The notes under the pieces are model-generated. The model saw only the letters and a program-made list of their open reading frames with translations. It was not told the DNA's origin and did no database searches. Below, in pieces: positions 1 through 64,000 of a stretch of 64,000 nucleotides of DNA. The position numbers and the translations under genes were made by a program. Position 1 is the first letter of the stretch; every line of letters starts with the position of its first letter. Source of the stretch: Monocercomonoides exilis PA203 (lineage: Eukaryota; Protista; Preaxostyla); NCBI GenBank assembly GCA_001643675.2, contig LSRY02000033.1, forward strand, positions 682,001-746,000. Direction: 5' to 3'.

Positions 1-3000
1 AAACAATAATCCAAATTGCAGAATTTCTGGTTGACGTTCTATTATCAATAAATGAAGTGGAAATCTCGATATCAATTCACTATCTTTCTGTGACTTCCCA
101 GTCTTTTCTTTCAGAAATTGAAAATGAAAATATTTTTCAATTTCATTTATTTTCGATTTCCCTCTTCCATTCAGCTCACAAAATCATCAGAAAATATCAA
201 TCCCCTCCTTTTCTTCATCTTTCCCTGTCTCTTCCAAAATATCTTCTCCTCTCATAAAAGATACCCCTCTTCTGATATAACATTTCACAATTTCCCTCTT
301 CTGTCCCGCTTTTGCCCTCTTTTCCTTTTTTTCAAATTCCATATCTCCAATCAACAATAATCACATTCTTCATCATCTCCAACCACTTCTCTACATATTT
401 ACTGTATTATCTTCTCCAAATCTCCACTTGCTCTTCCCCATTCCTCTGTCTCCATATTTCAATCAATCAAAAACCCCTCTCGAAATATTAACATTCCAAA
501 AAAACACTCAACTTTCACCCCCTGCCACAAAAAATATTCTTCCATCTCTTCTCTACCCCATATCCCTCCTGTGCCATGTGTTGATGAGATAGACATCAAA
601 CATTGCTTTGGATGGTTGAGAATATTATTAAAGGAGATGATCATGACAAAAACAGAAAAAACCCCTTTGGACATCCACCACAATGTGTACGGGCTGAGAA
701 GGCCCTCCAGTGAGATACACGATGTATTTTGTGGAGAAGGATGCAATGTTGTATCAATTATTCTGATGCTGAAATGATGAGATTGATTGATTTTTTGAAT
801 GATGATGGCTGTGGAAATGAGGCTGTTTGGCAAAAAACAGTCGAAGGGCAGTTTGGTATTATTTTATTTTTTTATATATGAATATTAACCTATTGACTGT
901 TTTTGTGTTTCTTTCAGGGCAGCAGGCACAAATTAATGAAAATGAATGAAAGCAGGATTTCTCGTTGTGCAGGATGACCATCGAGTTGGGAAAGCGAATC
1001 CATATGGAAAGTGCCCAGGATGAAGGGATTGGGAAGGAAATTGGAGATGATATTTTCTGACGAAAAACTAGCTGTTTTGTTGGATGATGAGGGTGGAATT
1101 GAATAAACATAAATTTCACATTTTTCAGAAGAGCATAAAATCGATGCATTTGATGGAGAAATGACTTCTGAAAAGGATGGTTGGGGAATTAGATGATGAA
1201 ACGCTTGAAAATGGAAGGAATAATGAATTTTTATTGGAGGGAAACAGTTGCCAATTCAATATAAAACAGAAAATTGCTTATAAAAATGTTTAGAAGGTTT
1301 GGTGTTGTTATTTTTTTGAAGTGATCATTATTTTTCATTTATACTGTTGAAAGAGCGAGGGATTAATGGCTTTGAAGAAGAAGAAGAAAAGCAGGGAATA
1401 AAAAATAAAGACAGATAGATGAAATTCAAGATATTTCGAAGAAGCCTTGCGTTGGACTTTGACAAAGAATTATTTTTGAAGAAAGAAGATTTTTTGGTAA
1501 TAAGGGAAGCGAAAAAGGAAGAGAAGGAATGAAAAAGAGAATGACGCGGGCTTTGTATTTTTTGTTGGAAAGAGAGAAAGAGATTGAGCTGAAAGTGAAA
1601 AGGATTCAAAGGTTTCTCCTCTACATAAGAAAAAGGGATAGAAGAAGAAGTTTCAATAAATTTCTCCGTTGATATTAATTGACGCTCATCTTCTCAATTT
1701 TTAACCTTCAATCATCTCATTCAATTCATTTATCATTATCATCTTCTTTCTCTTCTTCAAATATATCAACAACATTTCACGCAGCAGCTTCTTCTTCCAC
1801 TTCTTCCACATCATCTGATTGAATTGTTTTATATTCTGCATCTGTGCGAGAGAAAAAGATAGATATAATGAAGAGACGAAGAAATCGATAGCCGAAGAAA
1901 AGAAGCATATAAGTGTGAAATACAAATATTGGAAATGAAAGAATTCAAAGAAAATTTAAAAGTGAATGATGTGAAAGAGAAAGAAAATTTAAAACATGAG
2001 AACAAATGAAGAGGAAATTTAGATTGAGAGGAATGAAGGGGCTATTGACTGAAATGAAATGAATGAAAAATGAGGTGAAAATAGAAGGAAGAACATCGAA
2101 TAAATATTACTATTTTTATAATTTAATTTGGATTTGGGGGGAAAAAAGTAATAATAAAAACAATTATTCAAATAAATAATTATTGTTTCTTTTCTTTTTC
2201 TTGCTTTAATACACTTTGACAAAGTGAGATATAATAAAAAAAATGACTTTCAAAAAAGCTTCAATTAGTCGTTTACTTTCAATTTTGTAAAGTGATGAAA
2301 AAGCAGAATTGAATTTCTGGTATACGAAATATGACGTATTTTGTTACATTTTGCATATGGAAAATGATTGGTAATATTTTTTTATTACTAATGATTGAAA
2401 TCATCTGCAAAATATTTTGTTTATTTTTTTTTCAGTTTTTTCAATTCCATTGAATCTCTTTCACAAAAAGCAGCTTGTCTTCTATTTCTTTTTTTCTTCT
2501 TTCGCCTTCAAGAAACCTGTTCATCATCCATATCCGAGAAGACTGATTCCAAAGATGTGTCACGCAATAATGTGCTTTTTGATAAATGAAAAACTTCGTA
2601 ATGTCATCAAAATGAAATTTTTGATCCGTTTTCTGCTGTGGTGACGTGCAATACTGGCCTTTTTTTTGTCATTTGCTTTTCTCATTTATTTATAATACAA
2701 TTATAATCTGTTATAATCTTATTGTCATTAATCAACGTGAGTTGCAATTATATCTGCCAATTCACATTGCAGTTACAACTGGATTTAATCACATTGAATA
2801 AAATCATATTCGTTCATAGTCACATTATTCCATGCCCCGACACTTTTTGCTTGTTTTTCATTCATTTTTCATCGTATATAATCACAGTGATGAAATTTTT
2901 TATTCACATTTAATGTCATAATGTGTGATTTTTTCATTTGAAAAATCGATTTTTTAATCAAAATTTTCAATTTTCACTTTTTCAAAATTATGTTTGAAAA

Positions 3001-4585
3001 TTTCTAAATAACACAATCAAACATGAAAAATTGTTATTTTATTGAAAAAAGTGTTTTTGTGAAGAATTTTCAAAAATGGAAAAATTGACATAAAATTAAT
3101 TATTTCATATATATATTATTTTATTTTTTCTGTGTGAAGCAGCATCACATATTATCACAATCGGATATAGTCACAAAAAGTTGTGCAAAAACCGATGTGA
3201 TTATATCCGGTTTTGACTGTATCAGAATACGAAAGAGATAAATCTGGATTGGATGAAGGAATTAAACATTGAAAAGTTATGGCAGACAGATAATTTCAAA
3301 GTGCCGTTGAAGGAATAGAAGTCATTTCACAATTCAAAAATTCTGAAACGATAGAAGAAAACACATTTAATGAAAGATAAGTGAAGAAACTGATTCCTGT
3401 TGAATGGTTTTCCGGAAGAATGAAAAGGCAGTGGAAACAATGAGCAAACAGGAACAGAAACGGATAGGATGATGCAAAGCTAGATATCGAAATTGCAGTT
3501 TGGCAAACAAATTTGAATATTCAGGTGAGTGATTAATGTTATGATGATGGATTATTTGAGAAGCAAAGCATCATTTTTTATCAATTAAAGATCGAAAAGT
3601 GAGAAAAAAAAGTCAGAATTGAATGATTTTTTCAGAGAAAAAATTAAAAGAAGTCGAAGTGCCTTGCTTATTGAGAACATATTCAACGGTCATTCGAAAC
3701 AACAAAAAAATACAACAGATGATATCACTTCCAATGAAAAAAGCAATGAAGAAAACTTATTTTTCTTTCGCCATATTTGTTTTTTGTTTGCTTAAATTTT
3801 CCTGATTGTTGTTGCTTATAAAGATTTTTTTGTAGCCTGGATTTGTCTTTTATTTTTCTCCAAATTATAAATATCAATAAATAATTATAAATATCTTCCT
3901 TTTTCTAATTTCAACAACAAACGATGAAATTTTTCATAAGTTATTTTTGATTCAGAAAAATAAATTGATCCAATCGTTTTGTTTTTTGTTCCATTTACTG
4001 AGTAAAGTATTTTCATTCGTGAAAAAAAAACAGCTCCGAAATGATATTAGAATAAATCGAAAAAACTAAGTTATTACAAAAAGACAGTTTCATACCGAGA
4101 AAGGTCCTTTCATATTGATGTGCAAAAAACGATTATGATAAAGTAAAATTCATTCCCTAAATTTCATTGGCTTCTCGAAAAGTGTGCTTCTTTCCGTTAA
4201 AAGTATCATTGAAATTGTTATTAACTGAACATATAAATAAAATATATTTTTAGTCAATAGGCAATGATATTTTCGAGGAGCAAAATAATTTTTCAGATAT
4301 TTTTTTGTTTCACATGATCAAAATGACCTTCATATGATATATGGAATCACTCGATATTGGTCACATGATCATCGTTTCTTTTCTTTTCTCTTTTCACTCA
4401 TTCCCTAAGATAATATTACATTGATTCTAGGTTTGTTGTTATTATATTTATTTCTGTCATACTACTATATTATGTATATATTTAAATTTCAACTAATTTA
4501 TGAAATGACTGACTATTCTTTTTCTTATATTTGACTTATTATAACTTCACATATCTTTATATACGAATGTAATTTGATGCCCCAG

Positions 4586-7500
4586 ATGATTGATAAACAT
4601 TCAGGAAGAGAAACTGGAGCAGAAGAGCGGAATGAGTGGATTATTGCAGGCATGTATCGAATATTATCAAATCATAAAGTTGGAAGCGGTTCGTTTGGTG
4701 AGATCTACAAAGGAATAACAATCGCAACTGGAGAAGAAATTGCAGTTAAACTCGAGAAAGTAAGAACGAGACAACCTCAATTGTATTATGAAACAAGGCT
4801 ATATCGAATGCTACAAGGAGGTACAGGGATTCCAAATGTGAGATGGTTTGGAATAGAACAAGATTATAATGTTATGGTGATGGACCTGTTGGGGCCAAGT
4901 TTGGAAGAAGTTTTTACAAACTGTGGAAGGCGTTTTTCTTTGAAAACAACATGCATGCTTGCTGATCAACTCATTTCTCGAGTTGAATATATCCACTCAA
5001 AAAACTTTATCCACAGAGATATAAAGCCAGACAACTTTTTATTGGGAAGAGGAAGGCGTGAAAATACAGTTTATATGATTGATTTAGGATTAGCGAAGCG
5101 ATATCGAGATTCTAGAACTCATCAACATATTCCGTATCGAGAAACAAAAGGAATTACAGGAACCGTTCGTTATGCGAGCGTGAATACACATATTGGCATT
5201 GAACAAAGCCGTCGAGATGATCTAGAATCGCTAGCCTACATGCTAATTTATTTTGTGGCAGGTAATTTGCCTTGGCAAGGATTAAAAGCACATAGCAGGC
5301 GAACAAAATATGCGAAAATTGGAGAAATAAAAATGGGCACACCCGTTGATGTGCTTTGCAAGCATCTTCCTTCAGAATTTGGAACATTTTTAAGTTATGT
5401 GAGAGGTTTGTAATTTATTAAACACAGCCATTTAATAAACGTATAATTTTCAATTAAATATTCTTCCTGAATTTATTTTTTTCTATTAACAACATTTTCA
5501 ATGCAAAATATTTGATGAATCCCGCCTTTATGAAACATACACATACACATCCGCATCCACACAACTTGTTATTCGAAATTTTCATAATAAAAATTCCTGC
5601 ACTATCTTCGAATCGTCATTCTTTCACCAAGCGCTTCGCTTTGACGGGAAGCCAGAATACGGCTACATTCGAAAGCTGTTCCGCGACTTGCTTGCCAAAG
5701 AGGATTCTGTTTATGACAACGCCTTTGACTGGACGCTTGTTCCAGGGGGATTGCAAGGGCTGAGCGAGCGGAGAAAAAGAGAGAGAGAGAAGAGGGAGAA
5801 AGCAGAGAAGATGCGAGAGAAAGTGGAAAAGGAGCCCGACCGGATGTTGGAGGACGGACACGACTGGCACCAGGAGAAGTATGCTGAAAAGCTGACCGAA
5901 AAAGAGCGGTTAGCGCGCCTGCAGCGCAACGAGGAGATTGAGCGGGGGCTGAGAGGCGAGGGAAAGGCAGCGCTGCCAGAAGAGAGGGACACACGGCAGT
6001 ATCGCACAGACGAGCGCAAAGTGGAGACGCGCACAGGCACAGCCAGGCCGCGCCTGACGATCTCCATCAATCCACAGTCGCTAATTATTCCTGCGTTTCG
6101 CGGGGGATCCAAAGAAAACAGGGGGAAAATGGAGGAGCGGAAAGAGAAAGAAGACAAAGAGAATGGGCTGAGGGAGATGCAGGAGAAGATGCTGCCAGGG
6201 AAGGACCGGAACCGGGCGCTTATGCAGCGGCAGATGGGGTTTACGATGCAGCAGCCCAGAGGGATGGAGTATGGGAAGCAAGGGGGAGTGATCCTGCTCT
6301 CGTCAGGGCAGTCGTCGATGCAGTCTCAGGAGTCGAATTCAGAGCTGTCGTCGCAGCAGTCGCTGAAGAGGCGGATGGGAGAGGGTGTGAAGGAGAGGGA
6401 CGGAGGGAAGGAGAGATACAAAGACAGCGGCGTGCCAAATGCGACAGGGATGTCAGTTGCACCGCTCATCGCGACAGCCACAGCGACAGACGTCACGTGG
6501 GGGAAAGAGGGAAGACGCGACAATGCTACACGAGAGGACATGAAGGAGAACGAGAAGGCGTTCTATATGAACCAGTCACACAGACCGATGGGAACTGGGC
6601 AGCGGAGCTCGTTTTTGCCTTCATTTGAGAATCCATCAAGTTCAGCTTATGTCCCAACACGTGCTCCTCCGATGGCTGGCCAACAGACAACAGCTGGTGG
6701 GCAATACACAGAAAACGGGGGAATGCTTACAGCGACAGCTGGACTGCCTGGGGATGGGGCAGGAGGAATGGGAGGAATGGGAGGAGTGAGCGGAATGAGT
6801 GGAGTGAGCGGAACAGGATTCGGGAGGCATCAGCTGCCCCAGGCGCCCGGAATCACAATTGGGCAGATAGGATTCATCACTGTGGAACCTACACGCGATG
6901 CAGCATATAAGCAGAGGCCAATGCGATTTGGGGCTGGGCGCACGTCAGAGATGAATCCTCCATTGCAGAGCACACAGGCAGAGTTTGGGAAGCATCAGAA
7001 GCTGTCTCGATCGCGCTATCAGGTTGGGGATGTGCCCACGTTTGAGCAGATGAAGGCACGAAAGGAGAAGGAGAGACAGCTTCAACTGCAACAACAACAA
7101 CAACAACAACAGCAACAACAACAGCAATTGATGGCACAGAAATCAGGAAACAGAGGAAGAGATGAGGCTGGGCGTGACACAAACGAGATGTCAGATGCCA
7201 TCGCTGCCAGTGTGGGTGCAGCGATTGAGTCAGAAGTCGGACGCGATTTGAGCAGCGGCGGGTATTTCCCTATCCAAAGCAGAAGAGACAAGGACTTCTA
7301 CATCAGAGGCACCGTCCTGCAGCCGAAGGAGGACCAGAGGAACAGAGAAGAGAGGGAGAATCGCTTATACTCGGGATATCCACCGCAGGAGCTGCCTGAG
7401 CAGATCAGAATGAACTTGGGAAGAGACGCGTCAGCACACCCAGTGCATCTGCAGGCGCAGCCGAAGATTGTGGTGGATATTGGGAAGATGATCATTCCAC

Positions 7501-9261
7501 CCTTCCAAGGGAAGCGCGACAAGACGAAGGAGAACAGCGGAGCTGATGGGAAGGATGTTGCACATGCAACGGGAAGAAGTGGGATGAGATCAGCACAAAG
7601 TGGGAGTGGGTATCCAGATGCTGGGTTTGATGAGAAGGAAGGCAACAGCAGAAATCCGAGGGACATTCGCAAAGAGGAGCAAGGTGGACCGCCTGCACAA
7701 GTGGCAGCAGCAGCATCAGCTGTGATGGGGACAGGAAGAGAAGGAGGAGAAGGAGAAGGAGAAGCAGACATTCTGGTGCAGACAGAGACAGACATCGATG
7801 CAAACACCAAAAGTGGAGGAGGGCAGAAGTTTCTCGCGGGCGAAGGCAGTTCTGCATTGGGGAAGCAGCCAGGCGCATTCATTCAGACACAACAGATGGC
7901 GCCTCACCGCATTCCGCTGCAGCCCATTCCTCCATTCCAGTCATCGTATGGGATGAAGAGCCAGAACCAGATGCAAAATCAGAGTCAGAGTCAGATTCAG
8001 AGTCAGAACAAAGAAATCACACCAGCCACGTCTGTTCCGCCTGCTGCAGGGGCGTCGCTGCTGTCTCAGACACAAATAAAGACACAGCCAGCGTCTGCAC
8101 AGAAGACGTCTTTGATCACTCCATCTGCCTCGCTCAGAGTGCGCCAGCCGATCAAGTTGGAAATACCTCCATTCCAACCGAAAGGGCAGGGGCAATCACA
8201 CGCAAGCAAGAGGATGGCTAATCAGTTGAATCAACAGCAACAACAGCAACAGCAGCAGATTCGACCTCAGCCACAATCACAACAACAACAACCACAACAG
8301 GCAGTGCAGCAAGCACAAATGACACAGCCATTGCAGAATACACAGGAAAAGGACTTGACAAAAACAATGCAGAATCTTCAAATACAAACACAGACACAAT
8401 CACAATCACAGACACAGCAAGAGGCAGAGTCAGATGCATCTCGTGTGCAAAAGACAGCAGAGGAGAAAGCGAATGAAGGTGCAACTTCAACAACACAACA
8501 GACGATGAAGAACCAGCTGCCAGCATCGCAATTGCAGGCTCCTCCACAACAATCTTCTTATGCAGCAAACAGAAACAACGGAGCAGGAGAGAATTCTATT
8601 CCAACTTTGACACAGGCTGTCACTTCTTCAGCCATCAATTCTTCTTCTTCTTCTTCTTTGACATCAACATCAACGTCATCATCATCATCATCATCTTCTT
8701 CTTCATCTTCCTCATCCAATTCCACATCTCCTTCATCATCACCAGGGCAATTACAACAACAGACACAAGGAAAGAAAGCATCTCCTCATCTGACCAATCA
8801 AAAACAGGCAATTCCAAAAAATGCCTCATCATCTGCCAATTCTTCTAACACAACACAACAACAACAACAGCAACAGCAATCAACAAAGCAGAATATGAAC
8901 CAGCCTTCAAATAAACCTTCTTCATCCTCAGTGAATGTTGGTGACACTGCTGCATTGTCATTCCCACTTGCTGTATCACCTCCTCCTGAGCCAGCCAATG
9001 GAACAATAACATCTTCAACCTCTTCTTCTTCTTCTTCTTCTTCTACCTCATCATCTTCCTCTTCCTCTTCCTCTTCTCCACCTCACAATGAACAGCCCAT
9101 CTATGCCCAGTTCTCTCCCTCTGAGTCTGCTCCATTGCATTCTGCTGCAGACAACCAGCATCTTTCTTCTCATCAACAAACAGAAGGAAATACAGAACAT
9201 CCAAAAATAGCTGCACATTCATCTCAAAATGTTGCTTCTTCTTTGCCTGCATTTCCTTCTG

Positions 9262-9298
<37 letters not shown>

Positions 9299-10208
9299 TT
9301 CTTCTTCCTCTTCTTCATTGCCTTCTTCTTCCATTCCTTCCTCTTCGTCCTCTTCCTCTTCTCTTCCTCCTCCTTCTCTTCAGCCACCATCAGATATCTC
9401 TTCAAGTGCTGCTGCTCTGCCTGGCAATGCTTCAGACGAAGGAGCAGCACAACATTTCTCATCCACCCCACAATCATCTGCCTCTGCACAATTCATCACT
9501 CCTGTTGCTTCTCTTCCCTCTTCTTCTTCTTCGTCTTCGTCTTCTTCTGCTTCTGCCGTAAATGCTGGACAAATGACACACACAAGCTCCTCTTCTTTGA
9601 CTCCTTCCTCTTCGTCTTCATCGTTTTCTTCTTCTTCCTCGTCTGCTTCCACATCTTCTTCTTCTTCTTCTTCTTCTTCCTCCTCCTCCTCATCATCAGC
9701 AGTTGCATCTCCATCTCCCTTCTTCTCCCCAGCGCTGTCCACCCGCTCCTCTGTCATCACAACCAACGCCACTCTTGCTGACCCAGCGCCTTCTCCTTCA
9801 AACATTTCTCTTTCTCTCTCTTTTGCCCCTTCGCCTGCTCCTTCCCCTTCCTTCAGCCAAATCCCATTGGCTTCCACACTCACCCCGTCTCCTTCTGCTC
9901 CCCGCCTGCCATCTCACACCCCTTCTTCCTCTTCTACAGCACCTCCATCATCGTCATCGTCTTCTTCTTCTTCATCTTCTTTTTCTTCTTCATTGTCTTC
10001 TACCACTTCTTCTTCTTCTTCTTCTTCTTTTCCTTCTTCTGCTGTCTTGTCTCCCACTTCTTCTACTTCATCTGCATCCACATCGTTTCAAAACTCTTCA
10101 GCTTCCTCTGGTCATACAAACACTTTAACACAGCCGCCATTCCCAACATCTTCTTTGGTAAAATCTTCGTTTGCAGAAGAAGTTGAAAGCGAACAGCGAT
10201 TAAGCTGA
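4586..10208 (+). CDS. CK1: Casein kinase 1 (delta/epsilon-like) with a very long Gln/Ser-rich C-terminal tail; exons 4586-5405 and 5632-10208 (~1798 aa)
   Basis: CK1 motifs [60 protein letters not shown]. Intron 5406-5631 (GTTTG...AAG) joins YVR to [21 protein letters not shown]...AFDW, the CK1 C-lobe end, in frame with ORF 5688-10208. A 5'UTR intron at 4431-4585 is possible. Confidence 0.92.
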
Positions 10209-10419
10209 TGATTTGTAAAAATGAATGTTTTTTATTTAATTTTTTTTCCCCCCTTTAATGATGATTCTTTTTCACTTCAGTGTAAATCTTTGTAATTTTT
10301 GTGGTTTTAATTAATATTTTCTTTCTTTCTTTTTTTGACATTTGCCATGAAAAACAAGAGAGATTTGAAGAATTTAGAAAAAAGATCATAATTTTCCATA
10401 ATCACTATTTATTGATCAA

Positions 10420-11973
<1,554 letters not shown>

Positions 11974-12350
11974 TTATCATAATCATGTCATTAAGATCAT
12001 TTCTTGGAACATAATCAATATTTCTTTTATTCATTCGCTTTTCTATTAAAATATAGTCATCTATAAAGTACATTTTAGATTTTTCTGGATTTAAGCTTAA
12101 AAAATTTTTAAAACAAGAGTTTAGCACATACATCCTTTGCAAATTAGTTTTGGCTGAAAAATTTTTTAAAAAAATATTTAACACACACAATGAATCCAGA
12201 ACGGAACGTGTTTATAAAGAAAGCATGTCTTTGATGTCAAAATCAATATGACATGAAACAGAAGTGTTGTGAAAGTACCATTGGTAATATCAAAAAAACA
12301 ATGATAGGAAGAAAAAAAGCTACAATTAAAACGCTCCCCACTTTCCGAGC

Positions 12351-13377
12351 TTACAAAATAGCACAAACACCACCACTTGTAATCATCTTCTTGATAACCT
12401 CTTCAAATGCCTCACGAACACCAATATTCTTCATTGCGCTGCATTCCATGTATTTCACAGCTCCGATTTCTTTTGCAACACGATTGCATTCCTCAGGAGG
12501 AATGCATGTGCTTGGAGATGTTTCACGAAGATCGCATTTTGTTCCCAGCAAAACCATTGGAGCTTTAGGTCCCTTGGCTTTTAACTCAGGAACCCACTTC
12601 TTTTTAACATTTTCAAACGTATCTCTGTTATCAACTGAGAAACAGACAAGGAATATATCTGTTCCTGGATATGACATTGGCCTGATTTCATCAAAATCTT
12701 CCTGACCTGAAAAATGAAAAATAATAATATCATTATCACAATTATTCTACTAACAACTACAAACCTGCTGTATCCCACAGTGAAAGTGCTAACATTTTTT
12801 GGCCAACTGGCACTTTGCATGTATAATCATCAAACACACTAAATAACAAAAAATAATCGGTTAGAAATAACAAAATTCCATAAACATAATCGAAGCATAC
12901 GCTGCAGGTTGAATTATAAGCAAGGAAACCGATGAATTGTTTATCAAAAAATATATGAAGAAAAAAACGTGCCAAATTCCTTTTAACAAATATAAAATCA
13001 CAAACTTGGTACATAATCTATGATGAAAATTTAACGGTGGCAGCGTAAAAGTTAAAATTCAAGATCATTCAGATTAGAAAAGATTGAGCAAACCTTTTGG
13101 AAATTCACCTTTCGCATATACTAACAAAAAAATTGATAACAAAATTATGCGGAATGTACGACAAAACAGTTGCAAACCCATTAACAAGCAAGTTTTTCCA
13201 ACTGCACCATCTCCAACAATGACGAGTTTTTTCTGTTGGATCGGACGTGGCAATCAAAATGCAGATGCAACAAAATATTGCAAATAGATGAAAAAAAACA
13301 ATGCGGTTGCAAATGTTGCAAATAGATTTACAATAGAAAAGGAACTTAAACGCTAAACACACTTTGTAGTCAGACAT
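12351..13377 (-). CDS. Rho/Rac-family small GTPase (179 aa); exons 13377-13363, 13232-13178, 13120-13094, 13017-13006, 12901 (1 nt), 12838-12765, 12706-12351
   Basis: Spliced translation reads [42 protein letters not shown]...[29 protein letters not shown]...GTKCDLR...YMECSA...CAIL (CaaX box). Exon lengths sum to 540 nt only when the 1-nt exon is included. Confidence 0.93.
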
Positions 13378-13842
13378 TGAAATAAACTAGATCAGACCCT
13401 TATTTGAGAAATGCAAATTGCTTTCTTATTTTTATGAATGAATGTTTATTGTTATTTGATATACAAATATATACAATAAATTGAGCTATAATCGCTCGAA
13501 TTAAACATATTTTGATTCCTTAAAGTTTAAATTTCTTTTCATAAAATTAAGTTGAACATATTTGAAATAATCGAAATTGTCAACTTCAGTTTCCTTTGTG
13601 AAACTGAACAAAATGGACAGACATTTAAAAAAAGAAAAAAAAACCAAAAATTTGTATTCAAAATGAAATCTGTTTTTATGCTTCTCAATAAATCATCATT
13701 TTCATTTCCTCTGTAATCGATCCAAAGTGATTTGCAAAAAAATTTAACAACAAAAATACATCAATTATTGTCATTTTATGATTCACAAAACCAAATAATG
13801 AATGTTGATTGTCAGTCCCGTCTATAATTTTTAAATTGACAT

Positions 13843-15921
13843 TTATTTCTTTGCTTTGATTCCATATTTTTGATTTCTCCATTGCTTTTTCTTGTTCGGC
13901 ACGCATTCATCTGTAACCCACAAAAAGCATTTCTTCATTGGAGTTGTTTTGAATTGCCATTCTCTTCTACGTCTACAATTTTCTTTGAGAGTTGAGCGTT
14001 GCTCTGTTTTATGATTAATGCACTGCTTCTGATGAAAAGATGACGCTTTCATTGAAAATAAGCTTAGTGGGGTAAGAACAACATCATATTGATTTGAAAG
14101 AGAAAAGTCAGAAGCAGAATCTTCATTGCATTTCTCTTCTTCGAGCATTGGAGCTTCGGATGAAGATGAACTTGTTGAAGTCTTTGACAAATGTTCGTAA
14201 TCTTCAATGGAAGAAATGACATGACATGGCTCAGGGGAGGAACAGGAAGGCTGTTGAAAGTCAAGAAGCGGATCAAAAGCTGGTGATGAAGAATGAATTG
14301 AAGTAACATATTGAAAAGTATTTAGCTTTGAAAGTGATGAAAAAGATGACGATTTGAAAAGCTGTGAAGATTTTGAAGAATTAATTGAATGTGATTTTGT
14401 TTGTGAAGAGGCAATAAGTTCAGAAACAGAAGGATTCTCTTTTGAAAGATAACCCATAGTTTTTCTTCTGTTTATCGTTGATGATCCTGATAAGAAAAGA
14501 TAGAGATTAGAGGCAGTTTGTCTGAAGCTATCAAGACTGCTTTCATTATGCAACCCATTTGCTTCATCGATTTTTCTGTTTATCAGATTTATTTGAAAGC
14601 GTTCGAGGGATGTCAAATTTGCATTTTTAACTTTTCTTTCGTTTTTTTCCTCTTTTCTTTTGATTCTTTTCTCCAACTTCATTCTTTCTTCAGCAACTTC
14701 TTGATTATCACCATTCTCCTTTGCTGCTTTCAGCCTCTCTTTCAACTCCTCAACTGTCTCTCTGTCAGATCTTCCCCTCTTCAGCTCGTTTTGCTCTCTT
14801 TCTTCTTTCGCCCTTGCCTTCTGCTCTGCCCTGTCCCATAGCGCTTTTTCATCTTCGTCAACAATCCACCCTTTTCTCACCCAAACCCCAAACACCTGCT
14901 TAAACTCCTTTGCTGCAGCTATCTCTCTCTTTGCGACTTGAAGCCGTTTTTTCTTTTCTTTTTCGCTCTCTTGCTCTTCGGCTTTCCCCTGCTGATTTGG
15001 CATGAAGGGTATGCTGGAGACTGCTTCTGTCTCCATTTGCTGCCAAGACTTAAGCATCAGCGCTTTTTGCACATCGACAATTTCAGATCTCTTCTCCGGG
15101 TCCCATTCAGCAGCTGCATCGAACGTCATTGTGTTTTTTGTGCTTGGCGTTGGCTCCCACGTGACTAGTGCATTAACCATGTCTTCATCTGGTAACGATG
15201 AAACGAAATAGTCTGCACCTTTCGTACGATCGACGATTTCTGCAACATTTGTGTTAATAAATTGGCTGTCCTTTTCAGGACTCTTTTCTTTCTGTTGAAC
15301 TAAATTTTCTGAAAGAAACCTTGAAATTTCAAAAAACATTTCGCGGTGCTCTTTTATGGGCTTAAGCAGGTCGAAAAATTCTTTTTCCACTGGATTTTTA
15401 ATATCCTTATCATCAAATGTGCAACTGTGATATTTGCATAATTGCATTCTCGAGCATTTATTGTTCTTCTTCTCAATTTTTGCTTCAGTTGATATGTGGC
15501 TTTCATTTTTTTCAAGAAAAGTCAAACTATTTGAAGAAAAATGCGGGTTGTCCTTTTCATTATACAAAAATGAATGATCAAAAGGGGCGCAACGTGCTGA
15601 AGAAGCAGACGCATCAAAACACAAAGGAAAATTCAGCAGATTATAAGTTGAAGAAGTATTTATTTTTGAAGGGACATGCTTAATACTGTTTGAACTATTC
15701 AATTGTATTTCTTGATCAACGTCTTGAGCTCGCAAATCTTTTGTTTGCTGTAACTGAAAATGAAATGGAGAAGATGCATTCGACATATCAAAAGTAACTT
15801 GCTTTTGCGAAGAAATTTCTGAAATATATGATGAAGAAAGCGGAATTGTCAAAACATTCTCATTGTTCTTAAAATTGTGAAGATGCTGTTCATTTGGTTG
15901 GGTATAATAAGTTGAGTGCAT
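13843..15921 (-). CDS. Hypothetical protein with a central charged coiled-coil region and Ser-rich flanks
   Basis: 692-aa ORF in AT-rich DNA with a K/E/R-rich helical segment; no recognised domain. Confidence 0.65.
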   Translation of the reverse strand: MHSTYYTQPNEQHLHNFKNNENVLTIPLSSSYISEISSQKQVTFDMSNASSPFHFQLQQTKDLRAQDVDQEIQLNSSNSIKHVPSKINTSSTYNLLNFPLCFDASASSARCAPFDHSFLYNEKDNPHFSSNSLTFLEKNESHISTEAKIEKKNNKCSRMQLCKYHSCTFDDKDIKNPVEKEFFDLLKPIKEHREMFFEISRFLSENLVQQKEKSPEKDSQFINTNVAEIVDRTKGADYFVSSLPDEDMVNALVTWEPTPSTKNTMTFDAAAEWDPEKRSEIVDVQKALMLKSWQQMETEAVSSIPFMPNQQGKAEEQESEKEKKKRLQVAKREIAAAKEFKQVFGVWVRKGWIVDEDEKALWDRAEQKARAKEEREQNELKRGRSDRETVEELKERLKAAKENGDNQEVAEERMKLEKRIKRKEEKNERKVKNANLTSLERFQINLINRKIDEANGLHNESSLDSFRQTASNLYLFLSGSSTINRRKTMGYLSKENPSVSELIASSQTKSHSINSSKSSQLFKSSSFSSLSKLNTFQYVTSIHSSSPAFDPLLDFQQPSCSSPEPCHVISSIEDYEHLSKTSTSSSSSEAPMLEEEKCNEDSASDFSLSNQYDVVLTPLSLFSMKASSFHQKQCINHKTEQRSTLKENCRRRREWQFKTTPMKKCFLWVTDECVPNKKKQWRNQKYGIKAKK

Positions 15922-16261
15922 TCTATGTGCATTGACTTTATTTTCTCGAAGACTAAAAAATTCAGTTTTAATTTCAGTTGGTATCTAATAATAAAAGTGT
16001 TTTTGAAATGAAAAAGAATTAAAAAATAATTTCAATCTTAACTTATTTCCAAAAAAATTGAATTTCACACTACTTCTACAGACTTGGAGTCTTTTAAATT
16101 ATCCTCATTCATAAAACATTAATTCTCGAATCCAAAAAAATAAATATGGCATTAAATACCCTTTTTGGAGTAAAAAATAAGAATAAAAACATTCTATAAA
16201 TAATAACAACAAACAAATAAATTAAGAAATATTGGAAAGAGTAGGGAATAAACTTAGCATA

Positions 16262-17073
16262 TCAAAGCTTTTGCTTTTTCTTTTTAAGCTTCGATATTTC
16301 GCTTGATGAAAGCTTTTCTGTTGCATATCTAAAGGTTACATTGTGCATTTCATCAATATGTTCTTCAAGAAATGCTTTTAACAAAGCTACATCTCTTTTC
16401 CCAACCTCTCTTAACATCCAGCCGACTGCTTTGTGAATTAGGTCTTGCTTATCTCCAAGAAGAGTAAGTGCAACGTTAATTGCTGGTTCAAAATCGCCCT
16501 TCTTTATTTTACAAAATGTAGCCAACATGGCTATTCGTCTATCCCACATTGACTGAGATTTTGACAGTTCGTCAAGTAATGGATCATCTTTTTTAATACG
16601 ATGTTCGAGAACAATATGTGCGGAACAATCAACCAAATCCCAATTATTGACATATTCTTTATTTTTCAAGTAAAGCTCTCCAATTTCTTCTTTTTCTTCT
16701 TTGCTTCCCTTTTTGTACTTCTCGCACATCATCAAAAGTGAAAAGACTCGTATTTCATGATTAGGGTTTTTAACAAGTAAATCCAGATCATCCAGCGTCA
16801 AATCTTTAAAATCCTTCATAAAACTTCTGATTTTTGGCATGCGAATACCGAGAAATACATCTCCTTCTCCATATTGTCCTGGCGCAACACGGAAATATTT
16901 TTTCAATTGTTTTGCTTCTTCCGGAGAAGCAGCCTCCATAAATACTTGCTTCACCTGTTCCACTGTTTCAAACAATAAAATTGACAATAAATATCATTTT
17001 ATTATGCTGTATAACTTTTCATTATACCTCTATCAGCAACAGTTGATTGATCCATTATTTTTATGGGTGCCAT
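16262..17073 (-). CDS. alkD: AlkD-family DNA alkylation repair enzyme (HEAT-like DNA glycosylase); exons 17073-17028 and 16962-16262 (248 aa)
   Basis: YGEGDVFLGIRMPKIR, NNWDLVD, WDRRIAM, DLIHKAVGWMLREVGKRD, RYATEK. A GT...CAG intron at 17027-16963 connects an upstream ATG exon in frame. Confidence 0.9.
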
Positions 17074-17131
17074 GTTTCGGGAGGAAAAAGTGGATTTATT
17101 AAATGTACAGCTTTAAAAATAATCTTCAGTA

Positions 17132-17648
17132 TTTGGTAAGAGCAGAAGATAGGGGTACCTAAAAATCTTTAAGCTTATCATTCATCCGACATAATTATTA
17201 AGCCACATGCTATTTATATGATAAATAAAAACAATTTTTTAGGTTTGGAGAAAAATTAGTGTGTATCAATGAATAAATCTTGAAAAAAAGAAACCCAAAA
17301 TATTAACTGGAAAAATAATATTGAAACGTCACGGCTATCCACAACTCCAAAATCTTCTTTATATATTGCACCATTGAAAAGCATGATAGTACGTCCTGCT
17401 TCAAGGTATTTGACGGTAATAATTTAATTTTTCCTTTTCATATCAAATTTATTAAATGGAACAAAATAATTAAAACCTTTAAAATGAATTTGAATATGAA
17501 ATTGTTTGTTTCATTTTTCCTTCATAATTTTCTTATTTGATATGTAACTTATATGAAACACATGAATTAATGTGAATATCATTTTTATTACAAAATATTG
17601 CAAAACAATGAAAAAACTTTGGTACCCCTATTTTCTGCATTTACCCAG
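17132..17648. mobile_element. Non-autonomous Tc1/mariner-type MITE (~517 bp)
   Basis: Imperfect ~28-bp terminal inverted repeats: TTTGGTAAGAGCAGAAGATAGGGGTACC versus the right end read as reverse complement, CTGGGTAAATGCAGAAAATAGGGGTACC. TA on both sides (17130-17131, 17649-17650); non-coding AT-rich interior. Confidence 0.65.
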
Positions 17649-17847
17649 TATTTTGCATTTCGTTATAAAAAGGAGAAAAAAATGAAGGTTACAGCTAGAG
17701 AAAGGTTGTTTTTGATAGAAAATGAGTTGTAATGGAAATATTCAAAATATAATATGAATAATTAGGGACAAAATCAATCTTTGCAAAGTGGTTTTGGCTT
17801 CTATTGTATGCATGTGATCTATTGAAATATGTTTATGAGGAAATTAT

Positions 17848-18342
17848 TTAGAATCCCCACATCCCGCCACCAGCTCCGCCGGTTGCACCGTATCCACCAG
17901 CATTGATGTTGTTCATTCCTGCAGCACCTCCGTATGCGTTTGTTGCACCTCCGAAGTTTCCTGCACCGAACATGTTGTTGTTCATGGCAGCAGCGTTAAG
18001 GTTAGCTGCACCATATCCATTGGTTCCTGAAGCGCAAACATCGTTGATGTTGTTGTACATAACTTGGTTGGCATTGCGGACGGCGTAGTTGTTGTTTCCA
18101 TAAGCTCCCATTGCGTTAACATCAGCAAGGCATGCATTGGTGTTGTAGGCGTTAGCTTGTTGGCCATATCCCATCATATCTCCACCAGCTCCGTATGCGT
18201 TAGCCATGTTTGTGTTTTCATAGCCTGCACCCATCATTCCTCCTCCTCCTCCCATGTATCCCATTGGCATTCCCCATCCCATGCACGGCATTCCACAGAA
18301 CTGAGCAGAGCTCAAAGACAAAAGTGCAAGAACAATGTACAT
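17848..18342 (-). CDS. Small secreted Gly/Asn/Ala/Met-rich protein
   Basis: Signal-peptide-like MYIVLALLSLSSA, followed by repeated NAYG/GYG/NN motifs; intact 164-aa ORF with higher GC than its flanks. Confidence 0.8.
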   Translation of the reverse strand: MYIVLALLSLSSAQFCGMPCMGWGMPMGYMGGGGGMMGAGYENTNMANAYGAGGDMMGYGQQANAYNTNACLADVNAMGAYGNNNYAVRNANQVMYNNINDVCASGTNGYGAANLNAAAMNNNMFGAGNFGGATNAYGGAAGMNNINAGGYGATGGAGGGMWGF

Positions 18343-18502
18343 CTTAATTACTTATAGTAAATTATGTCGATGCTGTTTTAAATTTTTTACGATTTATATC
18401 ATTTTTCAAAACTGTAAATTTACAACATCTCGTCACTTTTTCAATTCGAATATTCTTAAGAATAAAATGTGGGTATTCAAACTTCTTACCATAACAAAAT
18501 TA

Positions 18503-21500
18503 ATGTCATCAAAAAAGACTTACATCATACTTTCCAAGGGAGTTGAAAAGAAAGTACTTGTAAATGGAGCATCTACAAAGAAGTTATTTTCGGATGCGAA
18601 AGAAAATTATTTGAAAAATGCGGACACAGGCGACGAACATTTTTATTATGAAGGGCGCTTCTGGCCTGAAGATCCAAACTCAGTCAATCGATATGTTCTT
18701 GGTTTGCGATTTTCCATTTTTTATTTATGAATTAATACGACTTTATTTGTTTCATAAATGAAGTGAGTCTTGTCAAAAATCCTGCTCTGTTTCAAGAACA
18801 TCTGGAAGCTGCAATTAAAGTTTGTATCGAAACCGTTTCAATTTGTTTACATTTAAATTACATATTAATATTTAGAAAGGAAAAGAATTGGAAGCAGCTG
18901 CTTCCAGCTTGGCACAAGAAACATCTGATCCTGCCCCGCCAATGCCCTCAGACGTCATTGAGCCTCCTGAACCATCACCTTTAGCATCTTCTTCTTCCTT
19001 TTCCTCTGAAAGCGAAATTCCTCAAACAGAAGAACAAACAAATTCAAGCAATCAGATTATGCAAGAAGACCAAAGTAAGGATTTGGAGGTTTCAAAAGAT
19101 AAGGAGCCAGAAAGCAAACAAGAACCTTCAAATGCAGACAACCAATCAGTTTTTCCAAGTGATGATTTGCAAGCGAATGAACCACCAGCACCATATCCAG
19201 AATCATCTATTGAACCATCAGCTTCACCTGCACAATCACCAAAACCAGAGTTGTCTCAACCACCTGAAATGTCAGCAGAACCTTTGATGGAACCTCCGCC
19301 TACCGTTGATACAGCACTTAGCGATCCACCTGCACCACTTCCACAAGAAGAGCAAGCTCCCCCAAGCGATCTCCCGGAGCCTCCTTTGCCTGATGTGCTT
19401 GAAGCTCCTCCAGTTACACCGTCACTTCAAACGCCAGCTCTTCCCGCTCCTCCAACAGAACCACCACCTCCATCAGATCAAATGATATCCCCGCCTCTGC
19501 CACCAGACCTCGGCGAGCCTGGGCTTCCTCCACAGGACGACCTGCCTCAGCCAGCCGAGATGCTTCCACAGTCGCCTCATCGCTCGATTACTCCACCGCC
19601 AGAAGAAATCGGAATCTCTTCAACAGAATGGGATCTGAGCGAAGAGAACGAAGAAGCAATGACTGCGCAGAAGGAGATCCGGTCTTATTACTTGGGCGGG
19701 TATGTCGATTTGAGGCCTCTTGTTGGGCTGACGAAGATGAACACACACGAGAAAGAAAGAAGAAAGCGCAGAAAATCGCTCAAAAAGCCTAAAACAGAAC
19801 AGACAGCTGCAGACGTGTCTGACTCTGAATCGAGTTCTTCTGATTCTCTTTCTGATGAAGCTTTCAAAGCAGTCAAAGAAGTTAGTCCTGCTGCTTTGTC
19901 AATTTTGTCAGGAATGCCTTCCATTTCTCCCTCACAGCGCTCATCAAAGCCTCTTTCTTTATCAACAACGTATTCTCGTGTTCTTCTTGCAAGAGAAAAA
20001 GCATTTTCCAGGCAAATACCTTATTCCAGCGAAACTCTTTTGTCTGTGTTTTGCAGAAAACCTTAGATGTTATTCATGCATTTTTTTGTTTCAATTATCC
20101 TCGAATATTTTAATATTATTGTCTTATACGATTTTTATTTGTTTGAAGTATACTCTTGTCTTATGAAATTTGAGTTTGTTATAACAGTTTTCACATCACC
20201 ATCAAGTTTTTTTATTTCATTTGGTTTTTAATTGTGATATGGGCATTAATGATCATTTTTCAATAATTCGCTTTTCTTCGTCTTAGCAGGGACAAAATGT
20301 CAAGGGAAAGCGATGACGATAATCGCAGTAATTCAGAGGAAGAAAATGAAGAAGAAGAAAAGATCATTGAACCGGAGATTCTGGTTGAAAAATTAGATGT
20401 TTGAAAAAGAATTTTAAGCCAATTGCAAATCTTATTCAAACTTCTTTTTATAGATAAATGAGATACCTTTGCTTTTGCAGCGCATTCAAGAAGGTTCGGA
20501 AGATGAAAGAGTTCCATGCGTTCAAAAACTTGGATTACTTGTTTTAAGAAGTGTGATGTTTATGACATTTAAAAAATCTCTTTCAAGCAGTGTGATTTGA
20601 ATAACACAGAGCAAGAGAGCGTTCCCCTTATGCTTAATTATGGAGTTCTTACGATGATTTCTGATTTGATGAAAGATCCAATACCTGAAGATTTATATGT
20701 TTGAAATATTACTTTTCTTTTAAAAGAATAAACAGCTGTATTTAGATAGCATGCTCGGATTTATTAAATATGATACAACTTCGTACTGCGCCATTTTCAC
20801 ACGAAACTTCTGCGATGTTTTACATTGATCCATTGCTAACAATTTCAGAGGTTTGCCTCAAATATTAATTTTTTGAAATTTTTTATTCATTTGCTTAAAT
20901 GCAATATTTGTAGGAATCAGATCCCGATCTGTACATGACTTTTATTCCTGCTTTTGCAACAATTCTTTCATCCGGGCCATCTCAACAATTAGCTTTGCTT
21001 TCTTCAACATTTGCTGATCGTCTTCCAACAATCATATCATCATTTTCACCATCATCAAGTGAAAGATTTGGCTTTGGCTTATTCCAATCTGGTGGCGATG
21101 GACTCCACAAAAAGGAGGAAATCACACCTATTCGTGTTTTAGGTTCACTTCTTGTTGGGATATCATCTTTCCTTTCATCTGCAGTCACTTCCACTTCACT
21201 ATCAGCTTCCACTTCATCATCATCATCATCATCATCATCAACTTCTTCTTCTTCTTCTTCTTCAACATTGACAGCTCCTTCTTCGTCTATGTCAACAACT
21301 ACACAATCACAGTCTCCAATCACGAAAGAATCGATAGATTCCTGCTTGGATCGACTTTTACCTCTGATTCCTATTCTGCCACCTTTTGCGGAGTCTGATG
21401 ACGAGGTTGTTGCTCAGAATGCACTGTGGATCCTGAAGCAGTTAAACAAAAGACAGCGTGAACTGAACAAGCTCAACAAAAAGCAACTCCCAACCGAAGA

Positions 21501-23096
21501 TGAAGTGGAGAACGAAATTGCACAGACTGTGCAAGCCGAACGAGAGAGCGTGTCTTTTGTTCCATTCTCGTCCGCAGGATCGCGAAGCAGTGCTGCCTTC
21601 AGCTTGATCCCCTCTCCTCCCAAGACGGGGCTGCGGCGTCAGGGTTCTCTTGCAGGCTTTTCGCTGCTGGCTGGCTCGCGGAGTGGGCACAGCAGCCTGG
21701 CAGAGCTTACGTGGACTGACAGAGGGACAAGCATAGTGGCTGGCGGAGGTGGAGTGAAAAGATCAGGTAGCAGCGTTGCGAGCGGGAGTTTGGTAAGTCA
21801 CAGCTCTGGGAGGAGAGGAAAGGGGGTGTTTGGAACACTGCTGAGTGAGAATGAGCGCACGGGCCCAACTCCTCTTCCACCGCACTTGAAAGACAAAGAA
21901 GCGCCAGTTCCTCCGCCGTCTGTCATTGACGTTCTTCCAAAAATCATTGAGACTAACAAGCCGGACGAAAAAGGCAAATCAGGTTTGCAAAAAGAATAAA
22001 ATGCCATTTTTTTTTTTAAACAATACAATCAACCAATTTCTTTTTGTTTTGTATTTGAAACATAATAAATGCATTTTGATACATTTTTTTTTCCACATTT
22101 AGTTTTCGAGTTAAATGTCCGTCGTGATCTGCTCTTCTGTTTTTCTCAGCCATCTGCAGCCGAAACATTTGGAAATATTGTTCTTCTAAACTCGCCTACA
22201 ACTACAACAGTTGCACTGGACCTGATCGTTTCACAGGGAATTTGGAAATGCGACTTCAGATTTAATAAAACACAAAGAAACAAAAAAGGTTTGCTCAAAA
22301 TTTTGATGAAGTGCGAAGGGGATGAAAACAGAACTGTTTCAAATTTGATGTATTTTAAAGCTTATGATAATTATTCGAATAATCACTTATGTTTCATGTG
22401 CATTTCAATTTATTCACTTTAAAAAATCATTAAGCTGTTGGGGTGATTGACTCAACAGCATACATAGGTTCAGATTTCCTTCCTGGAAGAGGCAGAGAAA
22501 GTTTAGGCTATTATGGATTGAAGTGTGTTCATCCTTGTTTGCAATGAAAATAAACAAAACTGTTTTTTTTCAATTCTTAATCACCTTTTGTGTAATCGAT
22601 TTTAATTCTATAAAAAAACACACATCTCATTAATGATGATGTGTTTCTTTATCTTTATCTTTATCTTTATCTTAATCTTTATCTTTCTTTCTTTCTTTCT
22701 TTTTCTTTTTCTTTTTCTTTTTCTTTTCTTTTTTTAAAACTATAGTGCGCCTGTGAGACAGGGAGGCCAATGGATAATGGGGAATGACGAGTGGGGAGAT
22801 GGCGATGTTGTAAGTGTGGAATTGAATATGTCCACAACTGTGCACACTTGTCACTTCTGGGTAAATGGCAATCAGCAGCCCGTTTATTTTACCCATTTGC
22901 CAAAATCGCTGAAAATTATTGTTTGATTTTAATTGAATTTCTTAGCTTATGACAATTTTTTTTTCTTAAAATGAAATTTCTTATTTAGGCTCTTATAAGT
23001 GGATCAGGTGCTACGTTTGAAGTTATTGCATTGAAGCGCTTGGCTTCTTCAAACTTAAGAATAATGCTATGGGAAACTCCTGTTCAATGGTCATGA
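18503..23096 (+). CDS. Multi-exon protein: Pro-rich region, helical (ARM-like) middle, C-terminal SPRY/B30.2-like domain
   Basis: ORFs 18888-20066 and 20935-21999 plus small exons are linked by GT...AG introns. C-terminal exons read GIWKCDFRF, VGVIDS, SLGYYG, WGDGDVVSVELNM, CHFWVNGNQQPVYF (SPRY-like). Stop TGA at 23094-23096. Some internal exon borders were not fully resolved. Confidence 0.65.
22645..22735. repeat. Intronic microsatellite (ATCTTT)n/(TTTC)n/(TTTTTC)n
   Basis: Directly visible tandem pyrimidine-rich repeats. Confidence 0.85.
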
Positions 23097-23451
23097 TCTG
23101 AATGAGTGATTAATTTCGTCTTTGTTCAATATTTTATTTTATTCTGATAGAGAAATTTAAACAAAAAAAGTTTAGTTCAAGAAGAATCTTGCTTGAAATT
23201 GTTTATATGAGATTCTTCCAATTGTTGAATTTTTATTTTTTGCTATGATTATTTTGTTTGATGTTTCATTTTTGGGATTATTTGTCAAATGAAAATTGAT
23301 TACAATTCTTTTTGTAAGGTAAAGGATTATGGCTGCTATTTTTTGTGTTTTTATAATTTTTTGTTTTTTGCTATTGAACTTTCTTCAACTTTTTTTCTTA
23401 ATAAAATATTACAAATGAATAATTTCAAAATTATTAAATTTTGTTTCAAAG

Positions 23452-26400
23452 CCATAATTTCAACTCAACGTTTTTTGCGTTGTGATGATTCAAATAATGG
23501 TATTGAAGATTTTTCAACATTTAACGAAAATCATTTCAATATTCCCATTGTCTGTGAGAGTCGCATTTAATAGTCTCGCAGCTATCTTTTGTTTCGAAGA
23601 CAGTCTCAAAACTCAATGATTTCCATCCTGCACTTCTTTTTGTGCGCTCTTCCATTTGCATTCACCCAAAATGAAAACAGTTGTTGCGAAAAGGAAATCG
23701 GGAAATGTCTGAATAATCGCAACAACGACAATGCCATTCCATATGATGAACAAAACACTGTAAATTCTCATATTAATCCATTCAAAACTCTCGAAATATG
23801 TAATGTTGGTCGGTGCTTGTGGCTTGACACTCACATTCGAAACTCATCAATGATTCTGTGCAACTCCTCATTGGTGTTGAGCACACTCTCCATCTCTCTC
23901 CATTCGCATCCCTCATTCATCGAAATCGATGACAAATCACAATGCAAAATGGGGGGTGTGGTTCTCCTGCTTGAGCAGCCCAATTCATCACCCTTTGCAT
24001 CTTCTGGGTTTTTGCTGTTTTGCAACGCAACCCTTGCACATGCTGGGCTGGCACATGAATTGTCGAGCAGCCTTGTGTGTGCATCAGGGAACAGCCACAC
24101 CCGCTTCAAGGGTTGCTCTTTTCATGCTCTGTCCCACCCCCACCCTCACCCATTTCTTGTTTGTGGTGCTGCCTCTTCGCTCTCCCTCTCGCACTGTGTG
24201 TTTTCCAACATCACATCCCTTGCCCACACCTCCACCCAGCAACACCCAAACCCATGCTTCAGGAGCTGTGATGCTGCCAGTTGTGTGTGTGATGTGGCAA
24301 CAGACCCGCTTTCCTCCATTTTCCCACTCCATCTCACAAGCCACTCGTTTCGATCCTTCAACAGCTCATTCTCCAGGATCTCGAACAACAAGATCACAAA
24401 CAGAACTGTCATCGAGTCTTCGGATGAGGAGGAGATTGTGTTTGATGATGATGAGTTCGAGGTGAGCGAAACGGCAAATGATGGAGGTGCTATTTATGTT
24501 AACAATGCAAACAGCTTGATCATTGCAAGGTGTAAATTTTCTCATTGCTCTTGCAAAAATCATGGAGGCGCAATAGATGTGATAAATGTTCGAATGTGCA
24601 AAATATATGAAAGCATTATCACAAATTGCAGTGCGGGAGTTGATGCAGGTTCATTTCGTGTTTCTGGCTCGGATAATTTTTTTGCTGAAAACTGCATGTG
24701 CACAGAATGCCATTCAAATAATTATTATGGATGTGTCGGAGTATTCAGCATCAAAACAATTTTTATTTTCTCCAATAACACATTTTCTCATTCATATGCG
24801 TCAAACGATTGCGGTGGACTGTTGATAAGCAACTCTGAAGATGATAACATGATAGTTTCAAACTGTTTATTTTCTCATTTAACTGCTTCATGGTGTGGAA
24901 GTGCTTTTGTATTGCATCAAGGAACATCGAGATTTCCTCCACAAAGCAGGTTTCTGTTTTTCATGAACAACACATGCACAGATCAGTATTCGGGGGCAGA
25001 CTTCGGGTGTGGGGAGGGATGGGACGGGGTGGTGAACTCCACGCACTTTGAGCACTGCTACTCGCTCAGCACAGGCATCCGCAGCTTTGTGTGCACGGCC
25101 GGCTTCCGCCCCTGCACCGCCGGCTACGAGGCCGACTTCATCCGCGCCCCGACCTATTCCACCATCCATGTGGCCCAGCCTGCCCGCGCCTCGGGAGGCG
25201 ACACGCCCCACTGTGGCGAGCTCGGCAGCGAGTGCGCCACCATCGCCCACGCCCTCACCAGACTCGCCCCACCTGCCCCACCTGCCCCACCTGCCCCAGA
25301 TGCCTCAGATGCCCCGCAGCCAATCGCCGTCCTCCCCGGGTCGTACCAAGAGCCGGGCGTGGCAGTGGCCCAGACACACATCCGCATCAGCAGCAAAGAC
25401 CCAGCCAGCCCGGCCGAGGTGCGGTGCAACACCACCGGCGCAGTGCTGTTTGCCACAGCCAGCGGCGCGCTGGAGCTGGCGCAGCTGGTGCTGGTGGCCG
25501 ACTGGGGCGTGTGCCCAGCCACACCGCTGCTGGTGCTGGACGGGGACGAGGGCGCAGTGGCTGTGGCCGAGTGCACCATCACCGGCGCCGGCCACTCGGC
25601 TGCCAACCGGTTCCGCTCGCCGGTTGTTGTGCTGCACAGAGGGGCAGGGCGGATCACCAGATGCACCGTCACAGCGCTGGTGCTGGACAGCGCGAGTGCA
25701 ATCTGGGTCGGGAGGCGCTGCACTGCTGCTGTGGAGTGCACTGTGTGTGCACACATTGTGCGATCCTCGGGGTGCGGGGGAGCCATTGTCCTCGAGGAGG
25801 AGGAGGATGTGGAGGAGGATGGAGACAGCATTGCCAGTGCCAGTGCCAGTGCCAACACAAACGAAGGGGATGCTGCACAAGCGATATCTGGGTGTGTCTT
25901 TGAGGACTGCTGTGCAGAAGGGGATGGGAGTGGCGGCGGGGCAATATGTGCCAGGCTCCGAGGCAGAGGCTGCTTCACAGTGAACGCGTCAGCCAGCTCG
26001 GGGTGCACCCTGCCTCTTGTGCGCCATCACAGCCACAACAGCAACACCACCAGAGCCTCTCATGGCACAAATGGTGGTGATGATGGGAGTGGAGGCGAGG
26101 CACTGTTCAGCAGGTGCAAGAGCAGCGGATATGGCGGGGCGGTGTATCTGGACTTGGCCGAGGGCTTCGGCACACTCCTGCTGGACGGGGTTGTGTTTGG
26201 TGGCTGCGAGGCTGCGCTGGGAGGCGCCAATGTGTTTGTGAACGGGTGCGCCCTCACCCCGGCCAAGATCAGCACCTCCACCTTCTGCTTCCCCTTCGAC
26301 CAATCCTCTGCCGACGACCTCATGGGTGTCGATCGCGCGCTGCCAGAGGTTGCCCCGTTCACCCTCGCAGTGTTTCTTGTCCCGTTCCCAGGCGCTGCTC

Positions 26401-29400
26401 ATGTGGCTGGCCAGCCCTCCCGCGCATCCAACACCCCCTTCTGCGGCTTCTCCTTCTTCCCCTGCCTCACCATCCCCCATGCTGCCCGCACCCGCTTCCC
26501 CGCTGCTGACCCTGCCATCCTGCTCGATGAGGGCTTCCAGCTCTGCGAGAGGCTTGCTGCCGATGCACATGCTTGGAGCATCTCGTGTGTGCGCAAAGGG
26601 ATGGAGGTGCCTGTTGGTGCGCCTCCGGGCTTTTCGTCGCCCTCGCTCGTCGCAGTCAGCACCGAGGCAGCCATCGCAGACATCCGCTTTGCTGTGCCGG
26701 CCTCGCTCGGCTCAGCCACAGCCCTGGTCGAGGTGGCAGGGGCTGGCAGCCTGCGGATGGCCAGCTGCAGCGCTGTGCACAAGCACGACGGAGCCACAGC
26801 ACCTGGCGATGGCAGCGAGGAGCAGCTGACCTTCGCGCTGATCGCTGTTCGCTCGGGGAGGCTGGTGCTGAGCGAGTTCGAAACACTGGGCGAGGTGGCA
26901 AACACCATGTTTTCGCTGATGGAGTGCACAGGGAGCAGCAGCGTGGTGGAGTGCAGCGGGTGTGTGATTGGGGGCGGGGAGAAGGGGAGCGGAGACGGGG
27001 GGTGTGTGAAGATGGCTGGGGTCGGAGGAGGCAGTGCAAGGCTGGAGATGGAGAACTGCACAGTGGCGAGGTGCAGCGCCAGAGGCAGCGAGGCCAGAGG
27101 AGGCGGCGTTGCAGCCGAGCTGGCAGCCGGGGCAGTCCTGCTGATAAACGGCTCGACCTTCGAGGACTGCGCTGCCGCCGCTGCTGCTGCTGCGGCTGGC
27201 GGAGGCCAGGCACAGACCCGTGGCCTGGGCGGCGCGGTGTTCGTGGGGGAGGCAGATGCCGCCAGGCTGTTTGCCCTCGAGCACGTGGTGTTTGCCAGAT
27301 GCGATGCGTGGAAGGGCAGAAAGGTGTTTGTGTCCGCCACCGTGCTGTCCGCAGTGGCTGATGCCGCCCATTTCAACTGGGCCATGACCAGCGCCGACCT
27401 CAGCACCCTCGACGAGCTCGGCGGATTCGAGCTGGCCACAGCCGATCCCAGCCGCCCCATCCCGCTTGCCGTGTATTTCTGGACCAACATCACCACCCAC
27501 GTGTTTGTCGACGGAGACACAGGCTTCGACTTCAGTGCATGCGGGCACTCTGCTGCTCCCTGCCTGACCATCCCTCACGCCCTTTCCCTCAGGCTCACCC
27601 CGCTTCCCCTCCCCTCCTCCACCCTCTCCATCGCCTCCCACTCCTCCATCTCCGAGCCTCTCCTCCTCCTCCTCCCCCCTGCCCCCACCTCCCCCTCGCC
27701 CACCTCCCTCCCGTCTCTTCGCCTCCACGGCTGCACCCCAGACACCCCGGTCCACGTCTCCGATCCCACACCCAGCCAATCCGACGCCTTCCTCGCCTCT
27801 TCTGTCGACCTCGCCATCGACGCCATCTCCTTCCTCCTCCCTTCTGCTTTCCCCCACCACTCCTCCTTCATCCTGACATCTGCCCCAGACGCTGCTCTCC
27901 TTTTGCAGTGCTGCTCCTTCTCCATGCTCACCCCCCAAACACCCCTTGCCTATGTGATCGTGCTGGCAGCACAAGGGCGTGTCTCTCTCGACCACTGCAC
28001 CCTCGCCTCCGTGTCCTTGTCGCGCCCTTTCCTCGAAATAAATGATGCATCCACTTCTGCGACACTCACATCCCTCTCGGTCTCCTCCTCTTTGCTCGCT
28101 GGCACTCCCCTCGTGTCCATCTATCCACCTGCTCTGGCTGCTTCGACTGGCTTGGCTGGCTTGGCTGGCTTGGCTGCCCCAGACCCCAGGACAGCCATCG
28201 TTCTGGACTCTGCCAACATCACCAACATCGTGCGCACAGGCAACGGGCCGGCTCTGGTGTGTGCAGAGAGGGGATGTGCCATCGACTGTGCTGCCGAGGC
28301 GTGTGTGCTCACCAGCTGCGTGAGCGAAGAGTCTGCCGAGGGCGGAGCCGCAATGGTGTGCCTCGACTGCGACAAGTCGCAGCTGCGCGTGTCTGCCTGC
28401 ATCCTCACCCAGTGCATCTGCTCCCGCACAGCCGGCAGGGGCGGCGGCCTCTTCCTCGACTGCTCCCGCCCTGCTGGCGCTCCTCCCATCCCCCTCTCCA
28501 TCCTCAACCTCCGCTTCGCCCTCAACGACGCCTTCAGAGGAAAGGACCTCTTTCTCCGGTGCTCCTCCATCCCTGCCCAGATCAACGAGTCCCTCTTTTC
28601 CCTCGACTTCACCCAGCCCTCTCTCGCCACCAACACCTCCATCTGCGGCTCCGACTCCTCCCACACCGACCCCGACCTCGATGTCGACCTCGATGTCGAC
28701 CTCCTCCCCTTCATCACCTTCTACCGCGCCCACCAGATATTCGTCGACCAGGACACCGGCTCCTCTGCCCGCCAGTGCGGCTCCCTGCTTGCCCCCTGCG
28801 CCTCCCTCTCCACAGCCGTCCTCCACATCGCCCCTTCCATCGGCAACATCCTCTGGATCTGCTCCTCCTCCTCCTTCGACGCCCCGACCTCCCTTGCTGA
28901 CATCCGCGTCGAGTCTGTCTCTGCGAGTCTTGTCCCTGTGCACTTCGCCACCCCCATCCCCATTTCTTCTGATCTGTCTTCAGACCGCTCTGCTGTTGTC
29001 GCCTTTCTCAACACCTGCATCCTCACCCACTGCCACTTCTCCTTCCACTCCTCCTTCGCATCTGCCCACTCCTCCCTCTTCTCCCTCCTCGACGGATCCC
29101 TCGCTGTGTCCTCCTCCCTCTTTTCCGCAGCCGACCAGCCTGTCCGCCTCAACTCCACCCTCCTTTGTGCTTCCCGAGGCACCCTTCGCCTCTCCAACAT
29201 ATCTGTCCATTCCCTCCACCTCGCCTGCCCTGCTCTTCGTGCTCTCCCCGCTTCCTCCCTCTTCCTCTCCCACGCCAACCTCTCTGCCCTCAGTGCTGCC
29301 TCCCCTGTGCTCCTGCTCGACGATGGCTCCAGCTGCTCCATCGACCATCTCATCGCCACAGATCTTGCTGTCACAACGGGCAGTGTTGTTCTTCTCAATC

Positions 29401-32400
29401 CCCTGGCCAATCCCCCTTCTTCTTCTTCTTCTTTAGAATCAGATCAGCCAGAAGGCTCCTTCAGCATGATGCACTCCGTCTTCACTGCCATCTCGCTCAC
29501 CCAGCTCGGCTGCAGCGTGTGCCAGTGCAACCCCACCACAGCTCCAGTCTATCTCGCAAACTGCACCATCGCCCAGAGCGGCGCTCCCTCTGCCCTTGGG
29601 CGTGCAGCCCTGTTCTCCCATTGCCCTTCAGTCACACTCGAGGCCTGCTCAATAAATGGAGGCGCCCCCCAGCCGCCACAAGCCTTCACCAGCAACTCAC
29701 CAGACACCAGCAACAGCAGCAGCAGCAGCAGAGTGACCATTGAGCCAGATGCATCAGATGCACCTGGGGAACCAGAGAGTGTCTGCGAATGGAATGCCTC
29801 TCTCATCCACTGCCAGAGCACCGCAGCTGTCCTCAAAGACACAACCATCTCTGGCGCACAGCTGGGCGCACTCTCTGCAGCTGCCGGCAGCATCCGTGTC
29901 GACCGCTGCGAGTTCGCCAACAACAGCCCCGCCATCCCCAATTACCCCTCTGCCCGCCGCAACATCATCTGCTCCGATGCCTGCACCCTCACCATCCCCT
30001 CCCTCTGGCCTGGCGACCCCTTCCTCCCCGCCTCCTCCCTGTGGCTCCTCAACCGCGGATGCACCCTCCACGGCATCCCCGCTCACCACCCTTCCCCGCT
30101 CTTCGTCCCTGTGCTCCACAGCGTGCAAGCCAACCACACACCTGACGCCATGGCTCTCACGTTCAGCGGACTGCTCCTCGCTCCCTGCAATCTGTCCTTC
30201 GCTGTTGTGAAGAGCAACGGCGAAGAGAAGGAGATCGAGAAGCACAACTTCGATCCCGACGGGTTCCTGTCGGAAACAGAAGCCGAAGGGAGCGTGGCAA
30301 AGGACCTCGTCAGCAGCTGCGGAGATGAGATAGAGGTGAGTGTGTGCATTCTGTTTGGGGATGCAGATCGCCCTTCTTCGACCGATTCCTTCATCCTGAA
30401 GAACAGAAGCGTGCCCAAGGCAAATGGAGACGAAAGGGTTGTTGAGGGAGGAAAAGAAGAGAAATCTTATTGGCTGTTGGTTGTGATTGTGCTTGTTGTG
30501 ATGTTCTTGATTGTTTTCATTGGATTTATTTTGTTTGTAATTCGATGGAGAAAGCAAAAGAGAAGAACAGAAGAGTTGGAAGTGATTGTGGAAGACACAG
30601 TGAGGAAGGATCCGAAGGCGTTTGAGATGGTGACGATGGAGATGTCTCCCGAGGAGCAGTGGAGGAGAGCAGAGAGGGAGGCAGAGAAGAAGAATGAAGA
30701 GAGGATCAAGAAGAGGGTGTATGCGAAAAGCTTGGGTCATTCAGAGTCATCTGAGCATTTGTTGAGCGAGAGTGGCTCCACTGAATATATATTGGGGAAA
30801 GACTCAGACAAGATCCCCGAATGGGTGCTGGAGAAGGTTGATGATGAAGAAGAGGTGAGAAAGAGATCTCCTTCACCATCCATCTCATCCACTTCAACCA
30901 CAGACACATCAGACACAGAATCCACGTTTGTTCGGGGGGAGGATCTGTGCCCCACCACATCGTCCATGTCGAATCTGGTGGATGCCATGGCCTGCTCCTC
31001 GCCTCACGAGAAGCTGATTGTGGATCTGAGGGATTCGATGTTCATGCTGCTGCATGGGAGGAACAAGACAAAGGAGATGGCGATCGGCACTCTCCAGGAG
31101 CGGCAGATGACAGCTGCCCAGATCCTGTTCTGGGTGGCCAACCTCGCCCTCCACTCCTTCGACGAAATGGAAAATCCTCTTTCTTCTCTTGCCAACCTCA
31201 GCCCCCACATCGTGCTGTTCTCCGAGCACATGGTCATCTGCATTGCTCTCCACTCCGATTGCTCTTCTTCAGATTCTGATTCATCCTCCATCTCTTCGTC
31301 AACTGTTGTCACATCAACAAGTGATGATGATAGAGACTCTCTGCCCTCGTCTGCCTTTGAAGACGAGGACGATTACAAGAAAGAGTGTCTGAGGTGGAAG
31401 GCGCCGGAGCTGCTGAGCGGCGCAAAGAGCCACGCGACAAAGAAGACTGTGGTGTTCTCCATCGGGATGATGGTGTGGGAGTGCCTCACGCTCCAGATCC
31501 CGTTCGCAGAGTACGAGGCCGAAGCAGCCGGCCGCAAGATCTCAAACGGAGAGAGGCCAGCCCCCTGCACCTCCCACGACATCCCCCTCGCCCACACTGC
31601 CTGCGCCGCAACCTCCCAGCAGCCCCACGCCAGGCCCACCCTCCTCGACCTCAAGAAGGCCTTCATCGCCCTCTTTCCGCCTGCCTCTGCCATGATCACC
31701 GCCTCCGACGCAATCGACCTCCTCGACCCCGCTGCCGTCCCTCCTCCCTCTGCTTTGCCGGCCTCTGCTGTCTCCCAGGCACTCACCTCGTTCTGACTGG
31801 CTCCCTCCTGCATCCCTTGATGAAAGAGGGAAAAAAGAAAAAAACAAAAATAAAGGAGGGGAATGGAAAGAAATGAGGAAAGAAGCATCTGAAACAGTTG
31901 TTTTTATTATTATTTATCTTTTTTGTGGCATCCTCAGCGATGCGAGTTTTTCGTGTTTGTGTTGCGTTCCCAGGCCAGCAGCATCGCCACTTCGCTTCTG
32001 CGCACCTCCCTCCAGACAACGTGTGATCTCACAATCACCCTGTCTTTTCCGCGTTTATTTTTGTGTTTTTGTGTTTTTGTGTTTTTGTTTTGCTGGCCAA
32101 CCTTTTTCGTTTTCGACGGGGTGCAGATGCGCAGATTCTGCCAAAATATTTATGAAAATTATTTTTTTCCCTCCTCAGTTCGTGGAAATCAACAAACATG
32201 CAGAAATCTTTTTGTTTTGTTTTTTCTTTTCCCTGGTGTCTTGGCAGGAGTTTCGATCCATTTCAAGGCTGCTGTGTGAGAAAGGCAAATAGCATTCATA
32301 ACTGCATGTGTGCATGCGTGCATATGCAAAGACACAAAGGAATGGAGCTGGCTCACAAATCCTGTTTCAAAGAACAATGTGCTTCCGGCTCCAACAAACA

Positions 32401-32839
32401 CATCGCACTCGATGGCGGGAGTTCTCACCACGCAAGCATCCTTTCGCTTTTTCCACCCCGAGCCCTTCGCCTGCTCCGACAGCAACAGAACCAGGAACAC
32501 AGCTGACATTTATCTGTTCTGGTCTGTGCGCCAGCTCGGCAATCAGATGCTTCGGGGATTGTGCTCGCACCTTCCTCGTTTTGTGCTTGTTGAACGCGAG
32601 GTCAACCGATTTTGATTCAATGATAACAGCAACGCTGCAGCGATGCAAAAGCCAATTAATCATCATCACAATGAAAAATGATAATTTGTTCTGAAGACAC
32701 ACACATGCACATGCACACATTTCGGTGGGGATAAAAGAGCTTCATCAGAATATTTTCTCTTTCATTTTCTTGCACTTAGAATGCTTTCATTTGCTCATTT
32801 CCAACAAAAGCAGTGGGATTGTCTTTCTTATCCTGTTTT
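23452..32839 (+). repeat. Left arm of a ~9.4-kb inverted duplication
   Basis: Reverse complement of 33596-42977; the ORF track is mirrored. The outer edge is approximate. Confidence 0.95.
23616..31796 (+). CDS. Giant type-I surface protein (~2726 aa): signal peptide, Cys-rich GGA(I/V) beta-helix (Pmp-like) ectodomain, single TM helix, degenerate TKL-type pseudokinase; copy A
   Basis: Signal MISILHFFLCALPFAFT; repeats DGGAIYV, HGGAIDV, GGGAIC, YGGAVYL, LGGAVFV, RGGGLFL; CG...PC.TI motifs; TM YWLLVVIVLVVMFLIVFIGFILFVI then RWRKQKRR; kinase C-lobe LRWKAPELL, VFSIGMMVWECLTLQIPF, RPTL, with no HRD or DFG. Confidence 0.88.
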   Translation: MISILHFFLCALPFAFTQNENSCCEKEIGKCLNNRNNDNAIPYDEQNTVNSHINPFKTLEICNVGRCLWLDTHIRNSSMILCNSSLVLSTLSISLHSHPSFIEIDDKSQCKMGGVVLLLEQPNSSPFASSGFLLFCNATLAHAGLAHELSSSLVCASGNSHTRFKGCSFHALSHPHPHPFLVCGAASSLSLSHCVFSNITSLAHTSTQQHPNPCFRSCDAASCVCDVATDPLSSIFPLHLTSHSFRSFNSSFSRISNNKITNRTVIESSDEEEIVFDDDEFEVSETANDGGAIYVNNANSLIIARCKFSHCSCKNHGGAIDVINVRMCKIYESIITNCSAGVDAGSFRVSGSDNFFAENCMCTECHSNNYYGCVGVFSIKTIFIFSNNTFSHSYASNDCGGLLISNSEDDNMIVSNCLFSHLTASWCGSAFVLHQGTSRFPPQSRFLFFMNNTCTDQYSGADFGCGEGWDGVVNSTHFEHCYSLSTGIRSFVCTAGFRPCTAGYEADFIRAPTYSTIHVAQPARASGGDTPHCGELGSECATIAHALTRLAPPAPPAPPAPDASDAPQPIAVLPGSYQEPGVAVAQTHIRISSKDPASPAEVRCNTTGAVLFATASGALELAQLVLVADWGVCPATPLLVLDGDEGAVAVAECTITGAGHSAANRFRSPVVVLHRGAGRITRCTVTALVLDSASAIWVGRRCTAAVECTVCAHIVRSSGCGGAIVLEEEEDVEEDGDSIASASASANTNEGDAAQAISGCVFEDCCAEGDGSGGGAICARLRGRGCFTVNASASSGCTLPLVRHHSHNSNTTRASHGTNGGDDGSGGEALFSRCKSSGYGGAVYLDLAEGFGTLLLDGVVFGGCEAALGGANVFVNGCALTPAKISTSTFCFPFDQSSADDLMGVDRALPEVAPFTLAVFLVPFPGAAHVAGQPSRASNTPFCGFSFFPCLTIPHAARTRFPAADPAILLDEGFQLCERLAADAHAWSISCVRKGMEVPVGAPPGFSSPSLVAVSTEAAIADIRFAVPASLGSATALVEVAGAGSLRMASCSAVHKHDGATAPGDGSEEQLTFALIAVRSGRLVLSEFETLGEVANTMFSLMECTGSSSVVECSGCVIGGGEKGSGDGGCVKMAGVGGGSARLEMENCTVARCSARGSEARGGGVAAELAAGAVLLINGSTFEDCAAAAAAAAAGGGQAQTRGLGGAVFVGEADAARLFALEHVVFARCDAWKGRKVFVSATVLSAVADAAHFNWAMTSADLSTLDELGGFELATADPSRPIPLAVYFWTNITTHVFVDGDTGFDFSACGHSAAPCLTIPHALSLRLTPLPLPSSTLSIASHSSISEPLLLLLPPAPTSPSPTSLPSLRLHGCTPDTPVHVSDPTPSQSDAFLASSVDLAIDAISFLLPSAFPHHSSFILTSAPDAALLLQCCSFSMLTPQTPLAYVIVLAAQGRVSLDHCTLASVSLSRPFLEINDASTSATLTSLSVSSSLLAGTPLVSIYPPALAASTGLAGLAGLAAPDPRTAIVLDSANITNIVRTGNGPALVCAERGCAIDCAAEACVLTSCVSEESAEGGAAMVCLDCDKSQLRVSACILTQCICSRTAGRGGGLFLDCSRPAGAPPIPLSILNLRFALNDAFRGKDLFLRCSSIPAQINESLFSLDFTQPSLATNTSICGSDSSHTDPDLDVDLDVDLLPFITFYRAHQIFVDQDTGSSARQCGSLLAPCASLSTAVLHIAPSIGNILWICSSSSFDAPTSLADIRVESVSASLVPVHFATPIPISSDLSSDRSAVVAFLNTCILTHCHFSFHSSFASAHSSLFSLLDGSLAVSSSLFSAADQPVRLNSTLLCASRGTLRLSNISVHSLHLACPALRALPASSLFLSHANLSALSAASPVLLLDDGSSCSIDHLIATDLAVTTGSVVLLNPLANPPSSSSSLESDQPEGSFSMMHSVFTAISLTQLGCSVCQCNPTTAPVYLANCTIAQSGAPSALGRAALFSHCPSVTLEACSINGGAPQPPQAFTSNSPDTSNSSSSSRVTIEPDASDAPGEPESVCEWNASLIHCQSTAAVLKDTTISGAQLGALSAAAGSIRVDRCEFANNSPAIPNYPSARRNIICSDACTLTIPSLWPGDPFLPASSLWLLNRGCTLHGIPAHHPSPLFVPVLHSVQANHTPDAMALTFSGLLLAPCNLSFAVVKSNGEEKEIEKHNFDPDGFLSETEAEGSVAKDLVSSCGDEIEVSVCILFGDADRPSSTDSFILKNRSVPKANGDERVVEGGKEEKSYWLLVVIVLVVMFLIVFIGFILFVIRWRKQKRRTEELEVIVEDTVRKDPKAFEMVTMEMSPEEQWRRAEREAEKKNEERIKKRVYAKSLGHSESSEHLLSESGSTEYILGKDSDKIPEWVLEKVDDEEEVRKRSPSPSISSTSTTDTSDTESTFVRGEDLCPTTSSMSNLVDAMACSSPHEKLIVDLRDSMFMLLHGRNKTKEMAIGTLQERQMTAAQILFWVANLALHSFDEMENPLSSLANLSPHIVLFSEHMVICIALHSDCSSSDSDSSSISSSTVVTSTSDDDRDSLPSSAFEDEDDYKKECLRWKAPELLSGAKSHATKKTVVFSIGMMVWECLTLQIPFAEYEAEAAGRKISNGERPAPCTSHDIPLAHTACAATSQQPHARPTLLDLKKAFIALFPPASAMITASDAIDLLDPAAVPPPSALPASAVSQALTSF

Positions 32840-33595
32840 TTCAGCAGAAGAGAACGTGCAATGTGGCAAATCCTAAAAAAAAATATAAAACAGGAATTCA
32901 TGAAGAAAAAACGCAAACAAAATATGAAAAGCGATTTATTGTCCTCTTTCATTTAATTTTTTTGGATAAAAGATCTTGAGATTTTGGATGCTGAATATCA
33001 GGAACGCTTTCCCAGTGAGAAGGCATTGCAACTTCTTTCATGTTGCACTTGAAACAATTTTTGGTCTGACTGTTCTTTTCAAGGAGCTTCTGGAGGAACA
33101 GTGTGCGGTCGACTCTTCCAAAGCACCTGAAAAGGCTCTGATAATCTTTTAAAACTGTATTTCAGAAAATGAGGTTGATCAACTTGAAAAAAACGTAATT
33201 AATAAAGAAGATTTTTAAAATTATTTTTTACAGAAGCTTCATCAAACAAAAGCTTGCACAAAATTCAGACAGATCTGAAAAGAATGGTAGCATTAAGCAA
33301 AGGGATTTTACATAAAAGAACTGACATGACACATTGCATTCTTGGAAATCTTTTTCGTCATTTGTTGTTTGAATTCTTTTTGAAAGGATTTTTTAATCAT
33401 GACAAAAAAGAAAATGATTTTAGTTAAAAACTTATTTTTTTCAAGAAAACATAGAGCAAACTTTGTTCTAAACACAAAGAAATTATCATTCTGAATTTGT
33501 ATGTCTCATGTTTCAATATATTTAATTCTTTTCACCTCTTTTTTATTCTCTTATTTAATAAAACAAAAATTCCTCTTCATTTTCCAGTTTCCAAC

Positions 33596-36500
33596 AAAAC
33601 AGGATAAGAAAGACAATCCCACTGCTTTTGTTGGAAATGAGCAAATGAAAGCATTCTAAGTGCAAGAAAATGAAAGAGAAAATATTCTGATGAAGCTCTT
33701 TTATCCCCACCGAAATGTGTGCATGTGCATGTGTGTGTCTTCAGAACAAATTATCATTTTTCATTGTGATGATGATTAATTGGCTTTTGCATCGCTGCAG
33801 CGTTGCTGTTATCATTGAATCAAAATCGGTTGACCTCGCGTTCAACAAGCACAAAACGAGGAAGGTGCGAGCACAATCCCCGAAGCATCTGATTGCCGAG
33901 CTGGCGCACAGACCAGAACAGATAAATGTCAGCTGTGTTCCTGGTTCTGTTGCTGTCGGAGCAGGCGAAGGGCTCGGGGTGGAAAAAGCGAAAGGATGCT
34001 TGCGTGGTGAGAACTCCCGCCATCGAGTGCGATGTGTTTGTTGGAGCCGGAAGCACATTGTTCTTTGAAACAGGATTTGTGAGCCAGCTCCATTCCTTTG
34101 TGTCTTTGCATATGCACGCATGCACACATGCAGTTATGAATGCTATTTGCCTTTCTCACACAGCAGCCTTGAAATGGATCGAAACTCCTGCCAAGACACC
34201 AGGGAAAAAGAAAAAACAAAACAAAAAGATTTCTGCATGTTTGTTGATTTCCACGAACTGAGGAGGGAAAAAAATAATTTTCATAAATATTTTGGCAGAA
34301 TCTGCGCATCTGCACCCCGTCGAAAACGAAAAAGGTTGGCCAGCAAAACAAAAACACAAAAACACAAAAACACAAAAATAAACGCGGAAAAGACAGGGTG
34401 ATTGTGAGATCACACGTTGTCTGGAGGGAGGTGCGCAGAAGCGAAGTGGCGATGCTGCTGGCCTGGGAACGCAACACAAACACGAAAAACTCGCATCGCT
34501 GAGGATGCCACAAAAAAGATAAATAATAATAAAAACAACTGTTTCAGATGCTTCTTTCCTCATTTCTTTCCATTCCCCTCCTTTATTTTTGTTTTTTTCT
34601 TTTTTCCCTCTTTCATCAAGGGATGCAGGAGGGAGCCAGTCAGAACGAGGTGAGTGCCTGGGAGACAGCAGAGGCCGGCAAAGCAGAGGGAGGAGGGACG
34701 GCAGCGGGGTCGAGGAGGTCGATTGCGTCGGAGGCGGTGATCATGGCAGAGGCAGGCGGAAAGAGGGCGATGAAGGCCTTCTTGAGGTCGAGGAGGGTGG
34801 GCCTGGCGTGGGGCTGCTGGGAGGTTGCGGCGCAGGCAGTGTGGGCGAGGGGGATGTCGTGGGAGGTGCAGGGGGCTGGCCTCTCTCCGTTTGAGATCTT
34901 GCGGCCGGCTGCTTCGGCCTCGTACTCTGCGAACGGGATCTGGAGCGTGAGGCACTCCCACACCATCATCCCGATGGAGAACACCACAGTCTTCTTTGTC
35001 GCGTGGCTCTTTGCGCCGCTCAGCAGCTCCGGCGCCTTCCACCTCAGACACTCTTTCTTGTAATCGTCCTCGTCTTCAAAGGCAGACGAGGGCAGAGAGT
35101 CTCTATCATCATCACTTGTTGATGTGACAACAGTTGACGAAGAGATGGAGGATGAATCAGAATCTGAAGAAGAGCAATCGGAGTGGAGAGCAATGCAGAT
35201 GACCATGTGCTCGGAGAACAGCACGATGTGGGGGCTGAGGTTGGCAAGAGAAGAAAGAGGATTTTCCATTTCGTCGAAGGAGTGGAGGGCGAGGTTGGCC
35301 ACCCAGAACAGGATCTGGGCAGCTGTCATCTGCCGCTCCTGGAGAGTGCCGATCGCCATCTCCTTTGTCTTGTTCCTCCCATGCAGCAGCATGAACATCG
35401 AATCCCTCAGATCCACAATCAGCTTCTCGTGAGGCGAGGAGCAGGCCATGGCATCCACCAGATTCGACATGGACGATGTGGTGGGGCACAGATCCTCCCC
35501 CCGAACAAACGTGGATTCTGTGTCTGATGTGTCTGTGGTTGAAGTGGATGAGATGGATGGTGAAGGAGATCTCTTTCTCACCTCTTCTTCATCATCAACC
35601 TTCTCCAGCACCCATTCGGGGATCTTGTCTGAGTCTTTCCCCAATATATATTCAGTGGAGCCACTCTCGCTCAACAAATGCTCAGATGACTCTGAATGAC
35701 CCAAGCTTTTCGCATACACCCTCTTCTTGATCCTCTCTTCATTCTTCTTCTCTGCCTCCCTCTCTGCTCTCCTCCACTGCTCCTCGGGAGACATCTCCAT
35801 CGTCACCATCTCAAACGCCTTCGGATCCTTCCTCACTGTGTCTTCCACAATCACTTCCAACTCTTCTGTTCTTCTCTTTTGCTTTCTCCATCGAATTACA
35901 AACAAAATAAATCCAATGAAAACAATCAAGAACATCACAACAAGCACAATCACAACCAACAGCCAATAAGATTTCTCTTCTTTTCCTCCCTCAACAACCC
36001 TTTCGTCTCCATTTGCCTTGGGCACGCTTCTGTTCTTCAGGATGAAGGAATCGGTCGAAGAAGGGCGATCTGCATCCCCAAACAGAATGCACACACTCAC
36101 CTCTATCTCATCTCCGCAGCTGCTGACGAGGTCCTTTGCCACGCTCCCTTCGGCTTCTGTTTCCGACAGGAACCCGTCGGGATCGAAGTTGTGCTTCTCG
36201 ATCTCCTTCTCTTCGCCGTTGCTCTTCACAACAGCGAAGGACAGATTGCAGGGAGCGAGGAGCAGTCCGCTGAACGTGAGAGCCATGGCGTCAGGTGTGT
36301 GGTTGGCTTGCACGCTGTGGAGCACAGGGACGAAGAGCGGGGAAGGGTGGTGAGCGGGGATGCCGTGGAGGGTGCATCCGCGGTTGAGGAGCCACAGGGA
36401 GGAGGCGGGGAGGAAGGGGTCGCCAGGCCAGAGGGAGGGGATGGTGAGGGTGCAGGCATCGGAGCAGATGATGTTGCGGCGGGCAGAGGGGTAATTGGGG

Positions 36501-39500
36501 ATGGCGGGGCTGTTGTTGGCGAACTCGCAGCGGTCGACACGGATGCTGCCGGCAGCTGCAGAGAGTGCGCCCAGCTGTGCGCCAGAGATGGTTGTGTCTT
36601 TGAGGACAGCTGTGGTGCTCTGGCAGTGGATGAGAGAGGCATTCCATTCGCAGACACTCTCTGGTTCCCCGGGTGCATCTGGCTCAATGGTCACTCTGCT
36701 GCTGCTGCTGCTGTTGCTGGTGTCTGGTGAGTTGCTGGTGAAGGCTTGTGGCGGCTGGGGGGCGCCTCCATTTATTGAGCAGGCCTCGAGTGTGACTGAA
36801 GGGCAATGGGAGAACAGGGCTGCACGCCCAAGGGCAGAGGGAGCGCCGCTCTGGGCGATGGTGCAGTTTGCGAGATAGACTGGAGCTGTGGTGGGGTTGC
36901 ACTGGCACACGCTGCAGCCGAGCTGGGTGAGCGAGATGGCAGTGAAGACGGAGTGCATCATGCTGAAGGAGCCTTCTGGCTGATCTGATTCTAAAGAAGA
37001 AGAAGAAGAAGGGGGATTGGCCAGGGGATTGAGAAGAACAACACTGCCCGTTGTGACAGCAAGATCTGTGGCGATGAGATGGTCGATGGAGCAGCTGGAG
37101 CCATCGTCGAGCAGGAGCACAGGGGAGGCAGCACTGAGGGCAGAGAGGTTGGCGTGGGAGAGGAAGAGGGAGGAAGCGGGGAGAGCACGAAGAGCAGGGC
37201 AGGCGAGGTGGAGGGAATGGACAGATATGTTGGAGAGGCGAAGGGTGCCTCGGGAAGCACAAAGGAGGGTGGAGTTGAGGCGGACAGGCTGGTCGGCTGC
37301 GGAAAAGAGGGAGGAGGACACAGCGAGGGATCCGTCGAGGAGGGAGAAGAGGGAGGAGTGGGCAGATGCGAAGGAGGAGTGGAAGGAGAAGTGGCAGTGG
37401 GTGAGGATGCAGGTGTTGAGAAAGGCGACAACAGCAGAGCGGTCTGAAGACAGATCAGAAGAAATGGGGATGGGGGTGGCGAAGTGCACAGGGACAAGAC
37501 TCGCAGAGACAGACTCGACGCGGATGTCAGCAAGGGAGGTCGGGGCGTCGAAGGAGGAGGAGGAGCAGATCCAGAGGATGTTGCCGATGGAAGGGGCGAT
37601 GTGGAGGACGGCTGTGGAGAGGGAGGCGCAGGGGGCAAGCAGGGAGCCGCACTGGCGGGCAGAGGAGCCGGTGTCCTGGTCGACGAATATCTGGTGGGCG
37701 CGGTAGAAGGTGATGAAGGGGAGGAGGTCGACATCGAGGTCGACATCGAGGTCGGGGTCGGTGTGGGAGGAGTCGGAGCCGCAGATGGAGGTGTTGGTGG
37801 CGAGAGAGGGCTGGGTGAAGTCGAGGGAAAAGAGGGACTCGTTGATCTGGGCAGGGATGGAGGAGCACCGGAGAAAGAGGTCCTTTCCTCTGAAGGCGTC
37901 GTTGAGGGCGAAGCGGAGGTTGAGGATGGAGAGGGGGATGGGAGGAGCGCCAGCAGGGCGGGAGCAGTCGAGGAAGAGGCCGCCGCCCCTGCCGGCTGTG
38001 CGGGAGCAGATGCACTGGGTGAGGATGCAGGCAGACACGCGCAGCTGCGACTTGTCGCAGTCGAGGCACACCATTGCGGCTCCGCCCTCGGCAGACTCTT
38101 CGCTCACGCAGCTGGTGAGCACACACGCCTCGGCAGCACAGTCGATGGCACATCCCCTCTCTGCACACACCAGAGCCGGCCCGTTGCCTGTGCGCACGAT
38201 GTTGGTGATGTTGGCAGAGTCCAGAACGATGGCTGTCCTGGGGTCTGGGGCAGCCAAGCCAGCCAAGCCAGCCAAGCCAGTCGAAGCAGCCAGAGCAGGT
38301 GGATAGATGGACACGAGGGGAGTGCCAGCGAGCAAAGAGGAGGAGACCGAGAGGGATGTGAGTGTCGCAGAAGTGGATGCATCATTTATTTCGAGGAAAG
38401 GGCGCGACAAGGACACGGAGGCGAGGGTGCAGTGGTCGAGAGAGACACGCCCTTGTGCTGCCAGCACGATCACATAGGCAAGGGGTGTTTGGGGGGTGAG
38501 CATGGAGAAGGAGCAGCACTGCAAAAGGAGAGCAGCGTCTGGGGCAGATGTCAGGATGAAGGAGGAGTGGTGGGGGAAAGCAGAAGGGAGGAGGAAGGAG
38601 ATGGCGTCGATGGCGAGGTCGACAGAAGAGGCGAGGAAGGCGTCGGATTGGCTGGGTGTGGGATCGGAGACGTGGACCGGGGTGTCTGGGGTGCAGCCGT
38701 GGAGGCGAAGAGACGGGAGGGAGGTGGGCGAGGGGGAGGTGGGGGCAGGGGGAGGAGGAGGAGGAGAGGCTCGGAGATGGAGGAGTGGGAGGCGATGGAG
38801 AGGGTGGAGGAGGGAGGGGAAGCGGGGTGAGCCTGAGGGAAAGGGCGTGAGGGATGGTCAGGCAGGGAGCAGCAGAGTGCCCGCATGCACTGAAGTCGAA
38901 GCCTGTGTCTCCGTCGACAAACACGTGGGTGGTGATGTTGGTCCAGAAATACACGGCAAGCGGGATGGGGCGGCTGGGATCGGCTGTGGCCAGCTCGAAT
39001 CCGCCGAGCTCGTCGAGGGTGCTGAGGTCGGCGCTGGTCATGGCCCAGTTGAAATGGGCGGCATCAGCCACTGCGGACAGCACGGTGGCGGACACAAACA
39101 CCTTTCTGCCCTTCCACGCATCGCATCTGGCAAACACCACGTGCTCGAGGGCAAACAGCCTGGCGGCATCTGCCTCCCCCACGAACACCGCGCCGCCCAG
39201 GCCACGGGTCTGTGCCTGGCCTCCGCCAGCCGCAGCAGCAGCAGCGGCGGCAGCGCAGTCCTCGAAGGTCGAGCCGTTTATCAGCAGGACTGCCCCGGCT
39301 GCCAGCTCGGCTGCAACGCCGCCTCCTCTGGCCTCGCTGCCTCTGGCGCTGCACCTCGCCACTGTGCAGTTCTCCATCTCCAGCCTTGCACTGCCTCCTC
39401 CGACCCCAGCCATCTTCACACACCCCCCGTCTCCGCTCCCCTTCTCCCCGCCCCCAATCACACACCCGCTGCACTCCACCACGCTGCTGCTCCCTGTGCA

Positions 39501-42500
39501 CTCCATCAGCGAAAACATGGTGTTTGCCACCTCGCCCAGTGTTTCGAACTCGCTCAGCACCAGCCTCCCCGAGCGAACAGCGATCAGCGCGAAGGTCAGC
39601 TGCTCCTCGCTGCCATCGCCAGGTGCTGTGGCTCCGTCGTGCTTGTGCACAGCGCTGCAGCTGGCCATCCGCAGGCTGCCAGCCCCTGCCACCTCGACCA
39701 GGGCTGTGGCTGAGCCGAGCGAGGCCGGCACAGCAAAGCGGATGTCTGCGATGGCTGCCTCGGTGCTGACTGCGACGAGCGAGGGCGACGAAAAGCCCGG
39801 AGGCGCACCAACAGGCACCTCCATCCCTTTGCGCACACACGAGATGCTCCAAGCATGTGCATCGGCAGCAAGCCTCTCGCAGAGCTGGAAGCCCTCATCG
39901 AGCAGGATGGCAGGGTCAGCAGCGGGGAAGCGGGTGCGGGCAGCATGGGGGATGGTGAGGCAGGGGAAGAAGGAGAAGCCGCAGAAGGGGGTGTTGGATG
40001 CGCGGGAGGGCTGGCCAGCCACATGAGCAGCGCCTGGGAACGGGACAAGAAACACTGCGAGGGTGAACGGGGCAACCTCTGGCAGCGCGCGATCGACACC
40101 CATGAGGTCGTCGGCAGAGGATTGGTCGAAGGGGAAGCAGAAGGTGGAGGTGCTGATCTTGGCCGGGGTGAGGGCGCACCCGTTCACAAACACATTGGCG
40201 CCTCCCAGCGCAGCCTCGCAGCCACCAAACACAACCCCGTCCAGCAGGAGTGTGCCGAAGCCCTCGGCCAAGTCCAGATACACCGCCCCGCCATATCCGC
40301 TGCTCTTGCACCTGCTGAACAGTGCCTCGCCTCCACTCCCATCATCACCACCATTTGTGCCATGAGAGGCTCTGGTGGTGTTGCTGTTGTGGCTGTGATG
40401 GCGCACAAGAGGCAGGGTGCACCCCGAGCTGGCTGACGCGTTCACTGTGAAGCAGCCTCTGCCTCGGAGCCTGGCACATATTGCCCCGCCGCCACTCCCA
40501 TCCCCTTCTGCACAGCAGTCCTCAAAGACACACCCAGATATCGCTTGTGCAGCATCCCCTTCGTTTGTGTTGGCACTGGCACTGGCACTGGCAATGCTGT
40601 CTCCATCCTCCTCCACATCCTCCTCCTCCTCGAGGACAATGGCTCCCCCGCACCCCGAGGATCGCACAATGTGTGCACACACAGTGCACTCCACAGCAGC
40701 AGTGCAGCGCCTCCCGACCCAGATTGCACTCGCGCTGTCCAGCACCAGCGCTGTGACGGTGCATCTGGTGATCCGCCCTGCCCCTCTGTGCAGCACAACA
40801 ACCGGCGAGCGGAACCGGTTGGCAGCCGAGTGGCCGGCGCCGGTGATGGTGCACTCGGCCACAGCCACTGCGCCCTCGTCCCCGTCCAGCACCAGCAGCG
40901 GTGTGGCTGGGCACACGCCCCAGTCGGCCACCAGCACCAGCTGCGCCAGCTCCAGCGCGCCGCTGGCTGTGGCAAACAGCACTGCGCCGGTGGTGTTGCA
41001 CCGCACCTCGGCCGGGCTGGCTGGGTCTTTGCTGCTGATGCGGATGTGTGTCTGGGCCACTGCCACGCCCGGCTCTTGGTACGACCCGGGGAGGACGGCG
41101 ATTGGCTGCGGGGCATCTGAGGCATCTGGGGCAGGTGGGGCAGGTGGGGCAGGTGGGGCGAGTCTGGTGAGGGCGTGGGCGATGGTGGCGCACTCGCTGC
41201 CGAGCTCGCCACAGTGGGGCGTGTCGCCTCCCGAGGCGCGGGCAGGCTGGGCCACATGGATGGTGGAATAGGTCGGGGCGCGGATGAAGTCGGCCTCGTA
41301 GCCGGCGGTGCAGGGGCGGAAGCCGGCCGTGCACACAAAGCTGCGGATGCCTGTGCTGAGCGAGTAGCAGTGCTCAAAGTGCGTGGAGTTCACCACCCCG
41401 TCCCATCCCTCCCCACACCCGAAGTCTGCCCCCGAATACTGATCTGTGCATGTGTTGTTCATGAAAAACAGAAACCTGCTTTGTGGAGGAAATCTCGATG
41501 TTCCTTGATGCAATACAAAAGCACTTCCACAATATGATGCTGTTAAGTTGTTGAACAAACAACTTGTGATGATAGTGCTGTTATTATTTATGTTACTTAG
41601 AAGGATTCCACCAGTATCGTATGTTGCATATGAATGAGAAAATGTGTTATTGGAGAAAATAAAAATTGTTTTGATGCTGAATACTCCGACACATCCATAA
41701 TAATTATTTGAATGGCATTCTGTGCACATGCAGTTTTCAGCAAAAAAATTATCCGAGCCAGAAACACGAAATGAACCTGCATCAACTCCCGCACTGCAAT
41801 TTGTGATAATGCTTTCATATATTTTGCACATTCGAACATTTATCACATCTATTGCGCCTCCATGATTTTTGCAAGAGCAATGAGAAAATTTACACCTTGC
41901 AATGATCAAGCTGTTTGCATTGTTAACATAAATAGCACCTCCATCATTTGCCGTTTCGCTCACCTCGAACTCATCATCATCAAACACAATCTCCTCCTCA
42001 TCCGAAGACTCGATGACAGTTCTGTTTGTGATCTTGTTGTTCGAGATCCTGGAGAATGAGCTGTTGAAGGATCGAAACGAGTGGCTTGTGAGATGGAGTG
42101 GGAAAATGGAGGAAAGCGGGTCTGTTGCCACATCACACACACAACTGGCAGCATCACAGCTCCTGAAGCATGGGTTTGGGTGTTGCTGGGTGGAGGTGTG
42201 GGCAAGGGATGTGATGTTGGAAAACACACAGTGCGAGAGGGAGAGCGAAGAGGCAGCACCACAAACAAGAAATGGGTGAGGGTGGGGGTGGGACAGAGCA
42301 TGAAAAGAGCAACCCTTGAAGCGGGTGTGGCTGTTCCCTGATGCACACACAAGGCTGCTCGACAATTCATGTGCCAGCCCAGCATGTTCGAGGGTTGTGT
42401 TGCAAAACAACAAAAACCCAGATGATGCAAAGGGTGGTGAATTGGGCTGCTCAAGCAGGAGGACCACACTCCCCATTTCACATTGCGATTTGCCATCGAT

Positions 42501-42977
42501 TTCGATGAATGAGGGATGCGAATGGAGAGGGATGGAGAGTGTGCTCAACACCAATGAGGAGTTGCACAGAACCATTGATGAGTTTCGAATGTGAGTGTCA
42601 AGCCACAAGCACCGACCAACATTACATATTTCGAGAGTTTTGAATGGATTAATATGAGAATTTACAGTGTTTTGTTCATCATATGGAATGGCATTGTCGT
42701 TGTTGCGATTATTCAGACATTTCCCGATTTCCTTTTCGCAACAACTGTTTTCATTTTGGGTGAATGCAAATGGAAGAGTGCACAAAAAGAAGTGCAGGAT
42801 GGAAATCATTGAGTTTTGAGACTGCCTTCGAAACAAAAGTTAGCTGCGAGACTATTAATTGCGACTCTCACAGACAAGGGGAATATTGAAATGATTTTCG
42901 TTCAATGTTGAAAAATCTTCAATACCATTATTTGAATCATCACAATGCAAAAAAACAATGTGTTGAAAATATTATGG
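33596..42977 (-). repeat. Right arm of the inverted duplication (spacer 32840-33595)
   Basis: Near-perfect reverse complement of 23452-32839. Confidence 0.95.
34640..42809 (-). pseudogene. Copy B of the surface receptor-pseudokinase, frameshifted by two 1-nt homopolymer deletions (~38750, ~38813); either a true pseudogene or a sequencing error
   Basis: ORFs 38382-42836 and 34640-38524 together reproduce copy A. On the coding strand, CCCCCC becomes CCCCC and CCCC becomes CCC relative to copy A. Confidence 0.7.
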
Positions 42978-43353
42978 GAAGAGCTTTAATGTTAGGCTCA
43001 TATTTTTTATTTCAAAATTGTACATTTATTTTTTTGAGTATCAAGTAATACATTAAATGGATATGTTATTCAAAAATTAAAGAGATGATTTTTAAGGAAT
43101 GTTAAAACCAAAAATGACGCTGTTGAATTGATGCAATTCCAGCACACCAGTGCATAATCTGCGTTATTGAAATAAAAGCAAAACACAAAAGTTCGATAAA
43201 AAAAAATAAAAAAAAAAAAAAAAAAAGGAATGACATGAAAAACAAAAATAGAAAAATGGAAAAGAATTGAACTTTCTTGTTGAACCTGAAATTCTCGCAT
43301 TTGTGACTTTTCAAAAAGAAAAACACAAACAAAAATTTGACACAAAATTAAAG

Positions 43354-43389
<36 letters not shown>

Positions 43390-45650
43390 AGAATTTTCCG
43401 TGTTCAACATTAGTGGAACCCACATTTTTCGAGATTCTTCTTTTCAAACAATGACCATTTCACTCTTCCAGATAACCTTAAATGAATTAGTGATTCTCAC
43501 AGCTTCAAAAAAAAAAGTTGACACACTTTGGTGATTATTCTGGATATATATTTTTTTGGAATGCAAATAAAAAAAGATTCAATATTTGTGAACTGTTTGT
43601 TCTTTATGAAGCATTTTTTTCACCACAATTCAAACAAAAAATTACAATATTTTATTATTATAAAAACGAATGAAATGAAATCAAAAAATTGAGTTATCAA
43701 TTTTAGTCTCCTCATGAGATTTTTTTTTTTTTTTTGTATTTTCTTATCGAGAATCTTATTTAAAAAAATTGATTCAAAAAATAACACCAATTCGAAAAGT
43801 ATTCAAAATAAGCAGTTGAATATTTATATCCATTAGTAGTTGGTTAACGCATTGGTAATTATTTTTGAAATCAAATTTTTTCTGTCGACGTTTTATTTGA
43901 GGTGAATAATTATTTTTGAAATCATTTTTTTTATCGGTGTGTTGATTTTTCAATGATTGTAAGTTTTTTGAAAGAAAATTTTATTTCAAAACAGTGAAAG
44001 CATAATAATTGTTTTTTGAAACAAATGCTTTTTCCAAATTGAAGATTAAAATGTGTTCAATAAGCTTTTTCACTTTTCAAATTATTTTTTTATTGATATT
44101 CAAGAAATATGGCAAAATTTTTTTGAAAAGTTCCACGACTTTAATTTTGTCCCACAAAAGATCGCAAATGATCAAATTATCTTGATCATTCCGTTCCCAT
44201 AAAAAATTAATATTTTAAATTTATTACTATTTTCTGAGCTAATGTTTGATGAATTAGTTAAAAATATGAAGGAAGCATATTAACATCAACCTTATAATGG
44301 AATGCACTTCGATAAGAAGCTATTTTCTGTTCATTTGTTACAAACTTTTAATTTGGTTAACTCTCTTTGTTTTCATATCAATATTTACGAAATTTAAAAC
44401 AGATTGAACGGTAATACCCGAATCAATTAACAATTCTTCCTTTCTATTAGAAGAATTTGAAAAATGAGCTTTGAAATTCAAGGTTGTGGATATTTTTAGA
44501 ATTATGAATTTTCAAACAAAGCATAAAAAAATGCTCATGATCAATTGATAGAAGACGATCCTTATCTCGTTCAAAGTTCTGTATTTGCATTTATTGAAAA
44601 TTTTGTTGTTTTAAACCAAAATTAAAAAAATAGTTCAAAAATTAAAATTTTCTATGAAAAAATAATATTGCCGAGTAAGATAAAAAAGGAATTATGTTAA
44701 AAATTTAATAAGGATTAATTTGTAGCATTGCACACTATTTATCTGTAACTGCACGTTGTGGTTCCCCATTACCATGTGAAATAACTTTTTGATCATTTCT
44801 TTATCTTTTCTGCATTGCTTTCATATCTTTGCACTTTCTTTCTTTTCACATTCCTTGAGATAATGCAGATATTCTTTTTCTTTTTTTTTTTTGCAAAAAA
44901 CATCTTCTCTCAAACGAGTTCATTCAAATTTTGAAATCTTCGCTTTGCAAGTGCATCTCAGTATTCTTCTTTTCCTTCACAAAATTCGTCAACCAAACCT
45001 TCTTTGCATTAAGAAGTTTGCTGTTCTTCCTCTCCACTCCATCCACAAAGAAATGATGAAAAGTTCGTATCTGCAACTGCAGGGGAGAAACTCATGTTGC
45101 TATCCTTGTTTTTGGCACTGCAACAGATCAGTTTTAACATTGGTAGTTGATAAATTGTTATCCTGACTTTCGTTTATACAATTGTTGGATTAGAAGCGGT
45201 TATCTTTTATCTTCTTTCCAAGTCGTCGTCTCCACTGCTGCTTCTGTCTCATCTTGCGCTGCAAATACCGTAAGGTTTCATTGATGCCTTATGCTTTCAG
45301 AAGTGTCACATCAGCAAGCAAGGTGGTACTTTCGGAGATGCTTTATATTCTTTTAGCGACACTTCTTTCATTGAATGTTGAATTTCAGTTTGCTAATCAA
45401 GAAGCAAATTGATCTTTGAAGCAACGGATGTGAATGCGTTTCCGTTTATCAACGATCTATTTGGCCCTTCAATGCATATATGGCGATCGTCTCAGTTGAA
45501 ATATTTGGGGGAGAAGTTGAAAGATGAAGTGATGGGGCGAGGGGTTGCAGTGTGTGAAGAGGTGGAGATTGTGGAGAAGAAGGCTGTAGGCTGCGGTTCT
45601 GAGGATGGAGGATGTGGTTCTGTTTCACGCAGAGATTGTGTTGGCGGCTC

Positions 45651-46170
45651 TTAAAGGAAGAGAAGAAGCAGAGGAAGGAGAAAGAAGAAGAAAAGAGGGA
45701 GGAAACCAAAAAGAAGGTGAAGAAGAAGAAGTTGCAGAAGAAGATGATGAAATAGCCAAAGCCAAAGTGAAAGAAGAAGAAGACAAATGAGAAGAAGACA
45801 AAGCAGGAGGAGAAGGAGCAGGAGAAGGTGGAATGGTATTCTTGTCGAGATATTGTGAAAGCTACTGAGAGAAAGAAGAGGAGGAAGAAGAGGAAGGATA
45901 AGAAGAAAGAGAAGAAGAAGAAAGAGAAGAAGAAGAAAGAGAAGAAGAAGAAAGAGAAGAAGAAGAAGTTGATGATGAAGAGGAAGAGGAGGAAGAAGAA
46001 ATCGGAGTGGTTGAAGAAGGAGGAGGAGAAGCAATTGGTGGCGTTTATATCGAAGATGATGGATATGATTGCTTCTGTGAAGATGAAGATTTTCCAGAAG
46101 AAATAGAAGAAGAAGAAGAAAGAGAAGTATAGGAGGAGGAAGAAAAGGAAGACGAGGAAGAAAAGGAGGT
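45651..46170. repeat. Purine-rich (GAA)n low-complexity tract with a 15-bp tandem unit AGAAGAAGAAGAAAG; may be a decayed Ser-rich coding fragment on the minus strand
   Basis: Directly visible; no long ORF. Confidence 0.7.
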
Positions 46171-46499
46171 TTTCAAAGATTATATTAGCATTTGTTGCTT
46201 AATTATAAAAAAACCCAATTATTTGAAAACAATAATAATAATTCTATTTATTTCTTAATTTTTTCTCATCAAGATTAACCTTCTTGTTTATCTCTTCTAC
46301 CATCAGCATCATCTTCCTCCTCTTCTCTTTCTTTGAAATCTTTCCTCTTTTTCCCTCTGCTGACTGATGAGCTGCCGCTCCTTTAGATTCAACTTCTTCG
46401 TTCTCATTTTCTTTATCTTTTTCCGCTTCTTCGTCATCTCGTAGATCTTCATCTTCCAAGCTGTTCTTTACTCAAGTTGTTACACCCTATCCCGCTCGT

Positions 46500-48400
46500 T
46501 GAAAATGTTCTCAAACCAGATGTTAGGTGGTTCTGGTCTCATAGAAATTCCAATGCAGTCTGTGGAACAGCAAACAATTCTTATTCTTCTCGACTATCCA
46601 AGAGGGAAAAGCACGAAAGGAAAGATATTCATAGTGAAGAGCGTTCTATTCAAATTGTCGAGGACGTACAGGAGGATCGGATCGTCCATGCTGTTCTCGT
46701 CTGCCTTGTCGAAGAAGACAAAAAAGCAAAGAATCTTTCTGGCAAACGTACAACTCGTTTGCAAGCGTTCAAAAAAGTACATCGATGCCCTCTAATCTGT
46801 ATTACTCCATTGTTGATTCTTATTTCTTATGTGCCCAGGTCGGCAGCCACGCAATCCTTGCTCTCACAAATGTGCCAATCATTAGTCTGTCAAACCTTTT
46901 TGCTAGGCACTCAAACACAACATCTTCCACGTCCTTCTCAAGTTCTTTGGAGTAGGCATTTCATCATCCAGCCTTTTGAATTTCTTCGTGATCGGTACAG
47001 TCTTGTTGATAAGATTCTCATAGCACTTCGTTTTAAAGGGAGCGGATCCATTCACAGCCGCACCGACCTAACTGAAATCACTCCCAAGCCCCTGATCAGA
47101 ATGTTCTCAAAAATGTGCATTGGCTGGTTGAATTGGAAAATCACGCTTTCTCTTGCGCTTCAAGTGTGCAACCAAAAGAACGGGCTTGATCGCTCTTAAA
47201 AGGCGTCGGTATGACAATCAGCTTCTGCCTACTTTTGAGCATTACCTCTGTTTTCCTCAGAATAATGTTGCATATGGATAATTAATTTCGAGTGGCAGCG
47301 AAAGAAGCATTGCATGTTGAATATGTTGTGCATGCGAAAAACAAGTGCTTTGCAGCCGCAAGCGTTTGTCAATATACAGGGGCATCGGTATACGTGCTTG
47401 TTTCTTCTCTTCTCGAATTCGCTAATAATCCCTTTACTCTTTAATCTTCATTTTTGAAATCTTCTCCATCTTTATCCTCCTCTGTTGGCTTCCTTCTCTT
47501 TATTCTCTCTATCTTCCCATTAATTCAAAATTTGCTTTCACTTTCTTTTCTCGAACTCCTTGCTGATGCATGTGCTGACGATATGTTCGCATCCAATGTA
47601 ATTCTGCCAATCTTCATTTAAACTCAACATTGTTCTCTCCTCTCTTTCTTCTCAGATAATACTCCCACATTTTGGCAATTCATTACTGAATACTTATACG
47701 ATCTATTATTCTTTTTGAGCATTTTTCATCCATTTTCGTGTTTTTGCTTTTGTTGTCAAAATAACTCTTCTGTCGATTTTGGGAGTAGTAGAAAATCTGA
47801 GACCGATGAAATAAATACGTGGAAAGTGAGAAAATCCTGCAATTGATTGAAGCATACCTGCTTCTGTAGCATCAACAGCTCGAAGACCCTGATGGATATC
47901 TGCTGAGAGGGGGATAGAGAGGAGGAAGATGCGCACGAAGAGAGAGATGAATGGAAGATAAGTTGTTGTGTTTGACTCGTGATTTGGTTTAAAAATGGTG
48001 TGGTGAATCGGAAGAAAATGATGAAGATGAGGCAATAGGTGCTCTCTTTGATTGGTGCAGGGCTCAAAAATTAGTGGTAAATCCAATTGTTGACGCGAAG
48101 ATACAGTCAGACAGGAAGATCAATATTTTGCAAAGGAGAATAAAGGCTGTTTGAGAATTAGAGAAAGATGAAATAAAAATGGAGCAAAGAAGAAGAGATG
48201 ATGGATTAGTGTCGGAGAACTAATACAATTCCGCTTCTGCATCTATCAGTATCCTTGCTGAGTTTAATGATGAAGTCAAATAGGAGACTGTCCAGCTGCT
48301 TTTCCCATCGATTTTTTTATTTCGCACTTTTGTTCGAAAAAAAAATATTTTCTTTGCTTATCAAAATCATTCCACTCATCGTCACTTTCTTTATTCCTGT
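46500..48400 (-). pseudogene. Possible heavily decayed retroelement (DIRS-like reverse transcriptase) remnant
   Basis: Frame-broken fragments KKIDGK..RILIDA, QQLDL, SLSPSQQISIRVFELLM, FISSVSDFLLL fall in the order of RT motifs. Weak, by-eye resemblance only. Confidence 0.25.
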
Positions 48401-49433
48401 TTGACATTTTATGAAGTGCTTCATTGTTACACAAGGGAACTTGGCTATTCCATTGAGCTGGTGAAAAGGCGCCTTATCATCGATTCTCCTTTTGTTAATG
48501 TGCACTTTCACATCTTTCTAATAATCACAATTCCGAATTTATGTTTTTTTTACCATAGAAAAATGAAATCACACCATATCGCAGTTTATTCTTCATCAAA
48601 TAATTGGGAATTATTGAAAAATATAACATTCGCATCAAAACACAAAACAAACCATTTGATTTGCTTGTTTTTTCATCTCAATTAAACTTGTGAGTGTCAT
48701 CTTCACTTTTTGCAAAAGTCCAGGTGAACACTTTGCATCTAAAAATTCTAATTAAATGAAAATATGAACCACCAATGGAATCTTGATTTTCATTGAAAAA
48801 TAATAAATTCTCTCATTGACAATTCGTATTAATCGGCAATTCCAAAATATGAATAGGAATTAAACACTTTTTTATCGAGAAACTGAAATAATTATTTTGA
48901 TCAAAAAATGAGATATATAATTTTTTGTTTCTTAAAATTTTTTCTCATTTAGAAGTTTGCAATGAACTAACAAACATTGTAGTGACAGATATAACTTTTC
49001 ATTAGAATTATGGTAACTGAATATAAAACAAATTTCTTCCATGGGTCAAATTTTTGATCTGATGTCACTTTTCAAAAAAATTTAGCCATATTTTTGAGCA
49101 GAAATTTTTGAATGAAAAAATATGAATTCAAAAATAATCACACAGGTTTTGATTTGCATTCGCTTTTTTTTTTCAACATTGAAAAGTGCTAACACCATTT
49201 GATAAAAAAGTGTCACAAATGTGAATCAAACGTTTGCTATTGTGAAAATTGCAATTCAAAAAATATGGAAATGATAATTTATAGTCGTTTCCAAAAGTTT
49301 ATTTCTAATTCAACATACAGAAAAAGTTTCAATTTCAAAAATTAAAATCTCCATAAGTGATTATTTTTGAATCCATATTTTCTCTATCCAAAATTTCAGT
49401 TAAAGATTTTCTTTGAATATTGATAAATGAATG

Positions 49434-49835
49434 GTCACTTTCCAAATTGGCGGACACTTTCCTTATGGCCGGACAGTTGCATTTTCTCAGCAGCTAATAA
49501 ACGTAGAATTTTGGTTTTTTCCCACATCAATCGAAAGGTGAATATGAGTACATGCAGTTTGACAAGAATGATGGATTCTTGTGCTTTCATTTTTTAAAAA
49601 TCAATCTTATTTTTCAGAGGAACACGGAGTTATTAGTTTTTCCGAAATTCTGGGAAAAACAAAATTGATTTTTAAAAAATGAAAGCACAAGAATCCATCA
49701 TTCTTGTCAAACTGCATGTACTCATATTCACCTTTCGATTGATGTGGGAAAAAACCAAAATTCTACGTTTATTAGCTGCTGAGAAAATGCAACTGTCCGG
49801 CCATAAGGAAATTATCCGCCAATTTGGAAAGTGAC
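49434..49835. mobile_element. Foldback/MITE-like element with 172-bp inverted arms (49434-49605, 49664-49835) and a 58-bp spacer
   Basis: Ends GTCACTTTCCAAATTGGCGGA... and ...TCCGCCAATTTGGAAAGTGAC; only 2 mismatches seen between arms; no target-site duplication identified. Confidence 0.75.
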
Positions 49836-50302
49836 TAAACAGAAAAAAGTCATTACTCCTTTCAAAGATAATTTTTTTCATGAAAATTTTGTGATTAATA
49901 AATTAGAACATTTTCATAAATTCGGTTATTTTTTATTATTGTTGAAACAGAATAAATACCACTTTCAAATAAAAAAAGCAAATTATTGTATGTTTATTTT
50001 ACTCTTTAATGGAAGTGCAAAAATATTTTTTTTTCAAAAATAGTTTGCTCGAATTAACAAATCAACGAAAAAGTCCAAAAATATTCCAAATCAAATAAAA
50101 CAATAAAAATAAATTGAATCAATAATTTTTTATCACATATTCTTCAGTATTTAGACAAATTTTATTTACGATAGTTGATTTCCCTGAAATTATTTATTCA
50201 AAAATTTTCCTTTCAACAAAGTTAAATAACCATGATATGTACTATTCCTAAAGAATGAAAAATATGTGTATTATATGATTTAACAATGCATGCAGATATT
50301 CT

Positions 50303-50464
50303 TCACAGGTCAATCACGTAATCATCCTAATATACGATTAATGAAGTATTATCAAAAAATTTCAGAAAACATATACAAAATTAACATTTCATTAAAAAAA
50401 GCAAATTTAAAAAAAATGATAGACAAATAAATTAAAATTAAAGTTAAAAAAAAAAAAAAAAAAA

Positions 50465-50505
<41 letters not shown>

Positions 50506-53500
50506 ATTATTTGTTGAATGGGAAAAAATAAACACTAAATATTATGCATACAATTATGACAGGCTCTTTCCACGCAAGCATATCAAGCAAAAATGAGTGG
50601 CTTATACAAGGAATCCCTTTTGATAGCAAAGCGCCCATCATTTCATCTTTGACAGCAGGGGCAGGAACAGCTTGGTGGCGAGTGGATGAATAACAAGAGG
50701 AAGGAGAAGAAGGTGAAGGAGATACAGAGGAAGGAGATGCACGTGAGCGAGGTGGTGAACGGAAATATGAAATGGAAGCAGAAGAATTAGAATTCGAATT
50801 AGAAGAAGAAGAAGAAGCAGTAAACGAAGATAGGGATTGTGCTGATGGTGGCAAAGAGAACTTTGAAGGAGACGAAAGAGAAGATTTTGGTGAATGGTGA
50901 TGTGTGTCTGGTGACTGAGGTGTGGAAGGCTGTGACGTGAGCTGCCTTTTGGCTGCAGGCGAACCAGGAGATGGGGTGACGTACGAAAGAGACTGTGTAG
51001 GGGACAGAACAGGCAGAGGAGAGCTGAGCGACACGCCTCTGTCGATCACTCCCACACGCGAAGAGGAGGAAGGAGGGAAAGGAAGCTCCAGTTTGCGGGG
51101 CGTCCAAGGTGATTGGGTGGAGTGTGGTGCCACCGGCTGTGTGAGCGCAGGCTGCGAGGGATGAGGCGAGAGCGGAGAGCCGAGCGGTGCAGGCAGAGCA
51201 GCAAATGAGAAAGGAGCTGCAGAAGCAGATGAGGCAACAGCACTGTCTGAAGAGGCAGTAGAAGCGCTTTCTTCAGCGCGGTGGAGAGTTGAAGGAGGCT
51301 GCTGGTTGTAGGAAGAACGAGACTGGATGGCTGACAACTGGAGAGAAGGTGAATCAAAACTGGTGTTGGAAGACAAGAGAGACAAGTCTGTCTGAAACAT
51401 ATCAGCAGCAGCAGCTGGTGGCAGAACAGAGATATTTGACAAGGGAGATGTGGCAGCTGAGGTTGCCTGTGCCGTGCTGGATGATGATGACGAAGAACTC
51501 GTTGGCATCAAAGAAGAAGAAGAAGAAGAAGCAGAAGCAGAAGCAGAAGAAGATGATGACAATGATGACAAAGGTGATAAATAAGAAGGAGCATATGTGG
51601 AAGGCGTGGGTGACGTGGCAGCGCGAATCGCAGAGATTGAGGAGCGATTCTGAGAGAGCCGCTTCTGCGAAGGGTTGCTCATTGCATACGTCACCAGGTC
51701 ACACGACGTGTCTACAATGCACAGCACAACACGGCCGTCGTCTGTTCGGATGATCGGCGGATCGTCTGCCCCGCCTTCGCCTGCAATCGCATCAAAGCTG
51801 AGCAGCTCGTCGTTGTCTTCAACATCATCAACGATTATGTCGTTCTGATTGAAGTCATCAAACACGTGCTTTGCATCGCCTTCTCCAGTTGCCAGCGGAG
51901 TATCCAGTGCATTTGCTCTGCTTTTAGCTTTCTCTTCTGCTTCTCTCATTCTCCTTCTTTTCCTCAGTATCGCTGCGTTCTCGCGCAGATACTGTTTTTC
52001 TGTCTCCTTTGCAAAGCGGAGGGCTTCTCTTCCGCTAATGATTTCTCCACCGCCTGTGATGATGATGCCTCTTAAATGCACACAATTCCCTGAATCAGCT
52101 GAAGTGTGCAGGACAAACGCAAAAGACGAAAACGGGGCGCCGATAAACACAGGGCGGTGCTGGATGAACGATGGCGTGTGGCCTGAAGAGCAGCATGCAG
52201 GCAGATACTCATCATCAGAAGGAGTGTTTGAATAAGAGACTAGCAAGTCACTCAGATGAGGCAGAGCGGCTTGACGCGTTTTGGAGGAGGTGCGCTTCAG
52301 AGAAGGAACAGGCTTATTGGAAGCAGATGAAGACGAACTAGTTAATGAGACATGAGGTCCCAACACACTCTCAGAAATCCGTATTTTTTTGGGGTATTTC
52401 CACCGCTTTTCTCTTTCTCGACGCATCGCACCCAGCCAAAGATGCTGAATGTTCAGTGTTTCCTTGTCTGGAATAGGGTCTTCTTCGCGGCGCGCTTTCT
52501 TCTCAGGCATCTTCAGGCTCTGACGCAAACGCCCTGCTCTTGTTTTCCTCTTTCCTGGCGTTAACTCTACTTCCTTAAGAATGGCTCCTTCATTTGCCTC
52601 TGGTGAATCTAACTCGTTCTCGTCCTCTGCTGTCAGTTCGTAGTCTGTTTCATCCAGGAAATAACCTGCTTTCAAAGAGTCCGTCAGATACGAGGGCTTC
52701 AGAACCCAGCAGCCAGCAGAGATGGCAAAGATGAGCTTGACTGAGCGGCTGAAGGAGCCCAAAATGAGGTGTGTGCAGAGAAACGGCAGGTACTTTTCCA
52801 GCTGCGGGCTGAACTCTTCAAAGGGCGTTGTGGTGTTTTCATCCACATCCCAGATGCTTCTGCTTCTGCCAAAATTCAGTGAGTCTCCACCAGCTGCCTC
52901 AGACTCATGCGAATGCGGTGTAGAAGATGCAGGATGCAGAGGAGGGCGGCCTTTTCGAGGAGTTGCTGGTGAAGGATGTGCCACGCCTTGCTTCGCGCTG
53001 GCAGAGTGCTTCGAAGACGAGCCGTCTCCAAACTCAAATTCCTCTCCCCTCAGAATGACATCGAAGGAGTCGTCGCTGCATTTCACGTGGCGCATCATCA
53101 CCAGGTCCTTCGGATGCTTCACAAACCCGTCGCCAGCCACTGCCCCACCGAGCTGGTGGACAATCTTCTTCATCTCACTCGTCTTTTCCTTCGAGACACC
53201 TGTAAACAGGAACACCGGACGCGCTCCGCATCTGCCGAGGGAAAGCCCACTGCAGCTGAAGGCGTTGCAGACAGGACACCGCAGCGCTGCACGGCACCTT
53301 ATGCAATGCCCCAAAGTGCCATTGAGCTCGGAGGAGGAAGGCGGATGAATAAGAGCTGACTTCACAGACAGCCTTGACGATGAGGATGAGGATGGAGACG
53401 GGGAACGGGCAGAGGCAGATGATTTTGCGGAGGAAGAAGGCGAATCCTGCGCAGTTTTTGTGGAATGAGAAGGAGTGGGTGTCGGAGAAGAAGAAGAGGA

Positions 53501-54523
53501 AAAAGCATGCTTTCCCTTTTTCTTTGTTTCTGCTTTGATGCTTTTGGGCTCTTTCTGCTTTGGTGTTTTTCCTTTGCTTTTTGCACTGGCCTTCGCTTTG
53601 CTGGGTTTTGCATCTTCCTCAACTGAGCTTGATGAATCAATTGTTTGCTTTGATTCGTCAATTGTTGGCTGCTTTGCTTTTTGCTGCTTCTTTTTCGATG
53701 ACTCGAAATCTGCTTCTGTAATCATTCTTTTGTTCGTTGCATCTCCTTTGTCAACGGAAATAAGTTTCTCATTTCTCTTTCTTTTCCCCAATTTTTTTGA
53801 AGGCTTATCCGTTTCAGACTTATCTGGTGAAATTATAGTAACGGCATCTGAATGGCTCCGCTTTAGATCTAATTCAAGTATTCTATCGTCTAGAGTCAGT
53901 ATATCAGGGTATCTCTCCGATAATTTTATGAGCGAATTTTCAGATTTTGTGGAGTTCATGGGGTAACGAGATTTCCAAACTTCTTTGATGATATGATTTG
54001 CAACCAATGGAAGTGAAATCCATCCATCTCGACGTATACCACATTCATAAACATTTCTCATTTTACCGAAAGATGATTTTTTACCAAGCCTTTGAAGTTC
54101 ACTTCCAATTCTTTTGACTTTTTTTTCAAGCGTTCTTGGTGTGGATTCTGGGAATTCCGGAAGGAAATCATTAACTTCTAAAAAATCTGTTTGCATTGCC
54201 GTGAGCAAAATTCTTGTATGCCTAAGTTGCTGTGCTTCCGCTTTTGATTGTGCGTCTGTTAAAGAAACTTTTGAAGGATTTGGAACAACATAAGTTTGAT
54301 TTCCAATTGTAATAAAACTGAATTGTTCGTCTGGGCACAAAAGGATTTGAGATGAAACAGCAATTTTACCACCCGAAAGGAATAAAGGTATATGCGCATG
54401 TGCCCTATTTGTTTCAACTTCATTTTCATATTCAACTAATGAATTTAAATGAGTTTCAAGTTTCATTAAAGCTTTTATCTCTGTTTCCATCTGAGTGGAA
54501 GAAGATGACTGCTCGCTTAACAT
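50303..54523 (-). CDS. Tandem-BRCT protein (TopBP1 BRCT7-8/SLF1-like pair) with long Ser-rich insertions; exons 54523-50552 and 50326-50303
   Basis: BRCT1: VFLFTG..IVHQLGGAV..CTHLIL..RSVKLIFAISAGCWVLKPSYLTDSLKAGYFLDETDYE. BRCT2: GAPFSSFAFVL..IIITGGGEI..GIPCISHSFLLDML. Terminal intron GTATGC...TAG (50551-50327) gives the last exon DDYVIDL*. Confidence 0.8.
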
Positions 54524-54654
54524 TACGTTAATGTTACTTGAGTAAGTAGTCTTGCAATGATGACTTTTTTCGTTCTGTAAATAGTAACAAAATTAGGTAT
54601 TTGAAAAAAAGTATATGGAAGAGATCACTTTAGGTTTTCAGAAATACTTTTTTA

Positions 54655-55591
54655 ATGGAGCAATTTGAAACAAAAGAACAATGGATCCAAGCTGCAGCAA
54701 GGTTAATTACAGAATTACGTACACTTCAAGCATCTATAAATGACAGACTTACTCAAATACGAAATGGGACCCCTCAACATACACTTGCTCGAAAACACTC
54801 AGATAACAAAAGAACATTGACTCAACTCGAAGGTTAATTATAATAATTTTATATATGTTAATTTCTTACAATAAATTTAAATGTTTAGCTCGAGCAACTC
54901 AAATTGTTAAGTCTCGCGAAACACTTATTCGTTCAGGTAAAATTGCAGGAGGAGATTCCATGTCAACGCAAAAGCAGGTTGATACAATAAATAATCAATT
55001 GAGAGAAGCACAACGATTGATGCTTGTTGGGGATGGCCCAACAGGAAATGCTGGGTATTTTTAATTTTTTGGGTTATTATTTCAAAAGCATCTTTATTCA
55101 AGATCCATTGATAGAACAAGAGAAACAGAAGAAACACGTGGAATGACAGCACAAGAAATGATGCAAGCAAATGAACAGCAAATAAATCGTTTGATATAAT
55201 TATTAATAAGATATGATTATTATAGAAATACAATTGTGCTTTACAGAACAAGATGCAAAACTCGATCAAATAAACAATGGACTGCGAACTGAAATTGAAA
55301 AGGCAAAAGGAATTTCAAATACACTCGGTATTTTATCACTTTATATTCTTTTGATGAAAAAACTTAAATATTCAAAAAATTTTGACAGACGATCAAGAGA
55401 AACAAATCGACAGAACGAGCGGTAAAATGGATTCTAATGTTAATGAGATACATAGACAAGAGAAAAAAATGGACAAATTAATTACTGCAAAAACTTGCAT
55501 TTATTATGTTATAATTGTTATTTTACTTATTGTTTTAATTGCACAAGTAGCATCGGGTAATTTTACCATGGGCTACCCTAGCAAAAAATAA
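54655..55591 (+). CDS. STX8: Qc-SNARE, syntaxin-8-like; 5 exons
   Basis: Spliced sequence ETEETRGMTAQEMMQANEQQINQQDAKLDQI...ISNTLDDQEKQID is a SNARE helix with a Q layer, followed by the C-terminal TM CIYYVIIVILLIVLI. Confidence 0.75.
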
Positions 55592-55857
55592 TTGATATTG
55601 TTTGTAAAGAGAATATTAATTCTGTTAAATGTATGTTTTGCAGTTTTTTTAAATAAATTTTTTTTTATATATTGAAGATTTGATTTTGTTGTTCTTATTG
55701 AAATATTTTAATTCGTTTTTAAAATTTTATTTTATAATACATCTCGAAATGGGGATATTCACTCCACTTGTTTTCTTTTATAATTTGATTTCACATCAAT
55801 TATGCTCCAAAAAGGGTAACGATCAAAAAGATCAGAAAACTTTTGTTATTTTTTGCC

Positions 55858-58800
55858 ATGGTGCCAAGATTATATGCTATAATATCTGCCAATTGGAAGG
55901 TGCTTTTTTCCATGTGGCTGCTTCTAGGTAAGATTACATTTTTATTTACATTTAATATTTTTCTATAAATATTTGCTTTTTTACAGGATCCTATTCAAAC
56001 TTTTCAGCTTTATCTTTTCTTGATCTTTTGTCTGGAATATATTATTCTTTATTTTCTTATCCAACAGCGCTTCAAGGAAGAAAAGGTTCGCAATTTTTTT
56101 TAATTGAAACAATATTAAATTACGAAAATTTCTTTTAAATAACAGGAGTTGTTTTTGATTGGATTTTTTTGGTTATTACCATCATCTCCTCTCTTTGCAG
56201 CCTGTTTATTTATATTTTTTCAACGGTAGAAATCAAAAATTCTTTTGAAAATTATTTTGTTGTTTTTATGCTTCTTTGAAATCTTTCAGGTTTTGACAAG
56301 CAATGTTCAAATATCCGTTGCATTTGTTCTTTATGGTACATTGGAGTTTGTCTTTTGTGTTGTAAATATTTTATTAATGATTTATTTTAAATTTCGAAAC
56401 ATTAATTATAAAGTGGCATATCTACCGGAAAGATGATTTTTTCAGTACTTATTCATGCTATAACCATTGTAATTTCGGCGATTATACTTATTAATCACAT
56501 TTCAACATCTATAACAATCTTCTCACGAACAAAAAATCGAGATTTTAGAGAAACGCAATACAATCAAAATTTTGGTGGATCATCTGAAAAAGAAGGAAAG
56601 ACGTACATTAACGGATACACCGCCACAACCATTTTATCACCAATAGTGGCAGCAATTGAGGCAATACTCCTTAATGTTGCTGTGATACCGTCGATGAATG
56701 CATTTTTCTTTCCTCTTCTTCTAATGTGCGCAGTCTGTGCATTTTTCTTTGTGTTCCCACGACTCCACTTCAAAGGACTTGGATGGGGCGGAAGAGCATT
56801 GGAGGTTGAAGAAAGGAAAAAAGAAAACATGTTACTGCAGAGAAACAGGCAAAACATAGCTGACAGAACAGAAAAAGGAAAAGGAAAGAGAAAAAGGAAC
56901 ATGAATGGTAGCGAGATAGAGAGCAAAGGATTGCTCGAACAATCTGAGAAGTCATCATCATCATCATCATCATCTTCGGATTCTTCATCAGAAGACTCCA
57001 CTACTTCCAGAGCCACATCCCATCTTCTGCACAGCGTGTTCCCACATGTGCAAGTACTGACATATGGAGCCATCATCTACATCGGCCTCCTCCTCCTCTT
57101 CTTCCACTGTGTGCAGATGGTGATTGTGCTCTCTTCACTCTCTGCACCTCCCCCATCTGCCTCTGCCTCTGCCTCTGCCTCTGCTGCTGCTGCGTCTTTT
57201 GTGTCTGCAGCAGCAGAAGAGCCACCCTCCACAGCCGAAGTGAAGCTGATCACCAACAAGCTGAGTGTGGTTGGCGTACCCTTTCTGATTGACATCAAAA
57301 GCGAGCTCTATCGACACCCTCAGCGCGACAAGGCGATGCACACGTCGCTCTACTTCCTCTGCCTTGTGATGGCGCTGTCAGGCTTTGTCCCTCCGCCGAT
57401 GGTGAAAAACCCAGAGGAACGCAAAAGAGCATCGAAGGACAATGAAACAGCTGAAGGGAAAGAAGAGTCTCAAAGCTCACAACAAAAGGAAGAGGCAGAG
57501 AAACAAGGCAGTCAATCTGTGTCTTCAAACAAAAAAGCATCTTCCTCTTCGTCTTCTCATAACCGTCACAGTCAGACCTGTTCGGACGAGTTCTGCCATC
57601 TTCACCCGCGGCACACCTCTTCTTGGCGCCTGCTCTTTTCGTATGTCCCTCCCTCTCTGCGTTATCTCTCTCTCCTCTTCTCCTTTTTGGCTGTGCCATC
57701 AATGCCCGGCTGCATCGTGTTCATTGCTCCGCTGTTCCTGCTGGCGTCCTTTGTGCCTCACAGAGCCATCTTCCAGTTCCTCATCCGCATCTCCTCGTTC
57801 CTCCAGATGATTCTCGTCATCTTCCTCTACGTCCTCGTCACGCTTTCAATCGAAAGCATCGAGAAATTCCGCAACTCGTCCCATTTGATACAGACAAGCG
57901 ACTTCAGACAGTCAGAACTCTTCACGTTTCTGCTGCTGTGGGTGGTCGGTGCGCTGATCTTCACCAACAAAATTAACAAATCACAGAAGGAAGAGAAGGA
58001 AAGAGAGGAGAGGCAGAACAATGGAGAAGAAGAGAAGATTGGAAGCAGAGGATTCGAGAACAATTACAGAGTTGAAAGAGAAAATGAAAGTGATATTCAT
58101 CTTCATCATTCTCATTGCTCAACAAAGAGAGGAGGAAGAAGGAAGAAGCAGTCGTGCAACTGCAGCTTCAGCCATAAGCTTTCGTATTTCCTGAAACCAG
58201 CTGTTTCTGCTCTTCCAACCTTCGTCTTCACTTTTATTCCCATCTTTTTCCCGCTCTTTCTGCTCATCCACATCCACAACACGCCCATCAACTTTCTCTC
58301 CCTCGTCTTCTTCTTCGTCCCCATCCTCCCTCTTCTCCCCACATCCCTCTCTTCCTTCTTCCACACCCTCTCCTTCATCGTCTCTTCTCTCTCTCTCGTG
58401 TTCTGTGCTGCCACCAGCTTCTACCCAGCTGCTGTGCCTGTGCTCTTCAACACAAAGGTTAATCATCCAGTCATCGGAACACACGACTTACTCGCAGATG
58501 TCAGCAACGAGACCATCTCTGTTGTTGCCAGCATGTCCTTTGTCCTTCCGCTGGCTGTGTCTTTGCTGGTGATGCGTGCGTGGATCGACCAGAGCGAAAT
58601 AGAAGTGGACGAAGTGGAAGAGGAAGAGGAAGGGGAATATCAAGAAACAAGATATGGCTTTGGAGAAGGTGATGGGAAAGAAGGGAGAAGAAGGGGAATA
58701 AATTGGATTGAGAAAGCAAGGCTGAAGCGACAGAAGGAGTTCAGAGCGAGGTCCATCTCTCGAATGTGGCATCGCTCGCATCACCAGTCGCAGCAGAACA

Positions 58801-61800
58801 GACATCCATCAGCACACTCTGCAGCATCTTCTGCATCAGCTTCATCCTTCTCTTCCTCATCTCCATCTTCTTCCTCTTCCTCCTCCTCTTCTTCTTCCTC
58901 TCAGCTTGCCCGCAAAACAAGCAATGCATACCAACTGCAGTCGAATGTAATTCCAACGGAGCCAATGCTTGTATCAGGCATTCCAGATGGCATCCTGCCA
59001 ACAATTGAAAGGGAAGAGGAGGAAGAGAAGATGCGCAACGATGAAGAGATCGAGTTTCAGCGCGTTCAACAAGAAATGAGGAGGAAGATGAACAAAGCGA
59101 ACGAGCATGATAGACAATCGGATATGAATCTTCAAGAGAGAGAACAGAAAAATGACAAGCGAATAAAGCCCCAGCAGATTCAGATCGAAAATAAAGAAGA
59201 AGAAGAAGAAGATTACGAAGAAGTCAATACATCATCTGAAGAATCTTCCTCCTCTTCTTCTTCTTCAAAGTCGTCCTCACTTTATGCTGAGCTTTCATAC
59301 AGCGACAGGCAGACTGTCAAATACGGTGCTATTCCAAAAGCAGCCGACGATCCGAAGCGAGTCAAGTTCCGTTTTACGTCTTTTGTGGCTGTTGTTGTTG
59401 TAGCACACGAGGTGTTTCGCTGGATGACTATCATCATGACACTCCTGCTCTTCTTCCAGTTCACTAACACATCCCTCCTGCTCGTCTTCTGCCTCTTCTC
59501 CGTCTTCTTCCTCGTCGACCCAATCACAAAACCAGCCTCCAAAACAGACCAGCTGCACTCAGGTGGAGCAAGAGAGAGGAGAACATCTGTGTTTGTGATC
59601 ATTGTGCTGTGCATATACACTTTTGTCTGCTATTTCTTCCACCACCACCTCATCTTCTTCGATGTGCTGCACTTGAATGAATCAAAAAGACTAGTCACTC
59701 GTCTCATGTTCTGCCTGGGGATCACTTTTTCACCTCTGACATACACAGAGACCACTCATTTGGGTGTGCGTTGCTTCGACTTCCAGCTGGTGCTGCTGTT
59801 CTGCCACTTGGCACTGTACCAGCTGAATGCACTGGCGAATGACGAGATTAATGCAGAGTGGAAGTGCAGCTGTGCCGTCTGCTGCAAAGACGACTGGAGC
59901 GAAGAGGAGAAGGAGAGGCTGCTTGAAAGAAGGATGTTTGGACACTTGGCTGAAGGTAAAGGAAGCATCAACAGCATCAGTAGTATCACGGAGAAAGAGA
60001 ATGAAAACAAAAGCAGTGAAGTTTTAGGAGAAGATGGCAAGGATTCACAACAGGTAGCATCCTCAGTCTCATCAGATGCAAAAGGCAAGAACAGATTTCT
60101 GTGGATTGTGATGTCTGATGTTGAGATGTTCCCTTCACCGTTTCCTGCCTCTCTTCCGTCGCACAACCATCCCTACGATCTCTTCTATTCTCTTTTCCCT
60201 TCTCTCCATTCGTACTTCTCTGCCTGCATCTTCACCCTCATTCTCGTTCTGCGTGCTGCCCTTCCATTTGTCCTGTGTGTCTCCTTTGCCTACACTGAGA
60301 CCATGGGCATTCCATATCTGATCATCTTGTGGATTCTTCTGAAGCTTCCTTTTATTCCACACGGCTCTTCTGACACAAACACAATGGATGGCACAGGCTC
60401 AGAGAAGCAGTCTAAGTCTAATTCTTTGTATTCGACGAAAGTGAGACACATCTTGCACTTCATCGTCTGCGCATGGGCAGCCATTTCTCTCTTTGTGTCT
60501 GTTACACTCACCCTTATTTCCTATCTCTTTGCCACTGGAACATTCACAAAAGCCGACAACATCCATTTCCTGAATGTTCTGAATCTTCTGTGCAAGTTCA
60601 AGCTGTGTGATTTGGGGAGAAATCCGACCGCTGTTCTTCCTTCCAAGCGATGGAACATCGATCTCCACCACATGTCCCACTGTATTGCACTGTTAGCTGT
60701 GCTTTTATGTGAAAGAGGAGAGACAGCTTTCCGCATCCTTCTATCGCACGACGATAGAGTTCTGAACTTTGAGGAGCAGTTTTTGCGATCACTGGAACTG
60801 AAGAAGGCACTTAAGAAGATGAGGAAGGAGATGCACAGTGAGATCAGAGCACTCCGCTGGAAGAAAGCGAAAAAAGCAGATGCCAAAGAGGAAATGGCTT
60901 CTACTTCTGATTCAGCTTCAGCATCAGCTTCAGCTTCATCATCTTCTTCAACGACAACATCGGGTCAGACAGAAGGAGCAGCAACAGCCAGTCATTCGTC
61001 GTGTATCTACAGATCAGTTGAGTCTTTGGAGGCTAAGCTCGGATTTCGAAGTGCAACTGGGCAAAATCAAGTGTCATCAGAGGCAGCAGCAGGAGCAGGA
61101 ACATTCTCTTCTCGGCCGTCGATGTATGATGCGAATGTCTCCGCGCTGTGTGCGCAGAGTATGACCAAAGAAGAGCTGTTCCAAGGAGAGACACTCATTG
61201 ACTACTCGCTTCTTTCCAGAGGAATCACCGCATTCACGCCAGTCTATCGCTTCATGGCACACACAATTTCCCTCTTCGCTGTCGAAGCCAACGCAGCAGT
61301 GTTTTACTTGTGCTGCTTTAATTTCTCTGCTTTTTCTTTTGTCAATGCGGTTGTCTGCTTTGGCGTTTGCTTCCTTTCAATGCGGAAGTCAACAGTGTTC
61401 TATTCAAAGAGACGCATATTCTTCTCCATCTTAATCTTCTTCGTTCTTATACAGGTCGTCTGCTTCTTTGCATTTGCCTTTCTTTCCCACATCTTCGAAT
61501 ACACCTGCTCCGAAAGCAAGCAAGCCAACCACGATTCGATGTGCAATGCACGCGACACCTTAAACACCATCCTGCGCATTTGTGGAATGATCAACAAAGA
61601 GTCCCTCCTCTGCTTGAGCATCCCTCTGCCCTGTCTGATCTCCACTGCCTCGCTTCTCTTTGAGAGCAAACCCAAACAAGATGTGAAGAAGGTGAAAGTC
61701 GTCAACATTGGAAATGTCGATGGAGAGCTGCCTTCTCGGCGATCAAAGAACTACAAGAAAACAAAGCCAAAGAAGAAAGTTATTACACACGACGGATATC

Positions 61801-64000
61801 AGAAACAAGAAGTTGAAGCACAGCCTGCTGTGGCGGAAGGAGGCGTGGATGACTCACTGTCACTGCCGAAGAATTGGGAAACATCCACGCCAGCTCAGAT
61901 GGTGTCTATGAGAGGTGTGAATGAGCAGCAGTACTCATCAGCTCTGCACACAATTGAGCGCACGCAAAGAATGGGAGACGAAACAATCTATGATGAAGAC
62001 GATGATGAAGACGAAGCAATTCTGCTGGAGATCACAGCAGGCACTTTGAAGGCAGCGAGAACAAGAGCTGATCAGAGGCAGAAAACAGAAGGAGCAGGAC
62101 ACTTCAGCTCAGAATATCATTCAGTGGGGATATTTTCTCGTTGGTCACTGCCATCTGTGAAAGATTTCCTGCTGGATGTGACTGAAATGCGGATTGAAGA
62201 GAAGGAGAACGAAGGCAGCAAACAGCCAGAGGCAAGCCAGTCATCATTGAAAGACCCATCTTCTGGCGGAGAGCGCATCAGCCGTTCAACTATTGCTGTT
62301 GATGTTGCACAGCCAAATCCTGATCCAAAGCCAGCGTCGATTGGCTCCCTGACCGTTGACGAGTTTGAGAAGATGGGCATCCCAAGACTAAACGAGGGCT
62401 CTTTCTATGCAGCACGATTTTTCGTGCCGATTCTTGTGGTGATTGTTATGTCCTGTCAGAAGTTCGGTGTTTTGTTCTTTGCCGCCTTTGTTGTGTGCCT
62501 CGTATTCATCCAAATGGGCAACGAGCTTATTCTGCACCCAGCTCTCTGGGCTGCTCCTCTCCTTGTTGTTGTGCTTCTTTTCTTCTTCCCTCTCTTTATT
62601 GCTCCCTTGCTCGAGATCTTTTCTGCGCTGAAGTATCAACCAGGAATACTCAGCACCGCTCAAATCCTGGTTGTATTCTATCGTCTCGCTTTCAATTCTT
62701 CCTTCCGCCTTGATACAGCCACAAAGAAGATCACTCAGCTGTCAGAGATCCAGAGGGTGATTGTGATGAATCTGGCAAAGCACAAAGCTGTGCTCCACTT
62801 TCTTGCATTTTTCAGTGTGCTTCTGATGGCTCGTACAATTCATCGTGTGCCAGCAGTTTCGCTTCTGAGGAGGATTGTGGAAGAGCGAGAACTGCAGCTG
62901 AAAAGGAGGTATTCTGTGTTGGGAAGAGAGCGAACTAAGGTGCTGAAAAGAAGGAGCAAAGCAGATGCAGATGAGAAAAAGTACGATGTGATGGAGGATG
63001 CACTGTTTTTAAGGTCACAAAAGATGAACGGTTCAGCAAGCCAATCAACATTCTCTGCATCTTCTGCTCATTCAACACCTTCTTCAAGACCCTTAGCGAC
63101 AAATGCAGCGATTGGAACGTATTCTCCTAACAGCAATTACAACTTCAACGATACACTGAAGAGAGCAATTAGAGCATCACGGCGTCAAATCGAGGAAGAA
63201 GCACGCAAAAACGCGGAGATGAATAAGCTGCATGTTGCCGAAGTGGAACAAACATTCATTGAAAATGATTACACCATCCCGCCAAAGGAGTTTTTGCTGA
63301 CGAAGCCATGGAACAGCTTCAAGGCATCTGTTGCTAGAATGTTCTTTACAGGCAAAGAACAACGAGAAGACATGGTGTTCAGCGAAGAGGAGCTGAACAA
63401 TGCTCCACAATTCACAATCAAAGGAGATAAGATCACTGCTTCGCAATTTGGTGCTGCAAGCGGCTCAACAATGCAATTAACATCTTCAATGCGTGCTACA
63501 CCTGCTCCTCTTCTGTCTCCATCTCCATCTCCTTCTCCTTCTCCTTCTCCAACTTCAGATGATGGCTCTTCGAATTCAATGACTTTTCCAAAAATATCTA
63601 CAGTCATCGTTTGGATTGGAATGAAGAACATCTTTTGGGGTGTGTTGTCATTTCTGGAGAGTTATGTGGATTGGCTCATTCTTTTGACATGCATATGCTT
63701 CTTCTCTATGCTGGGTTATGCCTTTGCACCCTTCTTTATTGTTGCATTGAGCACAACATCATTCTTCTGCCTCACTCCATATCCATTTATGTGGCACTTC
63801 TCTGTGATTGCATTCGATGCAGGTGTTGTCATTTTGGGTGTAGTCCAACTGATTAATGGAGATGCTTTCAACCAGCTGTGGATGGTCCTTCCTCCGTTCA
63901 TTGCTTTGTTCCTGATCCACTTTGTGAAAGAAGCCAATGGTCTGTTCTATGTTTCTCCGATGCGAGCATTCTCACATGTGTATGGAGTTGACTTAAACAG
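55858..64000 (+). CDS. Piezo-like mechanosensitive channel (N-terminal ~2600 aa; truncated by window end)
   Basis: Spliced N-terminus MVPRLYAIISANWKVLFSMWLLLGSYSNFSALSFLDLL resembles Piezo N-termini (N-x-S-x-x-S-F-L-D-L). One frame from ~56413 to 64000 (checked at both ends and sampled internally) encodes repeated hydrophobic-helix clusters separated by charged/Ser loops. It is presumably absent from the ORF track because no stop falls within the window. Confidence 0.7.

Follow-up and report, generated by a model that had tools for sequence, protein, structure and literature searches.

The codon for Thr37 of MONOS_13320, a gene for a Rho-type GTPase in Monocercomonoides exilis, a protist without a mitochondrion, is built from three exons (A/C/T; slashes mark splice junctions), and an extra C is present in the mRNA. 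This C, at position 12901 of the window, that is, of the whole 64,000-nt stretch of DNA that was analysed, is very probably a genuine and apparently constitutive one-nucleotide (one-nt) exon, abutted by two introns of the U2-type GT-AG class. The one-nt exon of MONOS_13320 seems never to have been described before. A literature search, in which the 2016 genome paper was not included, yielded no paper linking Monocercomonoides or oxymonads to micro-exons.

MONOS_13320 lies on the minus strand and consists of seven exons, the lengths of which total 540 nt (179 codons and TAA). All of its introns are GT-AG introns of 57–130 nt. The database protein of the gene, P0001 (179 aa), contains each in-frame exon peptide as a substring, has Thr as residue 37, and was used as a stand-in in all full-length comparisons. 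The gene is organized as follows.

13363–13377, minus strand: exon 1, 15 nt, ATG TCT GAC TAC AAA, encoding MSDYK
13233–13362, minus strand: intron 1, 130 nt, gtgtgt..acag, indicated by an RNA loose end
13178–13232, minus strand: exon 2, 55 nt, encoding the P-loop, covered by RNA contig pieces at 13178–13232
13121–13177, minus strand: intron 2, 57 nt, gtttgc..ttag, with the joint 13120/13178 in three RNA runs
13094–13120, minus strand: exon 3, 27 nt, YAKGEFPK, covered by RNA contig pieces
13018–13093, minus strand: intron 3, 76 nt, gtttgc..atag, missing in all four RNA contigs
13006–13017, minus strand: exon 4, 12 nt, ATTATGTACCAA, read as AT TAT GTA CCA A, the first 12 of 13 RNA letters
12902–13005, minus strand: intron 4a, 104 nt, phase 1, gtttgt..cctgcag, missing in the RNA contigs
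12901, minus strand: exon 5, the very probable one-nt exon C, second base of the Thr37 codon, the 13th RNA letter in all four contigs
12839–12900, minus strand: intron 4b, 62 nt, phase 2, gtatgc..atttag, missing in the RNA
12765–12838, minus strand: exon 6, 74 nt, T followed by VFDDYTCKVPVGQKMLALSLWDTA and G, RNA contig pieces at 12763–12838
12707–12764, minus strand: intron 5, 58 nt, gtttgt..tcag, with the joint 12706/12765 in four RNA runs
12351–12706, minus strand: coding part of exon 7, 356 nt, from switch II QEDFD to the CAAX box CAIL

The stop codon TAA occupies 12353–12351, and the 3' UTR extends to at least 12200. At the other end of the gene, intron 1 is supported by a 12-letter loose end of RNA contig X1 past 13232, which corresponds to 13374–13363. 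The last base of exon 4 (13006) is the first base of the Thr37 codon and is followed by gtttgt, while exon 6 opens with T GTG TTT GAT at 12838, directly after ttatttag. Between the two exons lies the site acctgcag/C/gtatgc (cctgcag..gtatgc, 12908–12895), in which one base is abutted by an acceptor AG and a donor GT. The C at 12901 divides the gap of 167 nt into 104, 1 and 62 nt, and the AGCGT containing it is the sole AG-N-GT site in this gap, where such a site would occur by chance in 4.5% of shuffles. The initial annotation had placed the exon ends at 13006 and 12838 and the single C at 12901, with GT-AG introns of 104 and 62 nt and a CDS of 540 nt, all of which are exact to the base.

The RNA data are assembled contigs of four RNA-seq runs, all from a single study, a metatranscriptome of 2024 filed as 'synthetic metagenome', which is consistent with, and may come from, the M. 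exilis culture time series of PMC12308965. The four assemblies have zero mismatches to the MONOS_13320 locus. In each of them, 13 letters stand between 13094 and 12838, GTTGGTACATAAT on the plus strand or ATTATGTACCAAC on the gene strand, and they consist of exon 4 in full (12 nt) and a single C. The mRNA thus reads GTACCAACTGTG, that is, GTACCAAC followed by TGTGTTTGAT, which differs in the four assemblies from the alternatives CCAAGTGTG and CCAATGTG. Since the 13 letters equal exon 4 plus C, both the junction giving Ser and the frameshifted form, which the initial annotation had named as the outcomes that would contradict it, are ruled out as the main product, and the mature mRNA that it had predicted, GTACCAACTGTGTTTGAT, is matched in four of four assemblies. 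Inclusion of the C gives YVPTVFDDY, as in P0001, and its role in restoring YVPTVF is borne out both by these RNA letters and by conservation in six further loci. RNA contigs lose rare variants, so that minor skipped isoforms, splicing intermediates and the order of splicing are invisible in them.

P0001 aligns end to end with TC10, RhoA, Cdc42 and Rac1, its best solved relatives (E ~1e-54). It has the P-loop, the switch II motif WDTAGQEDF, a C-terminal CAAX prenylation box (CAIL) and the Pfam domain PF00071 (precomputed annotation). Its Thr37 aligns with Thr37 in switch I of RhoA, which is equivalent to Thr35 of Rac/Cdc42 and is the residue in contact with Mg2+ and the effector. A Thr35-equivalent codon spread over three exons, as originally proposed, is thus what the gene has. 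The Rho insert is a helix of ~13 residues, 124–136 in RhoA. In P0001, the insert (~residues 118–128; window ~12490–12520, minus strand) is 9–10 residues shorter than in RhoA and TC10 and the canonical insert helix is not found, while the other features of the Rho family are present. Because of this strong shortening, P0001 is termed Rho-type and is not assigned to the canonical Rho, Rac or Cdc42 proteins.

The arrangement AG/C/GT is found in six further loci, namely the paralogue MONOS_16771 and five diverged relatives that are ~63% identical in the last exon. The relatives (L007, L008, L009, of which the sequence is the same as that of L010, L011 and L012) are metagenome or SRA contigs from four ENA assemblies and one SRA run, and their one-nt-exon splicing is predicted from the sequence alone. 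Each of the seven gaps holds exactly one AG-N-GT site, every time AGCGT, the chance of an AG-N-GT site being 0.7–4.1% per gap in the six related gaps (shuffles). The upstream intron is 76–104 nt and the downstream intron 48–91 nt long in the seven loci, and intron identity between loci is at the level of shuffled sequences, with the exception of L008 versus L011. The third base of the split codon is T in five loci and C in L008 and L012, and the exon base is C throughout. The second base of any Thr codon is C. MONOS_16771 lies on a different contig (G000:C14:1936600-1937430; L002:1484-2310) and reads ATT CCA A/gtttgt..ttaaaag/C/gtttgt..cgaaag/T GTT TTT GAT with introns of 76 and 52 nt, so that the comparison of Rho paralogues called for by the initial annotation reveals the same one-nt exon. 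The acceptor downstream of the one-nt exon in MONOS_16771 (gaaag) looks weak.

Skipping of the one-nt exon had been suggested to act as an off switch of the GTPase. A regulated cassette of this kind would produce an mRNA lacking the C, in which the frame shifts to CCA ATG TGT ... TGT TAG, with the TAG after 17 codons and a truncated product, and a precedent is offered by plant VPS55, the one-nt exon of which is included in some isoforms and left out of others (PMC8831610). However, the included form alone is assembled in all four runs, although minor forms could escape the contigs, and the one-nt exon and its strong flanking sites are kept across paralogues and species, as for constitutive use. 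Neither a regulatory element nor a stable RNA structure was found near the one-nt exon: the segment from exon 4 to exon 6 has no stable or shared structure in six loci (MFE z −0.95 to +0.34), and whether the one-nt-exon C is paired varies between the six folded loci. The off switch is thus left without support, and regulated skipping is improbable.

An artefact of assembly is more improbable still. It would mean a true intron of 166 nt and a C lost from the edge of exon 4 or exon 6 during Nanopore assembly or polishing, and the assembly of M. exilis PA203 is indeed ONT-based, corrected by Nanopolish and ten rounds of Pilon (PMC8767320). On the other hand, the base supposedly lost would not be in a homopolymer, and the paralogue and the five independently assembled short-read relatives have no base at the exon edge but AG/C/GT inside the gap, with a joint chance below 1e-9 for its presence in all gaps. 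On this comparative evidence, an assembly error appears close to refuted and may be regarded as excluded for practical purposes. Equally negligible is removal of an intron of 167 nt followed by addition of C (insertional RNA editing or non-templated addition) or a non-canonical junction: it would account for an RNA one base longer than the direct join of exons 4 and 6, but no C adjoins either exon edge, so that a shifted junction cannot provide it, the RNA letters are at odds with the Ser junction CCAAGT, and a genomic C with a perfect acceptor and donor, signals that editing would not need, lies in the gap at seven of seven loci, which for practical purposes rules out both editing and a motif arisen by chance.

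With a genuine one-nt exon as the preferred reading, its age may be estimated from the phylogeny, in which the seven one-nt-exon GTPase proteins form one clade (98/97 support) separate from the Rho/Rac proteins of Naegleria, Acrasis, Pelomyxa, animals and fungi. The one-nt exon is accordingly at least as old as the ancestor of this clade. In Pelomyxa Rac1 (L021), Acrasis Rac (L022) and the metagenome Rac sequences L013, L014, L017 and L019, the Thr codon is not interrupted by an intron, and L015 and L016 have a phase-0 intron immediately past the Thr codon. Since an intron within this codon is lacking from the Rho/Rac genes sampled in other eukaryotes, both flanking introns look lineage-specific, and inheritance of intron 4a or 4b from other eukaryotes was rejected. 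The intron between WDTAG and QEDFD (window 12707–12764) is present in both M. exilis paralogues, L008, L011 and L012 and absent from L007 and L009; intron presence therefore changes within the clade while the one-nt exon stays. Introns 4a and 4b have no residual similarity to each other in six loci (z −1.2 to +0.9). Tandem duplication of one intron was rejected as the origin of the pair on these sequence comparisons, yet, given its age, such a duplication may still have taken place.

The AG and the GT are one base apart, and the factors that bind them would be unable to occupy both together, which would make exon definition impossible. Intron 4a and intron 4b would instead each be recognized separately, by intron definition, and taken out successively, the site at 12901 acting like a ratchet site of recursive splicing that keeps one base. 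Ordered splicing under intron definition is plausible for MONOS_13320, and Guo and Liu reason likewise for Arabidopsis APC11, where intron definition and stepwise (recursive) removal are proposed (PMC4674806). The donor after a one-nt exon is deprived of good pairing of the exonic positions −1 to −3 with U1, and it appears to depend on a strong intronic match.

The M. exilis genome gives a single match for U1 snRNA (83.6 bits; G000:C28:313530-313684, L020:1501-1655). The usual 5' end of U1 is AUACUUACCUGG; that of M. exilis is UAACAUACCUGG, with the pairing end ACAUACCUG, and its position 5 is A, not U. This end is therefore fully complementary to GUAUGU, and its pairing with GUUUGU contains one U-U mismatch. 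The donor of intron 4b pairs with U1 at +1 to +5. All ten donors after one-nt exons, seven in Rho-type genes and three in CKS1 genes, have GT[AT]TG (GTWTG), the base at −1 being C or G. Among ordinary donors of the same Rho genes, GTWTG is found in 13 of 22 (Fisher p = 0.018 for the difference, the loci not being phylogenetically independent). This contrast is only suggestive of an intronic U1 match that compensates for the exonic context. The U1 5' end fits the GT[AT]TG donor consensus in all genes examined.

The motif YAGNGTWTG occurs three times in the 64,000-nt window, as compared with 5.9 expected occurrences, and the two matches other than that of MONOS_13320 (6979 and 61155) lie within uninterrupted GC-rich coding sequence. 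The motif by itself is without predictive value. Elsewhere in the window, an open frame of 1,506 aa at 5688–10208 on the plus strand contains stretches of poly-Q and ends in a very long tail that is rich in Ser and of low complexity, which accounts for the markedly negative GC and AT skews at 9.0–10.2 kb. Its neighbour at 10813–11973 on the plus strand looks like a RuvB-like (TIP49) ATPase gene interrupted by an intron.

Candidate one-nt exons of M. exilis belong to at least two unrelated families, represented by the two Rho genes and three CKS1 genes. The CKS1 loci are L023 (G000:C72, ~75.9–76.4 kb), L024 (G000:C50, ~328.0–328.5 kb) and L025 (G000:C13, ~297.5–298.0 kb), and all three follow the pattern GG/gt..tag/ATGG/gt..ag/G/gt..ag/AA CAT TTT (or TT AAC TTT). 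In this pattern, a 4-nt exon ATGG is followed 96–106 nt on by a one-nt exon G (ag/G/gtWtg), and the introns differ between the paralogues. As judged from the gene sequences, the 4-nt and one-nt exons would together build the GW(E/V) stretch, for which both appear to be needed in all three paralogues. Exons of 1–4 nt are possibly a recurrent and tolerated feature of oxymonad genes, a proposal that is tentative. They would then accompany strict intron definition and a U1 5' end, ACAUACCUG, that matches GUAUGU perfectly and frees donors from the exonic context. If this is true, M. exilis offers a natural system in which to study how the spliceosome deals with an acceptor and a donor separated by a single base, and perhaps also the lineage-specific gain of introns beside existing ones.

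Exons of this size are a hazard for annotation. The gene calls P0002–P0005 of the relatives (L007, L008, L009 and L011) start inside introns or read through them, and begin at or after the exon encoding VFDDY. They break at the micro-exon, so that truncated or frameshifted models of such genes are to be expected from automated pipelines. The published proteins of MONOS_13320 and MONOS_16771 both carry the Thr, and the curated models must therefore implicitly include the one-nt exon.

A one-base exon is the limiting case of splice-site recognition. A stable, ancient and conserved case in a deep-branching protist would imply that introns recognized by intron definition are spliced out in sequence reliably enough for an essential codon, that of the switch-I Thr, to depend on it. 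A mechanistic parallel comes from ratchet sites of the Drosophila Ubx type, which are zero-nucleotide exons (AG/GT) within very long introns and leave no base in the mRNA. They share with the site at 12901 the juxtaposition of acceptor and donor and the sequential removal in which the first step regenerates or exposes the second site. Unlike them, 12901 leaves one base, and both of its introns are short (48–104 nt across loci). A one-base exon in a conserved coding region is also found in mitochondrial cox1 of placozoans (PMC5436844), but that exon is organellar, with self-splicing or trans-spliced introns, whereas the introns of MONOS_13320 are spliceosomal GT-AG introns.

One-nt exons were initially called extremely rare. 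They are rare, but nuclear precedents exist in APC11 of land plants (PMC4674806; PMC8831610), VPS55 of plants (PMC8831610) and CYP621A of Fusarium (PMC12940212), and the documented cases, so far from plants and one fungal genus, now extend to Metamonada. The one-nt exon of APC11 (Guo & Liu, 2015, PMC4674806; PMC8831610) resembles that of MONOS_13320 in being constitutive and nuclear, placed between AG and GT of U2-type introns, needed for the reading frame and kept in orthologues, and it is missed by standard annotation. The two are in different genes, of a plant and of a metamonad protist. The identity of the base is irrelevant to splicing in APC11, while the Thr codon of MONOS_13320 admits no base other than C, and the former has been validated by reporter assays and the latter by RNA-seq assemblies and comparative data. 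VPS55 has a conserved one-nt exon with a well-conserved donor hexamer (PMC8831610), which parallels GTWTG in ten of ten donors here; it has alternative isoforms, whereas no alternative form of MONOS_13320 is found among the RNA contigs. In CYP621A (Nelson & Syed, 2026, PMC12940212), as in MONOS_13320, the base contributed by the one-nt exon is the middle one of a codon within a strongly conserved motif, that for Gly of PKG in the former and that for Thr of switch-I YVPTVF in the latter, and both cases draw on orthologue comparison together with transcript evidence from SRA. The authors call the one-nt exon of CYP621A the second example (PMC12940212). CYP621A is a fungal P450 and MONOS_13320 a protist small GTPase, and, unlike the CYP621A case, that of M. 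exilis is found in two Rho paralogues and in a second family, CKS1.

What the first reader, a model, noticed from the sequence alone, without database searches (positions are those of the whole stretch)
24800..24893. Precise one-repeat cassette swap between twin surface receptors: candidate modular diversification system
Copy A 24800-24893 and copy B 41532-41625 are the same length (94 bp) but differ at 40 positions by my count, while hundreds of bp on each side appear identical. The peptides are SNDCGGLLISNSEDDNMIVSNCLFSHLTASW and TYDTGGILLSNINNNSTIITSCLFNNLTASY (14/31 identical). The structural GG, hydrophobic and CLF..LTAS positions are kept, and several differences are synonymous. This looks like replacement of about one beta-helix repeat by an old paralogous module rather than point mutation. 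It is analogous to cassette gene conversion in antigenic variation or VLR assembly, here in a protist receptor-pseudokinase ectodomain. Whether it is programmed or a one-off ectopic conversion cannot be told from this window.
Basis: partly seen in the sequence, partly recalled or inferred. Interest (0 to 1): 0.85.

Follow-up and report, generated by a model that had tools for sequence, protein, structure and literature searches.

The report
One-rung mosaic patch between twin receptors
Two almost identical giant surface-receptor genes of the mitochondrion-less gut protist Monocercomonoides exilis really differ by one swapped 94-base beta-helix repeat, but this is best explained by ordinary short-tract gene conversion in a hypervariable zone of a huge, concertedly evolving gene family, not by a programmed cassette system.

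Summary
Window 24800-24893 and 41532-41625 (opposite strand) differ at 40 of 94 bases, with 762 and 2,717 identical bases on either side. They lie in the two arms of a 9.4-kb palindrome holding two tail-to-tail giant receptor/pseudokinase-like genes (A, B) of Monocercomonoides exilis.

The patch is one rung of a right-handed beta-helix. Its synonymous divergence is saturated (pS 0.81, against 0-0.1 in the flanks), so it is an old homologous module, not point mutation. Both forms occur in 2016 DNA and 2024 RNA contigs, and the organism is reported monoploid, so it is neither an assembly artefact nor an allele.

The B form is 84/84 identical to a third linked paralog, C. The A form has no other copy in the 82-Mb assembly. 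The patch sits in a 400-bp AT-rich hypervariable zone, inside a GC-rich gene body that is 98-100% homogenised among four linked paralogs. Four other close paralog pairs differ in the same zone. A similar 80-bp transmembrane patch in C is 99% identical to genes on another contig.

Best reading: non-programmed, short-tract ectopic gene conversion or a relic module; direction unresolved, with B converted from C favoured. I found no silent-cassette archive and no sign of switching. First readers of this scan noted similar palindromes elsewhere in this genome.

The parts
24800..24893 (+). A-form patch, one beta-helix rung of gene A. It has no N-glycosylation sequon and net charge -4. Bases 24800-24883 are unique in the genome.
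41532..41625 (-). B-form patch of gene B. Its first 84 bases are identical to paralog C (G000:C29:677661-677752). It has three N-X-S/T sequons. Its last 10 bases carry 3 B-only changes.
23616..31796 (+). Gene A: intronless ORF of 2,726 aa. It encodes an N-terminal beta-helix head, a long GC-rich stalk, a TM helix and a kinase-like C-lobe.
34640..42809 (-). Gene B, the twin of A. As assembled, its frame is broken after about 1,475-1,485 codons by two 1-bp deletions in C-runs. These may be homopolymer errors of the nanopore assembly.
23471..32839 (+). Left arm of the palindrome.
33596..42954 (-). Right arm of the palindrome.
32840..33595 (.). 756-bp spacer. Its first 306 bp continue the homology of A with paralog C, so the A side keeps the original downstream sequence.
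24549..24947 (+). Hypervariable zone, AT-rich with GC3 about 0.30. Among paralogs A-D it holds deep divergence (pS 0.5-0.8). Sharing changes by sub-block: [AB|C|D], [ABC|D], [A|BC|D], [ACD|B], [ABC|D].
24378..25154 (+). Right-handed parallel beta-helix head domain, model residues about 16-273 of A aa 240-560.
23479..24037 (+). Outer-edge zone where the arms differ by 21 scattered SNPs (3.7%). It includes a 5-SNP stretch found in A alone at 23932-23955.
30462..30541 (+). TM-helix segment. Paralog C carries a different version here, which is 99% identical to two genes on contig C6.
31368..31658 (+). Kinase-like C-lobe: Pfam PK_Tyr_Ser-Thr profile positions 161-256 only.

Best explanation
The patch is a product of ordinary, non-programmed, non-allelic gene conversion in a large family of giant beta-helix receptor/pseudokinase-like genes. 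This is the 'protein tyrosine kinase / TKL' family, the largest gene family of Monocercomonoides exilis.

Four linked paralogs (A, B, C, D on one contig) have had their GC-rich bodies homogenised to 98-100% identity. A and B are also kept nearly identical as the arms of a palindrome. A 400-bp AT-rich stretch of the beta-helix head has escaped homogenisation and keeps old, gene-specific modules.

Within that zone, one rung (about 84-94 bp) differs between A and B. The favoured history is that A keeps the older module of the A/B lineage and that B's rung was overwritten by a short conversion tract from a C-like paralog 46 kb away. The alternative is that A received the module from a paralog that is now lost or unassembled.

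Shown here: the patch, its age, the sharing of the B form with C, the mosaicism of the family, and the recurrent hypervariable zone. Inferred: the conversion mechanism, its direction, and the link between homogenisation and high GC.
For: The patch is real. All sampled words of the A form plus both junctions occur in 4 DNA runs (2016) and 4 RNA runs (2024, another study). An RNA contig covers 24770-24923 with no differences, and the B/C form appears as a replaced segment (24809->24879) in all four laid runs.

The module is old. In codons 24798-24884, A against B/C gives pS 0.81 and pN 0.32; A against D gives pS 0.72; B/C against D gives pS 0.5. The flanks give pS 0-0.1. The ts:tv ratio is 20:20.

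A partner exists for the B form. B equals C at 84/84 bases and in the left flank 24703-24799. A, B and C are identical over 24894-25522.

Sites where A and B differ are skewed towards A being the odd one. A alone differs at 35 sites, B alone at 7, and B equals C with D different at 21. These include two further small stretches found in A alone (23932-23955 and 29746-29823).

The family is mosaic. C's TM segment is 98-100% identical to two genes on contig C6, whose surrounding 1.2 kb is only 79% identical. Segments of A match genes on contigs C48, C91 and C21 at 91-94%.

The hypervariable zone recurs. In four other close paralog pairs of distant subfamilies, the residue-difference clusters fall in the zone homologous to A aa 299-443. 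The zone's modules in the contig-C5 pair have no close copy elsewhere; the best matches are 70-79%.

GC3 is 0.30 in the zone against 0.6-0.87 in the homogenised stalk. The coding average is 41% GC (PMC6759080).

The organism is reported monoploid and the culture clonal (PMC6759080), so the two forms are not alleles.
Against: No donor for the A form exists in the assembly, so conversion into A cannot be shown. The relic scenario cannot be proved without an outgroup strain.

The last 10 bases of the patch carry 3 B-only changes that present-day C does not have. A simple C-to-B transfer therefore needs a second event or a slightly different donor.

The arms are otherwise identical. Ongoing arm-to-arm conversion should erase a 94-bp difference unless the event is recent, selection keeps it, or the heterology blocks heteroduplex formation. 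None of these was tested.

The link between GC3 and homogenisation is only a correlation.
Confidence: 0.8

Rival explanations
1. A programmed or at least high-frequency diversification system. In this reading, palindromic receptor pairs use segmental gene conversion to shuffle head rungs, as in VSG mosaics, Giardia VSPs, vlsE or VLR assembly.
For: The patch is in register with one repeat and keeps its length. The hypervariable zone recurs at the same place in five paralog pairs. Many convergent inverted pairs of family genes are visible in the hit lists. Other first readers flagged similar loci (unchecked).
Against: No silent archive and no donor for the A form were found. The related sequences I checked by open frame are mostly long open genes. 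The same two forms appear in 2016 DNA and 2024 RNA contigs, with no third form at this rung except paralog D's. The hypervariable modules of another pair are unique and old. pN/pS is about 0.4, which gives no sign of positive selection. The low GC3 of the zone argues for rare, not frequent, conversion there.
Confidence: 0.08
2. An assembly or polishing artefact. The assembly used Canu with Nanopolish and ten rounds of Pilon, which could have misplaced paralog reads. Alternatively, the two forms are alleles collapsed into the two arms.
For: The assembly was polished with short reads, and this contig was corrected by hand (PMC8767320). The arms are near-identical repeats. Copy B carries indels in C homopolymer runs.
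Against: The A form with both junctions is present in independent Illumina RNA contigs from 2024 and in the 2016 DNA runs. No other gene in the assembly could supply A-form reads. The patch lies only 1.3 kb inside the arm's unique outer boundary, well within the reported read N50 of 8.9 kb (PMC8767320). The organism is reported monoploid, with 0.04 SNPs per kb (PMC6759080).
Confidence: 0.04
3. Local hypermutation or rapid point-mutation divergence of one rung under diversifying selection after the duplication.
For: The differences concentrate in the loop between strands. They change charge and glycosylation sequons.
Against: Synonymous sites are saturated while the flanks have none, and ts:tv is 1:1. 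pN/pS is below 1. B equals C exactly. The changes are not adenine-specific, so they are not DGR-like. The A form carries the family-consensus motif of that rung, matching distant subfamilies at 22/24 bases.
Confidence: 0.03

Closest known systems
Giardia VSP gene pairs and segmental gene conversion (G. muris: PMC7641422)
   Same: Both are metamonad surface-protein families. Both have identical gene pairs, mostly tail-to-tail. [quoted passage not shown]
   Different: Giardia has arrays of silent pseudogene VSPs and mutually exclusive expression. Here I found no silent archive. The proteins are giant beta-helix receptors with a kinase-like tail, and both forms are present in RNA libraries.
Mosaic VSG formation by segmental gene conversion in Trypanosoma brucei (PMC13233330, abstract only)
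   Same: In both, short segments of diverged paralogs end up in an otherwise unchanged gene and create new surface variants.
   Different: In the VSG system, an expression site draws on a large silent repertoire during infection. No expression site, no archive and no switching were detected here.
Arm-to-arm gene conversion in large palindromes, such as the human Y and X ampliconic palindromes
   Same: Both have inverted arms above 99.9% identity around a short spacer, with divergence confined to the outer boundary. In both, high GC is consistent with GC-biased conversion.
   Different: The arms here are only 9.4 kb. The cargo is a surface-receptor gene. One 94-bp island of 43% divergence persists inside the arms.
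Chlamydial Pmp-type and autotransporter-like beta-helix surface proteins
   Same: The head has ~30-aa repeats with a GG-A-I/L/V motif followed by a hydrophobic strand and an F-x-x-N/C motif. The model fits right-handed beta-helices, including the autotransporter passenger Vag8 and the adhesin PfbA.
   Different: The Pfam Chlam_PMP match is below threshold, at E 0.38. This is a eukaryotic single-pass membrane protein with a cytoplasmic kinase-like domain.
The M. exilis 'protein tyrosine kinase / TKL' family (PMC6759080, PMC8767320)
   Same: The genes studied here belong to it. The papers report 332 genes, the largest family in the genome, overlapping 'unclassified repeats'.
   Different: My term searches in the two papers found no mention of gene conversion. 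I saw nothing there on palindromic pairing, the head hypervariable zone or the GC mosaic either, though I did not search for those terms.

Membership tests
Non-allelic (ectopic) gene-conversion mosaic in a multigene family | A sharply bounded tract of high divergence sits between identical flanks in two paralogs. | tested here: met
   40/94 differences, with 762 and 2,717 identical bases on either side.
Non-allelic (ectopic) gene-conversion mosaic in a multigene family | The tract sequence is shared with another paralog, the donor or partner. | tested here: inconclusive
   The B form equals paralog C at 84/84 bases. The A form has no partner at DNA or protein level.
Non-allelic (ectopic) gene-conversion mosaic in a multigene family | Synonymous divergence in the tract is far above that of the flanks. 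| tested here: met
   pS 0.81 in the tract against 0-0.1 in the flanks.
Non-allelic (ectopic) gene-conversion mosaic in a multigene family | Other members show independent mosaic tracts with identifiable partners. | tested here: met
   C's TM segment is 99% identical to two genes on contig C6, whose flanks are 79% identical. Segments of 91-94% identity are shared with genes on C48, C91 and C21.
Programmed cassette conversion (antigenic-variation type: VSG, vlsE, pilE, MSG) | An archive of silent, partial or promoterless donor cassettes exists. | tested here: not met
   No second copy of the A form was found. Related sequences are mostly long open genes of 2,000-4,700 aa, with some shorter open frames and one condensed copy on C21 that lacks the head.
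Programmed cassette conversion (antigenic-variation type: VSG, vlsE, pilE, MSG) | Variants switch often within clonal populations. | tested here: inconclusive
   The same two forms are in 2016 DNA and 2024 RNA contigs. Contigs drop rare variants, so low-frequency switching is not excluded.
Programmed cassette conversion (antigenic-variation type: VSG, vlsE, pilE, MSG) | Expression comes from a single site or is mutually exclusive. | not testable with these tools
   Both forms are present in RNA-library contigs. Neither transcription nor exclusivity can be judged from contigs.
Palindrome maintained by arm-to-arm conversion | Inverted arms are near-identical around a short spacer, and divergence rises at the outer boundary. 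| tested here: met
   The arms are 9.37 kb and 99.2% identical overall, with a 756-bp spacer. The outer 560 bp are 3.7% diverged and the inner 8.8 kb almost identical.
Right-handed parallel beta-helix fold | The structure superposes on solved beta-helices over most of the domain. | tested here: met
   The AF2 model has pLDDT 82 and pTM 0.78. VIA-align gives Z 19-20.6, 211-241 aligned residues and rmsd mostly 2.5-3.9 A. Foldseek alone found no match at E<=0.001.
Chlamydia PMP repeat (PF02415) | The Pfam gathering score is reached. | tested here: not met
   E 0.38, 11.6 bits against a cut-off of 20.6.
Active protein kinase | A full kinase domain with N-lobe, HRD and DFG motifs is present. | tested here: inconclusive
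   Only profile positions 161-256 of 258 match. By eye I see no HRD or DFG motif in the translation. This is pseudokinase-like, but no formal test was done.
Diversity-generating retroelement | Differences are confined to adenines of a template repeat. | tested here: not met
   Substitutions are of all kinds, with 7 and 17 of the 40 at A in either copy.

The most novel reading that the evidence does not exclude
The tail-to-tail palindromes of M. exilis giant receptor genes could form a genuine repertoire-diversification architecture. Arm-to-arm and inter-locus conversion would keep a constant body, while single beta-helix rungs of the head are exchanged often enough to matter within populations. 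That would be a surface-receptor variation system in a non-pathogenic, mitochondrion-less gut commensal.
Probability: 0.1. Interest if true: 0.75.

Novelty: new member of a known kind. Interest (0 to 1): 0.42.

Why it matters
The largest gene family of M. exilis has so far been listed only as 'tyrosine kinases' overlapping unclassified repeats.

This locus shows what these genes are. They encode giant single-pass receptors with a beta-helix head and a degenerate kinase tail. They sit in palindromes and linked clusters. Their bodies are homogenised and strikingly GC-rich, while a short head zone keeps old, gene-specific modules that are occasionally exchanged one rung at a time.

That gives a concrete, testable model for how a free-swimming gut commensal builds and maintains a large receptor repertoire. 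It also offers a natural system in a monoploid protist for studying concerted evolution, GC-biased conversion and escape from homogenisation. It does not reveal a new mechanism.

Tried and rejected
**Donor for the A form.**
- A DNA search of the whole assembly with the 94-mer found only itself.
- A protein search with 43 aa found only A-D, then matches of at most 40% identity.
- A short-word BLAST against about 280 kb of fetched family loci found only a 24-base conserved motif.

**Neighbouring A/B-type block 24551-24702.** It has no other copy.

**More palindromic pairs.** The recurrence test therefore rests on the loci already in hand.

**Fold and family searches.**
- Foldseek against PDB gave no match at E<=0.001. 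VIA-align was needed to confirm the fold.
- Pfam on the whole protein and on the head found no ectodomain family above threshold.
- ORFs downstream of the stop codon gave no Pfam hit.

**Readings rejected.**
- DGR-like mutagenesis.
- An allelic explanation, because the organism is reported monoploid (PMC6759080).

**Not pursued or uninformative.**
- Several apparent 'patches' unique to paralog C (A coordinates 25799-25840, 28116-28155, 28663-28684) are only microsatellite-type indels.
- The search for homologous proteins returned only one distant M. exilis protein. It identified the organism but gave no relatives in other species.
- Read depth from contigs could not be used to estimate copy ratios.

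Full report
**1. The observation**

The two stretches are reverse complements of each other. They lie in a large palindrome with arms at 23471-32839 and 33596-42954 and a 756-bp spacer.

A base-by-base alignment of the arms gives four classes of difference:
- 21 scattered SNPs at the outer edge (23479-24037).
- The 94-bp patch, with 40 ungapped differences.
- Two 1-bp indels (27611, 27674), a 9-bp indel (29746-29754) with two nearby SNPs, and one 1-bp indel (32227).
- Nothing else.

The patch is flanked by 762 and 2,717 identical bases. A 170-fold local excess of differences cannot be chance.

**2. What the locus is**

Each arm carries one intronless ORF. Gene A runs 23616-31796 and encodes 2,726 aa. 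It has a transmembrane helix and a C-terminal match to the C-lobe only of the protein-kinase profile. By eye I see no HRD or DFG motif, so 'pseudokinase-like' is reasonable but was not formally tested.

The window is G000:C29:682001-746000 of an 82.3-Mb, 101-contig genome. The only database relative carries a MONOS_ tag of Monocercomonoides exilis. The assembly statistics match the ONT assembly of strain PA203, made with Canu, Nanopolish and ten rounds of Pilon (PMC8767320).

'Protein tyrosine kinases' are reported as the largest gene family: 332 genes, of which 320 are TKL (PMC6759080). They overlap 'unclassified repeats' (PMC8767320). My term searches in those two papers found no mention of gene conversion. 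A search of the genome with 233 aa of the head found at least 136 members, most with open frames of 2,000-4,700 aa.

**3. Is it an artefact or an allele?**

Evidence against an artefact:
- All sampled 31-mers of the A form with both junctions occur in four DNA runs of 2016 (possibly the source sample) and in four RNA-seq runs of 2024 from a different study.
- Laid on the locus, an RNA contig covers 24770-24923 without a difference. The B/C form shows up in all four runs as a record that matches both sides and replaces 24809-24879.
- Paralog D's version appears as a replacement of 24550-24939. No further form was seen.
- The patch lies 1.3 kb from the unique outer boundary of the arm, well inside the reported read N50 of 8.9 kb (PMC8767320).

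Evidence against alleles: M. exilis is reported monoploid and the culture clonal, with 0.04 SNPs per kb (PMC6759080).

I therefore take the twin difference as real. The RNA contigs are consistent with transcription of both forms but do not prove it.

**4. Age and nature of the patch**

In codons 24798-24884:
- A against B or C gives pS 0.81 and pN 0.32.
- A against D gives pS 0.72.
- B/C against D gives pS 0.5.
- The flanks have pS 0-0.1.

Transitions equal transversions (20:20), and the changes are not adenine-specific. So this is a deeply diverged homologous module, not recent mutation, hypermutation or DGR-type editing. With pN/pS near 0.4 there is no codon-level sign of positive selection, although saturation limits that test.

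An alignment of 24 family heads shows ~30-aa repeats: a GG-A-I/L/V motif, a hydrophobic strand and a C-x-F motif. The patch is exactly one such unit. An AlphaFold model of A residues 240-560 (pLDDT 82, pTM 0.78) superposes on right-handed parallel beta-helices at Z 19-20.6 over 211-241 residues. Foldseek alone gave nothing significant, and Pfam Chlam_PMP stays below threshold.

The patch is model residues 157-187, which is one rung. The B form has three N-X-S/T sequons and net charge -1. The A form has no sequon and net charge -4. A functional difference is plausible but inferred.

**5. Paralogs and polarity**

Two further paralogs lie on the same contig:
- C is at 669786-678640 (minus strand), 96% identical over 8.9 kb.
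- D is near 550900-559200, 95% identical.

In the patch, B equals C at 84/84 bases and A is alone. In the last 10 bases, B is alone and A equals C and D.

The A form has no other copy in the assembly at DNA level or protein level. Its central motif does match the consensus of distant subfamilies at 22/24 bases.

Across all sites where A and B differ, A alone differs at 35 sites, B alone at 7, and B equals C with D different at 21. Two other small stretches are found in A alone (23932-23955 and 29746-29823).

A and B share a 5' head (23471-23911) that C and D lack. C and D share a different one. The homology between A and C runs 306 bp into the spacer, so A keeps the original downstream context.

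The most economical history is this: the A/B lineage had its own head modules, A still holds them, and B has received short C-type tracts. The alternative is import into A from a lost or unassembled paralog, and I cannot exclude it. The three B-only changes at the 3' end of the patch need an extra event in either history.

**6. The wider pattern**

Among A-D, identity is 98-100% over about 7 kb of GC-rich body but falls to 68-82% in 24562-24961. In that zone the sharing pattern changes block by block:

| Block | Pattern |
|---|---|
| 24549-24704 | [AB\|C\|D] |
| 24705-24797 | [ABC\|D] |
| 24798-24884 | [A\|BC\|D] |
| 24885-24896 | [ACD\|B] |
| 24897-24947 | [ABC\|D] |

This is the signature of short conversion tracts inside an island of old divergence.

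GC3 is 0.30 in the island and 0.6-0.87 in the body, against a coding average of 41% GC (PMC6759080). That fits GC-biased conversion acting where homogenisation is frequent, but it is only a correlation.

A second true substitution patch exists in C's transmembrane segment (A coordinates 30462-30541). It is 98-100% identical to two genes on contig C6, whose surrounding 1.2 kb is only about 79% identical. This is direct evidence for inter-contig exchange of ~80-bp modules in this family. Other segments of A match genes on C48, C91 and C21 at 91-94%.

Four other close paralog pairs from distant subfamilies (on C5, C22, C10 and C1) have their residue-difference clusters in the zone homologous to A aa 299-443. 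The zone is therefore hypervariable across the family. In the C5 pair, neither version of the variable module has a close copy elsewhere; the best matches are 70% and 79%. This favours 'gene-specific relic modules in homogenised genes' over 'frequent draws from a shared cassette pool'.

The hit lists also show many convergent (plus then minus) pairs of family genes on single contigs. Unchecked notes of other first readers describe similar palindromes with identical bodies and different heads elsewhere in this genome. I did not verify those loci.

**7. Verdict**

The step to a programmed cassette system is not supported, for four reasons:
- No archive or donor for the A form was found.
- The forms are stable across eight years of data, at contig resolution.
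- Other hypervariable modules are old and unique to each gene.
- The low GC3 suggests conversion is rare in the zone.

The closest known cases are Giardia VSP pairs with segmental conversion (PMC7641422), VSG mosaics (PMC13233330, abstract only), and palindromes maintained by arm-to-arm conversion (my own knowledge). This is a new, well-documented member of a known kind. Its moderate interest comes mainly from what it reveals about the organisation of the largest gene family of M. exilis.

**8. Limits**

- Only contigs of public runs, not raw reads, could be laid, so rare variants and true copy ratios are unknown.
- The direction of the event is inferred by parsimony only.

Noticed in passing
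window 23471-42954: A 19.5-kb palindrome carries two tail-to-tail giant receptor genes. Divergence is confined to the outer 560 bp and the 94-bp patch. The first 306 bp of the spacer continue the homology with paralog C.
   Followed up: yes
window 23616-31796: There is a sharp GC3 mosaic inside one intronless ORF: 0.30 in the hypervariable head zone, 0.6-0.87 in the stalk, and about 0.6 around the TM helix. The GC-rich parts are the ones homogenised among paralogs A-D. An earlier scan note reports the same mosaic for paralog C.
   Followed up: partly
window 38752 and 38814 (copy B; A equivalents 27674 and 27611): Two 1-bp deletions in C homopolymer runs break the frame of copy B after about 1,475-1,485 codons. 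They may be nanopore homopolymer errors or a real pseudogene.
   Followed up: partly
L006:75-170 (G000:C29:672075-672170) against G000:C6:402176-402270 and C6:261895-261989: Paralog C's transmembrane-helix segment is 99% identical to two inverted genes 140 kb apart on another contig. The surrounding sequence is only about 79% identical. This is a clean case of short-module exchange between contigs.
   Followed up: yes
G000 contigs C46, C36, C7, C75, C27, C58, C8 (hit lists): At least ten pairs of family genes lie on one contig as plus-then-minus (convergent) pairs a few kb apart. This suggests that tail-to-tail palindromes are a common arrangement of this family.
   Followed up: no
window 31921-32703: Sequence downstream of the receptor stop codon, inside the arms, has 70-72% matches at six places on contigs C16 and C54. 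The ORFs there have no Pfam match, and the nature of this element is unknown.
   Followed up: partly
G000:C21:1001046-1002867: A condensed copy of the stalk: six collinear pieces representing 3.5 kb of gene A lie within 1.8 kb, at 69-91% identity. It is either a short-stalk family member or a decayed copy, and it lacks the head zone.
   Followed up: no
window 49434-49835: A 195-nt inverted repeat, 95% complementary with a 12-nt loop, lies in an AT-rich stretch. It is a hairpin-like element of unknown nature.
   Followed up: no
window 8590-10084: A long run of trinucleotide-rich sequence (CTT/CAT/CTC on the plus strand) would encode an acidic Glu/Asp-rich low-complexity protein on the minus strand.
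   Followed up: no
L020/L032/L021 (contigs C5 and C15): This other subfamily repeats the architecture. A third gene (L021) is about 60% identical upstream of the hypervariable zone and 93-99% identical downstream of it.
   Followed up: partly
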